In this document: positions 1 through 64,000 of the stretch, one piece after another | How positions within the stretch are numbered: the first letter of the stretch is position 1 | Layout: each line of letters starts with the position of its first letter | DNA from: Candidatus Eiseniibacteriota bacterium | Lineage (GTDB): Bacteria > Eisenbacteria > RBG-16-71-46 > SZUA-252 | NCBI GenBank assembly: GCA_043779525.1 | Contig: JAYWED010000031.1 | Coordinates: 4,240 to 68,239 of the forward strand | Direction: 5' to 3' | DNA length: 64,000 bases | Position numbers and translations under genes: made by a program | Notes under the pieces: model-generated | Told to the model about the DNA's origin: nothing | The model's input: the letters and a program-made list of their open reading frames with translations, nothing else | The model's database searches: none

Positions 1-651
1 GTGGTGGCCCCGCTGGACGCGATGCTCGCGGCTGCGGGCCATGTTGTCGCGGAGGTAATCGAAGCCGAACTCGTTGTTGGTGCCGTACGTGATATCGGCG
101 GCGTAGGCGCCGCGGCGCTCGGCGAAGTCCATCCCGTTCTGGATGCAGCCCACCGTGAGCCCGAGGTGGGTGTAGATCCTCCCCATCCACTCGCTGTCGC
201 GCCGGGCCAGGTAGTCGTTCACCGTGATCAGGTGGACGCCTTTTCCGGAGAGCGCGTTCAGGTAGATCGGCATCGTGGCCACGAGCGTCTTCCCTTCGCC
301 CGTCGCCATCTCGGCGATCTTCCCCTCGTGGAGCACCAGCGCCCCGAGGAGCTGCACGTCGAACGGGATCATGTCCCACGTGGTGGGGATGCCGCAGACG
401 TCCCAGGTCTGCCCGCTCAAGCGACGGCACGTTTCCTTGACGACAGCGAACGCCTCGGGGAGGAGATCGTCCTCGGTCTCCCCGGCCTCCAGGCGGGCGC
501 GGAAGTCGGCGGTCTTCTGGCGGAGCGCCTCCTCGGAAAGCTCGCGCAGCCGAGCGTACTGCTCGTTGATCTCCCCGACGAGCGGCCACATGCGCTTGAT
601 ATCGCGCTCATGCTTCGTCCCGAAGACGCGTGAGATCAGGTTGAGGACCAT
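1..651 (-). CDS. secA: Preprotein translocase ATPase SecA, N-terminal ~217 aa (gene continues beyond window start; absent from ORF track because no stop in window)
   Basis: Reverse-strand translation from ATG at 651: [81 protein letters not shown]...[53 protein letters not shown]...[17 protein letters not shown], a near-canonical SecA N-terminus including Walker A GEGKT. Confidence 0.85.
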
Positions 652-940
652 GGCTCCTTGTCTGTTCCCGCCGTCTCAGCGGCGGTCTCGCGACCGTCCG
701 GGACGGGTCTTGGCCTACCCGGCAGCCGCATACAGTGAAACCCCAGGAGCGCGAAGCTGCCGGGGTTCATGACGTCGGAATAAAATCGCAACGCATTGGT
801 ATAACAGCTCTTAGGATCCTCCTGGCAAGGCTGGCCGCGTTCCGACCGAGACCGGAGTCTATGGATCGGATGCCGGCCCTGTCAAGGCAGATTCACCCAT
901 CTAGATAGTAGAAGAACTCCGGTGCGCGAAACCGGGTGGG

Positions 941-1522
941 TCAGCGGAGCAAAAGCTCCATCGCGAATCCTGCCGAGAGAGGAATCCGGAAGTTGTCGTC
1001 CAGAGGGATGGGTAGGAGCTCGAACACGGTCGCCGTCAGGGCCCCCACGACCCCCACGTAAATCGGGATCCCAGGCATGAGAAACGTCAGGCCGAGGCAC
1101 GTGAGGAAGCAGGCGAGGCTTCCCTCCACTGTCTTCCCTCCCAGCAACCGATGGGTGCCGACCGATTTCCCCACGATCGCCGCCACGGTGTCGCCCAGGA
1201 TCAGGAATCCGAGCGCGAGCACCGCGACCGGCTTGTCGAAGAGGTGAAGCGTCAGGAGCACCGCGATGAGGAGATACGTCGACCCCAGGAGCGAGGCCTC
1301 CTCGTGGTTCCGAAGCAGCTCCCCGAAGAAATGACGGAACACCCCTCGGATCCGGGGATTGTTCAGCCGGAATACTTCGATCGCGAGCGAGAGGATGACG
1401 AGGGCGAGGAGCGCGCGCTCCCAGGTCCGAGACCAGGACGGCGGGCTCAGGTAATAGGCGATGGGGATGGTGAGTGAAGCGAGATGGATGGCTTTGCGTT
1501 TCAGCTCCGCCGCTAGGAGCAC
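941..1522 (-). CDS. Integral membrane polyprenol/dolichol-kinase-like CTP-transferase family protein
   Basis: Multi-TM 193 aa; motif GDTVAAIVGKSVG resembles the GDxxAxxxG(K/R)xxG signature of Sec59/dolichol kinase / CdsA-type cytidylyltransferases. Confidence 0.45.
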   Translation of the reverse strand: MLLAAELKRKAIHLASLTIPIAYYLSPPSWSRTWERALLALVILSLAIEVFRLNNPRIRGVFRHFFGELLRNHEEASLLGSTYLLIAVLLTLHLFDKPVAVLALGFLILGDTVAAIVGKSVGTHRLLGGKTVEGSLACFLTCLGLTFLMPGIPIYVGVVGALTATVFELLPIPLDDNFRIPLSAGFAMELLLR

Positions 1523-1531
1523 GGCCGGCCC

Positions 1532-3820
1532 TCAGCGCGTCGGCGCTGCTTCATAGACCGCCTCGTAGCGCCGCATGGCGGCATAGGTCTGCTTCACGTA
1601 GCCTCGCGTCTCCCAGTAAGGAATCAGCTCCACCCACAAATCGTCGATCCGCGGGCGCGCCGCGTTCCAGCGCCTCACCGCTTCTTCCCCGCTGTTGTAC
1701 GCCGCGGCGACGGGGCGAAGGTCGCCGAACTCGCGGACGAGTTGGCGAAGATACATCGCGCCCAGTCGCACGTTCAAGTCAGGGTCCAGAAGGGCCTCCC
1801 CGGCGACCGCGTGTCCCGCGAGCCGCGAAGCCGTCGGCGTCATGAGCTGGAGGAGCCCCAGCGCCCCCGCGCGCGAGCGAGCGGCCGGATTGTACCCGCT
1901 TTCGAGACGCATGATGGACCAGATAAACGACGCGCTCAGACTCTCCGCGTCCGACCCCCGAAACACCGGGCCCGCGAAAGCGGGAGGAAACCGGAGCCTG
2001 AGATCGAGGTTCAGGTCCGAGCGTCCGACGCGGAAGACGCCCTCGTTCTCGAGCGCGTCGATGCACCCGTTCGCCCGGGGCTCGGTCTCCCCCATCGCGC
2101 AGGAGCGCATCGTCTCCAGGGCGAGATCGTGGAACCCGACCACGTCCAGGACCCGCGCCACGAGCGGCGGAGGGAGGACCGGCCTCGCGCCGTGTTTCGC
2201 CCTGGCTTCGGGCGTTCCCTGCGCCGCATCGACGGGAAGTCCCGACAGCTCGCGCGCGCGGACGCCCTCGTACGACCACGGGTCCAGCTCCCAGGCGCGC
2301 CGGTAGGACTCGCGCGCCTTCACCGAATCTCCGCGCGCCGACGCGATCCAGCCGCGCCAGAAGAAGACGCGCACGTCTTCGGGGCCAGGCCCGGCGAGGG
2401 CCGAGTCGGCGGCAGCGAGCGAATCCGCGCGGATCCAGGAGACGGCCTCGTGCACGCGCGCGGTCGAAGCCGAGGGCTCGGTGCGGATGCGCGCGCGCGC
2501 CCACCTCAAGATTAGCGCCGCATCGCGCGGCGCCTTCTGGTCCTCCCATTCGCGTGCCCGCTCCCACGCGGCGGCCTCCCGCGTTGCTCCCGCCGCGTCC
2601 GGGGCGGCCGCGAGCAGGAACGCGCTGTCGGAAGGGCCGAAAACCTTCTGGGCGCGGAGCGCGCGAGCGAGCCCGAGCGTCAGGTCCGCGCGCGAGGACG
2701 AGGAGCGGCGCGAATGTGCGAGAAGGCTCCTGTAGGCAGCCGCCGCCGCGTCGTAGCGATGCGCCTTGTAGAGCAGGGACGGCCTCAGGTCCGCGCGGTC
2801 CGCGACGGAGGCGGAATCGGGAGCCCCCTTGTGCCGCGCATCCATGAGGCGCAGCGAGAGCGGGCTCTCGCCGATATCGGCAAGCGCGCGGACAAAACTT
2901 ATCCACTCGCGCTCCGCGAGCGAGTCCGCGGCCGGACCCTGGAGCCATCCCGCGGCTTTCTTCCCGGCGGCGTAACGATCGGAAGTCGGAATATCGGCTC
3001 GCGAGGCGATCGCGACGAGAAGCCGAGCGGCGCCGGTCGTGTCGCCCGAGGCGGCGGTCAGGTCCGCGAGGAGAAGGGTCTCGGGAGTGGTGCGCGAAGC
3101 CGCCCTCGACAGGATCGATCGGGCCAGCAGAGGCTCCCCTCCTGCGGCCAGGGACCTCACGAGTGTGAGCCGGGCCCATGAGCGAGCCGTCTCGGGTCTT
3201 CGATCCTCGAGGAGGAGCCACCGGGCCGCGCGCGCCGAGCGAGAAATCCCCGCGGAGTCGGAGAGCGAGGCTGCGATGTAGAGTCCGGCCTCGTCCAGGG
3301 ACGCCCCGCCCTTCGCGGAGCGATCGGGACGCCAGGAGAGGGCCGCCAGCCCGGCGGCCGGCGATTCGACGTTCGCCGCGGCGAGCGCCTCGACGGGCGC
3401 GAGCGAAGCGGGAGAATGAAGGGGACCGCGGAGGAGCGACAGGGCTCTCGGCCACGCGCCCCGCTCCGCCAGATCCATGGCGACCTCGGTCCAGGCCGCG
3501 CGCTCGCGCGGCGGGACGACCGCCGGCAAGGGCGCTTGATCCAGCGCCCGGGAGTAGCGCTCCGAAGCGAGATCCAGGCGCGCCTGCGCGGCCTCGAGGC
3601 CGTGAAGCGATCCGCTCCACCGCTCGCGAAGCCAGGCCGTGCGCGAGGAATCGCGGCCGGCACGGGCTGCCAGGATCTCGCGGGCGCCTCGCGCGGCGCG
3701 AACCGCGGAAGACACCGGCGCGCCACGGACCGCGGCGGGCGGCGAAGCGGAATGGGCGGGCGCGGCATGGAACCACACGACGGCCGCTGCCCCCACCCAC
3801 ACGCCCCACCCCACCCTCAA
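1532..3820 (-). CDS. slt: Soluble lytic murein transglycosylase (Slt70-like: superhelical N-terminal domain + C-terminal SLT domain)
   Basis: C-terminus ...IWSIMRLESGYNPAARSRAGALGLLQLMTPTA...AAYNSGEEAVRRW... (SLT catalytic Glu in ES motif, AYN.G motif); Arg/Ala-rich helical repeat N-terminal region; signal-peptide-like N-terminus. Confidence 0.8.
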   Translation of the reverse strand: MRVGWGVWVGAAAVVWFHAAPAHSASPPAAVRGAPVSSAVRAARGAREILAARAGRDSSRTAWLRERWSGSLHGLEAAQARLDLASERYSRALDQAPLPAVVPPRERAAWTEVAMDLAERGAWPRALSLLRGPLHSPASLAPVEALAAANVESPAAGLAALSWRPDRSAKGGASLDEAGLYIAASLSDSAGISRSARAARWLLLEDRRPETARSWARLTLVRSLAAGGEPLLARSILSRAASRTTPETLLLADLTAASGDTTGAARLLVAIASRADIPTSDRYAAGKKAAGWLQGPAADSLAEREWISFVRALADIGESPLSLRLMDARHKGAPDSASVADRADLRPSLLYKAHRYDAAAAAYRSLLAHSRRSSSSRADLTLGLARALRAQKVFGPSDSAFLLAAAPDAAGATREAAAWERAREWEDQKAPRDAALILRWARARIRTEPSASTARVHEAVSWIRADSLAAADSALAGPGPEDVRVFFWRGWIASARGDSVKARESYRRAWELDPWSYEGVRARELSGLPVDAAQGTPEARAKHGARPVLPPPLVARVLDVVGFHDLALETMRSCAMGETEPRANGCIDALENEGVFRVGRSDLNLDLRLRFPPAFAGPVFRGSDAESLSASFIWSIMRLESGYNPAARSRAGALGLLQLMTPTASRLAGHAVAGEALLDPDLNVRLGAMYLRQLVREFGDLRPVAAAYNSGEEAVRRWNAARPRIDDLWVELIPYWETRGYVKQTYAAMRRYEAVYEAAPTR

Positions 3821-3825
3821 GGCGA

Positions 3826-6756
3826 TTACCGGAGCAGGACGAGCCGGAAGGTTTGCGCCTGGCCCAGGATGTCGACTCTCGCGAAGTAGACTCCCGAAGC
3901 GGCGAGCCCGCCCTTGTCGGTCTGAGCGTTCCAGCTGCCGCGGAACTCGCTCGGTGCGAGTCCGTCGGGCGCCGCTTCGATGGACTTCACGAGGCGACCG
4001 CGCAGATCGTAGATCTTGATCTTCGGAGCCAGCCCGGGATGCGGCAGACCGTCGGGAGCGCTGAACCGGAACGTGACGGCGGAGGTGGGGCCGCCCTTCA
4101 CGCGGAAGGGATTCGGTCCTCCCCGAAGCGAGAGCATCCGGCGCCCGGGACCCGGATCCACGCGAGGACCCACCGAAACCTGATCCACGTACCAGCCTTC
4201 ATAGAAGCGGGCAAGGAGACTCGAGTTGGAATCGAAGGGCTGGTTCTGCTCGTTGCTGGAGAACCGGAACCGGACCTGGACGGGACCGGAATACGCGGAG
4301 AGGTCCGCGACCACCCGCCTCCACGCCTGGGGCGATCCCGAGAAGACGTCTGCGCCCCGGAGCGTCGCTCCGGAATCGAACGTGATCTGATGGTCGTAGC
4401 CTCCGTCCACGCCGAGCGGTTTCCATGCCCCGCCGCGGACCGAGATCTCGACGCGGCCGCCGTCGAACGCCATGGTCCCGCCGTTCGTCTCCGCGTCCAT
4501 CCAGGAGGAGAACGCGAGTTGCGAGTTGGGCGTCAGGTAGAACATCGGGGAGACGAGCGCCGCGTCCTCGAGATTTGCGTAGGTCTTGGCGTCGTTGGAA
4601 ACGCCGCTGGCGGGATCCTGGATGCTTCCCACCTTCATGCTCTGGATCGAGCCGCCGTAAGCGCGCGTGGACGACAGGTGCCACTGGTTGATGGCGGTGG
4701 GGGCCACCGCTCCGGACGTCCAGCTCCCCGCTCCGGATTCGAAGCCCTCGGAGAGGCCCGCGCCCATGCCCACGGCGAGCGTGAAGGTCTGCGTTCCGGA
4801 GTAGGTCCCATCGTTCCAGCCCAGCGTGAAGGTCACGGCGTGCGGAAGGATCGGGTAGGTCCCCACGGTGATCACGAACGGCGTCGCGGCAGGAACCGAA
4901 CCGCCCGTCGCCACGGCGCCCGAGGCGGAGGCGCCGTTCACGATCGTGATCCCGGCGTCGGAGGTGCTGAGCGTCAGCGTGAGCCCCGCCGAGGCGGTGC
5001 CCGCGTTCGTGAGGGTCATGGCGAGCGAATCCGTCTCGGTGTTGTCCAGAATCCCGTTCCCGTTTCCCGCTCCCGAGTCCCGCACCGTGACGCCCGCCAC
5101 CTGGATGTCCGGGGTCAGCGAGACCGAGAGATCGAAGGAAGCGGTGGTCGCGTTGTCGTAGGCCCCGACGATGTTCGTCATGCGGATCCCCGTGTCCGCA
5201 CCCGAATAGTCGCGCGAGCTGGGGCTCGTGCTCTCCGTCCAGGTTCGCACTCCGAGACCGCCCGGAAAGGGATCGTTGGAATCGCCGTAGTTCGTTCCCG
5301 GCGCCTGCAGCTGGTTCAAGCCATCCGCCTGCACCACCGAGACGCGATAGTGCGGGGCGGGCGGAGCCGAGCAGGATGTGTTGTCGCAATCCCTGCAGTT
5401 ATCGATCAGGGTGTCGTCCACGTGGTAGATGAGGAGCCCCTGCCCGGGAAGATACTGGTCGGAGCCCTCGTTGACGCGGTTCTCCACGAGGAAATACTCG
5501 CTGCCGGGCTGACCGTTCTTCCAGACCTTTAGCACTCCTCCTCCCTGCGTGAGGGGCGGAAGCGTGTAATGGGCCGAGCCCGATACGACCGTCGGCTGCT
5601 CGAATCCGAGGAACGCCCGCGACCAGGGGTCGAGGTTGCCCGGCCGCGTTCCCTGCGCGCTTGCCGGGCTGGTCGGAAGGTAATTTCCGAGACTCATCAG
5701 GGAGAAGACGCCGAGTCCGTTTCCGACCCCGTTCCCGCACAGGCTGTATTCGTAGAGGTCCGCGAGCCCGAGCGTGTGGCCGAACTCGTGCAGGTAGGTG
5801 CCGTTCGCGTTGTCGAGGGGACCGTAGTTGTATTCGCCGTTCAGCGTGTAGAGAAAGCCGCGCACGTTCCCGAGCTGAATTCCGGGGAGACAATTGGGGC
5901 TGCTGGGAGGCGGGCAATCCTGATAGATGCCGATCCCCGACTCATGCGACCAGAGGAGATTGTCCGAGACCTGCGGAGGGGTGACCTCGGCGGGCTGCCC
6001 GGGATGGATCACGATCGTCGCGTCGATGTAGCCGTCGTCGTCACCGCTCGAGGGAATGCCGTCGGGTCCATCGTTGTCGAAGTAGGAGAGGTTCTGTCCG
6101 AACGAGCCGTACGCGGCCGCCATCGCGTCCTCGGCCAGCTTTTGCGAGGACCGCGGATACGAGCCGAAATTCAGCCCCGAGGTTCCGTTGGCGTAGTAGG
6201 CGTACGAGTGCGGCATGACGAGCCAGTCGGACGTCACGCGCCCCGAGACGACGAGGCGGCCATGCGAGTTCAGCCGGTAGTATTCGCGCAGGCTGATGAT
6301 CCCGTCGTTCGGGTCGTCGCTGAACAGGAGCTTGTTGTAGTAGCCCGGCGTGTCCCGGCTGTCGTGATGCACGGTGCCGCCGAAGGCGTCCGCGTCGAAA
6401 TCGCAGAGGACCACGAGGATGTTCCGGTGCGCCACGCCGCCGCGCGGGAACTTGGCCATGTCGAGCGCGAACTGCTTGTATATCTTGTCCACGCCCCAGG
6501 CCCGGCTCATCTGGTAACGCTGCGCGTGCTGCGCGAGAAGCGCTTCGTATGGGGTGCCGCGCACCGCCGCGACAACGCGGGGCGAGATCGCGGCCGCGCG
6601 GGCCTCGCGCGCCGGACCGGCGAGAAGGGCCGCCACCGCGAGCACGAGGGACAGGAGCGCTTTGAAGTGCGTTCGCTTCAAGAAAACCTCCCGGAAATGA
6701 GTTGGCGCAGGCTCACTCCCACTCGATTGTCGCGGGAGGTTTGGTGCTGATGTCAT
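3826..6756 (-). CDS. Secreted M6-family (immune inhibitor A-like) zinc metalloprotease with C-terminal FlgD-Ig/T9SS-type sorting domain; probable true start TTG at 6681 with GGGAGG SD
   Basis: HExxH zinc motif LHEFGHTLGLADLYE; signal peptide KALLSLVLAVAALLAGPAREARA; C-terminal ~90 aa NPF..KIKIYDLRGRLVKS...GVYFARV...FRLVLLR matches Por_Secre_tail/FlgD-Ig sorting domains; GGGAGG-N6-TTG upstream of the signal peptide. Confidence 0.75.
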   Translation of the reverse strand: MTSAPNLPRQSSGSEPAPTHFREVFLKRTHFKALLSLVLAVAALLAGPAREARAAAISPRVVAAVRGTPYEALLAQHAQRYQMSRAWGVDKIYKQFALDMAKFPRGGVAHRNILVVLCDFDADAFGGTVHHDSRDTPGYYNKLLFSDDPNDGIISLREYYRLNSHGRLVVSGRVTSDWLVMPHSYAYYANGTSGLNFGSYPRSSQKLAEDAMAAAYGSFGQNLSYFDNDGPDGIPSSGDDDGYIDATIVIHPGQPAEVTPPQVSDNLLWSHESGIGIYQDCPPPSSPNCLPGIQLGNVRGFLYTLNGEYNYGPLDNANGTYLHEFGHTLGLADLYEYSLCGNGVGNGLGVFSLMSLGNYLPTSPASAQGTRPGNLDPWSRAFLGFEQPTVVSGSAHYTLPPLTQGGGVLKVWKNGQPGSEYFLVENRVNEGSDQYLPGQGLLIYHVDDTLIDNCRDCDNTSCSAPPAPHYRVSVVQADGLNQLQAPGTNYGDSNDPFPGGLGVRTWTESTSPSSRDYSGADTGIRMTNIVGAYDNATTASFDLSVSLTPDIQVAGVTVRDSGAGNGNGILDNTETDSLAMTLTNAGTASAGLTLTLSTSDAGITIVNGASASGAVATGGSVPAATPFVITVGTYPILPHAVTFTLGWNDGTYSGTQTFTLAVGMGAGLSEGFESGAGSWTSGAVAPTAINQWHLSSTRAYGGSIQSMKVGSIQDPASGVSNDAKTYANLEDAALVSPMFYLTPNSQLAFSSWMDAETNGGTMAFDGGRVEISVRGGAWKPLGVDGGYDHQITFDSGATLRGADVFSGSPQAWRRVVADLSAYSGPVQVRFRFSSNEQNQPFDSNSSLLARFYEGWYVDQVSVGPRVDPGPGRRMLSLRGGPNPFRVKGGPTSAVTFRFSAPDGLPHPGLAPKIKIYDLRGRLVKSIEAAPDGLAPSEFRGSWNAQTDKGGLAASGVYFARVDILGQAQTFRLVLLR

Positions 6757-8263
6757 ACACGACGCGGCTGACCCCGACGACCTCGTTCACGATCCGAGAC
6801 GAAACCCGGGCCAGAAAGCTGTCCGGGAGCCGGGCCCAGTCCGCCGTCATCCCATCGCTCGAGGTGACCGCGCGCAGCGCGACGACCTGGTCGTACGTCC
6901 GGCCGTCTCCCATCACCCCCACGGTGCGAACGGGCAAAAGAACCGCAAAGGCTTGCCACACCTGATCATAGAGCCCCGCGCGGCGAAGCTCGGTGATGAA
7001 TATATCGTCCGCAAGCTGCAGCGTCTTCACCGCTTCCGGCGTCACGGGTCCCAGAATTCGGACCGCAAGCCCCGGTCCCGGAAAGGGATGCCGCTGGACG
7101 ATCGCGGGGGGAAGGCCCAGAAGCGCCCCTAGTTCCCTCACCTCGTCCTTGAATAACTCCCGGAGCGGCTCCACAAGTTCCATTTTCATGTGCTCCGGAA
7201 GCCCGCCCACGTTGTGGTGCGACTTGATCTTGGATGAGGGCCCGAGGGTGGAGGTGCTCTCGATCACGTCCGGATAGAGGGTGCCCTGGGCCAGGAGTTC
7301 GGCCCCTCCCCGCTCCTGAGCGGCCTGGTCGAAGACCTCGATGAACTGGGCGCCGATGATCTTCCGCTTCCGCTCCGGGTCCTCGACGTCCCGGAGCGCC
7401 TCGAAGAAACGCTCGCTCGCGTCCACGGTCACGAGGTCGTGCTCGAGGATCTGTCCCATGGAGCGGCCGACCTGGTCCGCCTCGCCCAGCCGCAGGAGGC
7501 CGTGGTCCACGAAGACCGCCATCATCTGCCCGGGGACGGCCCGGTGGAGGAGCGCCGCAACGACAGAGGAATCCACGCCGCCGCTCAGCGCGCAGAGCAC
7601 GCGGCGCTTGCCCACCTGTGCCCGGATCTTCGCGACCGATTCGTTCAGCACCTGCCCCATCGTCCAGTCGCCGCGAAATCCGCACACCTCGAAGAGGAAG
7701 TTCCTGAGAATGCGCGCGCCCTGGGTGGAGTGGGCCACCTCGGGATGGAACATGACCGCGTAAACGCCCCGGTCCGGATCCTCGACGGCGGCGACCGCCA
7801 CGGATTCGGTGCTCGCGAGCCGCGTGAATCCGCGAGGCATCGACTCCACCACGTCGCCGTGGCTCGCCCACACCCGGCTCGTGCGGTCCAGGCCCGCGAG
7901 GAGGCGGCCCTCCGTCTCGATCGCGAGCGTCGCCTCGCCGTACTCGCGGCGCGCGCTCGGGGTCACGCGGCCGCCGAGATCCCGCGCGAGCAGCTGGAAG
8001 CCGTAGCAGATGCCGAGCACCGGAATCCCGAGTGCCAGGACTCCCTCGTCCAATCCGGGAGCGCCCTCGTCCAGAACGCTCATCGGTCCTCCGGAGAGCA
8101 CGATCCCCTTCGGAGCGCGCCGCTTGATCTCCTCCCGCGTGAGGCGAGGGCTCACGATCTCGGCGTAGACGCCCAGCTCCCGCGCCCGACGCGCGATGAG
8201 CTGGGTGAACTGCGATCCGTAGTCGAGAATGAGAAGCAATTCGTGGCTCAATGGAGGAAGCAC
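6713..8263 (-). CDS. guaA: GMP synthase (glutamine-hydrolysing)
   Basis: N-terminal GATase (ILDYGSQFTQLIARRARELGVY...GICYGFQLL) plus ATP-PPase motif LSGGVDSSV and conserved C-terminus ...KPPATIEWE. Confidence 0.95.
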   Translation of the reverse strand: MLPPLSHELLLILDYGSQFTQLIARRARELGVYAEIVSPRLTREEIKRRAPKGIVLSGGPMSVLDEGAPGLDEGVLALGIPVLGICYGFQLLARDLGGRVTPSARREYGEATLAIETEGRLLAGLDRTSRVWASHGDVVESMPRGFTRLASTESVAVAAVEDPDRGVYAVMFHPEVAHSTQGARILRNFLFEVCGFRGDWTMGQVLNESVAKIRAQVGKRRVLCALSGGVDSSVVAALLHRAVPGQMMAVFVDHGLLRLGEADQVGRSMGQILEHDLVTVDASERFFEALRDVEDPERKRKIIGAQFIEVFDQAAQERGGAELLAQGTLYPDVIESTSTLGPSSKIKSHHNVGGLPEHMKMELVEPLRELFKDEVRELGALLGLPPAIVQRHPFPGPGLAVRILGPVTPEAVKTLQLADDIFITELRRAGLYDQVWQAFAVLLPVRTVGVMGDGRTYDQVVALRAVTSSDGMTADWARLPDSFLARVSSRIVNEVVGVSRVVYDISTKPPATIEWE

Positions 8264-9825
8264 CTCTCTCCGGTCAGAAGCATCGTGAGGCCGCGCGATT
8301 CCGCCGCCGCGATCGATTCCTCATCGCGCACGGAGCCCCCGGGCTGCGCGATGGCGGTGATGCCCGCCTTCGCGGCCATCTCGACCGAGTCCGGGAACGG
8401 GAAGAAGGCGTCGGAGCAGAGCACCGCCCCCTGCACGTCGTGCCCCGCCCGCTCCGCCTTGAGGAGCGCCAGCCGGACCGCGTCCACGCGCGAGGATTGT
8501 CCCGCTCCGATCCCGAGGGTGCGGCCGTCCCGCGCAATCACAATGGCGTTGGAGATGGTGTGGCGCGTCACACGCCAGGCGAATCTCAGATCGCGGGTCT
8601 CCGCCTCGCTCGGCTGCCTGGCCGTGACCGCCATCCAGCTCTGGAACTGAGGCGTCCCGGGGAGCGTCTCCGCGAGGAGCCCTCCGAGAAGGCTCCGCGT
8701 GGCCACCGGGTCCGAGGCCCCGCGGAGGAGGTCGGGCGCTTCGAGGACCATGAGATTCTTGCGCGTCTTCTCGAGCCGATCGGGCGACGCCGTGATCGAG
8801 GGCGCGATCACGACCTCGAGGAAGATGCTCCCGATCGCTTCGAGCGCCGCGTCGTCCAGAGGGCGGTTCACGCCGAGAATGCCTCCGAAGGCCGAGAGCG
8901 CGTCCGCGTCACGCGCGAGCGGAATCGCCGACGCGATCGTCGGAGCGACCGCCGCTCCCGCGGGATTCCGGTGCTTCATGACGACGGCGGCCGGCTCCTC
9001 GAATTCGCGCAGGAGCGCCAGGGCGGCCTCGATGTCGAGGTAGTTGTTGTACGAGAGTGTTTTCCCCTTGAGCTGTGCGAGCGACGCGATCCCGCCCCCT
9101 CCCCCGTCTTCCCGGCCGTAGACGGCGCCTTCCTGCCCCGGGTTCTCGCCGTAACGGAGTTTATGCAAGATTCGGTAGCGGGGTTCCAGCCGCTCGGGCA
9201 GCGCGCGGGAGCCAGGGATGGTCTCGGGGCAGCCGGCGGCGAGGTAGCGCGTGATGGCCGCGTCGTAGGCGGCGGTCCGCTCGAACGCGCGGCGCGCGAA
9301 TTTGCGGGCCAGCGATCCCGGAAAGGCGCCATTCCCGCGATCGAGCGCCTCGAGCACCTCCGCGTATTGAGCGGGCTCCACGACCGTGAGGACGTGCGCG
9401 TGGTTCTTGGCCGCGGCGCGGATCAGGGTCGGGCCTCCGATGTCGATCTGCTCCACCGCCTCGGGCTCGCTGACTCCGGGGCGCTCCACGGTCTTCTCGA
9501 AGGGATACAGGTTCACGACCACGATCTCGATCGAGACGATTCCGTGGTGATGGCGCTCCTCCTCGTCCACGGGGTTCCCGCGGCGATAGAGAATGCCGCC
9601 GTGCACGGCGGGATGGAGCGTCTTGACCCGGCCGCCGAATAGCTCCGGAAACCCTGTGATCTCGTTCACGTCGCGGACCGCGATGCCCGCGTCCCGCAGC
9701 GTGGCGGCGGTGCCGCCGGTGGAGATGATCTTCACCCCGTGGCGGGCGAGGCCGATCGCCAGCTCGACCAGGCCCGTCTTGTCCGAGACGGACAGGAGGG
9801 CGCGGCCGACCCGGATGTCGCTCAC
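8248..9825 (-). CDS. purH: Bifunctional AICAR formyltransferase / IMP cyclohydrolase
   Basis: MSDIRVGRALLSVSDKTGLVELA...GGTAATLRDAGI...VKTLHPAVHGGIL... full-length PurH similarity; stop overlaps guaA start. Confidence 0.95.
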   Translation of the reverse strand: MSDIRVGRALLSVSDKTGLVELAIGLARHGVKIISTGGTAATLRDAGIAVRDVNEITGFPELFGGRVKTLHPAVHGGILYRRGNPVDEEERHHHGIVSIEIVVVNLYPFEKTVERPGVSEPEAVEQIDIGGPTLIRAAAKNHAHVLTVVEPAQYAEVLEALDRGNGAFPGSLARKFARRAFERTAAYDAAITRYLAAGCPETIPGSRALPERLEPRYRILHKLRYGENPGQEGAVYGREDGGGGGIASLAQLKGKTLSYNNYLDIEAALALLREFEEPAAVVMKHRNPAGAAVAPTIASAIPLARDADALSAFGGILGVNRPLDDAALEAIGSIFLEVVIAPSITASPDRLEKTRKNLMVLEAPDLLRGASDPVATRSLLGGLLAETLPGTPQFQSWMAVTARQPSEAETRDLRFAWRVTRHTISNAIVIARDGRTLGIGAGQSSRVDAVRLALLKAERAGHDVQGAVLCSDAFFPFPDSVEMAAKAGITAIAQPGGSVRDEESIAAAESRGLTMLLTGERCFLH

Positions 9826-10724
9826 CGTGTCCCTGTGCTCCCCGTGATTCCGGACAGAGCCTGCTCGTAACGACGACTGGTCTTCTCGATCACATCGTCA
9901 GGCAGCCGCGGCGGGGGCGGGTTCCGGTCCCACCGGATCGAATCCAGATAGTCGCGGATCACCTGCTTGTCGAAGCTGTCCTGCGCGACCCCTTCGCGAT
10001 AGTCCGCCGCGGGCCAGTAACGCGAGGAGTCGGGCGAGAGCGCCTCGTCGATCCAGAGGATGTCGCCGTCCCGCTCGCCGAACTCGAACTTCGTGTCCGC
10101 GAGGATGAACCCGCGCGATGCCGCATGCGTCGCCGCGGCGTTGTAGATCGCGAGCGAGGCCAGGCGGAGCTTCTCGGCGACGGGCCTCCCCACGATCTCC
10201 GCCATCCGCTCGAAGGGTATGTTCTCGTCGTGGCCCTCCATCGCCTTGGTCGCGGGCGTGAAGATCGGCTCGGGGAGCTTCGAGGAAAGCTTGAGCCCCG
10301 GCGGGAGCTTGACGCCGCAGACTTCTCCGGACGCCTGATATTCCTTCCAGCCCGATCCCGCGAGATAGCCGCGCACCACGCACTCCACGTCGTAACGCTT
10401 GGCGCGGCGCACCAGCATCGAGCGTCCCTCGAGAAGCGCCGCGTGCTGCGAGAAGGGCGCCGGGAAGGAGGCCACGTCGGTCGTGACGTAGTGATTCGGG
10501 ACGAGCTTGGTCAGCGTTTGAAACCAGAAGCGCGAGATCTGCGTGAGGACCCGCCCTTTTCCGGGCACCCCCTCTTCCAGCACCACGTCGTAGGCGGAGA
10601 CCCGATCGGTGGCCACGATCAGGAGGGAATCGCCCAGCTCGTAGATGTCGCGGACCTTGCCCTTGTAGTCGGGCTTTCTTCCGGGAATCTCAACCTGACG
10701 CATGGCGCGCTCGACAGCTTTCAT
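9822..10724 (-). CDS. purC: Phosphoribosylaminoimidazole-succinocarboxamide synthase (long form)
   Basis: ...YKGKVRDIYELGDSLLIVATDRVSAYDVVL... SAICAR synthetase motifs; 4-nt overlaps with purH and purN. Confidence 0.9.
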   Translation of the reverse strand: MKAVERAMRQVEIPGRKPDYKGKVRDIYELGDSLLIVATDRVSAYDVVLEEGVPGKGRVLTQISRFWFQTLTKLVPNHYVTTDVASFPAPFSQHAALLEGRSMLVRRAKRYDVECVVRGYLAGSGWKEYQASGEVCGVKLPPGLKLSSKLPEPIFTPATKAMEGHDENIPFERMAEIVGRPVAEKLRLASLAIYNAAATHAASRGFILADTKFEFGERDGDILWIDEALSPDSSRYWPAADYREGVAQDSFDKQVIRDYLDSIRWDRNPPPPRLPDDVIEKTSRRYEQALSGITGSTGTR

Positions 10725-11314
10725 CTCATTTCCTCCGTCCGGATCTGGATCAATCGAATCGCTTCCACGTACAGACGATGCTCCAGCGGCAGCAGGCGCT
10801 CCGACAACGTCTGCTCGGTATCCTCAGGCAGAATCTCGAGCGGCGCCTGGAGCAGGATCGGCCCGGTGTCCATGCCCGGATCCACGAAATGGACGGTGGC
10901 TCCGGTGACGCGCGCTCCGGCCTCCACGGCCTGACGCTGCGCGTTGAGTCCCCGGAACGCGGGAAGCAGGGACGGATGCACGTTGACGACCGGAACTGCG
11001 ACGCGCTCGAGAAAATCGGCGCTGAGAAGACGCATGAAACCGCATAGAGCCAGGAGATCGGCCTGGTCCTCGCGCGCGGCGCGGAGGATCGTCTCCTCCG
11101 CGTCCTTGCCCAGGCGAACCCCCGGCACGGCCGGTTCGAGCGCCAGGATCGGAACGCCCAGCGCGCGAGCCTCCACGAGTACTGCGGCATCCGGACGATC
11201 GCTCACCACACGAGCCACTTCGCCCGATATTCTGCCGTCCCGCGTGGCCTCGATCAAATTGACCGCGTGGGATCCACGGCCGGAAGCCAGGACGAGGAGC
11301 CGAAAACCCTTCAC
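10721..11314 (-). CDS. purN: Phosphoribosylglycinamide formyltransferase
   Basis: LASGRGSHAVNLIEA...VVNVHPSLLPAFRGLNAQRQAVEAGARVTGATVHFVDPGMDTGPIL (formyltransferase HxSLLP and D..TG motifs). Confidence 0.9.
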   Translation of the reverse strand: MKGFRLLVLASGRGSHAVNLIEATRDGRISGEVARVVSDRPDAAVLVEARALGVPILALEPAVPGVRLGKDAEETILRAAREDQADLLALCGFMRLLSADFLERVAVPVVNVHPSLLPAFRGLNAQRQAVEAGARVTGATVHFVDPGMDTGPILLQAPLEILPEDTEQTLSERLLPLEHRLYVEAIRLIQIRTEEMR

Positions 11315-11347
11315 TGCCTTAGGTATACCACCGCCTGGGGGATCTTC

Positions 11348-13896
11348 TCAAGGGGATTGTCCGGAAGGAGTTACCGGCGGAGGCTCGCGCCATGGGACGG
11401 GCTCGGGCGAAGGGTGCGCCCGCGTCGAGACCAAGGCGCCTCCGCGCGTGAAAGTGACCCGGATCGCGCCCTCCTGGTCCGTGCGAAACACCCGCGCTCC
11501 GCTTCTCAGATATCGGCCCACGGTCGCCTTATCCGGGTGTCCGAATCTGTTTCCCTCACCGCATGAGATGAGCGCGATTCGCGGCTTCATGGCGGCGATC
11601 CAGGCTGAATCGCTGGAGGTCTTGCTCCCGTGATGCGGCACCTTCATGACCGAGACAAAGGGAACCGGCCCCCGCCCGAGCAGCTCCATCTCGGCATCGT
11701 GCTCCACGTCCCCCGCGAAGCAGACCGCGGTCCCGTCCATCTCGAGGAAGGAGACGAGCGAGCGGTTGTTCTCGCCGGCGTTTCCGCTCCTGCCCGCGGC
11801 GCTCGAGCCCTCCTCCGTCCGGGACAGCCGCACGCGCTGCCCCGCTCCGATCGTCACCATGGTGTCGGCGCGAATCGCCACATCCCGCGCGTCATGGCGC
11901 GAGAGCCCGGCACGGAGCGGGCGGCGCCAGCCGCCCAGGCGATCGCTTCCGTTCTCGAAGAGCGCGCCCAGGAAGCCCCGATTCGCGAGCCATCCAAGCC
12001 CGCCATAGTGGTCGCGGTGCGCGTGCGAGAGAATCGCGGCATCGATCCTCGTGATCCCTTCCGCGCGCAACGCGGGCTCGACGGCGGAACGCCCCTCGTC
12101 GCGGGACTCCGTGGAGGGCCCCGCGTCAAGGAGGATCGCCGCCCGGCGCGTGTGGACGATCGTCGCGTCGCCCTGCCCCACGTCGAGCATGAGAATCCAC
12201 TCCGAGCGATCCCTGGCGCGCGGCGCGGGCGCGAACGGAACGGCCCACGCGACGAGAAGCGCGATCAGCGCGCAGACGCGCGCGTTTCTCCGGTCCTCCG
12301 GCCGGCGCTCGACGCGCGCATGCTCCCACACGGCGGCCGCGAGAAGGAGCAGCGCGAGCGCGCACGCGATGGCGCCGGCCGCCGGAAGCGACCGCGCGGG
12401 AAGCGGCGGAATCGCCGACGCGGCCGACGCGGTCAGCCGCAACATGAGAAGCCCCGAGAGCTCCACGGCGCCAGCGGCGGCTTGCTGGAACGGAGGCGCC
12501 AGCAGAGCACAGCCGAGGTGCAGTAGTAGCGCTGACATGAACAGGCCGCATAGCGGGATGACGGCGAGATTCAGGAGAAGGCCCGCGACCGGCATCGCTC
12601 CGAACTGGAGGACCTGGATCCCGAGTGTGCCCGCCTCGGCGAAGGCGCTCTGCTGGGCGAGCGAGAGAAGCCCGGAGGAGGCGATTCGTGCGCGTGCCCG
12701 GAATCCTCGCGTCCCGGGGCTCTCGGGGAGCGCGAGCCGGAGTCCCCCGGAAGCCAGAAGGCCCAGCACCGCCGCGAACGAGAGCTGAAAGCCGGGGTCG
12801 CCAAGAACGTCCGGGACCGAGAGGTGGATCAGGAGTCCGGCGATTCCCCACGCGGCAAACGGCCGGACCGAGGACCCGCGCATCCGGCCGGCCCTCATCG
12901 CCGACCAGAGGATCGCCGAGCGAACCGCCGAGGCCGGCGCGCCGACCAGGAGCACGTAGCCCCAGAGCGAGAGAAGCTCCAGCCAGAGCGCGGGCCCCGC
13001 GGGAATCCGGAACGCGATCGCGAACGCGGCGACGATGCCGGCGAGCACGCACACGTGGAGCCCCGATATCGATAGGATGTGGATCGTGCCGCCGTCGCGG
13101 AAGGAATCCCGAATGGAAGGCAGGATTCCCGAGCGGTCGCCGAGCGCCATGCCCCGCGCCAGGGCCGCGACAGGGGCGCTCAGATCGCGCGAGAAGAACC
13201 GGGCCAGGCGGAGGCGCAAGGGATGCCGCTCCAGGGAACGCTCGGGTCCTGTGCGTCCGGGAGCACCGCGATCGACGTCGGGTCCGCGTCCACGGTGCCC
13301 GCGATCCCGAGGCGCGTGAGCCAGCGCCCCGGCGCGGCACTCCCGGGATTCCGCGCGTCCTCGGGAGGGCGGTAGCGGCCTGTGAAGCGGAGTGTGAGGC
13401 CCGGTGTCGCCCACGCCGGAGGAGGACCGTCGTCGCCGAACCGCACGAGAAGCGTCGCCGCGCAGCGCGCCCAGGCGTCTCCCACGCGCACCGAGGTCAC
13501 ATCGAACGTGACCACCGGATGGGCGGCGTCGGCGGCCACGGCGTCGGCCACCCTGCCTTCGAGCGCGACCGTGACGCCGCGTGGGTGGACCGGGAGCGGC
13601 GTCTCGATGCGGTCCACCTCCCCGCACAGCGAACCCCCCGCCGCGATCAGGGCGGCCACACCCAGGAGAATCTCGCCGCGGCGCAGCCAGAGCGAGGATC
13701 GGACGCGCGCGTGAATGCAGCCTTTCGCCAGAGCCAGAACCAGAAAGAGCGCGCCACACACACAGGACACCGTCCGCAGGCTCTCCTCGTGAGCCGCGGG
13801 GACCGGAGCGAGCCGGGCGAGCGCATGCCCGAACAGGAGCGGAACCCAGAGGACGACGGGCCACGGAAGGCGAGCGGACGGCAGGGCGAGGCGCAC
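11348..13896 (-). CDS. comEC: DNA internalization competence protein ComEC/Rec2 (N-terminal DUF4131 + competence domain + MBL-fold), apparently interrupted by a 1-nt frameshift near 13180-13300
   Basis: N-terminal part in ORF 13180..13896 (TM helices, ...RNPGSAAPGRWLTRLGIAG = NPGxFDxxxWLxxxGI motif); remainder in the other frame of ORF 11348..14179 (...GDRSGILPSIRDSFRDGGTIHILSISGLHV... competence domain; MBL motif ILMLDVGQGDATIV...HAHRDHYGG). Frames differ by 1 nt (14179-13896=283). Confidence 0.7.
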
Positions 13897-13953
13897 GGAT
13901 GCACCGACACGGGGAGCGTGGAGCGTGCACGCGTCGCGGGGAGCGGCGGCGCG

Positions 13954-16119
13954 TCAGTTCTTGACTGGGATCGTGTAGATCTCGGAGTAGAGTTCGCGCC
14001 CCGCGGCGCCCACGCCCTTGAAGTAGACCCTCACCTGGCGCGCGCTGTTCCGGAGCACCGCGGGAGGAAGCAGCGTCGCGAATACCTTGGATGATGCGTC
14101 GATCCGCGTCATCCGCCGGGCCTGAAACGACCCTCCAGGAGGCGCGGCGTAGGCCCAGAGCGCCATCGACTGGTCCCACTCCCCTTCCGGCAGCGCGATC
14201 GTGATCGGAAGCGGATCGGAGATGGAGAGCGCGGCGGGGGGCGTGAATCGAAGCGGATCCTCCGACCTTGCGCCGAACTCGGCTGAGAGGAACTGCTCGC
14301 CGCCCGGTTTCACTTCCAGCACCGAGATCTGCGGCGGGAATCCGCGGCGCAGCACGCGGAAGCTGTGGGTGCCGGGCTTCAGATTGACGGTGAGCGGCGT
14401 CACGCCGCGCATGTCGCCGTCCACCCAGACCGGATCGCCCCGTCCGTCCTCGAATCCGGTGTCGCTCAGGACCGCGCTTCGGATCGTGACCCTGCCCGCC
14501 TCGGGGAGGGCTCCGGGACTGCCGATGAGTTCCACCCGCGTGCCCTGGAGAATTTCGACCTCCTGCGCGCTCGAATTCAGCCCCGGACCCCCGAAGCGAA
14601 CCAGGTGCCTCCCGACGACCAAGCTTTCGAGCGCCACGGGAGTCGAACCGACATAGGCACCGTCCACGTAGACGTCGAGGACGCGCGCGGGCTCCGAGGA
14701 GCGAAATCCGACCGAGCCCAGGACGCGCGGGCGGAGCGTGACCCGGCCGCCGGCGGCTACGTCCACCGTGTCGCGCCGCGTGCCGTAGACGCCCCAGTCC
14801 ATGTCGATGTGATGCGTTCCCGGGGCGACCGCGACGTCAGTGGCGGGCGTACGCGTTGGAAGCCGCACACCGTCGACCTTCACGGCGGCCCCGGGCGGGT
14901 CGGAAAAAAGATCTAGATCGGCTCCCGTGCCCAGGGGAGACGCGGCTTCCTGGGCGGCTGGCCGGCTCGTTCCGATGATCCCCGGCATGATCGCGCGGAT
15001 CAGGAGCGCGAGCGCGATGATGGCGAGCGCCCCACCGCCCCAGAGGGCGATCCACTCGTACCACGGGCGGCGCTCGGCGAACGCGCCCATGGAGGAAGGC
15101 GGCGGCAACGCGAAGTCGCGCCCCGCGCCTGCGGCCGCGCCCGCGGCGGCGGCCTCCGGGACGGCGGATACGGCCGATGCGGTTTCCAGCGAGGCGGGTT
15201 CGCCGCTGGCGCTTTCCGAAGCACTTCTCTCCGGTTCGCCCTGCTCTGCGTGCGCGAACGCTGGAGCGCCGGCGCGCCGCGAGTCCGGCTGCGTCTGCGC
15301 CTGCTCGAATGCCTCCGCCTCGGCTACCTGCGCCGCCGCCTCCGCATCGGCCTCCTCCGCCTGCGACGGACCGGCGGCCGGATGGACCGCGGCCGGCTCG
15401 ATCGGCTCCAGCTCCAGCGGACCCAGCTCTCCCGGCTCGAGAACGTCGGGATCCGAGATCCGCTCGTGCTCTCCGGCGAGCGCCGCGATGGCGACGCGTC
15501 CGCTCGCGGGCGCGCCCGAGCACGCGGTGCGAAGACGCGACATGACGTCGCGGGTCGAGGCCAAGTCCCGCGCGAGCAGGCTCAATTCTCCATCGCGGAG
15601 CGGATGCGTCGCGAGGATGTAGCAATCGCCGGCCCGCGCGTTCAGGGGAACCATCTCGAGCCTTACCTGCGCTTCGGATCCGAGCGAGCCTTCCGGAGAA
15701 GCGTCGGAGCTTTCGGGAGAGGGACGCCCCAGCCGGGAGAGGACTCCGGCGCGGAGCCGATAGCAGGGACAGTCCCCCGCCGTCAGCGCCATTCCCTCGC
15801 CGTCCTTGAAGAGCACGACGAGGACCGAGATCCACGTCCGCTCCCGGTCGGGGCGCGCCATGAGATCCGCGTGCACGGCACGGAGCGTCGCGATCGCGCG
15901 GCGCAGAGGGGGCTCGCGAGGATCCGTGTCCTCGCCGAGCGCCAGGGAGAGTTTTTCCCGAACCCAGATGGTCGGATCGATGACGTCGGAAAAGGTCATC
16001 GCGCCGCGGCCCACGAACGCGAAGCCCCGCTCGGGATCGAGGTGCGCAAGCGCTCCCTCCCGATCGGGGCTCCTCACGAGGCCTTTAATGAGGACCTGCG
16101 TCGAGTCCGCAGTGTTCAT
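13954..16119 (-). CDS. Membrane-spanning protein: N-terminal PP2C-like (possibly degenerate) phosphatase domain, acidic low-complexity linker, one TM helix, C-terminal PEGA-domain repeats
   Basis: Start chosen at MNTADSTQV (upstream 71 codons lie in AT-richer non-coding-looking DNA). PP2C-like blocks ISVLVVLFKDGEGMALTAGDCPCYRLRAGVLSRL and ARAGDCYILATHPLRDGELSLL; TM WYEWIALWGGGALAIIALALLIRAIM; PEGA-like units AAVKVDGVRLPTRTPATDVAVAPGTHHIDM, DPVWVDGDMRGVTPLTVNLKPGTHSFRV. Confidence 0.6.
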   Translation of the reverse strand: MNTADSTQVLIKGLVRSPDREGALAHLDPERGFAFVGRGAMTFSDVIDPTIWVREKLSLALGEDTDPREPPLRRAIATLRAVHADLMARPDRERTWISVLVVLFKDGEGMALTAGDCPCYRLRAGVLSRLGRPSPESSDASPEGSLGSEAQVRLEMVPLNARAGDCYILATHPLRDGELSLLARDLASTRDVMSRLRTACSGAPASGRVAIAALAGEHERISDPDVLEPGELGPLELEPIEPAAVHPAAGPSQAEEADAEAAAQVAEAEAFEQAQTQPDSRRAGAPAFAHAEQGEPERSASESASGEPASLETASAVSAVPEAAAAGAAAGAGRDFALPPPSSMGAFAERRPWYEWIALWGGGALAIIALALLIRAIMPGIIGTSRPAAQEAASPLGTGADLDLFSDPPGAAVKVDGVRLPTRTPATDVAVAPGTHHIDMDWGVYGTRRDTVDVAAGGRVTLRPRVLGSVGFRSSEPARVLDVYVDGAYVGSTPVALESLVVGRHLVRFGGPGLNSSAQEVEILQGTRVELIGSPGALPEAGRVTIRSAVLSDTGFEDGRGDPVWVDGDMRGVTPLTVNLKPGTHSFRVLRRGFPPQISVLEVKPGGEQFLSAEFGARSEDPLRFTPPAALSISDPLPITIALPEGEWDQSMALWAYAAPPGGSFQARRMTRIDASSKVFATLLPPAVLRNSARQVRVYFKGVGAAGRELYSEIYTIPVKN

Positions 16120-16128
16120 TAGAACGCC

Positions 16129-16158
16129 ACAATATGGGGGCCGTCGGGATCGTGTCAA
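16129..16158 (-). promoter_or_regulatory. Candidate sigma70-type promoter (TTGACA-N18-TATTGT) immediately upstream of the PP2C/PEGA gene start; would give a leaderless or near-leaderless mRNA
   Basis: Minus-strand reading: cgaTTGACAcgatcccgacggcccccaTATTGTggcgttctaATG. Confidence 0.25.
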
Positions 16159-16227
16159 TCGGACGTTGTCTTCATTATTGGCACCAGTATTGCAATGACT
16201 TAGCGGCGAGGGCTCGCTGGAAGGCAA

Positions 16228-16247
16228 AGACCCCCGCACGGGGGTCT
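16228..16247. other. Perfect GC-rich hairpin (7-8 bp stem, 4-nt loop) inside a divergent promoter region
   Basis: aGACCCCCgcacGGGGGTCt located between divergently transcribed genes (minus gene start 16119, plus gene start 16418). Confidence 0.4.
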
Positions 16248-16274
16248 GGAACCCGGAAATCAGGTACTTGTCGC

Positions 16275-16303
16275 TTGCATTTTGCACTGCCGGCTCGTAG
16301 TGT
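16275..16303 (+). promoter_or_regulatory. Candidate sigma70-type promoter TTGCAT-N17-TAGTGT for the downstream LysM/SLT gene
   Basis: ttgcattttgcactgccggctcgtagtgt in AT-richer intergenic DNA ~115 nt upstream of ATG 16418. Confidence 0.3.
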
Positions 16304-16417
16304 GCGCGAACTGCCCCATCAATCTCGTGCATTCACGCGATCGGTATAGTTCGCGGACGACTCACGACGAGGCCTCGAGTCCGCGAATACGTTGCTCTTC
16401 AACCCACGGAGGCCCCG

Positions 16418-17866
16418 TTGGCAATCAGAACTCGCTTAAGCATTTTTCGGGCGATCGCTCTCCTCCCGGCACTCGTGCTGCTCGTCCACGTTCCCGCGCG
16501 CGCTGAAGCGCTCGGGCCGGACATGCCTGCGTGGACCATCCAGCCCTGCTCCGACCACGATTCCGGCAAGGAATTGCTCGACTCGAACCACGAGTCGACT
16601 CCGGTCTCCGACACGCTCGAGCGCACGCTCGCCAGCGTCGCGAAGGCCGAGGACATGGTCCAGGCGGGCAAGAAGGCCGAAGCCCAGTCCGCGATTCAGG
16701 CGGCCCTGCTGAGCCTGGACGGGGTGCCGAAAAGCGACCCCGGCGTCAAGGAAGTGCGTCGGAAGCTCGACGATCTTCGCGACCGATGCGACAGGCTGGC
16801 CGCGAGGGACGCCCCGCCTAAGACCGACGATGGCGCGGACGGAGCCGGCACGGAGCCCTCCAAGCTCCGCCCGGTGAAGATCGAGCACAACGACCGCGTG
16901 GACAAATGGGTCGACTACTTCACGGGCCGCGGGCGCGACCAATTCCAGAAATACCTCGCCCGCTCCGGCGTCTACATGGAGCTGCTCGCGCACAATCTTC
17001 GTGCCGAGGGTGTTCCGGAGGAGCTGGCGAATCTGGTTTTCGTGGAGAGCGGATTCAACATGCACGCCAAGTCCATGGCGCGCGCCGTGGGTCCGTGGCA
17101 ATTCATCCGCGGAACCGCGAAGCTGTTCGGCCTCAAGATGACGCCCTACGTGGACCAGCGTCGCGATCCCGAGCTGGCGACGCGCGCCGCGGCCCGCTAT
17201 CTGCGCCGCCTCAACATCATGTTCGACGGAAGCTGGCCTCTGGCGCTCGCCGCCTACAACAGCGGCGAGGGAACCGTTCAGCGCGCGATCCGGCGTCAGG
17301 GCACCGACGACTACTGGTCGCTTCGCCTCCCGAGGGAGACCCAGGAGTACGTGCCCCAATTCTTCGCGGCCATGGAGATCGCATCCGATCCGGAGCGGTA
17401 CGGCTTCGAGCTGCCGACCGATTCTCCGTTTCGCTTCGACGAGGTGCTGCTCCGTGGACCGGTGGATCTCAAGCTGGTATCCGGGATCACGGCGATCCCG
17501 TTCGAGGATCTGCAGCAGCTGAACCCCATGTTCGTCCGCCATCGCTCGCCCGCCGGCGTGGACGGAACGGCGATCCGTGTTCCAAAGGGCAAAGGGGACG
17601 AGGTGCAGGAGCTTCTGCAGACGTATTACAAGCCGAAGGCTCTGACGAAGTCCGAGCGCCGGGACGCGGACAGGGCGCAGCGCAAGGAGATGCGCCATTC
17701 CTCGCGTCGCCACCATCGGCGGGGGCATACGCACCTCGTACGGCGCGGAGAGACGCTCTCCCAGATCGGAAAACGCTACGGGACCACGCCGGCTTCGATC
17801 GCCCGCTTGAACCGACTCAGCGACTCGGGACAGCTCCGGGCCGGGCAGAGGCTCCGCATCCAGTAG
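16418..17866 (+). CDS. mltD: Membrane-bound lytic murein transglycosylase D-like (signal peptide, SLT domain, C-terminal LysM)
   Basis: Signal peptide AIALLPALVLLVHVPARAEA; SLT motifs VFVESGFNMHAKSMARAVGPWQFIRGTA...AAYNSGEGTVQRA; C-terminal LysM HLVRRGETLSQIGKRYGTTPASIARLN. Confidence 0.8.
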   Translation: MAIRTRLSIFRAIALLPALVLLVHVPARAEALGPDMPAWTIQPCSDHDSGKELLDSNHESTPVSDTLERTLASVAKAEDMVQAGKKAEAQSAIQAALLSLDGVPKSDPGVKEVRRKLDDLRDRCDRLAARDAPPKTDDGADGAGTEPSKLRPVKIEHNDRVDKWVDYFTGRGRDQFQKYLARSGVYMELLAHNLRAEGVPEELANLVFVESGFNMHAKSMARAVGPWQFIRGTAKLFGLKMTPYVDQRRDPELATRAAARYLRRLNIMFDGSWPLALAAYNSGEGTVQRAIRRQGTDDYWSLRLPRETQEYVPQFFAAMEIASDPERYGFELPTDSPFRFDEVLLRGPVDLKLVSGITAIPFEDLQQLNPMFVRHRSPAGVDGTAIRVPKGKGDEVQELLQTYYKPKALTKSERRDADRAQRKEMRHSSRRHHRRGHTHLVRRGETLSQIGKRYGTTPASIARLNRLSDSGQLRAGQRLRIQ

Positions 17867-17894
17867 CCGCGGCGCGGCCTCCTGGCCGGCCCCC

Positions 17895-19172
17895 TCAGTG
17901 CGCGACGTTCAGCTCGCGCTCCATCACCCCACCGCTCGGAATCGCGCCGGACGGGAAATCCTCCTCGATCAGGTTCGCCGACACGCGGCAGTTCCTTCCG
18001 ATGATCGCCGCCTCCGGAATGCGCGTCTCTTTGCCAACGATCGTGATCCCGGAGCTCAGGTGCTCGGGACAGGATCGGTTGGGCGTCAGGTCGTCCCCGA
18101 AGCCCACGCGCGCCCGTGGCCCCACGTGGACGCGCTTGTCCAGGATCACGCGGTCGAGCGCGGCCGAGGGGCCGACCCACGCCTCCCCCATCACGATCGA
18201 GTCCCTCACCGTGGCACCCTCCTCGACCACGGCGCCCGGAAAGAGGATCGAGCGCTCCACGACCCCGTTCACGATCGAGCCGTGCGTCAGGATCGAGGAG
18301 CGGACCAGGGCGCGCGGCCCGATCCGCGCGGGGGGAAATTCAGTGCTCGGCGTGAAGACCGGCCAGCGGGGATCCTCGAGCGGAAACGACGGGTGCGGTT
18401 TCAGGAGGTCGAGGTTCGCTCGATAGTAGGAATCGAGGGTGCCGATGTCCTGCCAGTACCCCTGGTGGCGGTAGCCCCGAACCCGGCCGCGCCGCACCAG
18501 CTCCGGGAGGATGTTCCTGCCGAAGTCGTGGGCCGTGTCGCGCTCCGCGTCCTGGCGCAGCGCGGCGTGGAGCGCCGCGGTGCGGAAGACATAGACGCCC
18601 ATCGAGATGGTCCCGGACGGGGGCGACGCGGGCTTCTCCAGGAAGCCGCGAACGCGATCGTCACCGTCTAAGTCCACGACACCGAACCCGCGCGCTTCCT
18701 CGCGAGGCACCTCGGTGACCGCGATCGTGGCGTCGGCTCCATACACCACGTGCTCCTCGATCATGGGGCGATAGTCCATGCGGTACACGTGGTCGCCGGA
18801 CAGGATCAGGACGTGCTCCGCCTCCCGCTCCTCGATGCGGGTCCAGTTCTGGTGGATGGCGTCCGCGGTTCCGCGATACCAGTCCGTCTCGGCCCAGCCC
18901 TGGAAGGGCTGCAGAAGCTCCACGCCCCCGCGCTTTCGATCCAGGTCCCAGGGGCGGCCGATGCCGATGTGGTCCCGAAGAGAGAGCGGGCGGTATTGCG
19001 TGAGGATTCCGACGTCGAAGATCCCGGAATTCACGCAGTTCGAGAGCGAGAAGTCGATGATCCGGTACTTTCCGCCGAACGGCACCGCGGGCTTCGCGCG
19101 CTTTTCCGAGAGAATGCAGAGGCGGCTGCCGAGGCCGCCCGCGAGGATCATGGCGTAGGAAACGAAGCTCAT
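17895..19172 (-). CDS. glgC: Glucose-1-phosphate adenylyltransferase (catalytic-type)
   Basis: Start at MSFVSYAMILAGGLGSRL (canonical LAGGxGxRL); PAVPFGGKYRIIDFSLSNCVNSGI; C-terminal left-handed beta-helix. ORF-track 5' extension (584 aa) is non-coding-like Arg/Gly junk. Confidence 0.85.
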   Translation of the reverse strand: MSFVSYAMILAGGLGSRLCILSEKRAKPAVPFGGKYRIIDFSLSNCVNSGIFDVGILTQYRPLSLRDHIGIGRPWDLDRKRGGVELLQPFQGWAETDWYRGTADAIHQNWTRIEEREAEHVLILSGDHVYRMDYRPMIEEHVVYGADATIAVTEVPREEARGFGVVDLDGDDRVRGFLEKPASPPSGTISMGVYVFRTAALHAALRQDAERDTAHDFGRNILPELVRRGRVRGYRHQGYWQDIGTLDSYYRANLDLLKPHPSFPLEDPRWPVFTPSTEFPPARIGPRALVRSSILTHGSIVNGVVERSILFPGAVVEEGATVRDSIVMGEAWVGPSAALDRVILDKRVHVGPRARVGFGDDLTPNRSCPEHLSSGITIVGKETRIPEAAIIGRNCRVSANLIEEDFPSGAIPSGGVMERELNVAH

Positions 19173-20341
19173 GGGACGCTCGGTTCCATGCGGGAGCCCG
19201 CCGGGACCACCGATCCCTTGCCGACGACGCAGATTCCCTGTTTGGAGCGCCCTTCGGACGCGCCCGCGCTCCCCACGCTGGCGTCCGGACCGATCACGAC
19301 GCGCTTGTCCACGATCGCGCGGGAAAGGCGCGCCCCGGGCGCGATCCGCGCGTCGTGCATCACGATCGAGTCCTCGACCACGGCGCCCGCGCCGACGTGC
19401 ACCCCAGGGAAGAGCACCGACCGCCTTACCTCGCCTTCCACTTTCGCTCCGTGCGAGATGAGACTCTGGCTCACCACCGCTTCCGCTCCCACGACGGCGG
19501 GAGCGCGGTCCTCGCTCGGTGTGTAGATCAGCCAGTCGGGATCGTAGAGATTGAGCGGAGGGAACGGGCGGACAAGGTCCATGTTCGATTCGTAGTAGGA
19601 ATGGAGCGTTCCGATGTCGCGCCAGTAGCCCCGGTGGGCATAGGCCCACACCGGTTCGCCCTCCGCGATCATGGGCCGGATCACATCCCCTACCAGATCC
19701 GGGCCGCTCCCGGGCCGGCGCAGGCGCTCCAGGAGGTCCCGCGCGCGGAAGGCGTAGATGGCAGCGGATACCACGCGGCCGCCCGTGCGCTTCGGCTTCT
19801 CCTCGAGCGCGGTGACGCGCCCGTCCGGGTCGGCCTGCACGAACCCATAGCGCTCGGGCTCTTCGCTCGGGGCCTGGGTCGTGACCAGCGTGAGCGCCGC
19901 GTCGCGCTCCTCGTGGAAGCGGATCAGCTCGGCATAGTCCATCTTGTAGACCAAGTCCCCGGAGAGGACGAGGATGTGCCGCGCCTGCGCGTCCTCGATG
20001 ACGTTTCGGTTCTGGAGGAGCGCGTCGGCGGTGCCCCGGTACCAGTTGGTCTCGCGCTGGCGCACGTAGGGCTGGAGAAGCTGAATGCCGCCGTCACGGC
20101 GGTCCAGGTCCCAGGCGCGGCCGATGCCGATGTGCCCGTGCAGGGAGAGCGGCGCGTACTGGGTCAGGATTCCGACCCGCGCGAGGCCGGAGTGCACGCA
20201 GTTGGAGAGGGTGAAATCGATGACCCGGTACTTGCCGCCGTACGGGAGCGCCGAGGCGGTGCGGATGCGTCCCAGAGCGCGCAGAGCCTCGCTTCGTCCC
20301 CCCGCGAGCACGAGCGTAAGCACGGGGGGGATCGCGGTCAT
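19169..20341 (-). CDS. glgD: Second glucose-1-phosphate adenylyltransferase paralogue with degenerate N-terminal motif (GlgD-like regulatory subunit)
   Basis: VLAGGRSEALRALG... instead of GGxGxRL; otherwise GlgC-like (PYGGKYRVIDFTLSNCVHSGL, LbH C-terminus); ATGA overlap with glgC. Confidence 0.65.
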   Translation of the reverse strand: MTAIPPVLTLVLAGGRSEALRALGRIRTASALPYGGKYRVIDFTLSNCVHSGLARVGILTQYAPLSLHGHIGIGRAWDLDRRDGGIQLLQPYVRQRETNWYRGTADALLQNRNVIEDAQARHILVLSGDLVYKMDYAELIRFHEERDAALTLVTTQAPSEEPERYGFVQADPDGRVTALEEKPKRTGGRVVSAAIYAFRARDLLERLRRPGSGPDLVGDVIRPMIAEGEPVWAYAHRGYWRDIGTLHSYYESNMDLVRPFPPLNLYDPDWLIYTPSEDRAPAVVGAEAVVSQSLISHGAKVEGEVRRSVLFPGVHVGAGAVVEDSIVMHDARIAPGARLSRAIVDKRVVIGPDASVGSAGASEGRSKQGICVVGKGSVVPAGSRMEPSVP

Positions 20342-20362
20342 GCCGCGATCCGGGGCGCCGCG

Positions 20363-21394
20363 CTAGAAGCGGTAGGAGCCCGAGACGCGATGGCTCGCGT
20401 CGAGGTCGCGATGATCCAGATACGCGTAGTCGAGTCCGAACTTCCGGTACCGAAGCCCCGCGCCGGCGGTGAAGTTCTGCGCCTCGAAGCCTGCGCGCAG
20501 AGCGAGCCGGCGGTCGAACCAGTATTCGAGCCCGGGATGGAATTCGAAAGTGACGCCGCCGAGGTGCGCCTGGCTCGAGAGCCGCTCGTCGGAGAACCCG
20601 ACCTGCACGTCCAGGGCCGCCGTGACCAGGTGCCGCCGATCCCGGAACGAGCGCGTCTTGGCCGCGCCGAGGCGCAGGGACGGTGCGATGAACTCGCCCG
20701 TCCCGGTGTTCCAGAGGATCCGGGTCGTCGTCGCGTCACGTAGCGTCGCCCCCAGGGAGAACCCGCTGCGCCCGACATAGAGCAGCCCGAGGTCGATCCC
20801 GAAGCCGTTCGAGCGGAGACTGTCGCCGAGCCACTGCCGGATGTACTTGAAGTTTCCGCCGAGCGAGAGACCGGGGCGGACGTCGCGAGCATAGCTGAAA
20901 AGCAGCGCCACGTCGTTATCGCTGTCGAATACGAACCGGCTCTCGTCCACGTTGAGGAGATCGCCGGGATAATCGAATTTTCCGTTCCCGTTGATATCCG
21001 TCTGGAGCTGGAGGCCGCGCGTGTCCGGGATGTCGCTCACCCCGAGACGGACGAGCGAGACCGAAAGCGCCTGGCGCGGTTTCCCCGGGGCCGAGACCGG
21101 CATGACGTAGGAGAGGAAGTCGTACTGCACGATGGAGCCGAACTGCTCCGCGTGCATCGCGGTGACCTGACGCTCGGTCAGCGTTGCGAGCCCGGCGGGA
21201 TTCCAGTAGGCCGCGGTCCCGTCGTCGGCGAGCCCCACGAAGGCGCTCCCCATCCCCAGAGCCCGGGCGCCGACTCCGATGCGAAGGAATTCACCCGCGT
21301 AGCGGGTGGCCCACGCGGAATCCGGCCGGCACGGCCCGAGGGCCGCGATCAGCGCGAGAAGGAGACAGGTTTTGAAAACGGGAACGAGCCGCAT
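20363..21394 (-). CDS. Outer-membrane beta-barrel protein, PorV/UPF0164/FadL-like
   Basis: Signal peptide; N-terminal GARALGMGSAFVGLADDGTAAYWNPAGLA (typical of PorV/UPF0164 family); alternating beta-strand pattern, C-terminal aromatic ...SGSYRF. Confidence 0.5.
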   Translation of the reverse strand: MRLVPVFKTCLLLALIAALGPCRPDSAWATRYAGEFLRIGVGARALGMGSAFVGLADDGTAAYWNPAGLATLTERQVTAMHAEQFGSIVQYDFLSYVMPVSAPGKPRQALSVSLVRLGVSDIPDTRGLQLQTDINGNGKFDYPGDLLNVDESRFVFDSDNDVALLFSYARDVRPGLSLGGNFKYIRQWLGDSLRSNGFGIDLGLLYVGRSGFSLGATLRDATTTRILWNTGTGEFIAPSLRLGAAKTRSFRDRRHLVTAALDVQVGFSDERLSSQAHLGGVTFEFHPGLEYWFDRRLALRAGFEAQNFTAGAGLRYRKFGLDYAYLDHRDLDASHRVSGSYRF

Positions 21395-21497
21395 CAGGCG
21401 CCGCCGGCAAGGGAAACCATCGCTTGGATCCGGACAAGGGATTGTACCCCACCCCGGATCGCGGGGTTCCTTGGTCGAGACCCCCGGCTTCCCGGGG

Positions 21498-21938
21498 TCA
21501 ATGGGCGGCAGACCGCCGTTTCGCGGGCGCCGCGTCGTCGGCGGGTCGCGACGTCGACACCCGCCGCAGAGACCGCCACACCACGTATTGCTCCACCAAC
21601 TCGCGGTCCTCCTCGGCCATGTCGGTGAAGCAGCAGGCCAATTCGAACTTCCGCTTCTGGCGCGGGACCTCGATCTCCACGGCCCGCACGATCACGCCCT
21701 GGCACTGAACCACCCGCCCGCGGCGGAGCCGCCTCCCGAAGGGTGGCAGGAGCAGCGTGAGGGCCACACGGGTCAGCGGCGCAAGCGCCGTCTTGCTCTG
21801 AAACTGGAGACCTCCCGCGGAAAGATTGATGCTCTCGGTGGTGAGCACCGAAGCGTCCTCGCCCACTCCCGTGATCTGCATCGCGAGCTTGGCGATGACG
21901 CGTGGCGCCCGGCGTCGTTCCTTCGTCGACTTGGACAT
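21498..21938 (-). CDS. PilZ-domain (c-di-GMP-binding) protein
   Basis: RRAPRVI (RxxxR) ... TTESINLSAGGLQFQ (D/NxSxGG) PilZ signature; start taken at MSKSTKERRRAPRV. Confidence 0.55.
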   Translation of the reverse strand: MSKSTKERRRAPRVIAKLAMQITGVGEDASVLTTESINLSAGGLQFQSKTALAPLTRVALTLLLPPFGRRLRRGRVVQCQGVIVRAVEIEVPRQKRKFELACCFTDMAEEDRELVEQYVVWRSLRRVSTSRPADDAAPAKRRSAAH

Positions 21939-21975
21939 GACCCTCACCCTCCCCGCGGCCTTGCGGCCGCTCCGT

Positions 21976-23949
21976 TCAGCGACGCCTTCCCTGACGGCCA
22001 CCGCGCGCCTTCTTATTCGCGCGCTCCGGCCGCCTGGACCGTCGCGCCGCGCGCGTCCTGAGACCCAGCTCGATTTCCCTTCGCTCCAGATCCGCGCGGG
22101 CGATCACGACGTCCACGGGATCTCCCAATCCGAACCGGTGCCGCGTGCTCTTCGATCGAAACGAAAACCCGTGCTCCGCGAGCGTGAGCGACGGATCGCC
22201 GATAGCCCGCTTCGGCAAGAACCCCTCGATATTCAGGCCCTCGAGAAAGACGAACAGCCCGCCGGGCGTGAGCCCAACGATCGTGCCGCGCGCCTCTTCG
22301 CCCAGCCGCTGCAAGGCGAAGCGGACCGCCTTCATCTTGACGACCGCGCGCTCGGCATCGTCCGCAGCCATCTCGGTGGCGGAGATGTGCGCCGCCGTGC
22401 CCGCGCTCATCCATCCGCCCGCGAACGCCCAAGGATCGCCGGCCGGTTTGGAGCCGTCGAGAAGAAAGCGTTTCACGATTCGATGATTGGCGAGGTCTGC
22501 ATAGCGGCGGATCGGAGACGTGAAGTGCGCGTACCCGCGCATTCCCAGCCCGAAGTGGCCGACGTCCACGAGATCGTAACGCGCCTTCTCCATCGCCCGC
22601 AGGAGATAGAGATTCACGATGCGGTCGCGCGTCGTCTTTCCCGACGTCGCCCACCCACGGAGCTGCTTCGCCTCCGTCACGAACGGCACGGCCCCCGAGC
22701 GTCCCAGGTACCGGGCCGCTTCGAAGAACGCCCGCAGCTTATCATACCGGGGCCGCTCGTGAACCCTATAGAAAAACGGGAGCTCTCGCGCGAGCGCGCG
22801 CCCTCCCACGATGCGGTTCGCGAGCAGCATGAATTCCTCGACCAGCTCGTGCGTGGGAAGTCGTTTCGTTTCCTGAAACGCCTCCGGCTCACCGCGCGCG
22901 TCCAGACGCGGGCGCAGCTCGGGAAGGTCGAGATCGAACCCGCCCTCCTCGAGACGTCGACGCCGCAACCCGCGCGCGATGCGATCGAGCCCGGCCAGCG
23001 CCGCTGGCACACCCGAGCCCCCCTCGCGCGCGAGACGCGCGGCCTCCGGATAGGAGAGCGAGGCCCCGCTGCGCACGACCCCGCTCACGATCCGGCTCTT
23101 GCCGACCCCGCCTTCCTCGTCCAACTCGACCAGAACGCTCAGTGTGAGCCGGTCCTTTCCGTCGACGAGGCTACAGAGCCCCCCGGAGAGCGACTCGGGG
23201 AGCATGGGGTACGTGGCATCGGCCAGGTACGCGCTGTTCCCCCGCGCCTGCGCCTCGAGGTCGAGCGCTCCCCCGGGCGGGACGTAATGGCTCACGTCCG
23301 CAATGTGGATCCCGATTTCGTGGATGCCCCCGGCGGAGCGGTGGATGGAGAGCGCGTCGTCGTGGTCCTTCGCGTCCTCCGGGTCGATCGTGACCGTGAG
23401 GTCGCTGCGGAAGTCGGTCCTGCCGTGGACCGCGTGGTCCACGGAGGACTCCGCGAAGGACGCCGCATCCGCGAGCGCGTCGGGCCCGAATTCGGTATGG
23501 AGACCCTCCTCCAACGCGACGACGTAACTGTCCTCGCGGGGGTCGTCGACACCGAGCACCGCGATGACCCGGCCCCGGAGCGGCTCGGCGGGCGTGCGGT
23601 CCAGGCGCACCACGGCGCGCCGGCCCTGCGGGACGGTGGCCCTTCCCTCCAGCGTCAGGAGGATCTCGCGCGGGTACTCCGGACGCTCAGGCCGGAGCAG
23701 CGTCTGCCGGCCCCGTGCCTCGAGGCGGCCGACGATTCCCGACGGGGAGCGCTCGAGCACTTCCACGATCTCGTGAGCGTCCCCCTCACGTCTGGACTCG
23801 AGATAGCTCGCCACCACGAGATCACCGTGGAGCGCCGTCCCCATCGCGAAGGGCGGGATGAAAAGATCGTCCTCGCCATCGCCCACCCGGACGAACCCAT
23901 AGCCGAAGCGGGTTCGCTCGAGGCGGCCGACGCGAGGACGTGTCGTCAC
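21976..23949 (-). CDS. rnr: Ribonuclease R (RNB family 3'-5' exoribonuclease with OB/CSD and S1 domains)
   Basis: TIDPEDAKDHDDALS, IHIADVSHYV, GHFGLG..YAHFTSPIRRYADLANHR RNB motifs; C-terminal basic tail. Confidence 0.9.
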   Translation of the reverse strand: MTTRPRVGRLERTRFGYGFVRVGDGEDDLFIPPFAMGTALHGDLVVASYLESRREGDAHEIVEVLERSPSGIVGRLEARGRQTLLRPERPEYPREILLTLEGRATVPQGRRAVVRLDRTPAEPLRGRVIAVLGVDDPREDSYVVALEEGLHTEFGPDALADAASFAESSVDHAVHGRTDFRSDLTVTIDPEDAKDHDDALSIHRSAGGIHEIGIHIADVSHYVPPGGALDLEAQARGNSAYLADATYPMLPESLSGGLCSLVDGKDRLTLSVLVELDEEGGVGKSRIVSGVVRSGASLSYPEAARLAREGGSGVPAALAGLDRIARGLRRRRLEEGGFDLDLPELRPRLDARGEPEAFQETKRLPTHELVEEFMLLANRIVGGRALARELPFFYRVHERPRYDKLRAFFEAARYLGRSGAVPFVTEAKQLRGWATSGKTTRDRIVNLYLLRAMEKARYDLVDVGHFGLGMRGYAHFTSPIRRYADLANHRIVKRFLLDGSKPAGDPWAFAGGWMSAGTAAHISATEMAADDAERAVVKMKAVRFALQRLGEEARGTIVGLTPGGLFVFLEGLNIEGFLPKRAIGDPSLTLAEHGFSFRSKSTRHRFGLGDPVDVVIARADLERREIELGLRTRAARRSRRPERANKKARGGRQGRRR

Positions 23950-23985
23950 GGGCGGTGCATTGTGGGCGGAGCTTGGAATCTGGGG

Positions 23986-24081
23986 CTAGCGGTTCTTCTT
24001 CTTGTGGCGATCGCGGCGGAGACGCTTCTTCCGCTTGTGAGTCGCGATCTTCTTACGCTTGCGCTTTTTTCCGCTTCCCAT
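23986..24081 (-). CDS. Small ORF (31 aa) encoding a bS22-like (DUF1713/AURKAIP1-type) highly basic ribosomal protein; not in ORF track
   Basis: AAGGAG SD 6 nt upstream of ATG; product MGSGKKRKRKKIATHKRKKRLRRDRHKKKNR resembles mycobacterial/Bacteroidetes bS22 (MGS..KKRRKRM.KKKHRKLL.R.R...). Confidence 0.5.
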   Translation of the reverse strand: MGSGKKRKRKKIATHKRKKRLRRDRHKKKNR

Positions 24082-24108
24082 CGCTCTCCTTCGGGGGCGG
24101 GCCCGGGC

Positions 24109-24384
24109 TCAGCCGCGCACCGCCCCTTTGAGTTCGTTGGACGCCTTGAAGACCGGCACCAGCTTGGCGGGCACCATGACCTCCGCCCCGCTGCGCGGAT
24201 TGCGCGCCTTGCGCGCCTTGCGCTCCCGAACCTTGAACGTGCCGAATCCACGGATCTCGATGTGCTTCCCCTCGCTCAGCGCCCGGGAAATCGCGTTCAG
24301 CAGCTGATCCACGATGGTCGCCGTTTCGCTCTTGGAGATTCGAGTCTTGCCCGAGATCTCGTCTACCAGATCTGCTTTCGTCAC
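24109..24384 (-). CDS. HU/IHF family DNA-binding protein
   Basis: MTKADLVDEIS...ETATIVDQLLNAISRALSEGKHIEIRGFGTFKVRERKARKARNPRSGAEVMVPA... (bacterial histone-like fold, beta-arm RNPRTG motif). Confidence 0.85.
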   Translation of the reverse strand: MTKADLVDEISGKTRISKSETATIVDQLLNAISRALSEGKHIEIRGFGTFKVRERKARKARNPRSGAEVMVPAKLVPVFKASNELKGAVRG

Positions 24385-24459
24385 GGGCTCCTCCTTGGCG
24401 GCATCCTACCGCCGGGTCGTCGAGGGCGGCACTCTAGCACCGGGCCGCGCACCCGTCAA

Positions 24460-25344
24460 TTAACGCAGCCGGTACTCGAGTTGAGGACCGGACTGGCTCA
24501 GGCCGGGCACCAGGCGCATCTTGTCCTGGAACAGGTCGAGGACCGACATCCGGCGGCGCTCCTTGCGAACGACGACGGGCCGCCCCTGGATCTTGCCCAA
24601 CTCTCCCGCCAGCCTGATCGCGTCGTCCAGATCTCCGAGCCGGTCCACGAATCCGTACTCCAGAGCCTGGCTCCCCGAAAAGATCCTGCCGTCCGCATAC
24701 GGCAGGATGTCGCTCTTTTCCATGCCGCGTCCATCCGCGATGGCGTTCACGAACTGCTCGTAGACGTTCGAAAGAACTCCCTGGAGAAGTGCCTTCTCGT
24801 CGGGGGTCATCGGGCGGGAGAGCGATCCGATGTCCTTGTACTTTCCGGTCTTCACCACCTCGAAACGAACTCCGACCTTCTTGAACAGCTCCTCGGTGTT
24901 CGGAAAGCTCAGGATCACGCCGATGCTGCCGGTGAGCGTGCCCGGATTGGATACGATCGAATCCGCGGCGCACGCGACGTAGTAGGCGCCGGACGCCGCG
25001 ACGCTTCCCATGGAGGCCACGACCGGCTTGTCCTCTTTCCGTACCCGCAGCACCGCGTCGTAGATTTCCTGGGACGCGGCGACGCCGCCCCCGGGGCTGT
25101 CGAGCCTCAAGACCACCGCCCGGATGCTCGAATCGCGGCGCATGTGCTCGAGCTGATCGACGATTCCTTCGGAGGATTCGATATCGCCGACGATCTCGAC
25201 CAACCCCACCCGCTTGTTCAGCGAGCCGAGCGCCAGATCATCGTGATTCAGGGAGAGGTTCACGACCAGGAACGCGAGGCTGACCGTCACGAGGGTGCCT
25301 ACAAAGAGGACGATACAGCCCACCAGCCAGCGCTTGACGGCCAT
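24460..25344 (-). CDS. sppA: Signal peptide peptidase SppA (36K type, ClpP/crotonase fold)
   Basis: N-terminal TM; IRAVVLRLDSPGGGVAASQEIY...ASMGSVAASGAYYVACAAD...KDIGS motifs; start taken at MAVKRWLVGCIVLF. Confidence 0.85.
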   Translation of the reverse strand: MAVKRWLVGCIVLFVGTLVTVSLAFLVVNLSLNHDDLALGSLNKRVGLVEIVGDIESSEGIVDQLEHMRRDSSIRAVVLRLDSPGGGVAASQEIYDAVLRVRKEDKPVVASMGSVAASGAYYVACAADSIVSNPGTLTGSIGVILSFPNTEELFKKVGVRFEVVKTGKYKDIGSLSRPMTPDEKALLQGVLSNVYEQFVNAIADGRGMEKSDILPYADGRIFSGSQALEYGFVDRLGDLDDAIRLAGELGKIQGRPVVVRKERRRMSVLDLFQDKMRLVPGLSQSGPQLEYRLR

Positions 25345-25789
25345 TCGGTCTCGTTTGGTCCCGCTCTTGGTCCAACAACTCGAGGAGGTTGCCGAATACG
25401 CTAGCAAAGCGCCGGGGGGAATTCAATCAACGCGGTGTACGTAAATTGCGAACGGGGCGTCCGGTTGCCCGAACGCCCCGTGCCGGCCCAGCGGCCGAAT
25501 AGTCTGTTCCCCACCTGTGCCGCGCGCCTAGTGCCAGTGAAACTGCGTCGTCTCGTCGAGGGGATCAGCTCAGGACCAGGCGATTCTCGCGGGCACCGCA
25601 GGGAACATATGGCGCAGTGCGTATGTGCACCCTTACCAAAGCAATCGGTGTACCGAGGAGGAGCGCGGGGACACAAAGCGGCGGGCAAATAATGGTGAAA
25701 ATATGGGGCGCAGTAAACATCACTATCGCAATCATTTATTGGATACTTCGAATGTGTTTTCTACCTTCCTTGAACACCCTTCCGGGGCG

Positions 25790-25833
25790 GGTCGAGCGGT
25801 AACCCGCCGAGGGGCCGGCGCGGGGCCCTACAT
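25790..25833 (-). terminator. Two consecutive GC-rich hairpins just 3' of gpmI (candidate intrinsic terminator without U-tract)
   Basis: Minus strand: GGGCCccgcgccGGCCC ... GGCGGGTtaccgctcgACCCGCC directly after the gpmI stop. Confidence 0.3.
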
Positions 25834-25847
25834 CTGAGCCGGATGGC

Positions 25848-27416
25848 TCAAGGTTGGGGGGCAATTGCCCCAGCCGGCTCCGGAGCGAGGAGGGATTTGC
25901 CGGTCATCTCCGCCGGCGGGCGGATTCCCATGATGGAGAGGAGCGTGGGCGCCACGTCGGCCAGAATGCCGTTCCCGATCCGGTAGCGGCGAGGTCCCAC
26001 ACAGAGGATCGGAACCGGGTGCATCGTGTGGGCGGTGTGAGGCCCCCCGGTCTCGTAGTCGATCATCTGGTCGGCGTTCCCGTGGTCGGCGGTTACCAGA
26101 ACCGTTCCCGAGCGGCTCCGGACCACCTCGATCAGGCGCCCCAGGCACCGGTCCACCGTCTCCACCGCCTTCACGGCCGCCTCGATCACCCCCGTGTGAC
26201 CCACCATGTCGGCGTTGGCGTAGTTGAGGACGAAGAAGCCGTACGTTCCGTCGGAGAGCCTGCGGACGGCTTCGTCCGTCAGCTCGCGCGCGCTCATTTC
26301 CGGCTTCAGGTCGTAGGTGGCCACCTTGGAGGAAGGCACGAGCACCCGGTCCTCACCGGGGAACGGCGTCTCCTGGCTGCCGTTGAAGAAGTACGTGACG
26401 TGCGCGTACTTCTCGGTCTCGGCCAATCGAATCTGCCGGACCCCGTCGCGGCTCACGGCCTCGCCCAGGGTCCCACGCAGCGGATCGTCGGCGAAGAGGA
26501 CCGGGTAGGGGAACGTCTCGTCGTAGGAGGTCATGCAAACGTAGTCCAGGTCCAGGGGCCAGCCCGGCCGCTCAAAGGCGTCGAACGCCGGCTCCGCCAG
26601 CGCGCGCGTGATCTGACGCATCCGGTCGGGGCGGAAATTGAACGCGAGCACTGTGTCTCCGCGCGCGATCAGGGCCGGCTCCCCGAAGCCGGACACCACG
26701 GTCGGCTTGACGAACTCATCGTTCTCGCCTCGCGCGTAGGCCTTCTCGAGCGCCTCGACCGCACTCCCGGCCTTGAACCCCTCGCCCTGAACCAGGGTGC
26801 GGTAGCCCAGCTCGGTCCGATCCCAACGCTTGTCCCGGTCCATCGCGTAGTATCGTCCGCCGACCGACGCGATGCGGCCCCGGCCGATCTCGCGAAGGAC
26901 GGCTTCCGTGGCCTCGAGGTCCCCCCGGGCCGAGCGCGGCGGCACGTCGCGGCCGTCGGTGATGGCGTGCACGAAGATGCGCTCCACGCCCGCGGACTTC
27001 GCGATGCGGAGGAGCGCATGGAGATGGCGGGTGTGGCTGTGGACGCCGCCCGCGGAGTGAAGCCCGACGAAGTGGAGCGCGGCATTCCGCTTCCGGGTCC
27101 GCGCCAGAGCGTCGACGAGAGCCTGATTCCGGGAGAGCGTTCCTTCCGCGATCGACCGGTCGATGCGCGTCAGGTCCTGGTAGACGATCCTCCCCGCCCC
27201 GAGGCTCAGGTGCCCGACCTCGGAGTTTCCCATTTGCCCGGCGGGAAGCCCCACGGATTCGCCCCACGTGACCAGCGTCGCGTGCGGACACTCGCGCGTC
27301 AGCGCGTCCATGACCGGAGTGCGCGCCATCAGCACGGCGTTCCCTTCGGCACGGGGGTTCAGCGCCCAGCCGTCGAGAATGATGAGGCCCGTGAGCGACG
27401 ATGATGACGTGGACAT
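25848..27416 (-). CDS. gpmI: 2,3-bisphosphoglycerate-independent phosphoglycerate mutase
   Basis: LIILDGWALNP...MGNSEVGHLSLGAGRIVYQD...LHFVGLHSAGGVHSH...VTADHGNAD full-length iPGM. Confidence 0.95.
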   Translation of the reverse strand: MSTSSSSLTGLIILDGWALNPRAEGNAVLMARTPVMDALTRECPHATLVTWGESVGLPAGQMGNSEVGHLSLGAGRIVYQDLTRIDRSIAEGTLSRNQALVDALARTRKRNAALHFVGLHSAGGVHSHTRHLHALLRIAKSAGVERIFVHAITDGRDVPPRSARGDLEATEAVLREIGRGRIASVGGRYYAMDRDKRWDRTELGYRTLVQGEGFKAGSAVEALEKAYARGENDEFVKPTVVSGFGEPALIARGDTVLAFNFRPDRMRQITRALAEPAFDAFERPGWPLDLDYVCMTSYDETFPYPVLFADDPLRGTLGEAVSRDGVRQIRLAETEKYAHVTYFFNGSQETPFPGEDRVLVPSSKVATYDLKPEMSARELTDEAVRRLSDGTYGFFVLNYANADMVGHTGVIEAAVKAVETVDRCLGRLIEVVRSRSGTVLVTADHGNADQMIDYETGGPHTAHTMHPVPILCVGPRRYRIGNGILADVAPTLLSIMGIRPPAEMTGKSLLAPEPAGAIAPQP

Positions 27417-27504
27417 GCGCCGAGGTTAGCACAGGCGCGCCGGGCGGTCGGGCGCGGAAACGCGGCGGCCGGCGCGACGTCCTCCTCCTCTACGGCGCCT
27501 GCGA

Positions 27505-27708
27505 TCAGGCCTTCGTGACGTTCGCCGCCTGCGGTCCTTTCGGTCCCTGGGTCACCTCGAAGGACACTTCGTCCCCTTCCTTCAGGCTCTTGAACCCGTC
27601 TCCGACGATCGCGCTGTAGTGGACGAATACGTCGGGTCCGCCCGAGCGCTCGATGAAGCCGAATCCCTTCGCCTCGTTGAACCATTTGACCTTCCCAGTC
27701 TCAGCCAT
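27505..27708 (-). CDS. csp: Cold-shock protein (CspA family, 67 aa)
   Basis: GGAGG-N9-ATG; [67 protein letters not shown] (RNP1/RNP2 motifs); ORF-track 162-aa version is a stop-free 5' over-extension. Confidence 0.9.
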
Positions 27709-27713
27709 CGCGT

Positions 27714-28181
27714 TCATCCTCCTCTTCGGGAAAGAACCTGCGCGCACGCCGCGCAGGCGATCGAGACCAGACACGCGGACCATACGGGCAGGATCCACGG
27801 CCTGGGCACGAGAAACACCAGATCCAGATCGGCAAGGGTGGCCGGGAACCCCGTCCAGAGCCTCAGAAACGCGTAATAGAAAAGATCCCAGAGCCCGAAG
27901 ATCCACAGCCCCCGCGCCAGGGCCACCCGGAGCGGCGGTCTGCTCAGGGACGCGACAGCCGCGATCATGACCAGAGTCGCCGCCTCGCGCCACTGCTCGA
28001 GCCTAAGCCCAGCCTCGGGAATGGGATGAAACGGCGCGGCCCATCCCTCCGGAAAATAGAGCCGCTTGAGCGTGACCACGCAGGCCGCCTCGACCAGCGC
28101 CATCGCGCACGCGAAGACCGTCAGCGCGACAAACCCCACGCGACTCTCGCGGCCCGAACGGCCCCACACGCCCGGATTCAC
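27714..28181 (-). CDS. Small 4-TM membrane protein of unknown function
   Basis: Four hydrophobic helices ([73 protein letters not shown]); start position uncertain (GTG near 28181 suggested). Confidence 0.4.
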
Positions 28182-28933
28182 CCGCCCGCGGACTCGGCGA
28201 GCACCGGCTCCGCCGCAAGGCCCACCGCGTCGAATCCGGCTTCCGTCCACCGCGCGCCGAACCAGGACGCGATCTCCGAGGCCAGGCTCTCAGCGAGAGC
28301 CGCCTCGAGCCGCCCGTCAGACGCATCGCCATGCTCTTCCGCGCCAAGACCCAGGATCTCTCCCAGGGACCGCGCGTTTCGTTCCAGCGCCTCGGACTCC
28401 CGCCGCGCGGCCAGCCGGAACCGCGAGATGGAGCGCGACCGGGCCGTGAGCGGGACCGATGCGTGGCAAACCGCGCCCGTCCGGCCGAAGCGCGACGCGA
28501 TCCCGGCGACCTTGAATCCCCCCGCCAGGACCTCGCCGGGCGCGCTCCCGGCGAAGCACAGCGAAGCTCCGGCGGCTGATTTCGGGCTGCGGTCCGCCGC
28601 CACCCGCGCGTCTCCCACGCCGCATGCGGACAGGGCTCCCGACAGGCACTCCGCGGCGGCGTTCGCGAAACCGCGCGGCGTGAGACCCCAGGGACCGGGA
28701 ACGCTCGCCGCGAGAGCGAATGTGAGTTCCTCTACGTGGAGGACCGCATTCCCTCCCGTGGGACGACGCACGACCTCGATCCCGGCCCGGGAGAGCCCAT
28801 CCTCGTCCCAGCCCTCAGGGTACGGCTCGCTCCGGCCGAGGCTCAGGGTCGGGCGTTCCCAGGAATACGTCCGGTACACGAGGCGGGCTTCGCCCAGCGA
28901 GACCCATCCGAGGAGCGCCCGGTCCGCCGCCAT
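28178..28933 (-). CDS. Lipoate-protein ligase / octanoyltransferase family protein (BPL_LplA_LipB catalytic domain)
   Basis: ...LGRSEPYPEGWDEDGLSRAGIEVVRRPTGGNAVLHVEELTFALAAS... and conserved Lys in GGFKVAGIASR; start taken at MAADRALLGW. Confidence 0.6.
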   Translation of the reverse strand: MAADRALLGWVSLGEARLVYRTYSWERPTLSLGRSEPYPEGWDEDGLSRAGIEVVRRPTGGNAVLHVEELTFALAASVPGPWGLTPRGFANAAAECLSGALSACGVGDARVAADRSPKSAAGASLCFAGSAPGEVLAGGFKVAGIASRFGRTGAVCHASVPLTARSRSISRFRLAARRESEALERNARSLGEILGLGAEEHGDASDGRLEAALAESLASEIASWFGARWTEAGFDAVGLAAEPVLAESAGG

Positions 28934-29021
28934 TTGCCAGGAACCGGCCGCCACGACATGCGGAAGGCGATAGAACAGGTACGGCGAACGCACTGCGGGC
29001 AACCCTCCCGCGATTATCCCG

Positions 29022-29666
29022 CTAGAGGTGAAGAACCCCCAGCCAATCATGGAGAAGGAACATGACGCGTCCGATCAGGAGCGAGATGCGCGCCATCACG
29101 GTGTAGCCATACGAGGCGCCGAAACTCACCATCAGGAAGTAGACGCCGACCCGCGCCGTCCCGCCGAGAGCGCCCTTGTGCTCTTTGGAAAAGAAGAAAA
29201 AGATGAGCGTCGTCAACAGACCGACGATCAGGATCCAGTTGCCGATGGTCGCGCCCAGGTCGTTCGCCACCCAGAGCGGCAGGATGGTGCCGTGGATCTG
29301 CTCCACGAAATCCCCCTGCCCGAATCCCGTGATGCGGAGCGCCGGGTAGACACCCAGGATCAACGCGATGGACCACCGCGAGAGCCAGTCCCCCTTCGGG
29401 AAGAAGCGCGAGAAGAGGAGGACGCCGAGCGCGAGGGGAATCAGGAGCAGGTAATCCCGATGGCCGCCCGCTCCGTGGAACAGAGGATCCAGCAAATTCG
29501 GCTTCACCACCGAGTAGTAGTTGAGGACCACGTAATATCCGGCCGAGACCCCGACGAAGAGATGCTCGCAGAGCTTGTAGGCTGGGTTGTCCTTGTAGAG
29601 GAAGCTGAAGATCCCGAGGGTGAGGAGGGCTGCGATCCAGACGCCGAGGTCCGAGCTGAGATGCAT
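29022..29666 (-). CDS. Multi-pass membrane protein, unknown function (gene 1 of uncharacterised membrane cluster)
   Basis: 214 aa, ~6 predicted TM helices, aromatic-rich; no recognisable motif. Confidence 0.5.
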   Translation of the reverse strand: MHLSSDLGVWIAALLTLGIFSFLYKDNPAYKLCEHLFVGVSAGYYVVLNYYSVVKPNLLDPLFHGAGGHRDYLLLIPLALGVLLFSRFFPKGDWLSRWSIALILGVYPALRITGFGQGDFVEQIHGTILPLWVANDLGATIGNWILIVGLLTTLIFFFFSKEHKGALGGTARVGVYFLMVSFGASYGYTVMARISLLIGRVMFLLHDWLGVLHL

Positions 29667-29667
29667 G

Positions 29668-30504
29668 CTACTTCTTCCCCGCAGTTGAGCGCTGAGGAAG
29701 CGCCGCTAGATTCCCGAGCAGGATCATGAAGGCGATGAAGATGTGCGCGAGGGACTGCGCGTCCATCCCGCGCGTCGCGAGCGCCGGATGCCCGACCAGG
29801 ACCTCGTACTCCGCGGCGCCCGCCATGCCTCCGAGCAGGCCCTGGAGCTGTCCGGCCTGGAGATACGGGTAGTACTCGGGGGCGCTCACGGCCGTCACCC
29901 CGGCCACCATCGGGACGTGGTAACGGGACACGACCTGCTGCACCCACTCCTTCGTCCCCGGGTAGCCCGCGCTGATGCTCACCAGGAGCTTGATCTGGCC
30001 GAAGTTCTCGACGCCCTTCATCACCGGGATCTGGTTCACGGGAATGCCCCGCCGATCGGCGGGATAGGTGACCGGAATGCTGCTCCCGAGCTGGGACATC
30101 ACAGCCTCATTCCCCGACTTGAAACCCAGGTTCACATAGTCGATGCCTTCCCGCTTGTGGAATTCCTCGCCGGCGATGCGGAGCACGCGGTCGGCGAGCG
30201 GCGGTCCCCCCGGATAAAGCTCGACCGAGATGATCTTGATATTTCGTGACATGAGGTGGCGCACGGCGGCCAGGTGCATCGGATAGTTCTCGGCGATCGT
30301 GCCGGGATCGTAGTCGCCCGCCAGGAGCACCGTGGCGCCCTCGGGCACGCGCTGGATCGCGTCGTAGAAGCCTCTCGCGCGGACGCTCGGCCGCACGGGG
30401 GCGATGTGGAACCCGCTCATGAGCGGCACCACGACGAGCAGCCCCACGGCGAGGAAGATCCACCGGCGGTCCAGCCGGCGGAGCGAAGAGAGGGAGAAGC
30501 TCAT
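29668..30504 (-). CDS. Bitopic membrane protein with large extracytoplasmic domain, unknown function
   Basis: N-terminal TM WIFLAVGLLVVVPLMSGF, ~220-aa soluble domain, C-terminal TM LAHIFIAFMILLGNLAAL; 1-2 nt spacing to neighbours. Confidence 0.5.
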   Translation of the reverse strand: MSFSLSSLRRLDRRWIFLAVGLLVVVPLMSGFHIAPVRPSVRARGFYDAIQRVPEGATVLLAGDYDPGTIAENYPMHLAAVRHLMSRNIKIISVELYPGGPPLADRVLRIAGEEFHKREGIDYVNLGFKSGNEAVMSQLGSSIPVTYPADRRGIPVNQIPVMKGVENFGQIKLLVSISAGYPGTKEWVQQVVSRYHVPMVAGVTAVSAPEYYPYLQAGQLQGLLGGMAGAAEYEVLVGHPALATRGMDAQSLAHIFIAFMILLGNLAALPQRSTAGKK

Positions 30505-31136
30505 CCGCCTCCCTCCGAGCCGTAGGTCCGCTCGATGCCCAGAATGATCCGGAAACCGGTGGCCATCACGCCCAGCGCCGCGCCCATGAGAATGCCGCGC
30601 TTGGCCGCGTTCTGGGGCACCTCCATGAGCCAGTCCGCCACCTGCGGCAGGGCCGGGTGGATCATGCTGCCGATCGGAACCCGCCCGAGCATGAGGATGA
30701 AGGCCGCCACCGCGAGGAGAAGCGCCTCGACGCTGCGGACGCGGAACGCGCGAAACGCGGCGGAGGCGATGAAGAACGCCAGCAGCGAGAACATGGTGGA
30801 CGACATGGCGGAATACAGATTGTTGTAGATCCAGGAGAAATGGGTGCCGTCATCCAGGTAGTGGGTCCCCTCGGAGAACCCGACCGTCATCGTGACCAGA
30901 ATTCCCATGACGAGCGCGATCTTGTAGGGCCAGTCCTTCGCGCGGCGCCGGATCTGCTCCACGTTCAGCCGGAGAATGTTCGCCATGCCCAGAACGTAGG
31001 TGAACGCGACGACGATGATCACCCACTGCTGGATCTTGTCGTACCCCGTGCGGATCAACGGATGCGGCACGAAGAACCCGATGAGGACGAAGATACCTGC
31101 GACCATCGAGATCAACAGCGGAATTTCGCGCTTCAC
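30501..31136 (-). CDS. Multi-pass membrane protein, unknown function
   Basis: 211 aa, ~6 TM helices; 4-nt overlap with downstream gene. Confidence 0.5.
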   Translation of the reverse strand: MKREIPLLISMVAGIFVLIGFFVPHPLIRTGYDKIQQWVIIVVAFTYVLGMANILRLNVEQIRRRAKDWPYKIALVMGILVTMTVGFSEGTHYLDDGTHFSWIYNNLYSAMSSTMFSLLAFFIASAAFRAFRVRSVEALLLAVAAFILMLGRVPIGSMIHPALPQVADWLMEVPQNAAKRGILMGAALGVMATGFRIILGIERTYGSEGGG

Positions 31137-31146
31137 GCTCTCGTCC

Positions 31147-32343
31147 TCATTGGGTGGCGAAGAACTCGGCCAGGCCGCGCTGGCCGAGCGTCAGGAGGAT
31201 CGCGCCGAGCACGATGGTGATGACGAGGAGGATCTTGACCGCGTCGGAAGCCTTGAGGCTCCCCAGGAGCTTCGCGTCTTTCGATAGATAGGCGCTCGCC
31301 GCGTAATACTCCTCGCCGATGAGCGTGTAGTCGCACGCGACGACGAAGAACGGAAGTTGATGGACGTTCGCGGTGCCGGCGATCTGGATGGCGCCGATCT
31401 CGTGCCCGGTCTCCGCCAGGAGGAGCGACTCGGCGAAGAAGGCGCCCAGGAGCAGATTCGCCGCCGGCCGTTCCCGGAGCATGATCCCGTTCACCGCCGC
31501 CACGTAGGCGAACTGCTCGCTGGTGATGTAGCGCACCATGTCGGAGCGGTACGCGTCGATTCTTCCGACGTCTGAATACCCGCCCTTCACGACCTCGTCC
31601 GCCACCGTGTACACGGCGGGAGAGGGGGTCGGAACCATGAGCGGCGTCTCGTACTTCGCGGTCATCCGGGCGACGTTGCCGAGGATGATCATGCTGGCGA
31701 TGGTCTGGATGTCGTCGATGTCCTGCACGCCCGGCACGTAGAGGACGCCCTTTCCCATCTCGGTCGAGCGGCCGATGGCCTCCTCGATGGCCGTGAGGCC
31801 CGCGATGGTGCGGAAGGCCCATTTCGTCCCGCGCTCCGCCTGACGGATGTAATAGAGGACCAGGGCCAGGAAGAGCGTGATCACGATGAAGACGTTCAGC
31901 TTCCCCGTGTCGAACCAGCTCGCCTGGGAGGTCGCGGCCGGCGATACATCCGAGAAGAGCGTGGCGTCGGCTAAGAGCGGAACCAGGCGGTAGCGGTAGG
32001 CCACGCCGTTCCGAACTTCGTGGGTCGCCGAGGGCTGGTCGGTGTAGCCCGCGAGGTCGCCGCCGATGGTGTCGATGGGAGCGAACGGCTTCCCGGGCTC
32101 GGCCCGGTAGAGGACCCACTCGGCCGGCGGACGCGGCGGAACCGCCCAGCGCAGCGTCACACTCGACCCGCCGTCGTTGGGGGTGTCGACCGCCTGGAGC
32201 GGAAATCCAAAAGCAGGGGTCACGAGAACGCCGAGGAAGAAAACGAGAATCCGGGCCGCGGATGTCACGCCGTAGCGTTCCTCATGGGGTAGTGCCGGCG
32301 AGCGCTCGAAGCGGACGGTAGGCTCGGAACGGGCGTATGTCAA
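31147..32343 (-). CDS. Membrane protein with N-terminal Fn3-like extracytoplasmic domain, internal TM, soluble domain and C-terminal TM; unknown function
   Basis: Signal/TM AARILVFFLGVLVTPAFG; Fn3-like SSVTLRWAVPP...YRYRLVP; TMs LNVFIVITLFLALVLYYI and AVKILLVITIVLGAILLTL. Confidence 0.5.
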   Translation of the reverse strand: MTYARSEPTVRFERSPALPHEERYGVTSAARILVFFLGVLVTPAFGFPLQAVDTPNDGGSSVTLRWAVPPRPPAEWVLYRAEPGKPFAPIDTIGGDLAGYTDQPSATHEVRNGVAYRYRLVPLLADATLFSDVSPAATSQASWFDTGKLNVFIVITLFLALVLYYIRQAERGTKWAFRTIAGLTAIEEAIGRSTEMGKGVLYVPGVQDIDDIQTIASMIILGNVARMTAKYETPLMVPTPSPAVYTVADEVVKGGYSDVGRIDAYRSDMVRYITSEQFAYVAAVNGIMLRERPAANLLLGAFFAESLLLAETGHEIGAIQIAGTANVHQLPFFVVACDYTLIGEEYYAASAYLSKDAKLLGSLKASDAVKILLVITIVLGAILLTLGQRGLAEFFATQ

Positions 32344-32355
32344 GCCGCAAGCGGC

Positions 32356-33486
32356 TCATGATTCGATCATTTCCACGTTGGCTCGCGGCAGGAGAGCCCG
32401 GGAATCGCTCCCGAAATCCACCTCCAGGACCCGCACCCGCGCTTCGGTCTCGAGCGGCATGAGCTCGGGCGGCAACGCCGTCACCCGGCCGATCCGGCCG
32501 AAATAGGGCTGCCGGATCACGCGGACCATGTCCCCTGCCTTGAGACCCCCGTCGGCTTCCTCCTCCTGCCTGCTTCGCGCGGGGGCGGAACCCTTGGGAT
32601 TCGGGGCCACGATCTCCGGACGCAGCACTCCGGCGCGGATCTGGGTCGCCCCGCTCACCGAGACGCGGCGCCCCTCGCAGGCGCGAAGCAGCTCGAAGGT
32701 CCGGGTGGCCATGGGAATCGAGCCGAACCCCTCCGTCACGATGAGGGTGATGCCCAGCTCCTCCGATCCCGTGATCGCGACGCCCAGGTCATACCCCAGG
32801 AGCTCGCGCAGATCATGATCGTCGAAGCCGCCCACCACGACCGCCTTGATCCCCAGCGCGACAGCTCTACGCAGAACCGCGGCGGTCACGTACGCCCCGC
32901 CGACGACGATCTTCCCCTTGCTCTCGGCGTCGATGGCGCGCTCCTCGAGGGGCTCGGCCGGATCGGAGACGGCCACATGCAGCTGGCCGCACGTTTCCCC
33001 GCCCACGCCGAAGATCCCCTGGATGAACGCCCCCTCGGTCTCCACGGTGACGCCCGAGCGCGGGTGGACCTCCACCACGGTTCCGTCCACGTACGCGTCC
33101 ACCTCGACCGGGATCGGCTCCTCACGGAGAAGAACCTGTCCCGTGATCTTCGAGACGCTCTCGATGGTGCCCTTCACGGGCGCGTGGCACTTGGACCGGA
33201 AGAGCCCGAAGAAGGATCGGTTCTCGGCGAAAGATTCCCCCTTGTCGATCTTGGATCCCACGGGCTTCGTGAGGCATTCCTCCACGTCCTCGGGAAGGAC
33301 GCCCAGAAGGTTCGCCGCGTTGACGGTCTGCACGTTCCCCGGAAGCTCCGTGCGCGCCACGATGGTGTCCGCCGTGACCGTCTGTCCCACCCTCACCAGC
33401 ACGTCGCCGGGGAGCGGGAGCTTCCGCTCCCTCCGGATTCTCGTGGAGGCGGTCACCTTGAGGCCGGGAGTGTAGGAGTGCGCCAT
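32356..33486 (-). CDS. Conserved hypothetical protein (376 aa), genomic partner of the GlmL-like ATPase
   Basis: No stop-codon conflicts; Gly-rich Rossmann-like stretch GIKAVVVGGFDDHDLRELLGYDLGVAITGSEELGITLIVTEGFG; barrel-like repeats at N and C termini (GDVLVRVGQTVTADTIVART / GDMVRVIRQPYFGRIGRVT); no confident family assignment. Confidence 0.45.
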   Translation of the reverse strand: MAHSYTPGLKVTASTRIRRERKLPLPGDVLVRVGQTVTADTIVARTELPGNVQTVNAANLLGVLPEDVEECLTKPVGSKIDKGESFAENRSFFGLFRSKCHAPVKGTIESVSKITGQVLLREEPIPVEVDAYVDGTVVEVHPRSGVTVETEGAFIQGIFGVGGETCGQLHVAVSDPAEPLEERAIDAESKGKIVVGGAYVTAAVLRRAVALGIKAVVVGGFDDHDLRELLGYDLGVAITGSEELGITLIVTEGFGSIPMATRTFELLRACEGRRVSVSGATQIRAGVLRPEIVAPNPKGSAPARSRQEEEADGGLKAGDMVRVIRQPYFGRIGRVTALPPELMPLETEARVRVLEVDFGSDSRALLPRANVEMIES

Positions 33487-33489
33487 GGG

Positions 33490-35352
33490 TCAGACCCTCG
33501 CCGCGAGCGGCCGGAACTCGGCCGTCGACACCTTGGCGGTCTCGCGCGGCGGATAGATGTCGAGCGCCTCGTTCCAGAGATTCAGCTTCGCGATTCGCGC
33601 GGCGCGATCCTCGGGCAGGCGGAAGGGCCGCCGTCCGCGGCAGTCGAAGATGAGCCCCACCACGCCCCCCTTCAGCGTCACGACGCGCTCCCGGCCCTTC
33701 CCTTCGCCGACGTCGAACGCCTTCTCCGGGCGGAGCGTCGCCTTCGCGGTCTCGCCGAGATCCAGCGGCACGAGCTTCAGGGATCCATAGGGAATCGAGA
33801 TCTCCTCGCGCTTCCCGCCTGGAAGCTCGAGTGTCACGCGGAGCGCCGCCATGCCGTCCTTGCCGGGACCGACCGGGGCCACGCTGCTCCCGAGCCGGAT
33901 CAGGCAGTCCTTCTCGAAGACCTCCTTGGCGGCACGCGGGTGCACCGTGGAGAGCACGCCCAGCTGCGGCATCATGAAGATCGAGTCGACCGCGAGCTCG
34001 GTGACGTGCTCGGGAAGGAACGCGTCGAGCATCATGAGGGCCGCCTGCGCACGGCGCGGCGCGTGGGAGAGGACGCCACCGCTTCCCACGAGAAGATCCA
34101 GGTGGTCGAGCCGGACCAGGGTCTCCCCGCTCGCCGTCTGCTCGAAGGTGTCCGAGATGGTGCGCTCTTGCTGTACGCCCTTCAGCCCGACCGCCAGCGA
34201 CTTGTGCTGCTCGAAGGCGAGCCGGAGCGCCTCGCGCGCGATCGCCTGCTCGATGATCAGCTCCTCCAGCGACTGGGGAATGGTCGTCGGACGGATCATC
34301 TTGTTCTTGATCCGGTTCCTGAGATCCCGCTCCTCGATCTCGAACGGCACCCAGCGTAGTATGTTCGGCAGGCCCGCCTCGGCGAGGACGTTGGAGACGC
34401 TGTAGCTCATGCCGAGGTTCGCGCTCACGGTGCGGTTGAAGACCCCCTCGAAGACCGAGAACACGTCCGTGGTGGCCCCGCCGATGTCCACGCCGACCAC
34501 CTGGATGCCTCCCTCGCGCGCGATCGTCTCGATGATGAGCCCGACCGCTCCGGGCGTCGGCATGATCGGCACCGGAGACCACGTCATGAGCTTGCGGTAT
34601 CCCGGCGCGTGGGCCATCACGTGCTCCATGAAGAGATCGTGAATCTTGTCGCGGGCCGGACCCAGGTTCTCGCGCTCGAGGACGGGACGCAGGTTCTCGG
34701 TGATCACCAGCGCGACCTTCTTCCCGAGCCGTTCCTTCACGATGTCGATCGCGTTCTTGTTTCCGGCGTAGATGACCGGCAGCTCGTATCCCGCCCCAAG
34801 CCGCGCCTTGGGGTCCGCCGCGGCGAGAAGCTCCGCCATCTCGGCCACGTGCGACGTGGTGCCGCCGTCCACGCCCCCGGAGAGGAGGATCATGTCGGGG
34901 CGGAGATGGCGGATCCGCTTGATCTTCTCGTGGGGGAGGCGGCCGTCGTTGCTCGCGATCACGTCCATCACGATCGCGCCGGCGCCCAGCGCCGCGCGCT
35001 GCGCGCTCTCGCCCGTCATGCTCTTGACCACGCCCGATACCATCATCTGGAGCCCGCCCCCGGCGCTGGAGGTGGAGAGGTAGAGATCGACTCCTTCGGT
35101 CCCGTTCTGGGGCGTGATGATCCGCTCCCCGTCCAGGATCTTCCGCCCGGCCAGCTCCTCCACTTCCATGATCGCGTTCAAGACACCGCGGGTCACGTCC
35201 TCGAAGGGCGCCTCCACCGTGGTGGGCGCTTCCCCGCGGACGATGAGGCGGTACTCCGAGCCGCGGCGCTCGATCAGGATCGCCTTGGTCGTGGTGCTGC
35301 CGCAATCCGTCGCGAGAATCGAATTCAGTTTTTCGGGATCGATGGTGCTCAC
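33490..35352 (-). CDS. GlmL/MutL-like ASKHA-superfamily ATPase (methylaspartate-mutase accessory protein family), no mutase genes nearby
   Basis: N-terminus ILATDCGSTTTKAILIE (phosphate-1), later VVGVDIGGATTDVFSV (phosphate-2) typical of actin/Hsp70/GlmL fold; 620 aa. Confidence 0.55.
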   Translation of the reverse strand: MSTIDPEKLNSILATDCGSTTTKAILIERRGSEYRLIVRGEAPTTVEAPFEDVTRGVLNAIMEVEELAGRKILDGERIITPQNGTEGVDLYLSTSSAGGGLQMMVSGVVKSMTGESAQRAALGAGAIVMDVIASNDGRLPHEKIKRIRHLRPDMILLSGGVDGGTTSHVAEMAELLAAADPKARLGAGYELPVIYAGNKNAIDIVKERLGKKVALVITENLRPVLERENLGPARDKIHDLFMEHVMAHAPGYRKLMTWSPVPIMPTPGAVGLIIETIAREGGIQVVGVDIGGATTDVFSVFEGVFNRTVSANLGMSYSVSNVLAEAGLPNILRWVPFEIEERDLRNRIKNKMIRPTTIPQSLEELIIEQAIAREALRLAFEQHKSLAVGLKGVQQERTISDTFEQTASGETLVRLDHLDLLVGSGGVLSHAPRRAQAALMMLDAFLPEHVTELAVDSIFMMPQLGVLSTVHPRAAKEVFEKDCLIRLGSSVAPVGPGKDGMAALRVTLELPGGKREEISIPYGSLKLVPLDLGETAKATLRPEKAFDVGEGKGRERVVTLKGGVVGLIFDCRGRRPFRLPEDRAARIAKLNLWNEALDIYPPRETAKVSTAEFRPLAARV

Positions 35353-35630
35353 GAAATTCCCTTTCTCCCCTTGCGGGCGCCTCGTTCCGCGCGTTCCCGC
35401 TCCCGGCGCTCCCGCTCCTCGTGGCGCGCCGCGTCGTCCCGCGCCTCGATCTTCACGAGCAGGACCTCGAGATTCTCCCGTTGCTCCATCAGGACCGCGA
35501 ACCGCTCGTAGTCCCGGACCGGGAAGAACGCGTTCACCATCGGCTCGAAGAAGTGCATCGCCTGGCTCCCCACGAAGGAGAGCGGCTTCATGCTCTCGAG
35601 GAAGAAGATGGCGGGCACCGTCATGCGGTG
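35349..35630 (-). CDS. Small hypothetical protein with Arg/Glu-rich C-terminal tail
   Basis: Likely start MTVPAIFFLESMKPLSFVGSQAMHFFEPMV...; 4-nt overlap with GlmL-like gene; start uncertain. Confidence 0.3.
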   Translation of the reverse strand, partial: HRMTVPAIFFLESMKPLSFVGSQAMHFFEPMVNAFFPVRDYERFAVLMEQRENLEVLLVKIEARDDAARHEERERRERERAERGARKGRKGIS

Positions 35631-35667
35631 CCGCACGGTGAGCTCGGCGAGCCTGTCGAGGAGCGCC

Positions 35668-36192
35668 TCATCCTCCGGAGCCCGCGGCGGCGCGCCGACC
35701 CCGGCCCCGGCGTCCGGGACCTTCCCTTCCTCCGCGCTCGAAGACGACGGGGAGCTTCGTTTCCACAAACGCCACGACTTGATCTCGGTTTCCTCCGAAG
35801 GGAAGCCTCACGCCCCGATACGCCTCGAGCCAGCTTCGCTTCTCGAATGGACTCAGGAACACCCCGCCCCGATCGACGGTCGCGCGCCGCATCTCCGACC
35901 ACGGTCTCGCCCGGGCCACTCCCAGCGCCCGGACCTCGATCGCCTCGGGCGTGAGACGATAGCGCGTCCTCGCGATGAACGACCCGACCGAGAGGAGGAC
36001 GAACACCGGCGCCGCGGCTCCCAGCACCTTGTCGCCCGTCCCCTCAGCGATCAGGACGCCGAGCACGAGGAGCGACGCCACCAGCACCGCCGCGGCCCAC
36101 GGCCGCTCGCGGGCCGGCCAGACCGACCACTCCAGCGCTTGCGGCGTCTCCCGCGCGACGGGCGCGGGGACGCGTTCCTCAACCGCCGCCAC
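35668..36192 (-). CDS. Membrane protein with two N-terminal TM helices and a small cytoplasmic (bPH-like?) domain
   Basis: TMs AAAVLVASLLVLGVLIA and APVFVLLSVGSFIA followed by ~90-aa soluble domain; start overlaps gcvPB stop by 14 nt. Confidence 0.4.
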   Translation of the reverse strand: MAAVEERVPAPVARETPQALEWSVWPARERPWAAAVLVASLLVLGVLIAEGTGDKVLGAAAPVFVLLSVGSFIARTRYRLTPEAIEVRALGVARARPWSEMRRATVDRGGVFLSPFEKRSWLEAYRGVRLPFGGNRDQVVAFVETKLPVVFERGGREGPGRRGRGRRAAAGSGG

Positions 36193-37648
36193 CCTCAGCC
36201 TCGAGATCCCGCCAGGTCAAGGTGAGCTTCCGGGCCGCACGGGCTTCGTCCAGTCGCCGCACCGGCGTCATCGTCGGCGCCTGCTTGACCCGCTCCGGAT
36301 CCTCTCTCGTCTCGCGGTCGATCGCGAGGAGCGCCTCGGCCAGGGAATCCAGGCTCGCCTTGGTCTCCGTCTCGGTCGGCTCGATCATCAACGCCTCGTC
36401 CACGATCAGCGGGAAATAGGTCGTGGGGGCGTGCATCCCGAAATCGAGGATCCGCTTGGCGATGTCCAGGGCCCTCACCCCCCGCGCCTTCTGGCGCGAG
36501 GCGGAGAGCACGAACTCGTGCATGCAATACCCCTCGTGCGACGGCGCGTAGGCCTCGGCCAGCCTGGATTTCAGGTAGTTCGCGTTCAGGATCGCCTCCC
36601 GGCTCACCTCCGCCAGGCCCGAGGCGCCGAGGCTCTTCACGTAACAGAGCGCGCGGACCAGCATTCCGAAATTGCCGTAGTAGGAGTGCACGCGGCCGAT
36701 GGACCGCGGCCGGTCGTAGTTCCAGCGGTACCCCTCGTCCGAGCGCTCCAGCACCGGAGTCGGCAGGAACGGCTCCAGATCCTGCCGCACGCAGAGCACC
36801 CCTCCTCCGGGCCCTCCGCCGCCGTGCGGCGTGGAGAAGGTCTTGTGAAGATTGATATGCGCGAAATCGAAGCCCATGGCGCCCGGGCTCGCGAGCCCTA
36901 CCAGCGCGTTCATGTTGGCGCCGTCCAGATAGAGGAGTCCGCCCGCCTCGTGCACGATGCGCGCGATCTCGCCGACCTGGCGCTCGAAGATGCCGAGCGT
37001 GTTCGGGTTGGTGAGCATGAGCGCCGCGGTCTTCCCCGACACCTCGCGCTTCAAGGCCTCGAGGTCCACACAACCGTCCGGACCCGAGGGGACGGTGACG
37101 GCGCGGTACCCGACCTGGTTCACCGTCGAAGGGTTCGTGCCGTGGGCCGAATCCGGCACGATGACCTCTTCGCGCGGGTCGCCCCGCTGCGCGTGATACG
37201 CGCGCGTCATGAGAATCGCGGTCAGCTCGCACTGCGCTCCGGCGGCCGGCTGGGTGGTGATCGCGGGCATGCCCATGATCGTCTTCAGCCACTCGTGCAA
37301 CTCCCCGATCACGGCGAGGGCCCCTTGGGAGAGCTCCTCCGGCTGGAACGGATGGATGCCCGCAAGTCCCGGCATCTGAGCCATTTCATCGTTCAGCTTC
37401 GGGTTGTACTTCATGGTGCAGGAGCCCAACGGATAGATGGCTTTGTCGATGTGGTGGTTCAGAACCGAGAGGTTGACGAAGTGCCGGACCGTGGCGGGCT
37501 CCGAGATCTCCGGAAGACCGGGGGGCTCGGCGCGGAGGCGCTCCCGCGGCAGAAGCCGTTCCGCGCCCTCCCCGGGCACGTCGAGCGGAGCGAGCCTCGG
37601 ACCCCGATGGCCCTTCACGGACAGCTCGCGCAGGGTCAGCTCCGCCAC
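36179..37648 (-). CDS. gcvPB: Glycine dehydrogenase (decarboxylating) subunit 2 (P-protein C-terminal half, PLP-binding)
   Basis: ...YPLGSCTMKYNP...HINLHKTFSTPHGGGGPGGG... (PLP-Lys motif NLHKTF). Confidence 0.95.
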   Translation of the reverse strand: MAELTLRELSVKGHRGPRLAPLDVPGEGAERLLPRERLRAEPPGLPEISEPATVRHFVNLSVLNHHIDKAIYPLGSCTMKYNPKLNDEMAQMPGLAGIHPFQPEELSQGALAVIGELHEWLKTIMGMPAITTQPAAGAQCELTAILMTRAYHAQRGDPREEVIVPDSAHGTNPSTVNQVGYRAVTVPSGPDGCVDLEALKREVSGKTAALMLTNPNTLGIFERQVGEIARIVHEAGGLLYLDGANMNALVGLASPGAMGFDFAHINLHKTFSTPHGGGGPGGGVLCVRQDLEPFLPTPVLERSDEGYRWNYDRPRSIGRVHSYYGNFGMLVRALCYVKSLGASGLAEVSREAILNANYLKSRLAEAYAPSHEGYCMHEFVLSASRQKARGVRALDIAKRILDFGMHAPTTYFPLIVDEALMIEPTETETKASLDSLAEALLAIDRETREDPERVKQAPTMTPVRRLDEARAARKLTLTWRDLEAEGGGG

Positions 37649-39024
37649 GCGGCCTCCTGGACGGGCGCCTTCGCGGCGTGGCGCGCCCAGTCGGCCAGCG
37701 TCTCCACGTAACGGTCCATCTCCTCGCGCGTGCGCTTCTCGGTCACGGCCACGAGCAGGTCGCGCGCGCGCGCGGGGTCGAAGCGCTCGAGTGGAACGCC
37801 GGCGAGGATGCGCCGTTTCTCCGCGGCGCGCAGGAACCCGGCCGCGGGGCCCGGAAGCCGGAGCACGAACTCCCGGAAAAAGGGCGCGTCCCCGTTCGCG
37901 AGCGTGACGCCCGGCACCTGTGTGGCGCGCTTCGCGAGATAGTGGGTCTTCTCCATGGACTGGGTCGCGACGTCACGAAGCCCCTGCGCGCCCAGGAGCG
38001 CCATGTGGATCGCGTTGGCCAGGGCCATCAGGCCCTGGTTGGTGCAGATGTTCGAGGTCGCCCGCTCGCGACGGATGTGCTGCTCGCGCGTCTGCAGCGT
38101 GAGCACGTAGCCGCGGCGCCCTTCCAGATCCACGGTCGCGCCCGCGAGCCGGCCCGGCAGGCGGCGCACGTCGGACTTCCGAATCGCGAAGAAGCCCACG
38201 AGCGGCCCGCCGTATCCCATGGGCACTCCGAGCGGCTGGCCCTCGCCCACCACGATGTCCGCTCCATCCTGGCCCGGCGGCTTCAGCAGCGCGAGCGCGA
38301 CCGGATCGGCCGAGGCGATGGAATAGGCGCCCGCCGCGTGAACGGCTTTCGTGACGCCCGCGCCGTCCTCGACGATCCCCTCGAAGTTGGGTTGCGCCCA
38401 CAGGAACGCTGCCACCTCAGGGGTCAGCGCCTTCGCCAGCGCCGCGACCTGAGTCGCGCCGCGCTCCAGCGGAACCTCGCGCACCTCGAAGGAGCCCGCC
38501 GCGGCATAGGTCCGGACCACCTCGCGGTAGTGCGGATGAACGCCGCGCGAGAGGAGAAGGACCCGCCGGCCGGTGGCGCCCATGGCGAGATGCGCCGCCT
38601 CGGCGCAGGCGGTCGCGCCGTCGTACATCGAGGCGTTCGCGACCTCCATGCCGGTCAGCTCGCAGATCATCGATTGGTACTCGAAGATCGTCTGCAGGGT
38701 GCCCTGGGAGACCTCGGGCTGGTAGGGCGTGTAGGCGGTGGCGAATTCGGAGCGGGAGATCAAGGACCGCAGCGCCGCGGGAATGAAGTGGTCGTAGATG
38801 CCGGCGCCCAGGAAACAGGCGTAGTGCAGCGCGTCGGCGTTGGATTCCGCCCACTGGGCGAAGCGCCGGGCGATCTCGTATTCCGCGAGCGGCGGATCGA
38901 CCGGGAGCGGACCCAGGACGCGGAACTCAGGCGGGATCGCCTCCCAGAGCGCCTCGACGCTCGGAGCGCCGATCTTCTCCAGCATGGCGCGGCGCTCCGC
39001 TTCGCTTCGCCCCACAAAACTCAC
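37636..39024 (-). CDS. gcvPA: Glycine dehydrogenase (decarboxylating) subunit 1; GTG start overlapping gcvH stop (GTGA)
   Basis: VSFVGRSEAERRAMLEKIG...YTPYQPEVSQGTLQTIFEYQSMICELTGMEVANASMYDGATA...; upstream 156 codons of the track ORF are junk. Confidence 0.9.
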   Translation of the reverse strand: MSFVGRSEAERRAMLEKIGAPSVEALWEAIPPEFRVLGPLPVDPPLAEYEIARRFAQWAESNADALHYACFLGAGIYDHFIPAALRSLISRSEFATAYTPYQPEVSQGTLQTIFEYQSMICELTGMEVANASMYDGATACAEAAHLAMGATGRRVLLLSRGVHPHYREVVRTYAAAGSFEVREVPLERGATQVAALAKALTPEVAAFLWAQPNFEGIVEDGAGVTKAVHAAGAYSIASADPVALALLKPPGQDGADIVVGEGQPLGVPMGYGGPLVGFFAIRKSDVRRLPGRLAGATVDLEGRRGYVLTLQTREQHIRRERATSNICTNQGLMALANAIHMALLGAQGLRDVATQSMEKTHYLAKRATQVPGVTLANGDAPFFREFVLRLPGPAAGFLRAAEKRRILAGVPLERFDPARARDLLVAVTEKRTREEMDRYVETLADWARHAAKAPVQEAAWRS

Positions 39025-39407
39025 GCGTGGGCCCCCAGCGCCTTCTCGTAGGCCTCCGCGCTCAGGAGCGCGTCCATCTCGGAGGGGTTCGCGATCTTGA
39101 TCCGGATCATCCAGCCCTTCTCGTACGGAGACTGGTTGATGAGCGAGGGATCTTCCTTCAGGGCCGTGTTGACCGCGGACACCTCTCCCGAAACAGGCGC
39201 GAAGAGATCGCTCACGGTCTTCACCGCGTCGATCGTGCCGAAGCTCTTCGTCCGCGCGAGGGTCGCGCCCACCGCCGGCAGCTCCACGAAGACGACGTCT
39301 CCCAGCTCGCCCTGCGCGAAATCGGTGATGCCGACCTCCGCTTCCTGGCCGCGCACGCGCACCCATTCGTGCTCTTTCGTGTACTTGAGATCCCTCGGGA
39401 CCTTCAT
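39021..39407 (-). CDS. gcvH: Glycine cleavage system H protein (lipoyl carrier)
   Basis: YTKEHEWVRV...GITDFAQGELGDVVFVELP...SFGTIDAVKTVSDLFAPVSGEV (lipoyl-Lys in DAVKTVSD). Confidence 0.95.
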   Translation of the reverse strand: MKVPRDLKYTKEHEWVRVRGQEAEVGITDFAQGELGDVVFVELPAVGATLARTKSFGTIDAVKTVSDLFAPVSGEVSAVNTALKEDPSLINQSPYEKGWMIRIKIANPSEMDALLSAEAYEKALGAHA

Positions 39408-40537
39408 GTCGCTCTCCTGGGTTTGGGGGCGCGCACGCTTCCTTGTCGGTACATCGGCCGCGCGGTGACCGACGCCGGCGACTCGGTTCCACGGGTGCGC
39501 ACGTCCACCTTCGATCCGGCCCGCGCGTGGTCGCGCTCCGCGTAGGCCATCGCGACCGGTTTTCCGATGCTGATGCCCATGGATCCGCTCGTGACGGTGC
39601 CGACCGGTGCCCCCTGGCTCAGCACCTCCGAGCCGTGGCGCGCGATCCGCTCGCCCTCGAGGACCAGGCCCACCAGTCTGCGTGGATAGCCTTCACGTTC
39701 CGCAGCCAGGAGCGCGTCCCTTCCGATGAAGGAAGCTTTCTCGAGCCGGACGGTCCAGCCGAGGCCGGCTTCCAGAGGATGCTTCGTCTCGTCGATGTCA
39801 TTCCCGTAGAGGCAGTAGCCCATCTCGAGGCGCAACGTGTCGCGCGCTCCCAGGCCGATGGGCCGGATGAGGGCCGGGCGGCCCGCCTCGAATACGCGGT
39901 CCCAGGTTTCGAGCGCGCGGGAGGCCTTGACGTAGATCTCGAAGCCGTCCTCTCCCGTGTAGCCGGTCCGCGAGACGAGCGTGCGGTCCTCCCCTTCTCC
40001 TTCCTCGAAGAAGGTGTAGAACTCCAGGCTCTTCACGCGCTCGCCGTAGATCCGCGCCACGACTTCCTCGGCCCTGGGCCCCTGAACCGCGAGCTGCGCC
40101 GTCTCCTCGTTTTCGTCCACGACACGCACGTCGCGAGGCGCGTGCTCGCGCACCCACGCCAGGTCTTTCTCGAAGTTCGCGGCGTTCACGACGAGGAGCC
40201 GGTCTGAGCCCGCGGCGTAGACCAGAAGGTCGTCCACGATCCCGCCTGTTTCGAGGCACATCGGCGTGTACACGGCCTTGCCGTCCGGAATGGAATCGAC
40301 CTGGTTCGTCACGAGGTGATTCGCGTACGCGCGGGCCCCGGAGCCGGTGAGACGGATTTCCCCCATGTGGGAGACGTCGAAGACACCGACGCCGCCGCGC
40401 ACGGCCCGGTGCTCGGCCACGATGCCCTCGTACTGGATCGGCATCTCGTACCCGGCGAATGGAACCATCTTGGCGCCGAGGGCCACGTGGCGGGCGTAGA
40501 ACGGCGTTCGTTTCAGCGTGGAAGTGGTGTCGAGCAT
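39404..40537 (-). CDS. gcvT: Aminomethyltransferase (glycine cleavage T protein)
   Basis: KRTPFYARHVALGAKMVPFAGYEMPIQYEG...VFDVSHMGEIRLTG... full-length GcvT. Confidence 0.95.
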   Translation of the reverse strand: MLDTTSTLKRTPFYARHVALGAKMVPFAGYEMPIQYEGIVAEHRAVRGGVGVFDVSHMGEIRLTGSGARAYANHLVTNQVDSIPDGKAVYTPMCLETGGIVDDLLVYAAGSDRLLVVNAANFEKDLAWVREHAPRDVRVVDENEETAQLAVQGPRAEEVVARIYGERVKSLEFYTFFEEGEGEDRTLVSRTGYTGEDGFEIYVKASRALETWDRVFEAGRPALIRPIGLGARDTLRLEMGYCLYGNDIDETKHPLEAGLGWTVRLEKASFIGRDALLAAEREGYPRRLVGLVLEGERIARHGSEVLSQGAPVGTVTSGSMGISIGKPVAMAYAERDHARAGSKVDVRTRGTESPASVTARPMYRQGSVRAPKPRRAT

Positions 40538-40603
40538 CCTCAATTCTTGCCTGAGGTTAAGGTGGATCGAGAAGATCTGACGGTATCACATCCGCGCCGG
40601 GAT

Positions 40604-43446
40604 TCAAACCACCGCCTCCCGCGCCCGGCCGCCGCGATGCTTCGCCGGCTTGACCGCCCGAAGCGCCTCGCCCGTGTGGGAGCCTTGGACCCCGGCGACT
40701 CGCTCCGGAGGACCCTCGGCCACGACCCTTCCACCTGCGTCCCCGCCCTCCGGGCCCAGGTCCACGATCCAGTCGGCGGAATGGATCACGTCGACGTTGT
40801 GCTCGATCACGAGCACCGTGTTCCCCCTGTCCACCAGCCGGTTCAGCACGTCGAGGAGCGCTCGCACGTCCTCGAAGTGGAGCCCGGTCGTGGGCTCGTC
40901 CAGAAGATAGAGGGTGCGCCCGGTCTCCACCCTCGACAGCTCGGTGGCGAGCTTGACCCGCTGCGCCTCGCCGCCGGACAGGGTCGTCGCCGGCTGCCCC
41001 AGGTGGATGTAGCCCAGGCCCACGCTGCTCAGGGTCTCGAGCTTCCGCTTCACGGACGGGATCGCGGTCAGGAACTCCAGCGCCTCGTCCACCGTCATCT
41101 CGAGAACGTCGGCGATCGATTTCCCCTTGAACGTGACCTCCAGCGTCTCGCGGTTGTACCGCTTGCCGCGGCAGATGTCGCACGTCACGTACACGTCGGG
41201 CAGGAAGTGCATCTCGATCTTGACCAGGCCGTCCCCCGCGCAGGCCTCGCAGCGGCCGCCCTTCACGTTGAAACTGAACCGCCCCGGCTTGTATCCGCGC
41301 ACCTTCGCCTCGGGAAGCGTGGCGAAAAGATCGCGGATGAATCCGAAGACGCCCGTGTACGTGGCGGGATTGCTCCGCGGCGTGCGTCCGATCGGCGACT
41401 GATCGATGGCCACGACCTTGTCGATGTGCTTCAGCCCTTCGATCCGGTCGTGGGCGCCGGGGCTCGATTTCGCCTGATGGAAGTGCCGCGCGAGCGCGCG
41501 GTAGAGGATGTCCTGCACGAGGGTGCTCTTTCCCGAGCCGGACACGCCGGTGACGCAGACCAGGGTCCCGAGCGGGAACCGCACGCGCACATTCTTGAGA
41601 TTGTTCTCGCGCGCCCCGACGATCGCGAGGAAGTCCCCGTTGCCCGGACGCCGGGTCTCCGGAATCTCCACCTCGCGCGCTCCCGAGAGATATTGCCCGG
41701 TCAGAGACTCGGGCGTATCCCGGATATCCGCGAGGGTCCCCTGCGCCACCAGGTGCCCGCCGTGCCGTCCCGCGCCGGGGCCCAGGTCCACGATATGGTC
41801 CGCGGCCTCCATGGTCTCCCGGTCGTGCTCGACCACCAGCACCGAATTCCCGAGATCGCGCAGCGCCAGGAGCGTGCGCAGGAGCTTCCGGTTGTCGCGC
41901 GGGTGGAGCCCCACGCTCGGCTCGTCCAGGATGTAGAGCACTCCGGTGAGCCGGGACCCGATCTGCGTGGCGAGCCTGATCCGCTGCGCTTCGCCGCCCG
42001 CCAGGGTCGAGGCGGTCCGGTCGAGCGTGAGGTAGCCGACGCCCACGTCTTCCAGGAACTGGAACCGCTGCCGCAGCTCCTTCACGATGGGCGCGGCGAT
42101 GATGCTATCGCGCGGGCCCAGCGTGAGGCCGCTCACGAACGCGAGCCCCCGGGTGACCGACATGGCGGCCCAATCGGCGATCGACCGCTCCGCGACCCGG
42201 ACCGCCAGGGACTCGGGCCTCAAGCGCGCGCCGCCGCACGAGGGACATGGCTTCTTGCTCATGCTCTGCTCGATGTGGGAGCGAACCTGGTCGGAGGTGG
42301 TCTCGCGGTAGCGGCGCATCAGCTCCGGGATGACGCCCCGGAACCTTCCCTTGTGGGACCAGACGTTTCCGCTCTTCATCTTGAACTTGTATTCGATCTT
42401 CTCGTCGCCCAGCCCGTGTAGAAGCGCTTTCTGCGCGGCCGCGGGGAGCTTCCCGAAGGGCGTGTCCATGGAGATCTTCATCCGCTTCGCGAACGCCTGG
42501 ATCGTTCCCTTGATCCACGTTCCTTCCGCATCCCCCCACACCACGACGGCTCCTTCCCGCAGCGATTTCGACCGGTCCGGCACGACCAGCTCGGCGTCGA
42601 TCTCGAACGCCGTGCCCAGCCCGTCGCACGTCTTGCACGCGCCGTAGGGGCTGTTGAAGCTGAACGAGCGAGGCTCCGGGGGCTCGTAGGAAGCGCCGCA
42701 GACCGGGCATGCCGCCGCGGTGGAGAGGACCGTCTCCGCACCCTTCGAGGAGAGGATCGCGACGAGGCCCGAGGCGATCTTGGTCGCGGTCTCGATCGAT
42801 TCGTGGAGACGGCTCTTTCGCGCGGGCTCGGCCTGGAGGCGGTCCACCAGGATCTCGATCGTGTGCTTCTTTTTCTTGTCGAGCGGGATCTCCTCCTCCA
42901 GCTCGTGCCAGGCGCCATCCACGCGGGCGCGCACGAAGCCCAGCTTCTGGAATTGCGCGAGCTCCTTCCGGTATTCCCCTTTCCTGCCGCGAACCACCGG
43001 GGCGAGCACCTGGATGCGGTCTCCGGCGTGCGCCTCCAGAAGCTGGTCCACCATCTCCTGCACGGTCTGTCCCCGGATCGGGCGATCGCACGTGAGGCAG
43101 TGCTGCACCCCGATGCGGGCGAACAGGAGGCGCAGGTAGTCGTAGATCTCGGTGACCGTCGCGACCGTGGAGCGCGGATTCGCTCCGGCGACGCGCTGCT
43201 CGATGGAGATCGCGGGCGAGAGCCCCTCGATCTGATCCACGTCGGGCTTCTCCATCTGTCCCAGGAACTGCCGGGCGTAGGCCGAGAGCGATTCCACGTA
43301 GCGGCGCTGCCCCTCCGCGTAGAGCGTGTCGAACGCGAGGGAGGACTTGCCGGACCCGGACACTCCCGTCAGAACGACCAGCGCGTTCCGCGGAATGTCG
43401 AGGCTCAGGTTCTTCAAGTTGTGCTCGCGGGCCCCGCGAATCTTGA

Positions 43447-43456
<10 letters not shown>
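40604..43456 (-). CDS. uvrA: Excinuclease ABC subunit A
   Basis: Start at [65 protein letters not shown]; two ABC modules with zinc-finger CxxC motifs. Confidence 0.95.
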
Positions 43457-44208
<752 letters not shown>

Positions 44209-44254
44209 CGGCGAAGGGCTCACGCGCGCGCCGCCTTTCCCGGCCCGGGTGCCT

Positions 44255-44908
44255 TCACGAGGGCGGCAACCGGGCTTCCTGCCAGCGGCTCAGGAGCGAG
44301 AGGGTGAGACAGATCGCGAAATAGATCGCGCCGATCGTCAGGAAAACCTCGAACGGCGAGAAGATCCGCGAGTTGACCTGCCTTCCGACCAGCATCAGCT
44401 CCTCGTAGGAGACGAGCGAGGCGAGCGAGCTGTCCTTCACCAGCGAGACGAATTGCCCGGTCAGGGGCGGAAGCGAGCGCCGGACCGCCTGGGGTGCTAT
44501 GACGTGCCGCATGCTCTGGAGCCAGCTCATGCCCAGGGAGCGGGAAGCCTCCATCTGCCCCCGGTCCACCGATTGGATGCCGGCACGGACGATTTCGGCT
44601 ATGTAGGCCCCTTCGAACACCGAGAGCCCGATCACGGAGGCCCAGAAGGGGCTCACGGGAAGGAAGGCCCCCGCGCCGAAGTAGATCAAGTACAGCACGA
44701 GCATGAGCGGGATGTTCCGGAGCAGCTCCACGTAGGCCGCGGCCAGGAACTTGAGCGGCCGGAGCGGCTGGACCCGCATCATGCCCGCCACCGCCCCGAG
44801 CGCGGTTCCGAACACGATCGAGACGACGGACACCTCGAGGGTGCGCAGCGTGGCCGCGCGGATCAGGGGGAAATACTGGGGGATCTGCTCCCAATGCCAG
44901 GTGTACAC
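44255..44908 (-). CDS. Polar amino-acid ABC transporter permease (HisMQ/GlnP family)
   Basis: EAA-like motif region ...EASRSLGMSWLQSMRHVIAPQAVRRSLPPL...; 5 TM. Confidence 0.85.
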   Translation of the reverse strand: MYTWHWEQIPQYFPLIRAATLRTLEVSVVSIVFGTALGAVAGMMRVQPLRPLKFLAAAYVELLRNIPLMLVLYLIYFGAGAFLPVSPFWASVIGLSVFEGAYIAEIVRAGIQSVDRGQMEASRSLGMSWLQSMRHVIAPQAVRRSLPPLTGQFVSLVKDSSLASLVSYEELMLVGRQVNSRIFSPFEVFLTIGAIYFAICLTLSLLSRWQEARLPPS

Positions 44909-44915
44909 GGAGCGC

Positions 44916-45746
44916 TCAGGAGGAGGGCTTCTTCACCCGGGCGCGCCACGGCATCTTCACGAACCACGAGTCGTAGAGCGAGTCCCAGGTGCCGCTCGCG
45001 CGGAGCTCGAAGATCGTGAGGTTCAGCCAGTCGCGGAATTCGATGTCCCCTTTTCGGACGGCGATTGCCAGGTATTCCTTCGTGAAGGGCTCGAGCATGG
45101 CAAACGTGCGGTCCGGCGACTCCTGCGCGCGGATGGCGACGTAGGGTTTGTCGTACACCATGATGTCGGCCCGGCCCGCGTCGACTTCGAGCGCGGCGTC
45201 CGATTCGGACTCCATGGTCTTGATGGTCGCGTTGTGGAAGAACTTGCGGGCGGCGATCTCGCCGGTCGTGCCGAGGCGGGTCGCGACGATCACGCCGGGC
45301 CGGTCGAAGCTCCGCACGGTGAGCCCCGGGGTCGGCTTGTACTTGACGTGGTTCACGAGGAGGGCCTGCCCCGTCTCGAAGTAAGGATCCGTGAAGTCGC
45401 ACCGCAGAGCGCGCTGGGGCGTGCGCGTCATGCCGGACAGGATCATGTCGAACTTGTCGGAATTGAGATTGGCGATGATGGGGTCCCAGTCGCTCTTCCG
45501 GAACTCCACCGTGACGCCGTTTCCCATCTGCCCCGCCACGTAGCGCGCCACGTCCACGTCGAACCCGACCATGTTGCCGTCGGTGTCGACCATCTCGAAG
45601 GGCGCGTAGCCCGGGTTCATGCCGACCCGGAGCACCTTGGCCGCGAGAATCCTGTCGATCGTGGACTGCCGCTCCGCGGTCGGCCCGGGGCCGCCGCAGC
45701 CGACGAGCTGGAGCATGAGGAGCGTGAGGGGAAGGACGAAGCGCAT
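44916..45746 (-). CDS. Amino-acid ABC transporter substrate-binding lipoprotein (PBP type 3)
   Basis: Lipobox LQLVGCGG; LRVGMNPGYAPFEMVDTDGNMVGFDVDVARYVA... typical of polar amino-acid SBPs. Confidence 0.8.
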   Translation of the reverse strand: MRFVLPLTLLMLQLVGCGGPGPTAERQSTIDRILAAKVLRVGMNPGYAPFEMVDTDGNMVGFDVDVARYVAGQMGNGVTVEFRKSDWDPIIANLNSDKFDMILSGMTRTPQRALRCDFTDPYFETGQALLVNHVKYKPTPGLTVRSFDRPGVIVATRLGTTGEIAARKFFHNATIKTMESESDAALEVDAGRADIMVYDKPYVAIRAQESPDRTFAMLEPFTKEYLAIAVRKGDIEFRDWLNLTIFELRASGTWDSLYDSWFVKMPWRARVKKPSS

Positions 45747-45819
45747 GAGTCGTCGAGCGTAGAGGCGCCGCCGCGGCGTGTCAAGGCGCGGGCGCCGCAC
45801 TTTCCGCCGGCCGCCGGCC

Positions 45820-47046
45820 CTACTCCCAGCGGAGCGAATCCACCGGGTCCAGCTGCGCCGCCTTCACGGCCGGGTAAATCCCGAAGAAGAGCCCGATCAC
45901 GGTCGAGGAGATGAACCCGAGCGCCATCCCCCACACGGGGACCGCGAAGCTGAATTTGGCCAGGACGTGGATCAGGTATCCCGTCCCGATCCCCGCCAGG
46001 ATGCCCAGGATCCCGCCGGTCCCGGTGAGCGTCATCGCCTCGACCAGGAACTGCCAGAGGATGTCGCGCCGCCGCGCCCCGAGCGCCTTCCGCACGCCGA
46101 TCTCCCGGGTCCGCTCGGTCACCGAGACCAGCATGATGTTCATGACGCCGATCCCCCCCACCATGAGACCGATCGAGGAGATCAGCATCATGACCAGGTA
46201 GAAGGCGCCCGTCACCTGCTTGTAGATGTCGACGAGCGACTGGTCCGTGAACACCGCGAAGTTGTCCGCCTGCCGGTACCCCACCTTGCGCTGCCGCCGC
46301 AGCGTCTCGGTCATCTGGTCGATGGCGGTGTCGATCAGCTCGGGCGATTCCGGCTTCGCGTTCAGGACCATGCGAAGATTGGGGCCCAGGGTCTTCTCCA
46401 GGGTGCTGTACGGGACGATCACGATGTCGTCGAGGCTCATGCCGATGAACTTGCCGCGCTCCTCCACCTGGCCGATCACGGTGTAGGGATAGCCCCCGAC
46501 GTAGATCGTCTTTCCCATGGCATTGGCGTGCGGGAACAGAGTCTCGATCTGGTCCTTGCCGAGCACGCATACCGTCGATCGGTGCTCCACCTCAGTCTCG
46601 GTGAAGAAGCGCCCGTTCGCGATGGCCCACGTGTTCGTGACCAGGAAGTCGGGCGTGGTGCCGATGACCTGCGTGATCCGGCTCTCGGAATCCCGGTAGC
46701 GGAGCCGCGCCTCGACGAAGTTGAGCGGCGCCACCGCCTTCACCGCCGGGCAGGTGCGGCGGATCGCCTCCGCGTCCTCCACCGTGAACCACTTTCGCCG
46801 CCTCAGGCTGTCGGGGAATCCGCCCACGAAGGCCCCCGGCCGGAACGGGCGGATGTAGAGCACGTCGGAGCCGATGGCCGCGATCTGGGCCTTCATGCTC
46901 TGGTTCAGCCCCTCGATGAGGGAGACGATGGCCATGATGCTCGTGATGCCGATGATGACCCCGAGCACGGTGAGGAAGGAGCGAAGCTTGTTGGTCCGGA
47001 TCGCGCCGAACGCGATCGAGATCCCTTCGCGAACGTCGACGGCCAC
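45820..47046 (-). CDS. ABC transporter permease, FtsX/MacB-like (permease 2)
   Basis: N-terminal TM, large periplasmic domain, C-terminal 3-TM FtsX domain (...[22 protein letters not shown]...). Confidence 0.85.
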   Translation of the reverse strand: MAVDVREGISIAFGAIRTNKLRSFLTVLGVIIGITSIMAIVSLIEGLNQSMKAQIAAIGSDVLYIRPFRPGAFVGGFPDSLRRRKWFTVEDAEAIRRTCPAVKAVAPLNFVEARLRYRDSESRITQVIGTTPDFLVTNTWAIANGRFFTETEVEHRSTVCVLGKDQIETLFPHANAMGKTIYVGGYPYTVIGQVEERGKFIGMSLDDIVIVPYSTLEKTLGPNLRMVLNAKPESPELIDTAIDQMTETLRRQRKVGYRQADNFAVFTDQSLVDIYKQVTGAFYLVMMLISSIGLMVGGIGVMNIMLVSVTERTREIGVRKALGARRRDILWQFLVEAMTLTGTGGILGILAGIGTGYLIHVLAKFSFAVPVWGMALGFISSTVIGLFFGIYPAVKAAQLDPVDSLRWE

Positions 47047-47049
47047 GCG

Positions 47050-48303
47050 CTACTCCTGCCGGAGCGCCACGATCGGGTCGAGCTTCGCGGCCCGGGTCGC
47101 GGGATAGACGCCGAAGAAGAGACCGATGGAGGAGGCGACGATGAGGCTGATCGCGACCGACCAGGGCTGGATGGAGGCCGGGAGCGGCGTGAACAGGCGG
47201 ACCAGGAGCGCCAGCGCCACGCCGACCAGGACGCCCAGAAGGCCGCCGAAGAGGGAGAGCACCACCGTCTCGCTCAGGAACTGCGAGAGAAGGTCGCTCC
47301 TCCGGGCGCCCAGCGCCTTGCGGATTCCGATCTCGCGGGTCCGCTCGGTCACCGCCACCAGCATGATGTTCATGATCACGATGCCCCCCACGAGGAGCGA
47401 GATCGCGACCAGCCCGATCGTGCCGGCGTAGATTCCCTTCGTCAGGCTCTCGTAGAGCGACATGTAGGTCTCGGACGTGGTGATCGCGAAGTCGTCCGTC
47501 TTCCCGATCGGGACGTGCCGGCGGGCGCGCAGGATGACGCGCGCCTCGTCCTGGACGCGCTCCAGGCTCGCCCCGGGACGGGCGCGCTCCAGGATCACGA
47601 TCGAGTCGTGCGGGCCGAAGATCTTCTGGTACTGGCCGAAGGGAAGGAGCACGAAGTTGTCCTGGCTCTGTCCGAGCACATTCCCACGCGCCGCCACCGT
47701 GCCCACGACCTTGAGCGCGTATCCCGCCACCCGGATCTCCTGGCCCACGGGGTCCACCACCGGGAAGAGCTGCTGGGCCAGCTCGGATCCGATCAGGCAC
47801 ACCGCGCGGCGTTTCGCGATCTCGTCGTCTTCGAGCGCCCGGCCCTGATCGACGTCGTAGGTCCCGACCGTCTCGTATCCCTCCGTGGTGCCGAGGATGC
47901 GCACGTTCTGGAGCTCGACCTTCCCGGCGCGCACCCGCTTGTTCGTCTCGAGCTGCCCCACCACCTCGCCCGCGAGTCGCGATCTGTCCTTCAAGGCGTC
48001 GGCGTCGAGAAGGGTCAGATCCCGCCGCTTCATCGCGTCGCGCCAGGCGTCCTCGTTCGTGATGAGCCCGAACTTGTCGATGTAGATGACCTTGAGGCCC
48101 TGCTCGAGCACCTTCTCGCTCACGTACGTGTTCATGCCGTCGATCACGGCGACCACCGCGATCACCGACATCACCGCGACCACGTTGCCGACGACGGTCA
48201 GGACCGAGCGGAGCTTGTTCGCGCGGAGCGCCTCGAGGGCGATCCTGAGATTCTCGCCCTGGGCGGCCCAGAACTCCCGCGGGGGCCGCGGGGCCCTAGT
48301 CAT
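47050..48303 (-). CDS. ABC transporter permease, FtsX/MacB-like (permease 1)
   Basis: Same architecture as 45820..47046 (...[22 protein letters not shown]...). Confidence 0.85.
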
Positions 48304-49070
48304 GGCGCGGGCGTCGGGGTCGCGGCGCGGCTTGAGGGCGGGGTCGCGGGATTCCGGGCGGCGCGCGTGGTGGCCTGATCGCTCTCGATCTTGCCGTCGC
48401 GGAGCCTCACGATGCGCTCGGCGTTCGCCGCGATGTCTTCCTCGTGCGTGACCAGGATCACGGTGTTCCCTCCACGGTGGACTTCGTCCAGGAGGGTCAT
48501 GATCTCGATACCGGTCTTCGAATCCAGATTGCCGGTCGGCTCGTCCGCGAGGACGATCGAGGGCTCGTTCACGAGGGCCCGCGCGATGGCGACGCGCTGA
48601 CGCTGGCCGCCCGAGAGCTCGTTCGGCCGGTGGTGGGTGCGGTCGCCCAGGCCGACCAGATTGAGCATCGCCCGGGCGCGCTCGCGACGGTAGGGCTTGG
48701 GGCGGCCCGCATAGATCATCGGCAGCTCCACGTTGTGGAGCGCGTCCGCGCGCGCGAGAAGGTTGAACGTCTGGAAGATGAACCCGACCTCCTGATTGCG
48801 GATGCGGGCCAGTTCGTCGTCCTCGCGATCCCGGATCTCGGTCCCGCGCAGCTTGTAGGAACCGCTGCTCGGGGTGTCCAGGCAGCCCACGATGTTCATG
48901 AGCGTGGACTTCCCCGAGCCCGAGGGGCCCATGATCGCGACGTACTCGCCGCGCTGGATGCGAAGCGAGACGCCGTCCAGCGCGTTCACCAGGGCGACGC
49001 CCATCTGATACACCTTGCGGATATCGACGAGCTCGATGAGCGTGCCGTCCGCCGATTGATCCTGGCTCAC
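48300..49070 (-). CDS. ABC transporter ATP-binding protein (MacB/LolD-type)
   Basis: [36 protein letters not shown]. Confidence 0.9.
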
Positions 49071-50359
49071 GATTTGTCGCCCTTCTTGGTTTTCGGCTCT
49101 TCGATCTTCACCTTGCTGCCGGGCTTGAGCTGACGCAGCACCTTGTTGGGGCCCGTGATGACCTTCTCCTTTTCCTTCACGTCTCCGGTGACCTCGAGGT
49201 CGGTGTCGCTCGCGATCCCGGTGCGCACCCTCCGGAACTGCGCGACGCCGTCGACCATCACGAAGACGCCCTTGATCTCTTCGTTCTTCTTCGCCGGCTC
49301 CGGAGGATTGGGCTCGGCCGCGGCCGCGCCTGTGCGCGAGCGGCCCGCCCTCCCCACCTTTGCCTTGGAGAGCTCCTCCGCGGTCCGCACGACCACCGAC
49401 TGGATGGGCACGTGCAGGACGCCCGTCTTGGTTGCGGTCTTGATCTCCACGTCGGCGGTCATTCCCGGCCGAAGCGTGGGCGGCGGGTTATCGATCCTCA
49501 CGTCCACGACGAAATTGGTCTGCTGCTCCTGAGTCCCCAGCTCCGAGATCTTGGGCGAGTTCGCGATCTTGGCGACCCTGCCGGTGAGCGTGGTGTCGGG
49601 CAGCGCGTCCACCTTGACCGTCGCGGTCTGGCCCAGCCGGATCGACGCGACGTCGGTCTCGTCCACATCCGCCTCCACCTTCATGCCGCGGAGATCGGCG
49701 ACGCTCAGCACCACCGTGCCGGGATTGTTCATGGTTCCCACCATGACGATCTCGCCCCGTTCCACGTTGAGCTGGGTCACGGTGCCGTCGATCGGAGAAT
49801 GGAAAATGGTCTTCCTCAGATTGTCCTGGGAGCTCTGAACCGCGGCCGTCGCGCGGGCAACCTCCTCGCGATTCACGTCCGCTCGGGCCTGGTCGGTGTT
49901 GTGCTCCGTGCGCGCGATCTCGATCTCCTCGGGGGAGACGAGCTTCCGCTCGAACAGGGATTCCTTGCGCTTGAGAAGCGACTCCGATCGCTGGAGGGCG
50001 ACCTCGGAGAGGCGGAGGTTGGATTTTGCGGCGTCGAGCGCTGCCTGGCTCTGCCGGAGCTGGGCCTGGTATTGCGTGGCGTCAAGCTGGAGCAGGAACT
50101 GGCCCTTCTTGACCGGGTCCCCCTCCTTCACCGCGAGCCTCACGACTTCGCCCGGCACATTGGCGCTCAGCTTGACCAGGACTTCAGGCTGCACCTTCGC
50201 GGGAGCGCGCACGGTCGACGAGATGTCGCCTAAGGTAACCGGCTCAGCCTGAACTCCCTGGCGTCCGCCCTGCCCCTTCGCGACATTGGCGATGACGATC
50301 GCGGTGAGGAGAATGATTCCTCCTCCGATCAGCAGCCCCCGCTTCACGGCCGGCTTCAT
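49067..50359 (-). CDS. Efflux periplasmic adaptor (membrane fusion protein, HlyD/MacA family)
   Basis: N-terminal TM anchor, long coiled-coil ([20 protein letters not shown]...), beta-barrel and MP domains. Confidence 0.85.
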
Positions 50360-50383
50360 GCTCGGATGGCTCCCTTCATGTCT

Positions 50384-51862
50384 CTAGTAACGTCGCGCGC
50401 CCACGGCGCGTTCCATCGCCGCCTCGGCCACATGGGCGTCGGCCAGGGCCTCGACGTAGCTCTGCTTGGCCTGGGAGAGGCTGACCTCGGCGTTGAGCAG
50501 GTCCAGGATCGTTCCCGCCCCCAGCTCGTAGCGCCCCTTGGAGAAGTTGTAGTCCTCCTGGGCGGAGGCAAGCCCTTCCTTCGCCACGTCGATGCGGTCC
50601 ACGGCTTCGCGCACCGAAAGCCAGGCCTGCTGCACCTCGACCGCCACGTCCACCTCGCGCTGGCGCCGCTCCGCCTCGGCCTCGAGGAGCGTGCCCTTGG
50701 CGGATTTGGCGCCGCCCTCCGTCGCGAACCCGTTGAATACCGGCAGCGACAGCCGCACCTGTCCGAACCATTCGGTCGCATCGTAGGTGTCGTCGAACTG
50801 GCCGAACCCCAGCTGTTCCACGCGGGTCGTATTTCTCGAGCGATCCACCTCGATCGAGCCGGTCACGGAAGGCAGGCGCTTGGCGCGGGCCCCGAAAAGG
50901 CCGGCGCGCGCGGCCCGCTCTGCCGCGGCGGCGCGCGACAGCTCGGGGCGGGTCTGAAGCGCCGTGCTCACCGCCGTGGCGGAATCCGGAAGCACGACGT
51001 TCTCATCCAGCGCCGTGTCGATGAAGAGCGGCGTCCCGGGCTTCAGACCGATCACCTGCTTCAGCTTCGAACGCTGAATCTCGACCTGGTTCACGGCGCG
51101 GATCCGGTCCAGCTGTGTCGTGGCCCGCCGTGCGCGCGCCTTGAGCACGTCTCCACGCGCGACGGTCCCCACTTCAAAGAGGGCCTCGGCGCGCGATTCC
51201 TCATCCCGGGCGAGGCGCTCGGACTCGCGCGATACCTCCGCGAGCCGCTCCGCCTTCACAAGGGTGAAGTATTGCTGCTTGGCGGTGTATACGACGCCGT
51301 TTCGCGCCTCTGCTTCTGATTCGCGGGCGGTCCGGCTCAGGAGATTCTGCCGGTGCTTCTCCGACCAGGCGGGAACGCTCAGGAGATTCGTCTGCACGGC
51401 GGCGGTGGCGATCTTTCGCTGGGTGCGCTTGACCAGGAAGGTCGTCGTGCCCGTCGAGTCCGCCACGATGTAGACGGAATTCCGCTTGTCGGGAATCTGG
51501 TGAGTGTACGACAGGTTCCCGGTCAGGGAAGGCAGGATACCGCTCCAGGCTGAGAGCGCCGACCCCTGCGCCTGCACCGTGCGGGCATGCGCCGCCCTCG
51601 CATCCACGTTCCCTTCCAGGGCGGCAGCGACCACCCGGGCCAGGCTCCAGCGCTCGCCAGGGGGAACCGAAGGCTCCGCCAGACCCGCTCCGCGGTCCAG
51701 CCCGACACCGCCGAATCCAAGACTGTCTGGCGCCGCGGCTGGGGCCGGCGATCCCGGCGCATCTGTCCGGGCCGCGGCCGGCCCGGCCGTCAGAACGAGG
51801 ACCGTCACCGCCACCGCGATCCACATGAGCTTGGACACCCCGCGCGCGCGGGGGCGCCCCAT
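50384..51862 (-). CDS. TolC-like outer-membrane efflux protein (OEP family); start approximate
   Basis: Two OEP repeats with long alpha-helical coiled coils; plausible signal peptide MGRPRARGVSKLMWIAVAVTVLVLTAGPAAA; ORF-track 5' extension discounted because the upstream gene ends at 51952. Confidence 0.75.
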   Translation of the reverse strand: MGRPRARGVSKLMWIAVAVTVLVLTAGPAAARTDAPGSPAPAAAPDSLGFGGVGLDRGAGLAEPSVPPGERWSLARVVAAALEGNVDARAAHARTVQAQGSALSAWSGILPSLTGNLSYTHQIPDKRNSVYIVADSTGTTTFLVKRTQRKIATAAVQTNLLSVPAWSEKHRQNLLSRTARESEAEARNGVVYTAKQQYFTLVKAERLAEVSRESERLARDEESRAEALFEVGTVARGDVLKARARRATTQLDRIRAVNQVEIQRSKLKQVIGLKPGTPLFIDTALDENVVLPDSATAVSTALQTRPELSRAAAAERAARAGLFGARAKRLPSVTGSIEVDRSRNTTRVEQLGFGQFDDTYDATEWFGQVRLSLPVFNGFATEGGAKSAKGTLLEAEAERRQREVDVAVEVQQAWLSVREAVDRIDVAKEGLASAQEDYNFSKGRYELGAGTILDLLNAEVSLSQAKQSYVEALADAHVAEAAMERAVGARRY

Positions 51863-51951
51863 TCCCTCCACCATCGATTCACCTCCCATGGGTTCGGTAA
51901 CTCCATCCATACGCCGTGCGCTCCGCCGGAGTTTCCGCAAGGTGGCCGCGC

Positions 51952-52656
51952 TCAACGCTGAAGCCCCGAGAGGCAGACCAGGATCAGGTAGCCGGGAAGA
52001 ACCGCCAGAAGGCCGAATCCGAAACCCTTGCGCGCCATGGCGGCCACGCCGATCGCCTGGACCGCGGTCGCCCAGAGGAGAAGCGGGTCGGTGGAGGTGT
52101 CCAGAATGCGCGTGAAGGCATTGAGGTCCTCGCCGAGAAACGCGCCGATCCCCATGTGAACCATGAGGGTGCCCCGCCCGAGCGCGAGCCCCATGCGGAC
52201 GATCTGGTCCACGGTGCCCACGACGGCCGCGTAAGAGACAATGCAAAGATAGTGCGCGTATCGCAGCCGGGCCCCGAGCATGAGATTGGCCATGAAGTAG
52301 ATGAGCGCCGCGGAGATGAGGAGCGAGAACGCGAGCACGATCGGTCCCGCGACCGCGAACACGTACTTGAGCGGCCCGTCCATGGCTTTGGTGACCGCGT
52401 CGATCTGTTCGGGAGCGGTGTTCTTCGCCTCGAGTTTGGCGATCGTGTCGTTCTTCAAGATTCCCGACTGCGCGAGCACCATGCCGAAGGCGAGTTGAAA
52501 CAGCACGACGACCAGGATCGGCGCGAAAAAGCTCGGCCTGGCCACGAGCGACTCGAAGGTCGCCTTAGGCTTGGTGAAGACGCCGATGATTCGTCCCAGG
52601 GCGGACATCGGCGGCGCCTCCGGACCGGGCTCGATCTGCACGACATCGGTGTTCAT
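51952..52656 (-). CDS. Yip1-domain (DUF1282-like) multi-pass membrane protein
   Basis: ~5 TM helices after short N-terminal cytoplasmic segment; start taken at MNTDVVQIEPG. Confidence 0.5.
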   Translation of the reverse strand: MNTDVVQIEPGPEAPPMSALGRIIGVFTKPKATFESLVARPSFFAPILVVVLFQLAFGMVLAQSGILKNDTIAKLEAKNTAPEQIDAVTKAMDGPLKYVFAVAGPIVLAFSLLISAALIYFMANLMLGARLRYAHYLCIVSYAAVVGTVDQIVRMGLALGRGTLMVHMGIGAFLGEDLNAFTRILDTSTDPLLLWATAVQAIGVAAMARKGFGFGLLAVLPGYLILVCLSGLQR

Positions 52657-52672
52657 ATTGTCCCCCAATGCA

Positions 52673-53419
52673 TTATAGATGAACATTCAGGCGAAAGTTG
52701 AACGGAACCGCGACCGTGCACATGACCGGAATTCCCTGCTGGGAGCCGGGGCTGAAGCGGAAGTGGTACAAGGCGTCCACCGCGGACTGGACCAGGATCT
52801 CCGGCGCGGTCGATTGCGCCACCCACACGCGAACCACGCGCCCACCCGGGTCCACGTTCGCGTTCAGAACGACCGTCCCTTCGGCGACCTGCGCCATTGC
52901 CGCGACCGAGTATTCCGGCACGACGCGCGCGAGGACCTGCGGCGGCGAATCGAACGCGTAGAAGACCGAGGGCGTTTCGTCGCCGGCTCCGGAGCCAGCT
53001 CCGGAGCCGGTGCCGCCAGCGCCCGAGCCTCCCGCGCCCGCACCCCCGTCGCTCTGAGAGTCGGCGCCCCGGCCCCGGCGCTCCGCATTACCGATCGGCT
53101 TCTCCGGAGTGGCCTGCGTCTCCAGGCGGAGCTGCTCGGTGAGGACCGCCGGACCCCGCCGCGCGGCCGGATCGACGACCGGGCGCGGCGCCTCGGCCGC
53201 TCTGCCCGGGGCGACCGAAGCATCCCCGCCCGCGGCACCGGAGCCGCCCGCCGCCACGAGCCGGAGCGGTGAAGCGTCGAGCCGGTAGGGCCGCGGGACG
53301 TAAGGGGGCGCGAGCACGAGAACGGCCGCGTGGAGCGCCAGCGCGACCAGAACGGCGACCTCGAGCCGCAGGTTGTACCCGCGCTCCAGCGCGTTTGCGT
53401 CGTGCCCCGAGAAGGTCAT
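52673..53419 (-). CDS. tonB: Energy transducer TonB (module 2)
   Basis: N-terminal TM, Gly/Ala/Ser/Pro-rich linker, C-terminal TonB domain ...YSVAAMAQVAEGTVVLNANVDPGGRVVRVWV...FRFSPG. Confidence 0.7.
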   Translation of the reverse strand: MTFSGHDANALERGYNLRLEVAVLVALALHAAVLVLAPPYVPRPYRLDASPLRLVAAGGSGAAGGDASVAPGRAAEAPRPVVDPAARRGPAVLTEQLRLETQATPEKPIGNAERRGRGADSQSDGGAGAGGSGAGGTGSGAGSGAGDETPSVFYAFDSPPQVLARVVPEYSVAAMAQVAEGTVVLNANVDPGGRVVRVWVAQSTAPEILVQSAVDALYHFRFSPGSQQGIPVMCTVAVPFNFRLNVHL

Positions 53420-53826
53420 CGCGCCCGGGACCGTTCGGTCGTGAGCAGCACGCGCGCGGCGTGCGCCCGCTCCACCTCGTCCAGGACGCGAGCCACCGTG
53501 CCGTAGGGCACGCGGGCGTCCGCGTAGAGGGCGATGGAGAGCGACGGGTTCGCGGCCAGCTTCGCCGCGAGCGTGTCCCCGACGCGCTCCATCGGCACCG
53601 AAGCGTCATTGAACGCCACCTCTCCGCGAGGACCGACCCAGACGCGAATCACGCGCTCCCGCTGGAAGTGCTCCCCGGTCGTGGCGCCCGGAAGCTGGAC
53701 CGAAAGCGCTTCCCGCGACTTGAAGATCGTGGTGCTGAGAAAGAAAATCAGCAGGAGCATGGCGATGTCGGCCATGGAAGCGGTCGGAATCACATTGTGA
53801 TGACGCGCCCGCCGCCGGATCCTCAC
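53416..53826 (-). CDS. exbD: Biopolymer transport protein ExbD/TolR (module 2, copy b)
   Basis: MADIAMLLLIFFLSTTIF TM + periplasmic domain. Confidence 0.8.
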   Translation of the reverse strand: MRIRRRARHHNVIPTASMADIAMLLLIFFLSTTIFKSREALSVQLPGATTGEHFQRERVIRVWVGPRGEVAFNDASVPMERVGDTLAAKLAANPSLSIALYADARVPYGTVARVLDEVERAHAARVLLTTERSRAR

Positions 53827-54230
53827 GGCGCGGCCTTGGTCTGGATCGAGACCTGGCGCGCGCCGGCCAGCTTGACCTGGTCGAGAGCCTCCACAAGCGA
53901 GGCGTAGGGCGCCCGCTCGTCCACCAGGAGAATCAGGAGGAGGTCCGGCGTTCCCCGGAGCTTCATCCGGATCGCGCCTCCGAGCGCGTCCATCGGGACG
54001 GCCACGCCGTCGAGCGCCACCGATTCGTCCGCCGCCACGATCACGCGCGCCGTCTTCGCGGATGCGACCACGAGCGGCGGCTCGCCGGGACGCGGCAGCT
54101 CGAGGGAAATCCCGCGCTGGGTCGCGAAGATGGTCGTCGAGAGGAAGAAGATCAGGAGCAGGAACGAGACGTCCGCCGTGGACACGAGCGGAATCTCGGG
54201 ATGAGGATGGCGCCGCTTGAGGATCTTCAT
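53823..54230 (-). CDS. exbD: Biopolymer transport protein ExbD/TolR (module 2, copy a)
   Basis: VSTADVSFLLLIFFLSTTIF; start taken at MKILKRR. Confidence 0.75.
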   Translation of the reverse strand: MKILKRRHPHPEIPLVSTADVSFLLLIFFLSTTIFATQRGISLELPRPGEPPLVVASAKTARVIVAADESVALDGVAVPMDALGGAIRMKLRGTPDLLLILLVDERAPYASLVEALDQVKLAGARQVSIQTKAAP

Positions 54231-55021
54231 CGCGGCGAGGGAGTCCCCGGCGGCTTCAAGGTCGAGAGAAACGTCTCCCATTGCCTGGAGTAGGTGGCGA
54301 CGGCGTCGATCAGCTCCGCGCCCGACTCCTCCATGTCGATCACGAACTTGTCGATCCGCGAGACGAAGTAGTTGTGCGCCGTCTGGACCGGGATCGCCAC
54401 GATCAGCCCCGCCGCGGTCGTGATCAGCGCTTCGTAGATCCCGGTGGCCACGAGCTTCGCGGAGACCTCCTCGGCCCCGGCGATCGCCTCGAAGGCGTGG
54501 ATCATTCCGGACACGGTGCCCAGGAATCCGAGAAGAGGCGCTATGTTCGCGACGGTCGCGAGCCAGATCAGGCCGCGCTCCAGGCCCGCTGTGTGGATGG
54601 AGGCCGCGGTCTCGATCGCCTTCTCCACGGCCTCGGGCCCCTTTTTCGCGCGAAGCAGCCCGGAATGGAGAACCGCGGCGATCGGGCCGCGCTTCGAGTG
54701 AAGCATCCGCTGCGCGGCCTCGAAGCCCTCGTCCTGCAGGACACGAAGCAACTCCCCCATCAGGCGCCTGGTGTCGGTGCGCGCCTTGGCGAAGAAATAG
54801 AGCCTCTCGAGGATGATGGCGAGGCCGAGGACCGAGCAGAGAAGAATGGGGTGCATGAAGACCCCGCCCGTGACGTAGAGCTCGATCAGCCCGCTCTCAT
54901 TCGGAACGCGGCCGCCGGCGCCGGTCTTGGCCCAGGCGACAGCGGCCAGGAAAAGCCCCGAAAAGGCTATGGGCGCGATCCGGAACCACTTGGGGAAGCG
55001 GAACTTGGGGCGGATAGCCAT
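54227..55021 (-). CDS. exbB: MotA/TolQ/ExbB proton-channel protein (module 2)
   Basis: 3 TM; conserved C-terminal ...VANIAPLLGFLGTVSGMIHAFEAIA...ATGIYEALITTAAGLIVAIP. Confidence 0.85.
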   Translation of the reverse strand: MAIRPKFRFPKWFRIAPIAFSGLFLAAVAWAKTGAGGRVPNESGLIELYVTGGVFMHPILLCSVLGLAIILERLYFFAKARTDTRRLMGELLRVLQDEGFEAAQRMLHSKRGPIAAVLHSGLLRAKKGPEAVEKAIETAASIHTAGLERGLIWLATVANIAPLLGFLGTVSGMIHAFEAIAGAEEVSAKLVATGIYEALITTAAGLIVAIPVQTAHNYFVSRIDKFVIDMEESGAELIDAVATYSRQWETFLSTLKPPGTPSPR

Positions 55022-55272
55022 GTCCGGGGAGACTAGCCCCGCACCCTCGGAGTGTCAAAAGGAAAGTCCCGGGCCTCCGCCGAGCTGAAACGAGATAGGG
55101 ATCTCGACCCAGATCGGCGGGGCCACCCAGAAACGGGGGCGGCGGTGACGCGAGAGCGGATGCCATGACGGCTGCTCCATCCCGGCGGATCGAAGCAAGA
55201 AAGGCCTGTCCGGGGGGGGACAGGCCTCGATACAAACGATCGGCGGGCGGCAGCGCCGCGCGCCGGAACGCG

Positions 55273-56001
55273 CTAGAAGTGGAAGTCCATGGGGACCTCG
55301 ACCCAAACCGCCACCGGCTTGTTGTTGCTCAGCGCCGGCTTGAACACCCACTTCTTGATCGCTTCCACCGCGGCATCGTCCAGACCCTTCACGCCCTTGA
55401 TCACCTTGACGTTCTTCACCTTGCCATCCTTGCCCACCAGCACGTGGAGCGTCACCTTGCCCTGGATCTGCGCCTCGCGCGCGAACTCGGGATATGAGGG
55501 CTCCACGCGGATGATCGGAGTCGGCTCGTCCTCGTAGTACACGAACTCCCCTTCGTTGGGCATTTCATCGGAGGCGATCACGAGACTGTCCTTGCCCGAC
55601 CCGCTGAGGCCGACCGGCGTGTTCATAGCGGCGATCTCCTGCTGGGTGCTGATCGTCTGCTCCGGCGCGAGCGCATCGGCTACCGGCACCGGCGTTCCGA
55701 TGGTCGGCTTCACGATGGGCTGATTCGGGATGACCGGCGGCGGGGGCGCGTCCGAGAGCGGGGGCGGGGGCGGCATGGTCTGCATGCGGATCACGCGTCC
55801 CGTGTACTCCACCTCGTCCTTCGGGTGCCAGAGCGTCGTCGCGACGTAGATCCCGACGAGCCCCAGGTGGATCGCGGCGGAGATGATGAGCGCCTTGCGC
55901 AGCATCCGCTGCGAGTTCGCCTTGAGATCGGCCGCGCCGATCGGAATCCTCTGGGTCGTATCCGTGAAACCCGACGTGGTCATTGCTCCCGTCGCCGTCA
56001 C
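55273..56001 (-). CDS. tonB: Energy transducer TonB (module 1)
   Basis: TM ALIISAAIHLGLVGIYV, Pro-rich PPPPPLSDAPPPPVIP, C-terminal ...AQIQGKVTLHVLVGKDGKVKNVKVIKG...WVFKPA. Confidence 0.7.
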   Translation of the reverse strand: MTATGAMTTSGFTDTTQRIPIGAADLKANSQRMLRKALIISAAIHLGLVGIYVATTLWHPKDEVEYTGRVIRMQTMPPPPPLSDAPPPPVIPNQPIVKPTIGTPVPVADALAPEQTISTQQEIAAMNTPVGLSGSGKDSLVIASDEMPNEGEFVYYEDEPTPIIRVEPSYPEFAREAQIQGKVTLHVLVGKDGKVKNVKVIKGVKGLDDAAVEAIKKWVFKPALSNNKPVAVWVEVPMDFHF

Positions 56002-56507
56002 AGCGTCTCGACCTCCTTCTTCTCCTCCGGAGTCAGCGGCGCCAGCGAGAACCGGTTCAGCTCGGCGAACTGGAGCTGATCGATGATGTCTACCATGTAG
56101 CGGTACTTCGCCTTCCGATCAATCTTGACCAGCACCACGAGCTTCGGGTTCTTCTTCCCCTCGGCTGCGAAAATGGGCTGGAGCTTGCTGATACTCACTT
56201 CCGTGAACGGGTCCTTGGCCAGCCTCCAGAAGGCCCTCGCCTCGCCGACGCTGTCGGCAGGCGCGATGACGCGGAGCGTCATGACGTTGGATTCCGCGAT
56301 CTCCACCTTCGCGTGGGGATCGGGCGGGAGATTTATTTCCAGAGCTTGCGGCTTCCGGAATACGGTGGTGCACATGAAAAAGATCAGGAGGAGGAACGCC
56401 ACGTCCACCATGGGGGTCATGTCGATCTTGACCCCGATGCGCTTCGGCTTGCGCCGTCTGCCCTTCTTGTGTTTTACGCCTGATTCAGGGGTGTCTACGG
56501 CACCCAT
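55998..56507 (-). CDS. exbD: Biopolymer transport protein ExbD/TolR (module 1, copy b)
   Basis: IDMTPMVDVAFLLLIFFMCTTVF. Confidence 0.8.
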   Translation of the reverse strand: MGAVDTPESGVKHKKGRRRKPKRIGVKIDMTPMVDVAFLLLIFFMCTTVFRKPQALEINLPPDPHAKVEIAESNVMTLRVIAPADSVGEARAFWRLAKDPFTEVSISKLQPIFAAEGKKNPKLVVLVKIDRKAKYRYMVDIIDQLQFAELNRFSLAPLTPEEKKEVETL

Positions 56508-56541
56508 CGGAGCGAGCTCCTTCCGGTCTCAGCCGCGCGGG

Positions 56542-56985
56542 TCAATGCGTCAGCGCGGATTTCTTACTGGTCACCAGCTCCGTGACCAGGCAGAAGGTGA
56601 TCGTATTGGTCTTCTGCATCACGGCCATGATGTCTTCCATCGTTCCGTAGTCGCTGATCTTGTCCGCCTTGATGGCGACGCGAAGGCGCGGGTTACGGCG
56701 GCGCTGGTCGGTCACGATTGTCTCTAGATTTGCCATGTCCGTGAACTCCTGGGGCTTCTTTCCGATCTGATAGAGAATCTGGTTCTCCTTGCCAACGCCG
56801 ATCGTCATCACGTCCGACTCCGGCACTTTCAGGTTCGAATGGCTGTCCGGAATCGTGATCGGCAGCTTCTGCGGCGGATCGAACTGCGAGGTGGACATGA
56901 AGAAGATCAACAAGAGAAACGCCACGTCCACCATGGGCGTCATGTCGATCTTGACGCCGATCCGGCGCATCTTCTTGGCGGCCAT
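56542..56985 (-). CDS. exbD: Biopolymer transport protein ExbD/TolR (module 1, copy a)
   Basis: IDMTPMVDVAFLLLIFFMSTSQF; Lys-rich, lower GC than module 2. Confidence 0.8.
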   Translation of the reverse strand: MAAKKMRRIGVKIDMTPMVDVAFLLLIFFMSTSQFDPPQKLPITIPDSHSNLKVPESDVMTIGVGKENQILYQIGKKPQEFTDMANLETIVTDQRRRNPRLRVAIKADKISDYGTMEDIMAVMQKTNTITFCLVTELVTSKKSALTH

Positions 56986-57690
56986 TTACTTCGTCGCCTC
57001 TTTCATGGAAAGCACCTCGACGACCTCGACGCTGGCCTCGTCCATCATGTAGTTGAAGTTGTCGATCATCGTGACGAACACGTTGTACAGAACGATCGAG
57101 AAGATGGCGACGAAGAGCCCGCCGGCCGTGTTCACGAGCGCTTCGGAGATTCCGAGCGCCAGTTTCACGGCGTCCACCGAGCCGGTGTGGCCCAGAGCGG
57201 CGAAGGAGCGGATCATCCCGATGACCGTTCCAAGGAGCCCGACCATCGTGGCGATCGAGGCGATCGTCGCGAGCGCGATCAGGTTGCGCTCGAGGAGCGG
57301 CACCTCGAGCATGTTCGCTTCTTCCATCGCCTTCTGCACTTCCTCCATGCGGGTTTTCAGATCGAGATTCACGTTGCGGATGACGGCGTACCGGTCGAGC
57401 CCGGCGCGGAGCACGTTTGCGAGCGAGCCGCGCTGTTTGGCGCAGAGGGCGGCGGCGCCTTCGATGTCCATGGCGTCGATCTTCTGCCGGATCTGCCGCA
57501 TGAACGCCGGGACCGGCATCGTGCCGCGGGCCCGGCTCAGCGTGAAGAGCCGCTCGAACGTCAGGGTCACCGACATGATCGAGAGCATGATGAGAAGCGC
57601 GACCAGCGGTCCGCCCTTCTTGATGTAATCCGGAAGGAAATTGTAGACCACGATCGCGATGACGAGCGCGACGACGGCCACAATCGTCAT
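56986..57690 (-). CDS. exbB: MotA/TolQ/ExbB proton-channel protein (module 1)
   Basis: Start at MTIVAVVALVIAIVVYNF preceded by AAGGA SD; ...IASIATMVGLLGTVIGMIRSFAAL...SEALVNTAGGLFVAIFSIVLYN. Confidence 0.85.
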   Translation of the reverse strand: MTIVAVVALVIAIVVYNFLPDYIKKGGPLVALLIMLSIMSVTLTFERLFTLSRARGTMPVPAFMRQIRQKIDAMDIEGAAALCAKQRGSLANVLRAGLDRYAVIRNVNLDLKTRMEEVQKAMEEANMLEVPLLERNLIALATIASIATMVGLLGTVIGMIRSFAALGHTGSVDAVKLALGISEALVNTAGGLFVAIFSIVLYNVFVTMIDNFNYMMDEASVEVVEVLSMKEATK

Positions 57691-57860
57691 GAACAATCCT
57701 TGTTTCACCGAATCCTCCTCCTCTTCCAGTTGGGCGAGCCGCTTACCGTGCAGGCAGCTGCTCGAGACGACATGAGGGGAACCCTTTTGAAGCTCAACGC
57801 GGCTCTGCCAGAAGCCGGGCCTCAAGTATGCTACCAAGAGCCCCCCTCCGGCAACCCCGC

Positions 57861-58199
57861 CTATTCGAAGCTCTTCAAGGCGTCCTTCTCCGTATCGTAC
57901 ACCTCGAATACCAGCGAGAGCTTGGTCACGACGAAGATGTTCTGGATCTTCTTGTCCACCGCCGCCAGCTTCATCTTGGCGCCCCGTTTGGCGTAGCTCG
58001 TATGCCCCCCGATGAGGACGCCGAGAGAGACGCTGTTCATGAAGGTGGTCTTCTCCAGATTGATCAGGAGCTTCTTGTTCCCGGCCTCCGTCAGCTCCCG
58101 GATCTTGCCCTGGAGCTCGTCGGTCTCCTTGCCTCCGAGAAGCATCCCCTTCGGCGTGAGCACCGTGACATCGCCGACCGTTCGAACATCCAGACTCAT
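57861..58199 (-). CDS. STAS-domain protein (SpoIIAA-like anti-sigma-factor antagonist)
   Basis: MSLDVRTVGDVTVLTPKGMLLGGKETDELQGKIRELTEAGNKKLLINLEKTTFMNSVSLGVLIG... with Ser at the position of the phosphorylatable SpoIIAA serine. Confidence 0.6.
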   Translation of the reverse strand: MSLDVRTVGDVTVLTPKGMLLGGKETDELQGKIRELTEAGNKKLLINLEKTTFMNSVSLGVLIGGHTSYAKRGAKMKLAAVDKKIQNIFVVTKLSLVFEVYDTEKDALKSFE

Positions 58200-58256
58200 C
58201 GTTCCCTCCCTCTCCGCCTCCGCGGCTTTGGACCGCCTGGCCTAGGGGTCGTGGCC

Positions 58257-60206
58257 CTACTTCGTGCCCGCCCCGCCCGGTTTCGTTGCCGTGCCCGGTT
58301 TCGTTGCCGTGCCCGGTTTCGGAGACGCGCCCTGCTTTGGAGACGCGCTCTGTGCCGACGCCTTGGATCCAGCGCTCGCTTTCAGCGCCTTCTGCTCTTC
58401 GTATTTACGAATCAGCCCGAGACCCCTCGCGGCGTCCTGGTTGTTCGGATCGATGTCGATCGCCCTGTTGAATTCCGACTTGGCGCGCGCGACGTCCCCG
58501 CTGTTCGAATACGCCTGCGCGAGCCAGATGTGCCCCTGGAGGTTGTCCGGCTCGAACTGGGCCGCCCGTTCCAGAGGCGGGATCGCGTCTCCCCAGTTTT
58601 TCTGGAGCAGGTAGACGACCCCGAGTCCACGGTACGCCTCGGCGTTCACGGAATCGGCCGCGATCGCGGCCTGATACATCTCCTGGGCCTCGGGCAAGGA
58701 GTCCAGCGAGGTCAGAGTCTGCGCGATCCAGATGCGGGGGCGATTGTCCTTGGGATTCACGTCCAGGGCGTGCCGCAAGTACACGATGCCCTCGTTGGGC
58801 TGCTTGACCGCGAATTTCGCCAGCCCGATGTTCATGAGCGCGGACAGGAAATTAGGATCCGAGCGGAGCGCGGCTTCGAAGTACGGAATGGCGCCGGCGA
58901 AGTCCTTGCGAGCGAAGTACAGGAAACCGAGCTGGAAGTTGGCGTCCTTGGTCAGCGTGGAATCCATCTGGACGGCGTGAAGGAGCTGCGGAACGGCCTT
59001 GGATGAGTCCTTGTTGGCGACGTACATGGTGCCGAGCCGAAGATGATCCTCGGCGGTCATGAGCGTATCCGCGCACTGCGCATACTGGTCGTAGTACTTG
59101 AGGGCGTTCTCCAGATCCGGCGTCGGGCGCCGCTCGAAGTAGAGCTTCCCGAGCGCGCCGGCGGTCTCGCAGGACGCCGGATTCGCCTCGTACGCCTTCG
59201 TGAGCACCGGGATGGCCTTCTCGCGGTCCTCGGGGTTCTGGCTCTTCGCGAGCGCGCGCCCCAGCTCCATGTACCCCTCGGGGTCATCCGGCTTGAGCCC
59301 GATATAGATCTCGAGCTTTTCCGCCGCGTCTGCCGACCGGTTGGCGCGGAAATAGAGGCGCCCCGCCTCGAGATAGGCCAGGGCATACGTGGAATCCACC
59401 TCGATCGCCCGCATGTACGAGGCGAGCCCCGCGTTGAACTCGTTCATTCCCACGAGCGCGTGTCCCGCGAGGTAGTGGGCTTCGGGATTCTTGGGATCCA
59501 GCTCCGCGGCCTTCACGTACTCGGGGGCCGCGAGGACCGGAATCTTCTTGCGCTCGTAGAAGCCTCCGAGGTCCAGCCGCACCCGGAGATTGTTGGGATC
59601 GGTCTCGCGGGCGCGAATGAAAATCTCCTCGGCCTGCTTCAGGTCGCCCTTTCCCTCGAGCGCCAGCGCCTGGCCGTCGAGAAAGAGCGCGCGCCCCTGC
59701 TTCAGGAGGGTGCCCTTGCGGAAGATCGCGAGCGCGTCGTCCCACTTCTTATCCTGAAGATATGCCTGGCCCAGGGCGTAGAGCGCCGCCGGATCCTTGG
59801 AGTCGTACTTCACCGCTTCCTGCAGCTTGGCCGTGCCTCCTTCCAGCTTGCCCCGCTTGCGGAGCAGCTTTCCGAGTCCGGTCAGGGCTTCCACGTACTT
59901 GGGCTCGATCCGGATGGCCGTCTGGTACTCGATCGCGGCGCTGTCGGGCTCGTCGAGCTTCTCCAGCGCGCTTCCGATGTAGTAATGCGGCTTGGCCCCG
60001 CCCGGATCCAGCCTCTGGGCCTGCGTGAAGAGCTCGAGCGCGCGCTTGAAGTTCTTTTGCGGGTCATTCCCGGCGGTTCCCGCGCGGTAGGCCTCGATGC
60101 CCTGCTTGATGATGTCGCCCGACTGAAGGGCGTATGCCGCCGAGGCGGCCAGGAGCAGTCCACCCGCGACGAGAGCGGGGAGGATGCGACGGACAGCGCG
60201 GTTCAC
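58257..60206 (-). CDS. Secreted TPR-repeat protein with Lys/Pro/Thr-rich repetitive C-terminal tail
   Basis: Signal peptide ILPALVAGGLLLAASAAYA; >10 TPR-like units (W-LG-Y-A-F-A-P consensus); tail ...KPGTATKPGTATKPGGAGTK encoded by an 18-nt tandem repeat at ~58270-58330. Confidence 0.8.
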   Translation of the reverse strand: MNRAVRRILPALVAGGLLLAASAAYALQSGDIIKQGIEAYRAGTAGNDPQKNFKRALELFTQAQRLDPGGAKPHYYIGSALEKLDEPDSAAIEYQTAIRIEPKYVEALTGLGKLLRKRGKLEGGTAKLQEAVKYDSKDPAALYALGQAYLQDKKWDDALAIFRKGTLLKQGRALFLDGQALALEGKGDLKQAEEIFIRARETDPNNLRVRLDLGGFYERKKIPVLAAPEYVKAAELDPKNPEAHYLAGHALVGMNEFNAGLASYMRAIEVDSTYALAYLEAGRLYFRANRSADAAEKLEIYIGLKPDDPEGYMELGRALAKSQNPEDREKAIPVLTKAYEANPASCETAGALGKLYFERRPTPDLENALKYYDQYAQCADTLMTAEDHLRLGTMYVANKDSSKAVPQLLHAVQMDSTLTKDANFQLGFLYFARKDFAGAIPYFEAALRSDPNFLSALMNIGLAKFAVKQPNEGIVYLRHALDVNPKDNRPRIWIAQTLTSLDSLPEAQEMYQAAIAADSVNAEAYRGLGVVYLLQKNWGDAIPPLERAAQFEPDNLQGHIWLAQAYSNSGDVARAKSEFNRAIDIDPNNQDAARGLGLIRKYEEQKALKASAGSKASAQSASPKQGASPKPGTATKPGTATKPGGAGTK

Positions 60207-61069
60207 TGTGCCTCCTCTGCGGTGCGCACGATGCGCACGGACACGGTCGCCGGCGCGTACCCGAATCGAGCGACGATCTGCTGCCCGTCCATGCCGGTGA
60301 CGAAATTCACGAAGTCGGTGGCCGTCGCGGGAGGCTTGCCTCGCGTGCAGAGCGAGATCCCGCGCAGGAGCGGGTAGGTCTTGAGCATCAAGGTCTCCCG
60401 GCCCAGCGGCGCGTAGGGGAATCCCTTTGCCGAGGAAACCCCGATCGCGCGCACTCGCTCATCCACGAATTGGCGGGAGACCAGGCCGATCGCGTCAGCG
60501 CGGGAGGCCACGAGATTCACGATCTCGGGCTCGCTCGCTTCCGCGTAGACACCGGGACCGTAGGCGGCGCCGTCGAGGAGGGCCTGCTGGACGAACTCGT
60601 AGAGCCCCAGCCGCGGCCCCGTGGTGAGCGGCACGATGGCGCCCCCCTCCCGGAATCCGAGCTTCGCCCAGTCCGTCAGGTCACCACGGTAGATCTGACC
60701 CAGCTCCGTCCGCGAGATCTGCTGCACCGGCGAGCGCTTGTTCACGATCACCGCGACCGCATCCCAGGCGAACGGAACGGCGTTCAGCCCCTCGCGCTCC
60801 ATCGCGGCCTTGATTTCGGGATCGCTCAACTCCCGGGTCAGAACCGACATGGTGACTTCATTGTTTACGAGTTGCTCCATTCCTTCCGCCGAACCGTTCG
60901 AGACGACCCGGATTTCGGCGGCCTCCGGATGCACGTCCCGAAACGCCTGGATCTCTCCTCGAAGCAACGGAACCAGATGCTCGGCGCCGGCAAGGACAAT
61001 CGGTGCGGGAAGGGTCTCGCGCGGGGGGGATGGCGACGAGCACGAGCCAAGGCACATGACGCCCAGCAT
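60203..61069 (-). CDS. PstS-family periplasmic-binding-protein-like lipoprotein (PBP superfamily)
   Basis: Lipobox MLGVMCLGSCSS; ...IRVVSNGSAEGMEQLVNNEVTMSVLTRELSDPE... matches PstS-like anion-binding fold; 4-nt overlap with TPR gene. Confidence 0.5.
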   Translation of the reverse strand: MLGVMCLGSCSSPSPPRETLPAPIVLAGAEHLVPLLRGEIQAFRDVHPEAAEIRVVSNGSAEGMEQLVNNEVTMSVLTRELSDPEIKAAMEREGLNAVPFAWDAVAVIVNKRSPVQQISRTELGQIYRGDLTDWAKLGFREGGAIVPLTTGPRLGLYEFVQQALLDGAAYGPGVYAEASEPEIVNLVASRADAIGLVSRQFVDERVRAIGVSSAKGFPYAPLGRETLMLKTYPLLRGISLCTRGKPPATATDFVNFVTGMDGQQIVARFGYAPATVSVRIVRTAEEAQ

Positions 61070-61346
61070 GACCGCCGCCCCAACCGGCCGGAGCCGCTTC
61101 GCCCGGCCTGTGGCTTTCACGATTCCAGAGTACCCACCCTGTGAGGCCGTGTCAACGCCGCCCGCGTTCCCGGGCTTCGCCCGCAACCTGCCCTAAGTAC
61201 CCCGCTTCACCGCGGTTTATTCCGCGCGCCGCTCTCCGTCCAGGAAGCCCTCACGGGATTGCCGGACCAAAAGAGGCTGGAAGTTAGTGCGGGAGGGGAA
61301 ATCCTGTCAACGGATTTTTCCCCGGAGACTTACGGACGCGGGACGG

Positions 61347-62645
61347 TCACGGACGGAGGCGGTTGAGCAGCCTCGGGAATGGAATCGTCTCCCTTAAGTG
61401 CTCGATCCCGCAGATCCAGGTCAGCGTTCGTTCGATTCCCATGCCGAAGCCCGAGTGCGGCACCGACCCGTAACGGCGCAGGTCGAGGTACCACTCGAAC
61501 GCCTCCATGGGAAGCTGGTGCTCCTCGATGCGGCCGACGAGGTTGTCGAGACTGTCCTCGCGCTGTCCCCCGCCCACGATCTCCCCGTATCCCTCCGGGG
61601 CAAGGAGATCGCAGGAGAGGCTCAGCCGCTCGTCCCTGGGATCACGCTTCATGTAGAACGCCTTCACGGCGGCGGGAAAGCGGTGAACGAAGAACGGACG
61701 GTCGTAGGATTCCGTGAGCGCCGTCTCGTCCGCGGCGCCGAAGTCGGCGCCCCACTCGAAGGGAAGTCCCCTTTCTTTCAGGGCGCGGGCCGCGTCGTCG
61801 TACGAGAGGCGCGGGAAGGGTGCGCGCACCCGATCGAGGTGCGAGGTGTCCCGCTCCAATATCTTCAGCTCCTCGCGGCGCTCCTCGAGCACGCGCCCGA
61901 CGATCCCCTCGACGAAGCGCTCGATCAAGCCCATCACGTCGTCGAGGGTGGCGAACGCCACCTCGGGCTCCACCATCCAGAATTCGATCAGATGTCTCCG
62001 CGTCTTGGACTTTTCCGCCCGGAACGTCGGACCGAAGCAGTACGTCTTGCCGAAGGCCATCGCGGTGGCCTCGTTGTAGAGTTGCCCGCTCTGCGTCAGG
62101 TACGCCTTCTCGTCGAAGTACTCGGTCTCGAAGAGGGTCGTGGTCCCCTCGCACGCCGCCGGCGTGAAGATGGGAGCGTCGGCGAGAATGAATCCGTCCG
62201 CGTTCAGCCAGTCGCGGCATGCCTGCACGAGCGTATGGCGCACCTTGAGAATCGCGGCCTGCCGGTGGGAACGGATCCAGAGGTGGCGCCTGTCCAGGAG
62301 GAAGGAGGGGCCGTGTTCCTTGGGCGTGATCGGGAACTCGACACTCGTCCCCACGATCTCGATGTCCCGGAGCGAGAGTTCCACGCCGCTCGGCGCCCGC
62401 TTGTCTTCGCGCACCACTCCGGTCACACGGAGCGACGTCTCCTGCGTGGTCGTGGCGCACTTCGCGAAGACCTCCTCGGGAAGCTCGGCCTGCACGGCCA
62501 CGCACTGCACGGTTCCGCTTCCGTCGCGCACGAGGAGGAATTCGAGCTTTCCGCTCGAGCGGCGGTTGTAGAGCCAGCCCTCGAGGCGCACTTCCTCGCC
62601 GATTCGATTCCGAAGCGCCCCGATGCGGGTCACCGAGCCGTTCAT
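61347..62645 (-). CDS. asnS: Asparagine--tRNA ligase (class IIb)
   Basis: N-terminal OB anticodon-binding domain ([26 protein letters not shown]); class II motifs FRAE, ...[19 protein letters not shown]... Confidence 0.85.
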
Positions 62646-62720
62646 GTCGGATCCTCCGATCAATGCCTGACGAATGCTCTCGTTCGCGGCAGAGGATAGC
62701 ATGCCGGGGGGACATTTCCC

Positions 62721-62748
62721 TTGACACTAACGCCTCCACGCACATAAG
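62721..62748 (+). promoter_or_regulatory. Candidate sigma70-type promoter TTGACA-N16-CATAAG upstream of the plus-strand TPR gene
   Basis: ttcccTTGACActaacgcctccacgcaCATAAGttgcggtcGTG; divergent from asnS. Confidence 0.2.
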
Positions 62749-62756
62749 TTGCGGTC

Positions 62757-64000
62757 GTGGCGCACCTCTCGCCCTCGAGACATCGACGCGCATCGATTCA
62801 CGCGCTCCTTCCCGCGGCGGCGGCGCTCATCACGCTCGCCTCGCTAGCTCCCATCGATCCCGTCTCGGCTCCCCGCGCCTTCGCATCCGCCGGCACCGAA
62901 GCGGTGCAGCAGGAACTGGAGCGCATGCGCGACGCGGGACAGATTCGCGCACTCGCCCCCGCGCAGGCCCGCTATCGCGAGGCCCTCCTGGCGCTCCGCG
63001 CGGGCAACGCCGACGAGGGGCAGCGGCTTCTCTCCGCCGCGGCGGAATTCGATCCCGCATATCCCGATCCCCATTTCACGCTGGCCCGGGAGCTGGCCTT
63101 CCGGAATCCGGGGCGCGCGATCGGGGAGCTGGGCGAGGCGTCCCGGATCGTGGGGCGGAACTATACCTGGCAACGCTATCTGCTCGCGAACACGGTAACC
63201 GGGTTCCTGGTCGTGTGGATCCTGAGTCTCCTCTTCGCGGTCGTGGGCATCACGCTTCGGCATCTGCCCCACCTGATCCACGTCGTCACCGAGCTCACCG
63301 GCCGCTCGAAGGGATCCCTGGCGAACGCGGGCGCGACCCTGATCGCCCTCTCGCCCCTGCTCTGGGGACTAGGTCCCATTCCCACGGCGACGGTCTACGC
63401 GGGGCTCCTCTCGTTCCGCATCGGGCGGCGCGAGGCGTTCCTCGTGGGTCTGTTCGTCGTCTCATCGATCGCGCTCGTCACGACGGCGGCGATGGTGGCC
63501 CCGTGGGCCGGACCGCCGAGTCTCGAGGAGCCGAGCCTTCTCGTGGACCGGGCGCTCCATGCCGGCGCCGACGCCGAGGTCCAGGGCGCGCTCCAGGCGC
63601 TCGCCATGCGCGACCCCTCCGAGCCGCTCTATCCCTTCACGCTGGGCACCCTCGCGAGGCGCGAGGGGGACTTCGACGCGGCGGAGCGGCAGCTCACCCA
63701 GGCGGAAGCGCTGCGGCCGGGCTCGGTCTGGGCCCTGGTGAATCTCGGAAACGTGTATTTCGCGCGCGAGGACTATGTCCACGCGCGCGAATCATACGAA
63801 GCCGCCGCGAAGGCGGCGCCTCAGGCAGCCGAGCCGCATTTCAACCTCGCGCAGACCTACACCAAGCAGCTCATGTTCACCGAAGCCAACCGGGAGCAAT
63901 CGACGGCTACCTCGCTTGCATTCGATCGGGTCCGCGACATGTCGCGGATCAGCGCGCCCCAGCTGAACCGGACCGTCATGGAGGCAATGCCGCCCATCGA
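62757..64000 (+). CDS. TPR-repeat protein with N-terminal signal peptide and central transmembrane segments, 3'-truncated by window end (absent from ORF track: no stop in window)
   Basis: Stop-free frame from in-frame TAA at 62745-62747 to window end; GTG start; signal-like HALLPAAAALITLASLAPIDPVSAPRAFA; TM block GFLVVWILSLLFAVVGITL...; TPR-like ...WALVNLGNVYFAREDYVHAREIYEAAAKAAPQAAEPHFNLAQTY. Confidence 0.55.
   Translation, partial: MAHLSPSRHRRASIHALLPAAAALITLASLAPIDPVSAPRAFASAGTEAVQQELERMRDAGQIRALAPAQARYREALLALRAGNADEGQRLLSAAAEFDPAYPDPHFTLARELAFRNPGRAIGELGEASRIVGRNYTWQRYLLANTVTGFLVVWILSLLFAVVGITLRHLPHLIHVVTELTGRSKGSLANAGATLIALSPLLWGLGPIPTATVYAGLLSFRIGRREAFLVGLFVVSSIALVTTAAMVAPWAGPPSLEEPSLLVDRALHAGADAEVQGALQALAMRDPSEPLYPFTLGTLARREGDFDAAERQLTQAEALRPGSVWALVNLGNVYFAREDYVHARESYEAAAKAAPQAAEPHFNLAQTYTKQLMFTEANREQSTATSLAFDRVRDMSRISAPQLNRTVMEAMPPI

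Follow-up and report, generated by a model that had tools for sequence, protein, structure and literature searches.

What does a protein do that seems to join a phosphatase-like domain inside the cell to repeats of an envelope domain outside it? We address this question for a gene in a 64,000-nucleotide stretch of Candidatus Eisenbacteria DNA (the window), where it occupies 13954..16119 on the minus strand, to which the coordinates of its parts and promoter below refer (721 codons plus a stop, from the ORF and its translation). From N- to C-terminus the encoded protein consists of a PP2C-like domain, a linker, a transmembrane (TM) helix, three PEGA repeats and a C-terminal domain. The original prediction, made from the window alone, had proposed a PP2C-like domain, acidic linker, single TM segment and PEGA repeats in that order, and the ORF, Pfam, hydropathy and profile alignments bear it out. 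It had also called the architecture unusual, which is not upheld: mycobacterial PstP likewise has a cytoplasmic PP2C domain, a linker, one TM helix and an extracellular domain. The PP2C-like/PEGA protein is a lineage-specific variant of known parts and no new kind of system.

The gene and its promoter

This ORF is a genuine gene, conserved in uncultured bacteria of the soil. Genomes of Eisenbacteria and metagenomes of soil and groundwater yielded 48 related loci, and every complete orthologue has the identical architecture, at a length of 683-821 aa. It is a single-copy core gene with fixed neighbours. Public records label its orthologues merely “PEGA domain-containing protein” or “hypothetical”, and the literature on PEGA with PP2C, and on Eisenbacteria, held nothing specific to this family. 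Judged by comparison among relatives, the ATG at 16119 is the true start, as an equivalent Met opens seven of seven genome orthologues and most database homologues. A longer ORF of 792 aa, starting at 16332, was rejected: its upstream limits vary in orthologues, and because the upstream indels are not multiples of three (spacer 16/17/18, gap 8/9) and break the frame, this extension is read as non-coding.

A promoter scan places a sigma-70-type promoter at 16129..16158, with TTGACA (16158-16153), an 18-nt spacer and TATTGT (16134-16129). The same element had been noted originally, with its end about 7 nt before the ATG; the element stands and the distance does not, the -10 hexamer ending 9 nt ahead of the ATG with no Shine-Dalgarno sequence between. 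The pattern TTGACA-N16-18-TAT[TC][GC]T recurs 8-9 nt before the start codon in 38/38 distinct upstream sequences, in which both hexamers are conserved, the spacers vary and a Shine-Dalgarno sequence was found in none (0/38). Because the promoter adjoins the start codon in every relative examined and no Shine-Dalgarno sequence accompanies it, a leaderless or nearly leaderless mRNA, suggested as a possibility in the original prediction, is well supported, with a predicted transcription start site. With a gap of 8-9 nt, a canonical +1 would fall about 1-3 nt ahead of the AUG, which makes a very short leader no less likely than a complete absence of one.

The promoter pattern occurs eight times in the window against 0.01 expected, and five of these eight consensus promoters sit 6-9 nt from a start codon. 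The leaderless arrangement therefore looks common in this genome and is nothing special to this gene. Known leaderless mRNAs of Actinobacteria, Deinococcus and archaea likewise have a -10 element a few nucleotides upstream of the start and no Shine-Dalgarno sequence; the present case differs from them in this apparent commonness and in a +1 that is predicted from sequence.

The cytoplasmic domain and its metal site

The first 215 residues (15475..16119) form a putative pseudophosphatase domain, predicted to be cytoplasmic, with a PP2C fold and a degenerate metal site. Family databases give little hint of this. Neither the whole protein nor the isolated domain has a Pfam match to PP2C (PF00481), PP2C_2 (PF13672) or SpoIIE (PF07228), for the isolated domain even at E<=10, and NCBIfam has no PP2C match for either; taken alone, these blanks would wrongly imply that PP2C is absent. 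A single-sequence search of the PDB with the protein is suggestive at most (E 0.33). A family profile run against the PDB, on the other hand, matched PP2Cs as the only family (PppA, E 3.8e-4; tPphA, E 5e-3), and 23 of the 24 distant matches to the domain among 1.8 billion proteins searched are Pfam PP2C_2 (E 5e-6 to 8e-4). The alignment to PP2C by hhalign has a probability of 98.6% across 189 columns. In the reverse direction, a canonical PP2C HMM run over the 533 ORFs of the window matched this ORF alone (E 1e-11), with no second PP2C among them.

Profile and profile-profile alignments set the TAGDCPCYRL and AGDCYILATHPL blocks, quoted in the original prediction as PP2C-like, exactly on the PP2C motifs “GDSRxYR” and “PGDxxLLCSDGL”, and “GRGAM” on “DGMGG”; motif order and spacing agree over the entire domain. 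Canonical PP2Cs were present in the MSA of the best structure model, and a structure predicted from an MSA without them still has PP2Cs as all of its top 50 structure matches. The predicted domain has the alpha-beta-beta-alpha sandwich of the PP2C fold.

Could the likeness be illusory, produced by composition or chance in a GC-rich ORF or by an AlphaFold MSA seeded with PP2Cs? The Pfam and NCBIfam blanks, the poor single-sequence E-value and a mean pLDDT of 53 in the first structure model would speak for it. Tested against the independent search routes, which all converge on PP2C and on nothing else, against the model built without canonical PP2Cs and against the agreement of motifs over the whole domain, this explanation was rejected, and we give it next to no chance. 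No route placed the domain outside the fold, and by its alignments and predicted structures it has the PP2C fold.

We tallied residue states in 42 family members, mapped onto PP2C through sequence alignments at 15-25% identity and the predicted structure. On this mapping, position 37, the Asp of DGxGG in motif II that bridges metals 1 and 2, is Ala, Gly or Val in 42/42 (G37 in the window protein), and position 38, the Gly whose carbonyl binds metal 2 in PP2C, is Arg in 42/42. Position 172, the “DG” Asp of motif VIII (“SDGL”), is Arg in 21, His in 20 and Gln in one (H172 in the window protein, or a gap in the alignment), and position 205, the “DN” Asp of motif XI, is Ala in the window protein and Asp or Glu in 39/42 relatives. 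Invariant in the 42 members are R16, the phosphate-contacting Arg of motif I, E21, which occupies the Asp position of that motif (RxxN[EQ]D) as a conservative change, D116 (the “GD” Asp) and C119; Cys119/Cys117 are together described as invariant. The flap is ~18 residues shorter than in canonical PP2C, and the domain has a specific pattern of invariant surface-type residues in RSPDREGALAH, R38, DVIDP, GDCPC and LGSE. Its dN/dS is 0.12-0.28, compared with 0.09-0.14 for the PEGA region and a near-neutral linker; such conservation indicates that the domain is under purifying selection and is still functional.

The replacement of the canonical metal motif by GRGAM had led to the suggestion of a possible pseudophosphatase, and the metal site is indeed degenerate across the family. 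The domain is best read as a pseudophosphatase that probably binds a partner instead of dephosphorylating it, a loss of activity to which the residue states point. Coupling to actual Ser/Thr (de)phosphorylation, also proposed originally, is unlikely because the bridging Asp and the “DG” Asp are gone. The family may keep a reduced or non-canonical metal site, given Asp or Glu at 205 in all but three relatives and the invariant E21 and D116.

An enzyme that is still active could build on the same residues. It would be a phosphatase, or a PP2C-fold hydrolase of another kind, comparable to SidD (a deAMPylase) or Lem3 (a dephosphocholinase), with a remodelled and perhaps mononuclear metal site made of E21, D116, D/E205 and His172, or of the invariant Cys119/Cys117; the protein might then be a membrane phosphatase of the PstP kind, with its envelope domain controlling the activity. 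The invariance of E21, D116, R16 and C119, the acidic residue at 205 in most relatives and the strong purifying selection all suit such an enzyme. We nevertheless find it doubtful: active PP2Cs all bridge their two metals through an Asp that is Ala, Gly or Val throughout this family, the following residue, which binds metal 2 through its backbone carbonyl, is Arg in every member, and the alternation of Arg, His and Gln at 172 is a poor fit to a conserved ligand. The window protein itself has Ala at 205, and the flap that bears the third-metal site is truncated.

Linker, membrane helix and extracytoplasmic part

The domain is followed by a poorly conserved linker rich in Ala, Glu and Pro (aa 216-352; 15064..15474), whose acidic character is as predicted: from its beginning to the start of the TM helix (aa 216-366) there are 27 Asp/Glu and 7 Lys/Arg. 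Length and sequence vary among orthologues, with a dN/dS of 0.4-1.7. Near the linker start, the short motif GPLELEPIEP (aa 233-242; 15394..15423) is kept as PLE(L/I)(E/D)P(I/L)(E/R)P by near and remote orthologues alike, in a linker that varies on either side of it, and from this conservation it is a possible docking motif.

A juxtamembrane motif (F.ERRPWYE) and a single TM helix (aa 356-378, WIALWGGGALAIIALALLIRAIM) lie at 14986..15084. This is the sole hydrophobic segment of the protein, the Kyte-Doolittle 19-residue mean exceeding 1.6 nowhere but at aa 355-385, and the 721 aa show no signal peptide at the N-terminus; the single TM segment of the original prediction is thus confirmed by hydropathy. 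The stretch is nearly invariant in orthologues (dN/dS about 0.10-0.15 against closer relatives). We infer an N-in topology, with the PP2C domain in the cytoplasm and the PEGA part extracytoplasmic.

At least three PEGA-like repeats had been predicted, and Pfam PF08308 finds exactly three, each above its gathering cut-off of 20.8 bits: aa 405-462 (14734..14907; 31.7 bits), aa 483-531 (14527..14673; 29.6 bits) and aa 561-608 (14296..14439; 27.7 bits), with 74.2 bits for the whole protein. In the literature PEGA figures as a peptidoglycan-associating domain that follows a TM helix (PMC7159879) and as a cell-surface domain (PMC2447325). The protein ends in a conserved extracytoplasmic domain of 103 aa (aa 619-721; 13957..14265), a part absent from the original description. 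It has no match in Pfam, NCBIfam or PDB sequences; it contains 24 positions invariant among 13 orthologues and has a dN/dS of 0.14-0.30. To our knowledge, the ligand specificity of PEGA is without experimental proof.

Neighbourhood, proposed mechanism and comparison with known systems

In all loci with flanks the neighbours are PilZ, OMP-like, two GlgC-like, SLT/LysM, ComEC, PurN and PurC genes, and the gene has in every case a divergent SLT/LysM lytic transglycosylase gene on one side and comEC on the other. All loci with flanks keep the gene order, and comEC starts 57 nt downstream with no terminator-like site between. Because this synteny spans the whole region (>15 kb in the lineage), adjacency is weak evidence for a functional link with any one neighbour. 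No kinase, FHA, STAS, anti-sigma or other obvious phospho-signalling gene occurs in the conserved neighbourhood, and the partner-switching link once proposed finds no support; the only STAS-like ORF in the window, at 57861-58199, is ~42 kb away, much as originally noted (40 kb). The divergent transglycosylase gene shares with the PP2C-like/PEGA gene a compact regulatory region that contains a sigma-54-type promoter (TGGCAC-N5-TTGCA, on the side of the neighbouring gene), a sigma-70-type promoter and a covarying 5'-UTR hairpin (16349-16388) that belongs to no Rfam family. An E-value scan of the strongly conserved 300-nt intergenic region found no Rfam match to a known RNA; its conservation is mostly explained by three promoters and this one hairpin of the neighbouring gene.

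We suggest, as the probable explanation, a membrane-tethered pseudophosphatase with an envelope-binding PEGA part. A strong sigma-70-type promoter would yield an mRNA without a leader or with one of at most ~3 nt, and the transcript may run on into comEC. The product would be a type-II-like single-pass inner-membrane protein that exposes the PEGA beta-sandwich repeats and a fourth, unclassified domain to the periplasm or cell envelope, where, on the literature readings of PEGA, they would most likely bind a cell-wall component. A long, acidic and presumably disordered linker would tether the PP2C-fold domain at the membrane. With invariant Arg38 and Arg/His172 gained where metal ligands used to be, the pseudophosphatase could hold a cytoplasmic partner, plausibly a phospho-Ser/Thr protein, at the membrane without hydrolysis, and the conserved TM helix, with its GGGA small-residue face, and the juxtamembrane motif may couple partner binding to the state of the envelope domain.

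Alternatively, the protein may chiefly serve the structure or assembly of the cell envelope, tethering the inner membrane to peptidoglycan or organising the neighbouring lytic transglycosylase or ComEC, with the PP2C-like domain as just a folded cytoplasmic plug or oligomerisation module and no phospho-signalling. A single-copy gene in a constant position, a TM helix and extracytoplasmic domains that are its most conserved parts, and a neighbourhood in which no signalling partner gene was found are what such a factor would lead one to expect. That constancy of position carries little weight given the extent of the synteny, and the invariant surface-type residues of the cytoplasmic domain are concentrated in those motifs from which the active-site face of a PP2C is made, a placement that suggests binding of a ligand or partner over a passive plug; we regard this alternative as unlikely. 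A bolder extension of the pseudophosphatase reading makes the protein the receptor of a lineage-specific envelope-surveillance circuit that feeds back on the divergent lytic transglycosylase gene. PEGA would read the state of peptidoglycan, and through the TM helix the pseudophosphatase would capture or release a phosphoprotein. We hold this circuit, taken as a whole, to be distinctly improbable.

Among bacterial PPM/PP2C phosphatases we compared PppA of P. aeruginosa (6jkv), tPphA (2j82) and PstP of M. tuberculosis (1txo). The window protein differs from them in several respects: it has other residues in place of three of the four canonical Asp ligands, the metal-binding Gly has become an invariant Arg, the flap is shortened, no PP2C threshold of Pfam or NCBIfam is reached, PEGA repeats make up the extracellular part and no Hanks kinase genes are adjacent. 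With PstP it shares, on the proposed topology, the N-in layout of a cytoplasmic PP2C domain, one TM helix and an extracytoplasmic domain; the association of PstP with Hanks-type kinases and FHA proteins was not found at the loci with flanks. Known PP2C-fold pseudophosphatases are the C-terminal domain of RssB (E. coli / P. aeruginosa), TAB1 and PHLPP2, which are soluble, each derived independently from other PP2C branches, and none is known to be anchored in the membrane and joined to an extracytoplasmic sensor. Invariant Arg38 and GDCPC make up a replacement pattern specific to the present family. PEGA envelope proteins (PF08308), including TM-anchored signalling proteins with C-terminal PEGA, have the same tandem 50-70-aa repeats after a TM helix; what sets this protein apart from them is a PP2C-like pseudoenzyme, unrecognised until now, on the cytoplasmic side and the 103-aa C-terminal domain without a family.

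Current views are not overturned by a PstP-resembling fusion of known parts with a proposed function. Should the surveillance reading be true, bacteria would have in this protein a transmembrane receptor that is built on a pseudo-PP2C and has a defined regulatory target. The comparative promoter data are rare sequence-level evidence for a promoter consensus in Candidatus Eisenbacteria, and bear on the apparently common use of leaderless mRNA in this group. The degenerate PP2C half adds a putative membrane-anchored bacterial case to the short list of pseudophosphatases, and gives tests of envelope signalling a point of entry in a soil phylum that is uncultured.

Start codon, promoter and distribution

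Sequence comparison places the true start of the PP2C-like/PEGA gene (721 codons, minus strand, 16119..13954) at the ATG at 16119, the equivalent Met being where homologues in databases and the seven genome orthologues begin. The original prediction of a leaderless transcript invoked a TTGACA-N18-TATTGT element about 7 nt before this codon. The element is indeed present on the minus strand (TTGACA 16158-16153, 18 nt, TATTGT 16134-16129), with the gap corrected to 9 nt. The 48 loci of the family yield 38 distinct upstream sequences, all of which have TTGACA as the -35 and TAT[TC][GC]T as the -10, with a spacer of 16-18 nt that varies in sequence and 8-9 nt between the -10 and the start codon; a Shine-Dalgarno-like purine run is absent from all 38. 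The promoter is kept even where protein identity is only 50%, and dS between even closer genomes is 0.6-1.2. Such conservation amounts to a strong phylogenetic footprint of a functional promoter, from which a canonical +1 (about 7 nt past the -10) would give a leader of 0-3 nt. A 792-aa reading from 16332 was rejected as non-coding, because orthologues differ by 1-nt indels just upstream of the start, reflected in the range of spacer and gap lengths, and do not conserve the limits of the upstream in-frame ORF.

Matches to TTGACA-N16-18-TANNNT number 8 in the window against 0.01 expected, and in five of the eight (16119, 45746, 55021, 61120, 62757) a long, high-GC3 ORF begins 6-9 nt past the -10, which suggests that leaderless expression is not peculiar to this gene and is apparently widespread in the genome of the source organism, a member of Candidatus Eisenbacteria. 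The other four starts (45746, 55021 and 61120, minus; 62757, plus) belong to a putative lipoprotein or solute-binding protein, a MotA/TolQ/ExbB-like protein, a second lipoprotein and one more ORF.

Among genomes, the seven best matches are MAGs with 73-94% N-domain identity, five labeled Candidatus Eisenbacteria and two Dormiibacterota and Binatia, and soil and groundwater metagenomes supply 41 further loci. The family seems confined to Eisenbacteria-like lineages of soil and groundwater.

Gene neighborhood and divergent upstream elements

Gene order (PilZ, OMP-like, two GlgC-like genes, a divergent SLT/LysM lytic transglycosylase, the PP2C-like/PEGA gene, ComEC, PurN, PurC) is kept in all loci with enough flank. 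Synteny extends over the entire region, so being neighbors argues only weakly for a functional link. The vicinity of the PP2C-like/PEGA gene contains no kinase, FHA or STAS gene and no second PP2C; the STAS-like ORF of the window is at 57861-58199. comEC starts 57 nt past the gene and this gap holds no terminator-like site, so co-transcription of the two is possible. In the window, comEC (minus, 13896..11348) is broken into two frames near ~13220 (13896-13180, and the rest within a 14179-11348 ORF) by two inserted nucleotides (CT) when compared with L001, the closest orthologue, where ComEC is intact at 848 aa with DUF4131, Competence and metallo-beta-lactamase domains. Either an error in the assembly or a pseudogene would account for the split.

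The lytic transglycosylase gene, with a TTG start at 16418, is faced by a sigma-54-type element, TGGCACCAGTATTGCA (GG-N10-GC; 16179-16194, plus), only 20 bp from the opposite-strand -35 of the PP2C-like gene. The pattern TGGCA[CT]-N5-TTGC[AG] recurs, at a similar distance, in all 42 distinct upstream sequences of orthologues; no gene for an enhancer-binding protein was noticed in the vicinity. About 80 nt downstream is a second, sigma-70-like promoter, TTGCAT-N17-TAGTGT (16275-16303, plus), kept as TTGC[AG]N-N17/18-TA[AG][CT][GC][CT] in 36/42 regions, from which the predicted 5' UTR would be roughly 110 nt. Between the two elements lies a GC-rich hairpin on both strands, GACCCCCGCACGGGGGUC (16213-16248), kept with some compensatory changes in closer loci, and terminator-like because UCUUUGCCUUCC follows it on the minus strand.

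A further hairpin within the 5' UTR (16349-16388, plus) has a stem of 9-10 bp, GUUCGCGGAC / GUCCGCGAAU in the window, with compensatory substitutions between clades, and a conserved loop of ~20 nt, ...CUC(C)AC.ACG(A/U)GGCCUCGA. It has no Rfam match. A covariance-model search recovers precisely one copy at each locus in 36/45 sources and zero elsewhere in 435 kb; 8/10 pairs have changed on both sides, and the covariation score is 0.368 vs 0.163 in shuffles (0/500 reach 0.368). The G-U pairs favor the plus strand. The hairpin could represent a new cis-regulatory RNA element, or else an inverted repeat bound by a protein.

Fold and active site of the N-domain

Pfam and NCBIfam scans of the N-domain (cytoplasmic aa 1-215) gave no PP2C match, permissive thresholds included, and a single-sequence PDB search reached only E 0.33, to the PP2C phosphatase PppA. 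In the PDB, the family profile matched PP2C phosphatases and nothing else (PppA 3.8e-4, tPphA about 5e-3), as did a second profile. Against 1.84 billion representatives the first profile recovered, beyond its own family, 24 distant proteins (E 5e-6 to 8e-4), 23 of them carrying Pfam PP2C_2. The HHpred-type check, a profile-profile hhalign with 17 canonical PP2Cs from these distant matches, gave 98.6% probability over 189 columns, and a canonical-PP2C HMM matched this ORF alone among all 533 in the window. Although the AlphaFold model built from an MSA of the family alone was weak (pLDDT 53), its top 50 Foldseek matches were exclusively PP2C structures (tPphA 1e-6, PstP 3e-6), which takes away any concern over circularity. 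Sensitive methods thus agree, and the protein is a PP2C superfamily member at the level of fold.

The best non-family profile match, P0029 (metagenomic, 583 aa, E 4.6e-6), is without a Pfam domain and looks like a degenerate PP2C, with GDCRAYRLR, 'LLCSAEL' and 'VNIT' replacing Asp-bearing motifs before a long Pro/Ala-rich region; it may represent an independent, or intermediate, pseudo-PP2C lineage.

Both the alignments and a survey of 42 non-redundant members of the family bear out the original prediction that GRGAM replaces the metal-binding DGHGG, and with it the suggestion of a pseudo-phosphatase. In canonical enzymes the motif II Asp bridges both metals and the carbonyl of the next Gly binds metal 2. 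Here motif II (DGxGG) reads (G/A/V)37-R38-G-A-M, with the Asp missing in 42/42 and R38 invariant. Motif I (RxxN(E/Q)D) is R16-S-P-D-R-E21, its Arg and Glu invariant, and the 'GDS' Asp is kept as D116 within an invariant GD(C)PC motif. The 'SDGL' Asp (position 172) is His, Arg or Gln; the 'DN' Asp is Ala in the window protein and Asp/Glu in 39/42 relatives; and the flap between 'LTRDH' and 'RALG' is shortened by about 18 residues. From these residues, the canonical binuclear center is predicted to be unable to form. The N-domain is nonetheless functional, as its dN/dS (0.12-0.28) is similar to that of the PEGA region (0.09-0.14). The most economical reading is that retained Arg16, new invariant Arg38 and R121/R123 would bind phosphate or a phosphoprotein without hydrolysis.

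Protein layout and standing

The acidic linker, single TM and PEGA repeats originally predicted are all borne out. The Ala/Glu/Pro-rich linker has 27 acidic vs 7 basic residues over aa 216-366 and differs in length and sequence among orthologues, evolving almost neutrally (dN/dS 0.4-1.7) with the exception of a short conserved motif, GPLELEPIEP (aa 233-242). The sole hydrophobic segment is aa 355-385, and no signal peptide was found; closer orthologues hardly differ in the juxtamembrane motif and TM helix (F.ERRPWYEWIALWGGGALAIIALALLIRAIMPGI). A Pfam search places three PEGA repeats after the helix (aa 405-462, 483-531, 561-608), which score 31.7, 29.6 and 27.7 bits when scanned singly, all above the gathering score of 20.8. 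C-terminal to them is a conserved domain of 103 aa, for which Pfam, NCBIfam and PDB sequence searches returned nothing. All complete orthologues, which are 683-821 aa long and 50-94% identical over the N-domain, share the layout.

This layout resembles that of PstP-type membrane PP2Cs, while RssB-C, TAB1 and PHLPP2 are likewise PP2C-fold pseudoenzymes. The outer part is a PEGA array; PEGA has been described in cell-surface proteins (PMC2447325) and, after a TM helix, treated as peptidoglycan-associating (PMC7159879). A putative mechanism in which an envelope-binding receptor is joined to a partner-binding pseudophosphatase is plausible. The protein fails on the defining catalytic features of PP2C and clears no curated PP2C family threshold, so it ought not to be classed among the PP2C phosphatases. 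The original observation is real and, apart from minor corrections, correctly described: the protein is a new, lineage-specific assembly of parts of known kinds.

Follow-up and report, generated by a model that had tools for sequence, protein, structure and literature searches.

A 31-codon gene between the HU and RNase R genes of an Eisenbacteria genome very probably encodes ribosomal protein bS22

Between the genes for a nucleoid protein of the HU/IHF family and RNase R (rnr) in an Eisenbacteria genome lies an open reading frame of only 31 codons, and the question is whether this ORF is a gene and, if so, what its product is. The genome has a GC content of 67%, and several longer ORFs overlap the frame in other frames. 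Our analysis leads us to conclude with high confidence, from sequence comparison, that the ORF truly codes for a protein, namely ribosomal protein bS22, belonging to the subfamily that was first seen in the ribosomes of Bacteroidota and Borrelia.

The original prediction had placed a bS22-like gene between rnr and HU, at positions 23986–24081 of the window, by which we mean the whole 64-kb stretch of DNA that was analysed. The coordinates proved exact, and the strand, which had been left unstated, is minus (Table 1); translation of the plus strand over the same interval gives an unrelated peptide. Both flanking genes are those that had been named, as shown by the Pfam and TIGR02063 matches to RNase R and the Bac_DNA_binding match to HU, and the exact HU sequence is named in metagenome-assembled genomes (MAGs) of Candidatus Eisenbacteria (Eiseniibacteriota). 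The AAGGAG sequence reported before the ATG is present, but its spacing, described as optimal, is at the short end of the usual range. As to the identity of the gene, the prediction is borne out by a full-length match to bS22 chains modelled by cryo-EM, by purifying selection and by synteny.

Table 1. Features of the bS22 locus, in window coordinates
Feature	Position	Strand	Details
bS22 coding sequence	23986..24081	minus	31 codons plus TAG stop; product MGSGKKRKRKKIATHKRKKRLRRDRHKKKNR; ATG start
Shine-Dalgarno sequence AAGGAG of the bS22 ORF	24086..24091	minus	4-nt spacer (AGCG) to the ATG at 24081-24079
HU/IHF-family nucleoid protein gene, 91 aa	24109..24384	minus	Pfam PF00216 Bac_DNA_binding, 1.6e-31
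RNase R gene (rnr)	21976..23949	minus	RNB 2e-93; OB_RNB, CSD2 and S1 domains; TIGR02063 1e-144
Sigma-70-like promoter candidate, TTGACG-17-TAGAGT plus upstream TG	24431..24459	minus	5' of HU; consensus match only

Comparison with proteins of known structure identified the family of the product. A phmmer search of all PDB chain sequences returned exactly three matches, each full-length and ungapped: bS22 of F. johnsoniae (7JIL chain 5; E 5.1e-7, residues 1–29, 23/29 identical), chain 10 of the P. gingivalis 70S structure 9I5V (E 2.1e-6, 22/29 identical), and bS22 of Borrelia burgdorferi (8FMW chain V; E 7.6e-5, 19/28 identical). Entry 9I5V is confirmed as the P. gingivalis ribosome (PMC12123416). 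A family profile of 22 sequences, searched against the PDB, reached the same three chains only, with E values from 4.7e-15 to 7.7e-13. Since Lys and Arg make up 61% of the peptide (19/31), we controlled for composition by shuffling: in 1e5 composition-preserving shuffles the mean identity was about 7 and the maximum 17, and none reached the observed values of 23, 22 and 19.

The layout of the peptide is also that of the family. The motif M-[PG]-x-G-[KR]-K is found near the N-terminus, THKRKK occupies residues 14–19 and RHKK residues 25–28; the length of 31 residues falls within the range of about 28–34, and over half of the residues are Lys or Arg. M1, G4, K6 and K11, which lie outside the pattern used for the genome scan described below, are invariant in the family alignment. 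AlphaFold2, run without an alignment, predicted one helix over residues 4–29 (pLDDT 92), which is consistent with the published bS22 helix and not diagnostic of it. Foldseek found no PDB match for the single-helix model; a lone helix of 31 residues is not searchable by fold.

The bS22 proteins of F. johnsoniae (Fjoh_1533, 7JIL) and P. gingivalis (AAQ66340.1, 9I5V/9I5X) are 30 residues long, compared with 31 here, and align with the window peptide without gaps, sharing G4, THKRKK, RHKK(K) and a basic C-terminal tail. The N-terminus is MGSG here and MPSG or MPNG in those two proteins; position 10 is K here and H in both, and the tail here reads RRD...KKNR. The gene in the window has a strong Shine-Dalgarno sequence, whereas Bacteroidia are generally without such sequences (PMC7797042). 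The B. burgdorferi gene (bb0822) has a GUG start, in contrast to the ATG here. The genome annotation lacked its product, which came to light only as cryo-EM density and escaped mass spectrometry; the same study predicted further unannotated cases of bS22 (PMC10618245).

The relationship to actinobacterial bS22 is more distant. The M. smegmatis protein (e.g. 5O5J) resembles the window peptide in size, in its MGS start and extreme basicity, and in having K16 and LRR in register; the sequence similarity, however, is marginal. There are 12 identities to mycobacterial bS22 over about 29–31 residues (BLASTP E 0.47), and 787 of 1e5 in-register shuffles reached the observed identity (p about 0.008). 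The family profile found neither actinobacterial bS22 nor mS38 at E≤10. Because the tie to mycobacterial bS22 is marginal, we file the gene under the Bacteroidota/spirochaete-type subfamily. The case for equating it with actinobacterial bS22, mS38 and eL41 comes from structural superpositions in the literature (PMC7797042, PMC10618245, PMC12123416), by which actinobacterial bS22 and mS38 occupy the same ribosomal site (PMC7797042, PMC10618245).

The claim of a match to DUF1713 itself, which had also been made, is weak: Pfam PF08213 scored the peptide at 16.5 bits, below its cutoff of 23 (E 0.008), and the NCBIfam model NF047430 (ribo_bS22, cutoff 34 bits) gave no match. As controls, M. smegmatis bS22 passed both models (46.2 bits with PF08213 and 62.6 bits with NF047430), and the solved bS22 proteins of F. 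johnsoniae, P. gingivalis and Borrelia failed both. PF08213 and NF047430 cover only the actinobacterial and mitochondrial branch. Since solved bS22 chains fail the same models, the sub-threshold score reflects a gap in the models and is not counter-evidence. The absence of a significant DUF1713 hit had been proposed as grounds for rejecting the identification; this is not a valid test, because PF08213 also misses the solved bS22 of the Bacteroidota/spirochaete type.

Because the Pfam and NCBIfam models miss the subfamily, its members are left as “hypothetical protein” or are called with wrong starts. Gene callers do find the ORF: 181 blocks of public assemblies, two NCBI assemblies among them, carry the exact window peptide as a called gene. 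The exact-sequence protein collection contains neither this peptide nor the well-annotated M. smegmatis bS22, and the absence of the latter makes that of the former uninformative on annotation. A 31-residue Bacteroidota homologue is labelled “hypothetical protein” or “Uncharacterized protein” in NCBI, UniProt and IMG. The search of a representative protein library gave 28 matches (P0016–P0043), all within mis-called longer ORFs of 34–124 aa. These matches bear on wrongly called starts and stops, not on taxonomy. Some of them are extended at the N-terminus, by as many as 93 residues, and others run on into 3' sequence; in P0017 the first 16 residues are partly duplicated. In sum, gene callers often find members of the family, at times with wrong ends, and the name given is “hypothetical protein” where it could be checked.

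The distribution of the family was surveyed with its core pattern, THKRKK and RHKK separated by five codons, written as degenerate DNA (about 45 bits). This pattern occurs once in the window, compared with 0.00 occurrences expected. Scanning one genome per GTDB species yielded at least 120 loci, and 119 pattern-bearing loci (L011–L130) were analysed. In every one of the 119 loci listed, the match lies inside an ORF with a start codon (M/V/L) exactly 13 codons upstream and a stop codon 0–5 codons past RHKK, and the products are 29–34 aa long. The register of THKRKK and RHKK is likewise identical in 119/119, an invariance that the search pattern itself partly imposes. Among the loci listed, bS22 of the Bacteroidota type is found in Eisenbacteria, Zixibacteria, Marinimicrobia, WOR-3, Omnitrophota and other lineages. 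Three loci (L070, L078 and L092) encode bS22 identical to peptides of Bacteroidota loci on MAG contigs labelled Lachnospiraceae, Alphaproteobacteria and Streptomyces griseus, and the label Verrucomicrobiae is attached to an HU protein of the Eisenbacteria type. These labels probably stem from mis-binning or contamination.

The scan also revealed that HU is the usual neighbor of bS22. Of the 119 loci listed, 101 have an HU-family gene upstream of bS22 and on its strand, in taxa that include Bacteroidota, Ignavibacteria, Chlorobiaceae, Zixibacteria, Marinimicrobia and WOR-3. It directly adjoins bS22, at 17–187 nt, in 57 of the listed loci; in 44 others the gap is about 530–1270 nt, and both of the two gaps tested with Pfam contain a gene for a membrane-anchored TPR protein. 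HU is absent upstream in nine listed loci (Omnitrophota, PVC, spirochaetes, Rhodothermales and two other Bacteroidota), and in nine further loci the upstream sequence is too short to judge. Most of the listed Bacteroidota loci, a sample that does not include those of F. johnsoniae and P. gingivalis, resemble the window in having HU upstream on the same strand; the sampled spirochaete loci (L074, L101 and L110) are without HU upstream, unlike the window. Our literature search found no mention of the HU–bS22 linkage.

The arrangement in the window would suit joint expression of the two genes. The HU stop codon lies only 27 nt before the bS22 ATG, which makes HU the likely first gene of the transcript. 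A promoter consensus scan of positions 23700–24700 found one site (0.1 expected), and no terminator-like hairpin was found in the same interval, which spans HU, bS22 and the start of rnr. From the promoter candidate and the hairpin scan, co-transcription of HU and bS22 is plausible. bS22 would then rely on its own Shine-Dalgarno sequence for translation, within a transcript whose 5' end lies upstream of HU and which perhaps runs into rnr, and a transcript shared with HU could provide the high level of expression that one expects for a ribosomal protein. A bolder proposal, which we consider rather unlikely, is that HU and bS22 are an ancient, probably co-transcribed two-gene unit that may couple nucleoid protein and ribosome functionally. 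If this were true, the coupling would consist in a co-regulated stoichiometry or in a second nucleic-acid role of the polycationic peptide, and bS22 would be ancestral to a large part of the bacterial tree, having been omitted by the curated models and by the standard sets of ribosomal proteins.

The linkage to HU is unusually deep, being kept in those 101 loci over many phyla, and it might be taken to mean that the product is a basic nucleic-acid-binding peptide that acts with HU on the nucleoid, or a free polycationic, antimicrobial-like peptide, instead of or besides a ribosomal protein. Labile binding to the ribosome would agree with this explanation, since F. johnsoniae bS22 was seen in 70S complexes and was absent from isolated 30S subunits (PMC13000457). 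However, the direct evidence on homologues is all ribosomal, with none for DNA binding, and linkage to a highly expressed gene is more simply explained by shared high expression. We therefore regard a nucleoid or free-peptide function as very unlikely and favor the identification as a ribosomal protein.

Selection on the frame was assessed in loci chosen independently of the peptide. The loci with the exact peptide were not used because they had been picked for having an identical peptide; instead, we used 80 metagenome loci gathered by RNase R similarity alone. In 43 of the 80, the ORF immediately precedes rnr on the same strand. These 43 include every locus with upstream sequence whose RNase R is at least 68% identical, and also a second clade in which RNase R is about 42–47% and HU about 71% identical; to judge by cluster names, this clade belongs to Eisenbacteria as well. 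All 43 loci keep the 31-codon frame and have GGAG within 20 nt upstream of the ATG. The HU gene, or its end at the locus edge, lies upstream in all of them except L192, a locus that begins 22 nt before the bS22 ORF. The order rnr-bS22-hup, which the original prediction had expected in relatives, is thus kept in loci picked without reference to the ORF. This synteny stands within Eisenbacteria; rnr is a lineage-specific neighbor, found next to bS22 in none of the non-Eisenbacteria GTDB loci listed, and the deep partner is HU.

The 43 loci contain 33 unique bS22 sequences. Across the 31 codons, 28 third positions are variable, compared with 11 first and 6 second positions, and mean pS is 0.54 against a mean pN of 0.07. 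The changes outside third positions are synonymous Arg, Ser or Leu switches or fall on a few variable residues. In an alignment of the loci with the exact peptide, the intergenic DNA on both sides of the ORF is scrambled and the frame is intact. The bS22 frame is under strong purifying selection.

The position of the ORF suggests another possibility, that it is a regulatory uORF or leader peptide of rnr, for which the act of translation matters and not the peptide. It ends 36 nt before the RNase R start and has its own Shine-Dalgarno sequence, no terminator-like site was found in 23700–24700, and the adjacency to rnr is kept across the two Eisenbacteria clades. Yet pN is far below pS, so the peptide is not free to vary as that of a leader would be. 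Moreover, the peptide is about 70–95% conserved in Bacteroidota, Ignavibacteria, Zixibacteria, Marinimicrobia, WOR-3 and spirochaetes without an adjacent rnr, and homologues of 79% identity are physically present in ribosomes (PMC7797042). These results make a leader peptide highly improbable as an account of the ORF; as a bS22 gene, it may have an added coupling effect on rnr translation.

Spurious ORFs abound in high-GC genomes, a 31-codon open frame is unremarkable by itself and longer ORFs overlap this one (e.g. 23946–24251 minus and 23940–24131 plus), but the idea of a chance ORF without a product, in a spacer rich in Lys and Arg codons, retains almost no probability, being effectively refuted by an intact frame amid freely diverging intergenic DNA, by the codon-position pattern and by a shuffle test in which identity to the solved chains exceeds what composition gives, with the core pattern expected 0.00 times in the window. 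The two overlapping ORFs were themselves rejected as genes, as the substitution pattern fits the bS22 frame; the one at 23946–24251 would also share DNA, in another frame, with the HU gene, which is well supported.

The wider surroundings of the gene are conserved among close relatives. In ten of ten loci with the exact bS22 peptide (L001–L010), the gene order of window positions ~19169–27416 on the minus strand is kept: a CSD cold-shock protein, iPGM, an S49/SppA-like peptidase, HU, bS22, RNase R, a PilZ-domain protein, a gene of ~343 aa and two NTP_transferase/hexapeptide genes. The ~343-aa gene, located 3' of the PilZ-domain gene, has no Pfam match. With the genes for a cold-shock protein and RNase R so close to bS22, a common stress or cold regulon is conceivable.

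Studies of homologues indicate what bS22 would do in this organism. In F. johnsoniae, P. gingivalis and Borrelia, bS22 sits between helices h44 and h45 of 16S rRNA (PMC7797042, PMC12123416, PMC10618245), and the Borrelia pocket is formed by h2, h27, h44 and h45 (PMC10618245). The basic C-terminus touches H68/H70 of 23S rRNA and makes an extra intersubunit bridge beside the decoding centre (PMC7797042, PMC10618245, PMC12123416). By homology, the 31-residue peptide would form a single α-helix in the 16S pocket between h44 and h45, close to the decoding centre and with h2 and h27 as neighbors. The C-terminus of the peptide, rich in Lys and Arg, would reach H68/H70 of 23S rRNA, adding an intersubunit contact and stabilising h44. 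For Eisenbacteria, we infer both ribosome binding and these helix contacts from the homologues; no 16S rRNA is present in the 64-kb window.

bS22 lies next to the decoding centre and to the aminoglycoside site of h44. Loss of bS22 in M. smegmatis leads to higher kanamycin susceptibility through an altered h44 pocket (PMC10081302). Sequestration of the anti-Shine-Dalgarno sequence in F. johnsoniae does not require bS22 (PMC13000457). This dispensability fits the presence of bS22 in a lineage that plainly uses Shine-Dalgarno sequences.

bS22 is already a known protein, and its Bacteroidota-type subfamily has been known since 2020. In the literature consulted it still counts as a protein of Mycobacteria and Bacteroidia (PMC13000457), and Borrelia joined the list of carriers in 2023. 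Our study adds a strongly selected bS22 of the Bacteroidota type from Eisenbacteria, an uncultured phylum, as well as the gap in model coverage and a conserved linkage to HU that extends deep into the FCB (Fibrobacteres-Chlorobi-Bacteroidetes) group. The gain is a better annotation model and a fuller inventory of ribosomal proteins for FCB genomes; we regard it as a sound but ordinary annotation catch, with no new kind of biology.

A separate observation concerns the gap of roughly 470 nt between the genes for phosphoglycerate mutase (iPGM, ending at 25848) and the SppA-like peptidase. Inside this gap, a block of about 210 nt (window ~25444–25654, minus strand) is almost invariant in 23 related loci, and its flanks are scrambled. 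The predicted fold of the block (MFE −96 kcal/mol, z −4.8) has three elements: an irregular hairpin of 104 nt, a second hairpin that is short, and a GC hairpin that resembles a terminator and is followed by a T-rich tail. Rfam gave sub-threshold scores only for this block, namely 30.1 bits for 6S/SsrS RNA (threshold 46.4) and 25.4 bits for BjrC68 (threshold 39). It looks like a candidate for an undescribed small RNA or leader.

A perfect sigma-54 consensus, TGGCACCAGTATTGCA, occurs in the window at 16179–16194 on the plus strand. Just upstream of the candidate RNA, an invariant box, CGGTACACCGATTGCT (25640–25655, minus strand), has the −24/−12 spacing of sigma-54 promoters with two mismatches. 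Since sigma-54 matches with two mismatches are not enriched in the window (10 against 14 expected), only conservation lends weight to this box. Its version in L194 matches every specified position of the searched sigma-54 consensus.

Follow-up and report, generated by a model that had tools for sequence, protein, structure and literature searches.

A conserved, apparently undescribed gene module joining a GlmL-type ATPase and a four-gene membrane cassette in many bacterial phyla

Introduction

The described systems closest to the locus examined here are GlmL/MutL of glutamate mutase and Or-4, which belong to the Pfam family PF13941. To our knowledge the biochemistry of the GlmL/MutL family has never been settled, and GlmL itself has no more than a presumed role. 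The combination of an ASKHA ATPase with a swivelling domain is met in the diol dehydratase-reactivating factor DdrAB (PDB 2d0o), EutA and PduG, and a cytoplasmic ATPase unit that serves membrane modules is found in the ABC and ECF transporters.

In a window of 64,000 nucleotides (the whole stretch of DNA that was analysed) from a Candidatus Eiseniibacteriota bacterium, we examined a block of eight genes coding for an ATPase, GlmL620, and its companions. GlmL620 has the ATPase domain family and all ASKHA nucleotide motifs in common with GlmL and Or-4, but it falls below the NCBIfam cutoffs for these proteins, carries an extra conserved C-terminal domain and is never found beside a B12 mutase; it always accompanies a second protein, P376, and usually the membrane cassette too. 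Compared to DdrAB, the swivelling domain is located here on a separate protein together with barrel-sandwich and KOW domains, the two chains being fused in two lineages only, and the module has neither a DdrB-like subunit nor a B12 enzyme, its partners being membrane proteins. The initial annotation of this DNA had considered the module possibly undescribed, and indeed no published description of it was found in the literature. It appears to be a self-contained and hitherto undescribed module present in many bacterial phyla.

Results

Organisation of the locus

An ORF check of the window recovered all eight genes of the block on the minus strand at 29022-36192, co-directional and closely packed as first annotated, with the exception of the start of S93 (Table 1). 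The block is flanked by gcvTHPaPb on one side and by a gene with an LplA/LipB fold on the other, and a second locus (L001) is 96% identical to this one, the organism being Candidatus Eisenbacteria-like rather than a member of Gemmatimonadota. The position first given as the S93 start, 35630, carries no start codon, and residues encoded upstream of it are conserved in homologues; in-frame candidates are ATG 35624, GTG 35636 and TTG 35768, and similarity to the 116-aa homologue of Nitrospira reaches upstream to ~ 35690.

Table 1. Coordinates of the module genes and of their immediate context in the window.
Feature	Coordinates	Strand	Description
gcvT, gcvH, gcvPA, gcvPB	36179..40543	-	upstream context, outside core; Pfam GCV_T, GCV_H, GDC-P, GcvP2_C
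S174	35668..36192	-	small membrane protein; accessory part
S93	35349..35636	-	small conserved protein, ~ 92-139 aa, start uncertain
GlmL620	33490..35352	-	620-aa GlmL/MutL-family ASKHA ATPase, Pfam PF13941
P376	32356..33486	-	376-aa soluble three-domain partner of the ATPase
DUF6754 protein	31147..32343	-	Pfam PF20539; first cassette gene
M211	30501..31136	-	polytopic membrane protein; second cassette gene
M278	29668..30504	-	domain between two TM helices; third cassette gene
M214	29022..29666	-	polytopic membrane protein; fourth cassette gene
LplA/LipB-fold catalytic-domain gene, divergent	28178..29050	-	context; overlaps M214 end

The S174 ORF begins inside gcvPB with an overlap of 14 nt, the S93 stop lies over the ATPase start (4-nt overlap), and GlmL620 and P376 are separated by 3 nt. 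Within the cassette, the DUF6754 gene and M211 are 10 nt apart, M211 and M278 overlap by 4 nt and a single nucleotide separates M278 from M214, which itself overlaps the LplA-like gene by 29 nt. The spacer between P376 and the DUF6754 gene is 12 nt when the latter starts at TTG 32343 and ~ 87 nt with GTG 32268, which is probably its true start; a close homologue, P0378, has 373 aa. Further upstream, 60 nt lie between uvrA and gcvT. Spacers of 0-15 nt or 4-nt overlaps had been described from gcvT all the way to csp; tight packing was found up to the LplA-like gene, but a gap of ~ 466 nt follows before csp. A sequence scan displayed no promoter-like site and no excess of terminator-like sites, which, with the overlapping or nearly abutting ORFs, would agree with co-transcription from gcvT through the LplA-like gene.

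The ATPase GlmL620

GlmL620 is a full-length match to the Pfam MutL model PF13941 (423 bits for a cutoff of 27, E=2e-126), its residues 12-483 aligning to model positions 1-450, and the conserved C-terminal extension of ~ 140 aa lies beyond this domain. The phosphate-1, phosphate-2 and adenosine motifs (DCGSTTTK, DIGGATTD and GSGGxLSHAP) are present and invariant, both among 66 homologues and among 29 cross-phylum sequences, which bears out its early description as a GlmL/MutL-like ASKHA ATPase. The protein stays below the curated NCBIfam cutoffs: it scores 228.5 against a cutoff of 475 for NF040745 (the GlmL equivalog, methylaspartate mutase accessory protein), 211.7 against 600 for Or-4 (NF040744) and 160.5 against 204 for glmL_fam (TIGR01319). 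Secondary Pfam matches are to Hydantoinase_A and Hydant_A_N, some homologues carry the annotation 'glutamate mutase L', and neither sequence nor profile searches found a related solved structure. Conservation is very high: homologues in other phyla are 64-75% identical to GlmL620, the mean column identity over 29 sequences from several phyla is 69%, and comparison within genome pairs shows the ATPase to be better conserved than GcvP (in L029, 74% compared to 57% for GcvPB).

As the initial annotation had stated for this DNA, no B12-dependent mutase is present, and neither the window nor the related loci examined contain such a mutase or dehydratase. For each of the eight families, 0-1 sequences contain the cobalamin motif DxHxxG. 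A canonical GlmL-type reactivase, acting on a coenzyme-B12-dependent mutase encoded elsewhere, would agree with PF13941 membership and with the 'glutamate mutase L' annotations, but given the equivalog scores, the lack of a mutase gene and of the cobalamin motif, and constant partners that are membrane proteins, we regard it as very improbable.

The partner P376 and the small proteins S93 and S174

In its model, P376 begins with a barrel-sandwich hybrid domain, continues with a swivelling beta/beta/alpha domain and ends in a KOW/SH3-like barrel. For the swivelling domain, matches were found with the mobile domain of PEP utilizers and with DdrA. The N-terminal domain weakly matches Biotin_lipoyl (E=0.053) and GcvH (E=0.45), and it is the only part of the protein that resembles RnfC_N/NQRA; the downstream domains differ from those of RnfC and NqrA, which are peripheral subunits of the Rnf and Nqr membrane complexes, and the TM-score overall does not exceed 0.17. 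No Lys, His or Cys is conserved among the homologues, and no Lys column reaches 80% in 46 diverse sequences. A role as lipoyl or biotinyl carrier was rejected since the modifiable lysine at the hairpin tip is not conserved. The fold also matches the mobile domain of PTS Enzyme I, PEP synthase and rifampin phosphotransferase, but the residue that we place at the phospho-histidine position, 201, varies between T, S, D and N, and P376 conserves no His at all, so that a PEP-utilising phospho-carrier was rejected as well.

S93 adjoins the ATPase gene in nearly all loci. It has no Pfam match, displays the hydrophobic motif PAIFFLESxKPLSFxGSQAxHFF, and shows a hydrophobic patch but no clear transmembrane (TM) segment. 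S174 shows two predicted TM helices (residues 31-49 and 56-74) and a cytoplasmic PH-like domain, its homologue in L084 matching Pfam bPH_6 with 25.7 bits (cutoff 22). It is found in some phyla only, namely in Eisenbacteria, Acidobacteriota (L036) and Ignavibacteria (L058 and L059), and no copy was detected ahead of the module in Nitrospira.

The membrane cassette

Six membrane proteins had been counted in the block; clear TM segments were observed in five of the eight only, S174 and the four proteins of the cassette. From hydrophobic segments, the model and reading of the sequences, the cassette is estimated to hold ~ 17 TM helices in total. Its proteins are rich in invariant charged or polar residues and show no likeness to known transporters or enzymes by Pfam, NCBIfam and PDB profile searches.

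The first protein matches DUF6754 above the gathering score (Pfam PF20539, 369 bits, E=1e-110, residues 140-394), a family with no known function for which no paper was found in the literature. A signal peptide or N-terminal TM helix is followed by an Fn3 domain in the periplasm, one TM helix, a core of ~ 200 aa and a C-terminal TM helix; the Fn3-like ectodomain noted earlier in one of the membrane proteins is confirmed here by both sequence and fold. The core is very conserved, with many invariant acidic and polar positions, among them E305, E311, T312, Q320, C337, Y339, T340, E344 and E345. The mean pLDDT of the AF2 model is 69, and the most conserved stretch (281-342) lies below 50.

M211, which always adjoins the DUF6754 and M278 genes, has six TM helices as read from hydrophobic segments and the positive-inside rule, a conserved TMFxLLAFFIASAAxRAFR motif and 26 invariant columns in its alignment (A4); it has no match in Pfam, NCBIfam or PDB. 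M278 holds an alpha/beta-type domain of ~ 215 aa between TM helices at residues 17-35 and 251-269, which is predicted to be periplasmic by the positive-inside rule. Its alignment (A5) displays the motifs GQLxGLLGGMxGAAEYE and GMDAQSxAH, and it has no Pfam or PDB match apart from a weak ABC_sub_bind hit in 2 of 28 members (E=0.04). M214, which closes the cassette in every complete locus, shows ~ 6-7 TM helices from hydrophobic segments, the motifs LYKDNPxYKxAEHLFVGVSAGY and FGYTVMARxSLLIGR, and 33 invariant columns (alignment A6); it has no Pfam match.

Two families of membrane machinery were considered and rejected. For an ABC or ECF transporter, the eight proteins contain no P-loop, ABC_tran or permease-family match and the ATPase has an actin/Hsp70 fold; M278 is like a membrane-tethered binding domain in layout only. 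For an Rnf/Nqr complex, Rnf-Nqr membrane subunits and Fe-S or flavin motifs are lacking, and M211 and M214 have no invariant Cys.

Conservation of the module across phyla

The conserved core consists of seven genes, in the order S93, GlmL620, P376, DUF6754, M211, M278 and M214, which is kept in Eisenbacteria, many Nitrospirota, Acidobacteriota (L036), Marinimicrobia and Ignavibacteria, with the variation that in Marinimicrobia S93 has moved to between P376 and the DUF6754 gene. A conserved gene module had been proposed at the outset, and the gene-neighbourhood comparison indeed shows the same order in dozens of loci from several phyla, hence the arrangement is not due to chance and the seven genes form an autonomous module. 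In Nitrospira moscoviensis they lie as a separate co-directional block after two small ORFs of opposite orientation. It had been reasoned that the proposal would fall if the proteins belonged to unrelated well-characterised families with no shared synteny; synteny is conserved, and M211, M278 and M214 have no Pfam family.

Two lineages have the ATPase and P376 as a single chain, through two independent fusions, and a 995-aa ATPase::P376 fusion is found on several contigs with the rest of the module intact. In Ignavibacteria L058, a single S174-S93-ATPase-P376 set is followed by two complete cassettes, which have diverged to 40-63% identity, and then by the opening two genes of a third. In several lineages the genes are dispersed: in Calditrichota they lie among housekeeping genes such as dapA, dapB, folP and accD, and P376 stands alone there and in WOR-3. 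Module genes are also present in Elusimicrobia (L060), WOR-3/Hydrothermia and a locus labelled Armatimonadota.

Lipoate and lipid genes near the module

The lipoate-related neighbours pointed out in the initial annotation are a feature of certain lineages. The gcv and LplA-like genes flank the module throughout the Eisenbacteria-type loci, down to ~ 50% identity, and the gcv linkage is conserved in these loci only. The LplA-like gene, downstream of M214 in the same loci with identity down to 29-38%, matches LplA-B_cat (53.5 bits) and BPL_LplA_LipB (26.4 bits) and is far below the NCBIfam ligase-model cutoffs. In four Nitrospirota loci (L037, L041, L044 and L068), the gene for lipoyl synthase, LipA, is found on the same strand 0-1.5 kb upstream, preceded in L037 and L068 by a lipoylated E2. 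Other lineages have phospholipid, fatty-acid or unrelated genes instead. In one Nitrospira lineage the upstream genes are plsY and pgsA, in Marinimicrobia L062 cdsA directly adjoins the ATPase gene without a spacer, yegS-cdsA precede the fused ATPase::P376 form, accD precedes S93 in L026 and is near the stand-alone P376 of Calditrichota, and a fatty-acid desaturase gene is among the recurring neighbours. Lipid and lipoate neighbours are absent in Acidobacteriota L036, Elusimicrobia L060, WOR-3/Hydrothermia, the Armatimonadota-labelled locus and others, and the pattern as a whole was noticed after the fact.

Discussion

We tentatively favour the reading, held at somewhat below even confidence, that the module encodes an ancient multi-subunit ATP-driven machine of the inner membrane. 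This reading relies on the conserved order, the ATPase::P376 fusions, the multiplied cassettes, the intact ATPase motifs, the swivelling-domain match, the invariant polar residues and the neighbours. GlmL620, P376 as adaptor and S93 would form a cytoplasmic head, with GlmL620 as the presumed motor, docking on the four-protein cassette with its periplasmic Fn3 domain and the predicted-periplasmic alpha/beta domain of M278. ATP binding and hydrolysis by GlmL620 may switch the position of the P376 swivelling domain, as in DdrA, the single-chain reactivase of B12 enzymes, and this switch could drive a conformational cycle of the cassette by which a substrate would be processed at the inner membrane or moved across it. 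In this view substrate specificity would reside in the cassette, as an exchangeable part, with the ATPase pair as a shared energiser; the multiple cassettes behind one ATPase pair in L058 can be compared with group II ECF modules and shared ABC ATPases. Because of the genes that recur next to the module, the substrate would most likely be fatty-acid-derived (a phospholipid, an acyl chain, or lipoate/octanoate), which is the weakest step of the proposal. The more specific claim, that this is the first primary-active transporter or translocase whose ATPase is of the ASKHA, GlmL type and not a P-loop, P-type or rotary one, with a swivelling adaptor, exchangeable cassettes and acyl-lipid-type cargo, in many diderm phyla with few cultured members, we consider rather unlikely.

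Several observations stand against the machine. The complex, the transport and the substrate are all putative, the membrane parts resemble no known transporter or enzyme and the DUF6754 core is poorly modelled. A P376 standing alone, as in Calditrichota and WOR-3, is unusual for an obligate transporter subunit, the post hoc neighbour pattern is absent in several lineages, and such high ATPase conservation also fits a polymer or a chaperone.

A membrane-bound enzyme complex, in which the ASKHA protein activates a substrate with ATP and the cassette catalyses acyl-lipid or lipoate-related synthesis or modification, has its models in acetate and butyrate kinases and in the relatives of hydantoinase and acetone carboxylase. 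PlsY uses acyl-phosphate and carboxylate kinases share the ASKHA fold; together with the hydantoinase matches of GlmL620, the recurrence of plsY, pgsA, cdsA, accD, desaturase, LipA and LplA-like genes, and the invariant Glu, Asp, Cys, Thr and Gln of the DUF6754 core in a hydrophobic setting, as is frequent in membrane enzymes, this speaks for such a complex. We nonetheless judge it unlikely, as the membrane parts are similar to no known enzyme family, P376 has no conserved carrier residue, an enzyme facing the cytoplasm leaves the periplasmic Fn3 and M278 domains unexplained, and triplicated cassettes behind one ATPase pair better fit exchangeable specificity modules. Those multiplied cassettes would also be unexpected for a membrane-anchored scaffold or chaperone, that is, an actin-like polymer or Hsp70-like clamp held by membrane proteins in the manner of MreB/MreC/MreD or FtsA. 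The ASKHA fold, a cross-phylum ATPase identity at the level of Hsp70 and MreB, the dispersal among housekeeping genes in Calditrichota and the hydrophobic/amphipathic S93 motif, which could tether the ATPase to the membrane, all agree with this proposal, but we know of no GlmL-family protein that polymerises and the swivelling-domain architecture of the partner is that of reactivases rather than of cytoskeletal proteins; we find it improbable. A lipoate-enzyme accessory system, whether for uptake of lipoate or octanoate for the LplA-like ligase or for ATP-dependent upkeep of lipoylation or LipA, would account for the position of the module between gcvTHP and the LplA/LipB-fold gene in divergent Eisenbacteria-type loci, for the upstream LipA and E2 genes of Nitrospirota and for the lipoyl/biotinyl fold of P376. 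However, a lipoate gene near the module is lacking in most other lineages, P376 conserves no lysine, and several diverged cassettes and extreme conservation fit poorly with a trace-cofactor function, which makes this explanation quite improbable.

Should the machine reading be true, a large set of phyla, among them Nitrospirota, Eisenbacteria, Marinimicrobia, Ignavibacteria, Acidobacteriota, Calditrichota and WOR-3, would have in common a membrane machine of housekeeping grade, with no part that matches a known transporter, enzyme or cytoskeletal system. Three membrane protein families with no Pfam family would be defined, and the GlmL family would gain a second, B12-independent role. Since the cultured Nitrospira moscoviensis carries the module, the system is open to experiment, and it may bear on how fatty-acid-derived molecules are moved or built in these organisms.

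Gene organisation of the locus

Every credible gene between 25.8 and 43.5 kb of the window lies on the minus strand (see the table), as the initial annotation had proposed for the run from gcvT to csp. Within the eight-gene block, which encodes two small proteins (S174 and S93), the 620-aa ASKHA ATPase GlmL620, its 376-aa partner P376 and a cassette of four membrane proteins (DUF6754, M211, M278 and M214), the junctions are very tight: adjoining genes overlap by 14, 4, 4 or 29 nt or lie 1-12 nt apart. The close packing (0-15 nt spacers or 4-nt overlaps) claimed all the way to csp goes no further than the LplA-like gene, which ~466 nt separate from csp.

Two gene starts differ from that annotation. 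The S93 gene had been given as 35349-35630, but position 35630 is no start codon; ATG 35624, GTG 35636 and TTG 35768 are in frame, and S93 homologues keep sequence conserved upstream of 35630. The Arg/Gly-rich C-terminal tail of S174 (window 35668-35768) overlaps, in another frame, TTG 35768, which is the only upstream in-frame start candidate of S93. Since the S174/S93 overlap is merely 11 nt in the relatives L083 and L084, the start was left among the candidates. The DUF6754 gene, whose start had been put at 32343, probably begins at GTG 32268; its product would then have a signal-peptide-like N-terminus, matching that of a close homologue of 373 aa.

Rfam and tRNA scans of the window returned nothing, with no glycine riboswitch upstream of gcvT, and a consensus scan of 27-41 kb found neither promoter-like sites nor a surplus of terminator-like ones. 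PADLOC defence models gave zero matches, hence the module is not a defence system. The closest relative is a Candidatus Eisenbacteria (Eiseniibacteriota) MAG, with 96% identity over P376. Elsewhere in the window, two stretches at 12001-14000 and 2001-4000 stand out from the remainder by their raised G+C (0.72-0.73) and strongly positive AT skew (0.30 and 0.14), and they coincide with long minus-strand ORFs.

Coordinates of genes in the window and of features at related loci
Feature	Location	Strand	Remark
uvrA	40604-43513	-	
gcvT	39404-40543	-	assignment backed by Pfam
gcvH	39021-39407	-	assignment backed by Pfam
gcvPA	37636 to about 39000	-	assignment backed by Pfam
gcvPB	36179-37648	-	assignment backed by Pfam
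Eight-gene block	29022-36192	-	
LplA/LipB-fold gene	28178-29050	-	assignment backed by Pfam
csp	27505 to about 27708	-	
gpmI	25848-27416	-	
Long ORF	11348-14179	-	high G+C
Long ORF	1532-3820	-	high G+C
GlmL620-P376 fusion, 995 aa	L085:10001-12988; L086:7214-10201		marine metagenome contigs
Multiplied cassettes	L058:6844-16672		Ignavibacteria MAG
M211 homologue, ~340 aa	L065:12314-13342; L062:12323-13354		Marinimicrobia
Memo-like gene	L081:13731-14975; L076:14976-16220		Nitrospira loci
TMEM260-like gene, 945 aa	L087:6150-8987; L088:6151-8991		WOR-3 / Hydrothermia
BMC, EutN/CcmL shell genes	L083:20452-21224; L084:20891-21233		Eisenbacteria-type
23S_rRNA_IVP-family gene	L089:8595-8975		between ATPase and P376 genes
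TerC, methyltransferase, IS200-type transposase	L027:7205-9912		between ATPase and P376 genes

Conservation of the module across phyla

When one genome of each GTDB species was scanned with P376, at least 440 matches were confirmed, from which the best 80 loci were taken; gene order in related loci was read by searching them with the window proteins, both by tblastn and with profiles. P376 homologues number more than 8000 in 90% clusters, with 555 representatives at E<1e-30 in 50% clustering. The order S93, GlmL620, P376, DUF6754, M211, M278, M214 is found in Eisenbacteria-type loci, in more than 25 Nitrospirota loci, including that of the cultured Nitrospira moscoviensis, and in an Acidobacteriota locus, while Marinimicrobia carry the module with S93 shifted behind P376; the conserved synteny suspected at the outset is thus borne out. 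S174 is limited to some phyla. More homologues are labelled WOR-3, Hydrothermota, TA06, Armatimonadota, Calditrichota, Elusimicrobia and Ozemobacteraceae, although MAG labels are fallible and a few are clearly wrong, such as 'Alphaproteobacteria'-labelled loci with T9SS sorting domains.

The ATPase and its partner

GlmL620 is a full-length member of the Pfam family MutL/GlmL (PF13941, 423 bits), as first recognised from its motifs, and it misses by a wide margin the curated NCBIfam cutoffs for GlmL, the ornithine-pathway paralogue and the glmL_fam subfamily. It carries an extra conserved C-terminal domain of ~140 aa, its ASKHA nucleotide motifs are all invariant, and its identity between phyla is 64-75% (mean column identity 69% over 29 cross-phylum sequences). 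Compared within the same pairs of genomes, it is better conserved than GcvP or GcvT.

P376, a three-domain protein (barrel-sandwich, swivelling, KOW), belongs to no significant Pfam family and has no whole-protein match among PDB structures (query-normalised TM-score at most 0.17). It has no Lys, His, Cys or Asp position that is conserved in 80% or more of 46 diverse homologues, so that a lipoyl/biotinyl swinging arm and a phospho-histidine relay were both excluded. In DdrAB, the alpha subunit has both an Hsp70-like ATPase and a swivelling domain, and opens its partner enzyme by an ADP/ATP switch; GlmL620 and P376 represent the same domain combination, but split over two chains. A link to B12 was rejected, given that the DxHxxG cobalamin motif is absent from the module components and that genes for B12 enzymes are lacking around all the loci examined, which extends the earlier remark that no B12 mutase is present. 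It is very unlikely that the module works as a classical B12 reactivase.

The membrane cassette and small proteins

The 398-aa protein is a DUF6754 member with an N-terminal Fn3 domain, the ectodomain anticipated by the initial annotation, and Fn3 was the only result of PDB sequence and profile searches with GlmL620, P376, DUF6754, M211 and M278. For M211, M278 and M214, family profiles and member-wise scans produced no match in Pfam, NCBIfam or PDB sequences, with only scattered sub-threshold matches in the member-wise Pfam scans of M278 and M214. All-against-all hhalign of the eight families detected no paralogy, which rules out M278/DUF6754 or M211/M214 as duplicates.

Hydropathy shows clear TM segments in five proteins and, combined with alignments, indicates 2 helices in S174, 2-3 in DUF6754, ~6 in M211, 2 in M278 and ~6-7 in M214. 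S174 homologues contain a bacterial PH-like domain. Invariant Arg, Glu, His and Gln residues lie within or beside predicted TM helices of M211 and M214, and the DUF6754 core has an invariant polar run (E305, E311, T312, Q320, C337, Y339, T340, E344, E345) within hydrophobic sequence. For residues 183-280 of DUF6754, AF2 predicts an alpha/beta arrangement, with moderate confidence, while the most conserved stretch of the protein was not modelled successfully, as might be expected of a surface that needs its partners in order to fold. The positive-inside rule would place the M278 alpha/beta domain and the Fn3 domain in the periplasm and the DUF6754 core in the cytoplasm. In Marinimicrobia L065 and L062, M211 has an extra N-terminal half unmatched by the window's M211, and the DUF6754 protein (~290-300 aa) is without the Fn3 ectodomain.

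Fusion, multiplication and dispersal

The ATPase and its partner are fused head-to-tail in a 995-aa protein on several marine contigs, the module being otherwise intact, and independently in a 1003-aa protein (P0210/P0281) of Candidatus Ozemobacteraceae annotated 'glutamate mutase L'. Ignavibacteria L058 has one S174-S93-GlmL620-P376 set followed by two complete cassettes and then by a third, of which the first two genes are present up to the contig end. The copies are mutually 40-63% identical, and their DUF6754 proteins have longer ectodomains (458-518 aa). Such copies behind one soluble set indicate that the four membrane genes act as one unit and that the soluble pair can serve several cassettes.

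In lineages with dispersed genes, S93-GlmL620-P376 tend to remain grouped (L022, L060), and P376 is solitary amid housekeeping genes in Calditrichota, WOR-3 and Hydrothermia. Genes inserted between GlmL620 and P376 were seen at L089 and L027 (see the table), and at L020 and L038, where they include dienelactone hydrolase and methyltransferase genes.

Genomic neighbours

In Eisenbacteria-type loci, where P376 and DUF6754 identity falls to ~50%, gcvT, gcvH and often gcvP lie upstream and the LplA/LipB-fold gene downstream. A lipoate context limited to Eisenbacteria was overturned by Nitrospirota L037, L041, L044 and L068, in which LipA is encoded 0-1.5 kb upstream in the same orientation and, in L037 and L068, comes after a lipoylated E2. 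The genes immediately upstream in a large Nitrospira lineage are plsY and one for a CDP-alcohol phosphatidyltransferase, after kdsB-pyrG-kdsA-kdsD; N220, an ORF upstream of the Nitrospira module, proved to be an out-of-frame reading of plsY. At N. defluvii-type loci the upstream genes are those for a fatty-acid desaturase and ApbC/NUBPL. In Marinimicrobia L062, cdsA ends one base ahead of the ATPase gene, fused-form loci have a YegS-type lipid kinase and cdsA ahead of the fusion, and accD lies ahead of S93 in L026 and two to three genes from stand-alone P376 in Calditrichota. No lipid- or lipoate-type neighbours were found in Acidobacteriota L036, Elusimicrobia L060, WOR-3/Hydrothermia, an Armatimonadota-labelled locus or L090.

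Since the flanks vary between lineages, the module is autonomous. The recurrence in unrelated phyla of different genes of fatty-acid-derived pathways (phospholipid, fatty acid, lipoate), noticed post hoc in the 90 loci fetched, is suggestive.

Other neighbours were also recorded. Stand-alone P376 is directly downstream of a TMEM260-like gene in L087 and L088, whose product has TPR repeats and belongs to a GT-C-type glycosyltransferase family, and a YegS-type lipid kinase lies ~7 kb away on the opposite strand. In L083 and L084, bacterial microcompartment shell genes are found ~6 kb downstream of the module, beyond an Opp-type ABC transporter. Nearly all Nitrospirota loci have a Memo-like gene (PF01875) after M214 in the same orientation; other phyla are without it.

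Nature of the module

Public annotations call the module proteins 'hypothetical', 'KOW domain-containing', 'DUF6754 domain-containing' or 'glutamate mutase L'. The searchable literature contained no mention of DUF6754, PF20539, PF13941 or a GlmL-like protein in such a context, and nothing relevant on 'glutamate mutase L', GlmL or GlmL plus Nitrospira. Judged by the features that define them, the module belongs to none of the known kinds considered, namely B12 reactivases, ABC/ECF transporters, Rnf/Nqr, PTS-type phospho-relays and lipoyl carriers.

Several rival explanations may be weighed. The module may be a membrane enzyme complex that spends ATP on substrate activation, a membrane-anchored scaffold or chaperone, or a dedicated lipoate accessory system.

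The best-supported reading is an ATP-driven inner-membrane machine, in which a cytoplasmic head made of the ASKHA motor GlmL620 and the swivelling-domain adaptor P376 would be coupled to the four-protein cassette and thereby move or process a substrate. The module composition, its autonomy, the ATPase-adaptor coupling and the cassette logic are well supported, while we infer that the parts form a physical complex, that they are conformationally coupled and that transport takes place, as well as what kind of substrate is handled, for which lipid-type molecules are the leading guess.

Follow-up and report, generated by a model that had tools for sequence, protein, structure and literature searches.

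The genes of anti-sigma factor antagonists of the SpoIIAA/RsbV type almost invariably adjoin those of their own kinase and sigma factor, as in spoIIAA-AB-sigF and rsbV-W-sigB. Other STAS domains have non-sigma targets or serve as accessories of transporters, and examples of these are MlaB of MlaFEDB, the C-terminal STAS domain of SulP/SLC26, SypA of Vibrio and BtrV of Bordetella. Among regulators of related motors, YcgR, a protein with the PilZ fold and c-di-GMP as its signal, is a cytoplasmic brake on MotA. The exbB2-exbD-exbD-tonB2 operon of Riemerella anatipestifer, with a gene for a phosphate-binding-type protein downstream, has been described to be needed for hemin uptake; it is preceded by leuS and contains no STAS gene, and Flavobacterium psychrophilum also possesses an exbB-exbD-exbD-tonB2 system (PMC4446302).

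The window (a stretch of 64,000 nucleotides from a Candidatus Eisenbacteria genome) carries twelve genes of interest on its minus strand. The open reading frames and domains assigned to them in the preliminary description were all found, with Pfam matches above the curated cut-offs. Seven of them form an ancient cassette (set 1) encoding a PstS-fold lipoprotein, a TPR protein, a STAS protein, ExbB, ExbD-a, ExbD-b and TonB.

Organisation of the two energiser sets

The first gene of set 1 encodes the PstS-fold (PBP_like_2) lipoprotein (PBP; 60203..61186; PF12849, E 5.9e-24), whose start probably lies near 61120 and whose lipobox is LGS/C. Its nearest PDB relative is PstS (4gd5). Its score against the NCBIfam PstS family is 108 bits, far under the cut-off of 207 bits, and the PstS motifs SGSTS, GSSAG and GSGT are replaced by AGAEH, GSAEG and RLGL (read by eye); judging from these replacements, PBP is a PstS fold that has lost its phosphate-binding motifs. 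The end of its gene overlaps (GTGA) the start of the gene for the periplasmic TPR protein (58257..60206; 649 aa; many TPR Pfam families), which always accompanies it. The TPR protein possesses a signal peptide (...AASAAYA/LQ) and a KPGTAT repeat tail at the C-terminus, and its NCBIfam matches are all sub-threshold, YbgF/CpoB among them. PBP is part of the cassette in every locus with enough flanking sequence, and both proteins evolve at three to four times the rate of STAS.

Just 3' of the STAS stop codon is a promoter-like element, TTGCCG-N18-CATACT (57825..57854), which went unreported in a consensus promoter scan of the region. It is kept (TTGCC...CATACT) in nearly all of 18 close relatives between variable flanks, and this conservation suggests a promoter function. 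Between it and exbB1 lies an untranslated leader of ~110 nt, which folds no better than shuffled sequence (z = +0.67) and has no Rfam match. In the window's family, the STAS gene may thus be transcribed with PBP-TPR instead of exbB1. ExbB1 (MotA/TolQ/ExbB proton-channel subunit; 56986..57708; PF01618, E 2.6e-33; MotA_ExbB; ORF 56986-57690/57837) most likely starts at GTG 57708 (MKQGLF...), as this codon and its Shine-Dalgarno sequence are kept in 18 relatives. The resulting protein has 240 aa, the length of its homologues, which are 82-94% identical. This start and that of the lipoprotein were moved, while the genes as previously placed were confirmed. In profile alignments, the ExbB1 orthogroup matches TolQ structures from end to end (1.3e-21) and E. 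coli ExbB in the C-terminal part only (1.8e-16).

ExbD-a (56542..56985; PF02472, E 7.2e-25) retains the transmembrane Asp (PMVDVAFLLL) and belongs to an orthologous clade covering Eisenbacteria, Kryptoniota-type and Ignavibacteria-type cassettes. ExbD-b (55998..56507; PF02472, E 2.8e-24), with a longer, basic N-terminal tail, represents a second ancient clade, so that the a/b duplication is older than these lineages. The GTGA start of tonB1 (55273..56001; PF03544, E 8.8e-23) overlaps exbD-b; in its product, a Pro-rich spacer joins an N-terminal anchor, which carries the SxxxH motif as ISAAIH, to a TonB_C domain, and the protein is above the cut-off of NCBIfam tonB_Cterm.

Two modules in tandem, each with two ExbD paralogues, had been reported. 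Pfam confirms the four ExbD genes and the modules are adjacent, but they are not one unit. A terminator-like hairpin after tonB1 (55201..55228; 11 pairs including 7 G-C, followed by a T-rich tail) would end the module 1 transcript. Between tonB1 and exbB2 there is, in addition, a 5' remnant of a third tonB (55110..55238; first ~20-44 codons; tblastn with the extra TonB of L012, 64% identity over 44 aa), which is intact at this position in L001, L012, L016, L019, L021-L023 and others. Module 2 itself is a variable add-on, found in close relatives only and missing from many relatives. It encodes ExbB2 (54227..55021; PF01618, E 4.8e-33), which has a signal-peptide-like N-terminal extension; ExbD2a (53823..54230; PF02472), the ATGA start of which overlaps exbB2 and which falls in a clade apart from the module 1 ExbDs; its within-module paralogue ExbD2b (53416..53826; PF02472; 37% identical); and TonB2 (52673..53419; PF03544, E 1.5e-13), whose spacer is Gly/Ala/Ser-rich rather than Pro-rich and whose anchor keeps the His without the Ser of SxxxH. 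Identity across modules is 35% for ExbB, 30% for TonB (C-terminal domain only) and 27-29% for the ExbDs (near-full-length alignments), the latter being 37-42% identical within a module. These identities and the separate ExbD clades indicate that the two sets are old paralogues of distinct lineages, and not the near-identical recent duplicates considered in the preliminary description. Set 2 continues into an efflux cluster of the MacB/YknWXYZ type: the gene for a Yip1/YknW-like membrane protein (51952..52686; Pfam Yip1; NCBIfam YknW family, sub-threshold) is packed against tonB2 outside the Ton cassette, as the first of an OEP-MFP-MacB cluster in which OEP, HlyD, ABC ATPase and two MacB permease genes follow.

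The STAS protein and its linkage to exbB

The STAS gene (57861..58199) encodes a single-domain protein of 112 aa of the SpoIIAA/RsbV type (Pfam STAS, E 2.7e-12). It is clearly coding: its GC3 of 0.88 is similar to that of neighbouring genes, a Shine-Dalgarno sequence (GGAGAGGGAGGG) is located 5' of its ATG, pN/pS against eight orthologues is 0.07-0.22, and it has matches in over 170 protein clusters. NCBIfam places the protein in the anti-sigma factor antagonist superfamily (55.6 bits, cut-off 53.45). Its AF2 model (pLDDT 95.4) has as top Foldseek match SpoIIAA in complex with SpoIIAB (1th8_B, TM 0.91); with this fold and no signal peptide, the protein is cytoplasmic. Asn55-Ser56 is unchanged in 80 of 80 STAS1 sequences (79 from loci and the window's own) and 38 of 38 STAS2 sequences (118 in total). 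Ser56, a putative phosphorylation site, is aligned to the residue that is the phospho-serine in SpoIIAA and TM1442. In two comparisons, conservation was 58% and 58%, and 56% and 53%, for STAS and ExbB respectively, with the ExbDs at 40-54%, TonB at 37-44% and PBP/TPR at 25-32%; by this measure, STAS equals ExbB and exceeds the other members. A STAS paralogue (52-56% identical) adjoins a GAF-SpoIIE (PP2C) phosphatase gene, and another adjoins a Ser/Thr kinase gene.

In several bacterial phyla that have received little study, the STAS gene has a fixed place in the set 1 Ton cassette. A scan of one genome from each species, with loci selected by STAS, gave 358 loci that encode a relative, of which 80 were kept; STAS lies immediately upstream of exbB in all 78 of these in which exbB was found, the remaining two being cut short or lacking an ORF call. 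These loci belong to Eisenbacteria and to Kryptoniota or "Bacteroidetes"-labelled MAGs. Selection by ExbB only placed STAS directly 5' of exbB in 52 of 63 evaluable metagenome loci (GC 26-61%), the other 11 related cassettes having no adjacent STAS. Four more loci show the same order amid unrelated flanking genes (L089, L094 from an Ignavibacteria MAG, L095 and L096). The PBP-TPR pair is upstream in Eisenbacteria and 3' of tonB in Kryptoniota-type and Ignavibacteria-type cassettes, and STAS remains at exbB in both, with a gap of ~55 nt in the Kryptoniota type and down to ~15 nt in L049 and L071. The attachment of STAS to a Ton-type energiser operon, first noted in this window, is therefore conserved and not accidental. 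A full-text literature search returned no account of a STAS protein or anti-sigma antagonist coupled to such an operon, in agreement with the earlier statement that the arrangement is not a described one. The pairing points to a way of regulating this motor that is not known so far.

Possible roles of the STAS protein

The explanation preferred here, put forward tentatively and at a little under an even chance, is that the STAS protein works as a switch through serine phosphorylation and makes the activity or assembly of an ExbB5-ExbD-a/ExbD-b-TonB motor dependent on a cytoplasmic signal. With Ser56 in one of its phosphorylation states, the protein would bind the cytoplasmic face of the motor, docking on the basic N-terminal tails of ExbD or on the cytoplasmic domain of ExbB, and the bound form would serve as a brake, a clutch or an assembly factor. 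The kinase and the phosphatase acting on it would be encoded elsewhere in the genome. By analogy with the STAS-less Riemerella cassette, the motor most likely energises TonB-dependent outer-membrane transporters. A sigma module in the neighbourhood is an improbable output of STAS. The linkage, the constraint, the SpoIIAA/RsbV-like fold, the invariant Asn55-Ser56 and the paralogues beside a phosphatase or a kinase gene count for such a phospho-switch. Counting against it, the promoter-like element and leader separate STAS from exbB1, and the STAS fold is nearest to true sigma-pathway antagonists and less like the transporter accessory MlaB. An ExbB signature is also missing, as no ExbB residue tells cassettes with STAS from those lacking it: conservation reaches at least 95% at 63 positions of STAS-linked ExbB, and 58 of these are conserved just as well in the 11 loci lacking STAS, so that a dedicated ExbB docking surface is not visible. 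Since those 11 cassettes have no adjacent STAS, the protein is not an obligatory subunit.

Classical partner switching is a less probable, though still plausible, alternative. Here STAS would antagonise an RsbW/SpoIIAB-type anti-sigma kinase encoded elsewhere, and would thereby control a sigma factor with the Ton cassette and/or TonB-dependent transporters in its regulon; its position at exbB would serve co-regulation or feedback, and the motor would not be its direct target. The closeness of fold and sequence to SpoIIAA, RsbV and TM1442, the invariant phospho-serine, the phosphatase and kinase genes beside same-clade paralogues, the NCBIfam assignment (just over its cut-off) and the lack of an ExbB signature tracking STAS all agree with this, but no kinase or sigma gene is near any of ~170 cassettes examined. 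Anti-sigma kinase, PP2C and sigma genes were likewise absent within 7-10 kb in six Pfam-annotated loci and from among the large genes of the window. A kinase search of 1.8 Mb of flanking sequence also found none, with limited sensitivity because its seeds were single sequences. Strict adjacency to exbB across phyla while all other neighbours change, and evolution as slow as that of a motor core subunit, would moreover be unexpected for a transcription-level regulator.

It is improbable that cassette 1 is a Tol-Pal-like envelope-maintenance machine instead of a nutrient-uptake Ton system, with STAS in a YbgC-like accessory role. TolQ models and structures fit both ExbB1 and ExbB2 better than those of ExbB do, TolR is the best match of the ExbDs, the YbgF/CpoB match of the TPR protein is joined by a weak TolA match of TonB1, and the strong conservation of the cassette has a housekeeping look. 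The TolQ, TolR and TolA matches are, however, all far under the curated cut-offs while tonB_Cterm is above its own, TolB and Pal genes are not in the cassette, and the Riemerella homologue serves hemin uptake (PMC4446302).

Still less credence is given to the proposal of the preliminary description that a single front-end, sensory or regulatory, for TonB energisation is made up of TPR, PBP and STAS. In Eisenbacteria, all three genes are indeed upstream of exbB with short gaps (the GTGA overlap and 57 nt), but the gene order of other lineages largely refutes the proposal, as PBP-TPR is found 3' of tonB there while STAS stays at exbB, and PBP accompanies a STAS-less cassette in Riemerella (PMC4446302) and L176. 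The very unequal evolutionary rates also argue against it, as do the compartments: the signal peptide of TPR and the lipobox of PBP place these proteins in a different compartment from cytoplasmic STAS. Least probable of all is that STAS is a conserved neighbour by descent only with no functional link, for although it is missing from 11 of the 63 cassettes and in the window's family the promoter-like element stands between it and exbB1, adjacency that persists over GC contents of 26% to 68%, differing flanks and a rearranged remainder of the cassette is not expected without selection.

Comparison with known systems

The set 1 cassette resembles that of Riemerella in possessing one ExbB, two different ExbDs, TonB and a PstS-type binding-protein gene. 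It differs in the presence of STAS, in the additional TPR gene and in the position of PBP, which is downstream in Riemerella, whereas the PBP-TPR pair is upstream in Eisenbacteria. With the Tol-Pal operon (ybgC-tolQRA-tolB-pal-cpoB), it has in common a small cytoplasmic protein, a TolQ/TolR-like motor, a transducer, a lipoprotein and a TPR protein, and TolQ is the top score of ExbB1 and ExbB2; unlike that operon, it has no TolB/Pal, its Tol matches are sub-cut-off and its transducer is above the cut-off for TonB_C.

The STAS protein shares with SpoIIAA, RsbV and TM1442 a single STAS domain of ~110 aa (TM 0.83-0.91) and a serine at the N-terminus of helix 2 that aligns with their phosphorylation site. 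In contrast to these, it has Asn instead of Asp before the serine and is encoded in a membrane-motor cassette without an adjacent kinase, phosphatase or sigma gene. MlaB, SulP/SLC26, SypA and BtrV offer a precedent for a small STAS domain encoded together with a membrane machine and regulating or stabilising it, although the structural match to MlaB (TM 0.55-0.63) is much weaker than that to SpoIIAA and, to our knowledge, no motor of the MotA/ExbB/TolQ family is among their partners. We know of no YcgR-like cytoplasmic regulator for ExbB or TolQ. YcgR differs from STAS in both fold and signal (PilZ, c-di-GMP), but resembles the role proposed here for STAS, in that a soluble cytoplasmic protein modulates output by binding a pentameric stator subunit.

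Conservation of the STAS gene and its linkage to exbB

All genes named in the preliminary description were located on the minus strand by ORF listing and Pfam searches. The names carried by homologues assign the window to Candidatus Eisenbacteria. The STAS gene (57861-58199, minus strand) encodes a protein of 112 aa (PF01740). Its GC3 of 0.88 is similar to that of the neighbouring genes, a strong Shine-Dalgarno sequence lies upstream, pN/pS values against eight orthologues are 0.07-0.22, and numerous protein clusters 79-94% identical to it were identified. These properties all support a real gene, and the possibility raised at the outset that the ORF might be non-coding was discarded. Beyond this tight Eisenbacterial family, further relatives share 40-59% identity. 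The protein scores 55.6 against TIGR00377 (cut-off 53.45), and its AlphaFold model (pLDDT 95.4) has as its best structural match SpoIIAA bound to SpoIIAB (1th8_B, TM 0.91), followed by TM1442 and RsbV; MlaB gives TM 0.55-0.63, and the sequence profile ranks the matches likewise. Ser56, at the start of helix 2, aligns with the serine of the motifs FMDSSGLG and YMDSAGLG, which is the phosphorylated serine of SpoIIAA/TM1442. Asn55-Ser56 is invariant in 80 sequences of the first STAS copy upstream of exbB (STAS1) and in 38 of a second copy found in some lineages (STAS2). Judged from its sequence and predicted fold, STAS is built like a phosphorylatable partner-switching protein, with Ser56 as the putative phosphorylation site. 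It is conserved to the same degree as ExbB and is under strong constraint: median identities to the window protein are 58% in deep Eisenbacteria and 56% at Kryptoniota-type loci for STAS, 58% and 53% for ExbB, and at the same loci 40-54% for the ExbDs, 37-44% for TonB and 25-32% for the PstS-fold lipoprotein (PBP) and the TPR protein.

The co-occurrence of STAS with exbB-exbD-exbD-tonB loci, suggested as a check in the preliminary description, was borne out in other genomes by two scans. For the STAS-selected scan, a motif derived from eight aligned sequences was run against a single genome of each species, and the best 80 of 358 loci were analysed; STAS lies directly upstream of exbB-exbD-exbD-tonB in 78 of the 78 loci in which exbB was found, the other two being incomplete or without an ORF call. 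An ExbB-selected scan of metagenome contigs, with an ExbB alignment as query, provided a denominator independent of STAS. Here, STAS was directly upstream of exbB in 52 of the 63 loci that extended far enough upstream to be judged (GC 26-61%), and no STAS-like ORF was detected anywhere in the locus in the remaining 11 (L101, L120, L126, L133, L136, L145, L146, L151, L172, L175 and L176). The cassette at these STAS-less loci is a closely related exbB-exbD-exbD-tonB set, preceded by a gene for a PrmC-like methyltransferase, for CarB or for a sigma-54 activator. In L096 the gene preceding STAS likewise encodes PrmC, a pattern that points to STAS having been cleanly lost or gained.

Two gene orders were observed, PBP-TPR-STAS-exbB in Eisenbacteria and STAS-exbB-exbD-exbD-tonB-PBP-TPR in Kryptoniota and Bacteroidetes-labelled MAGs. 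Four further loci with unrelated flanks retain one or the other: L089 has the Eisenbacteria order, and L094 (an Ignavibacteria MAG), L095 (a 4.2-Mb "Bacteroidota" MAG) and L096 have the second. The place of STAS beside exbB is thus kept in lineages with different GC contents, flanking genes and cassette orders, and the gene is a constant part of a cassette of ancient origin. Approximately half of the deeper Eisenbacteria (within loci L026-L077) carry two tandem STAS genes before exbB (for example L050, 8004-8351 and 8380-8730); the second is divergent, retaining the Asn-Ser phospho-site and having invariant residues of its own (Cys51, Arg64 and His100). A single STAS copy is present in the family of the window. 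Linkage to exbB is a property of one orthologous group and not of the whole STAS clade, as the related proteins P0423, P0246, P0245 and P0249 are encoded elsewhere.

The two Ton modules and their neighbouring genes

Module 1 (minus strand) consists of ExbB1 (56986-57708; PF01618, E 2.6e-33), ExbD-a (56542-56985) and ExbD-b (55998-56507; both PF02472) and TonB1 (55273-56001; PF03544, E 8.8e-23; TIGR01352 above cut-off). Module 2, on the same strand, consists of ExbB2 (54227-55021; PF01618, E 4.8e-33), ExbD2a (53823-54230), ExbD2b (53416-53826; both PF02472) and TonB2 (52673-53419), which possesses a TonB_C domain. The transmembrane Asp can be read in all four ExbD sequences (MVDVAFLLL, MVDVAFLLL, TADVSFLLL and MADIAMLLL). 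TonB1 carries the SxxxH anchor motif as ISAAIH, followed by a Pro-rich spacer and TonB_C. The spacer of TonB2 is Gly/Ala/Ser-rich (GGAGAGGSGAGGTGSGAGSGAG) instead of the usual Pro-rich rod, and its anchor keeps the His of SxxxH and lacks the Ser.

A recent duplication of the modules, which the preliminary description had allowed for, is ruled out by the 35% identity between ExbB1 and ExbB2 and by the separate clades of their ExbDs. TonB1 and TonB2 share 30% identity, confined to the C-terminal domain, while ExbD identity is 27-29% across modules (near-full-length alignments) and 37-42% for the pair inside one module. A neighbour-joining tree groups ExbD-a and ExbD-b of module 1 each with their Kryptoniota-type, Ignavibacteria-type and other-cassette counterparts, so that their duplication is ancient; the ExbDs of module 2 form their own clade and stem from a separate duplication. 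Module 2 was found only in close relatives of the window; L004, L008, L019 and all of the deeper Eisenbacteria lack it. Some relatives, among them L001, L012 and L021-L023, have an intact third tonB between tonB1 and exbB2. This gene has been deleted in the window, leaving a stump of approximately 20-44 codons (55110-55238, minus strand; MASALASPPPPFLGGPADL...) in the gap before exbB2, beside a terminator-like hairpin of 11 pairs located 45 nt 3' of the tonB1 stop codon.

Downstream of the Ton genes lies a complete YknWXYZ/MacAB-TolC-like efflux cluster (45820-52686, minus strand) in the order Yip1/YknW-like protein, OEP, MFP, ABC ATPase and two MacB permeases; it holds this position in nearly all Eisenbacteria. 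In the window, the Yip1 gene directly abuts the end of tonB2, which suggests co-transcription of the efflux genes with module 2. Membership of Yip1 in the Ton cassette was considered and rejected, the protein being YknW-like and belonging with the MacB efflux genes. No TBDT gene was identified among the window genes scanned with Pfam.

The region between STAS and exbB1 (57709-57860, minus strand) contains a promoter-like element, TTGCCG-N18-CATACT, directly 3' of the STAS stop codon. It is conserved in the close family of the window, occurring as TTGCC-N17/18-CATACT at the same position in L001, L004 and L008-L023, and exbB1 may therefore have its own promoter in this family. A variable leader of approximately 110 nt follows, and then a conserved Shine-Dalgarno sequence and GTG start of exbB1; a short variable hairpin with co-varying arms (CGAGCCGC...GCGGCTCG) lies approximately 20 nt before this Shine-Dalgarno sequence. 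A structured RNA or riboswitch in the leader was rejected, since there was no Rfam match, folding was no better than that of shuffled sequence (z = +0.67), and only the short hairpin and the promoter-like element are conserved. The STAS-exbB gap is merely 15-55 nt in other lineages, which argues for co-transcription of the two genes there.

The PBP (60203-61186, minus strand) is a PBP_like_2 protein with a lipobox (PF12849). It has a PstS fold without the canonical phosphate-binding motifs: aligned to 4gd5, it shows AGAEH, GSAEG and RLGL where SGSTS, GSSAG and GSGT are expected, and its TIGR02136 score of 108 is approximately half of the cut-off of 207. Phosphate binding is thus unlikely from these motifs and scores, any ligand probably being another compound, and no pstCAB genes are present in the cassette of the window and its annotated relatives. 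The TPR protein (58257-60206, minus strand; Pfam) has 649 aa and a signal peptide. Its tail (58257-58330, minus strand) is of low complexity, with direct KPGTAT repeats from repeated 18-nt units, a feature typical of flexible extensions, which may serve in surface tethering. The preliminary description had suggested that TPR, PBP and STAS may form a single front-end for TonB energisation. This grouping is not supported, as the proteins differ in compartment, the PBP-TPR pair moves apart from STAS, and their evolutionary rates differ greatly.

The regulatory role of STAS

To our knowledge, next to nothing has been described on the control of Ton motor activity, as opposed to its transcription, and we know of no cytoplasmic partner of ExbB. 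STAS is a concrete candidate for a regulator of this motor, being linked to exbB across several phyla and evolving as slowly as ExbB. We tentatively propose, with slightly less than even confidence, that it may be a phospho-switch acting on the ExbB-ExbD-ExbD-TonB machine itself. In one of its phosphorylation states STAS would most likely attach to the motor from the cytoplasmic side, docking on ExbB5-ExbD-a/ExbD-b as a brake, clutch or assembly factor controlled by serine phosphorylation. It is more doubtful that STAS would represent the first regulatory subunit known on the cytoplasmic side of a 5:2 proton motor of the Ton/Tol family. In that case, a partner-switching pathway would exert post-translational control over outer-membrane energisation in Eisenbacteria, Kryptoniota, Ignavibacteria-type and related lineages. 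Two findings count against a dedicated docking surface on ExbB, namely that no residue in the ExbB alignment separates STAS-bearing from STAS-less cassettes and that a minority of cassettes (11/63) lack an adjacent STAS.

The main rival explanation is ordinary partner switching, in which STAS would control the Ton regulon through a kinase and a sigma factor whose genes lie elsewhere. The SpoIIAA-like fold and the helix-2 serine are those of such a pathway, and we consider this reading unlikely, if still a serious one. A SpoIIAB-like partner, for which a search had been suggested, did not emerge: genes for an anti-sigma kinase, a PP2C phosphatase or a sigma factor turned up neither among the large genes of the window nor within 7-10 kb of the cassette at six Pfam-annotated loci, nor when 1.8 Mb of locus flanks were searched at low sensitivity. 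Among close STAS paralogues (52-56% identical; L091, 5629-7348, and L092, 7001-8254), the gene of P0246 lies directly after a GAF-SpoIIE (PP2C) phosphatase gene, with a histidine kinase and a response regulator following, and that of P0245 adjoins a Hanks-type Ser/Thr kinase gene; such neighbours indicate the kinds of enzyme that may act on Ser56.

If STAS does act on the motor, the outputs of partner-switching STAS proteins would be extended to a new kind, an envelope motor driven by protons; a purely transcriptional link would still connect a sigma-control module with outer-membrane transport in a new way. Eisenbacteria, Kryptoniota and relatives of the Ignavibacteria are abundant members of soil and sediment communities and depend strongly on TonB-dependent uptake, so that such a regulator could matter for their nutrient physiology. 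The STAS finding provides a testable hypothesis on post-translational control of the Ton motor.

Comparison with known systems

In Riemerella anatipestifer, the exbB2-exbD-exbD-tonB2 operon lies between leuS on its upstream side and a gene for a phosphate-ABC-type binding protein on its downstream side, and its tonB2 is required for hemin uptake (PMC4446302). It is a homologous cassette core without STAS; the core and its PBP companion were therefore already known, and the STAS prefix is the new element. By analogy with this TonB2 system, module 1 would energise TonB-dependent outer-membrane transporters.

The layout of the cassette also parallels ybgC-tolQRA-tolB-pal-cpoB. ExbB1 and ExbB2 align over their full length with TolQ structures and with E. 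coli ExbB only in the C-terminal transmembrane part; both fall below the cut-offs of the ExbB and TolQ equivalog models, with TolQ scoring higher, and the ExbDs score best against TolR models, below curated cut-offs. That cassette 1 is a Tol-Pal-like machine is nevertheless improbable, as no TolB or Pal/OmpA-type gene is present in the cassette of the window and its annotated relatives, the TolQ, TolR and TolA equivalog scores are all below cut-offs, the TonB_C domain of the transducer is genuine, and the homologue in Riemerella serves hemin uptake.

The window STAS shares with SpoIIAA/RsbV-type antagonists its single domain, its fold and the serine of helix 2, but no kinase or sigma factor gene accompanies it in the neighbourhoods scanned. 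It is encoded with a membrane machine, as would suit an accessory of the MlaB/SulP type, but its fold matches MlaB at TM 0.55-0.63, against 0.91 for SpoIIAA. A full-text literature search for STAS proteins or anti-sigma antagonists with ExbB, ExbD, TonB, MotA or TolQ returned no description of the arrangement, and in papers on Leptospira STAS and Ton components are mentioned only separately; the preliminary description of the pairing of STAS with a Ton operon as undescribed stands within the literature searched. What is new is the conserved STAS component, the core of the cassette being of a known kind.
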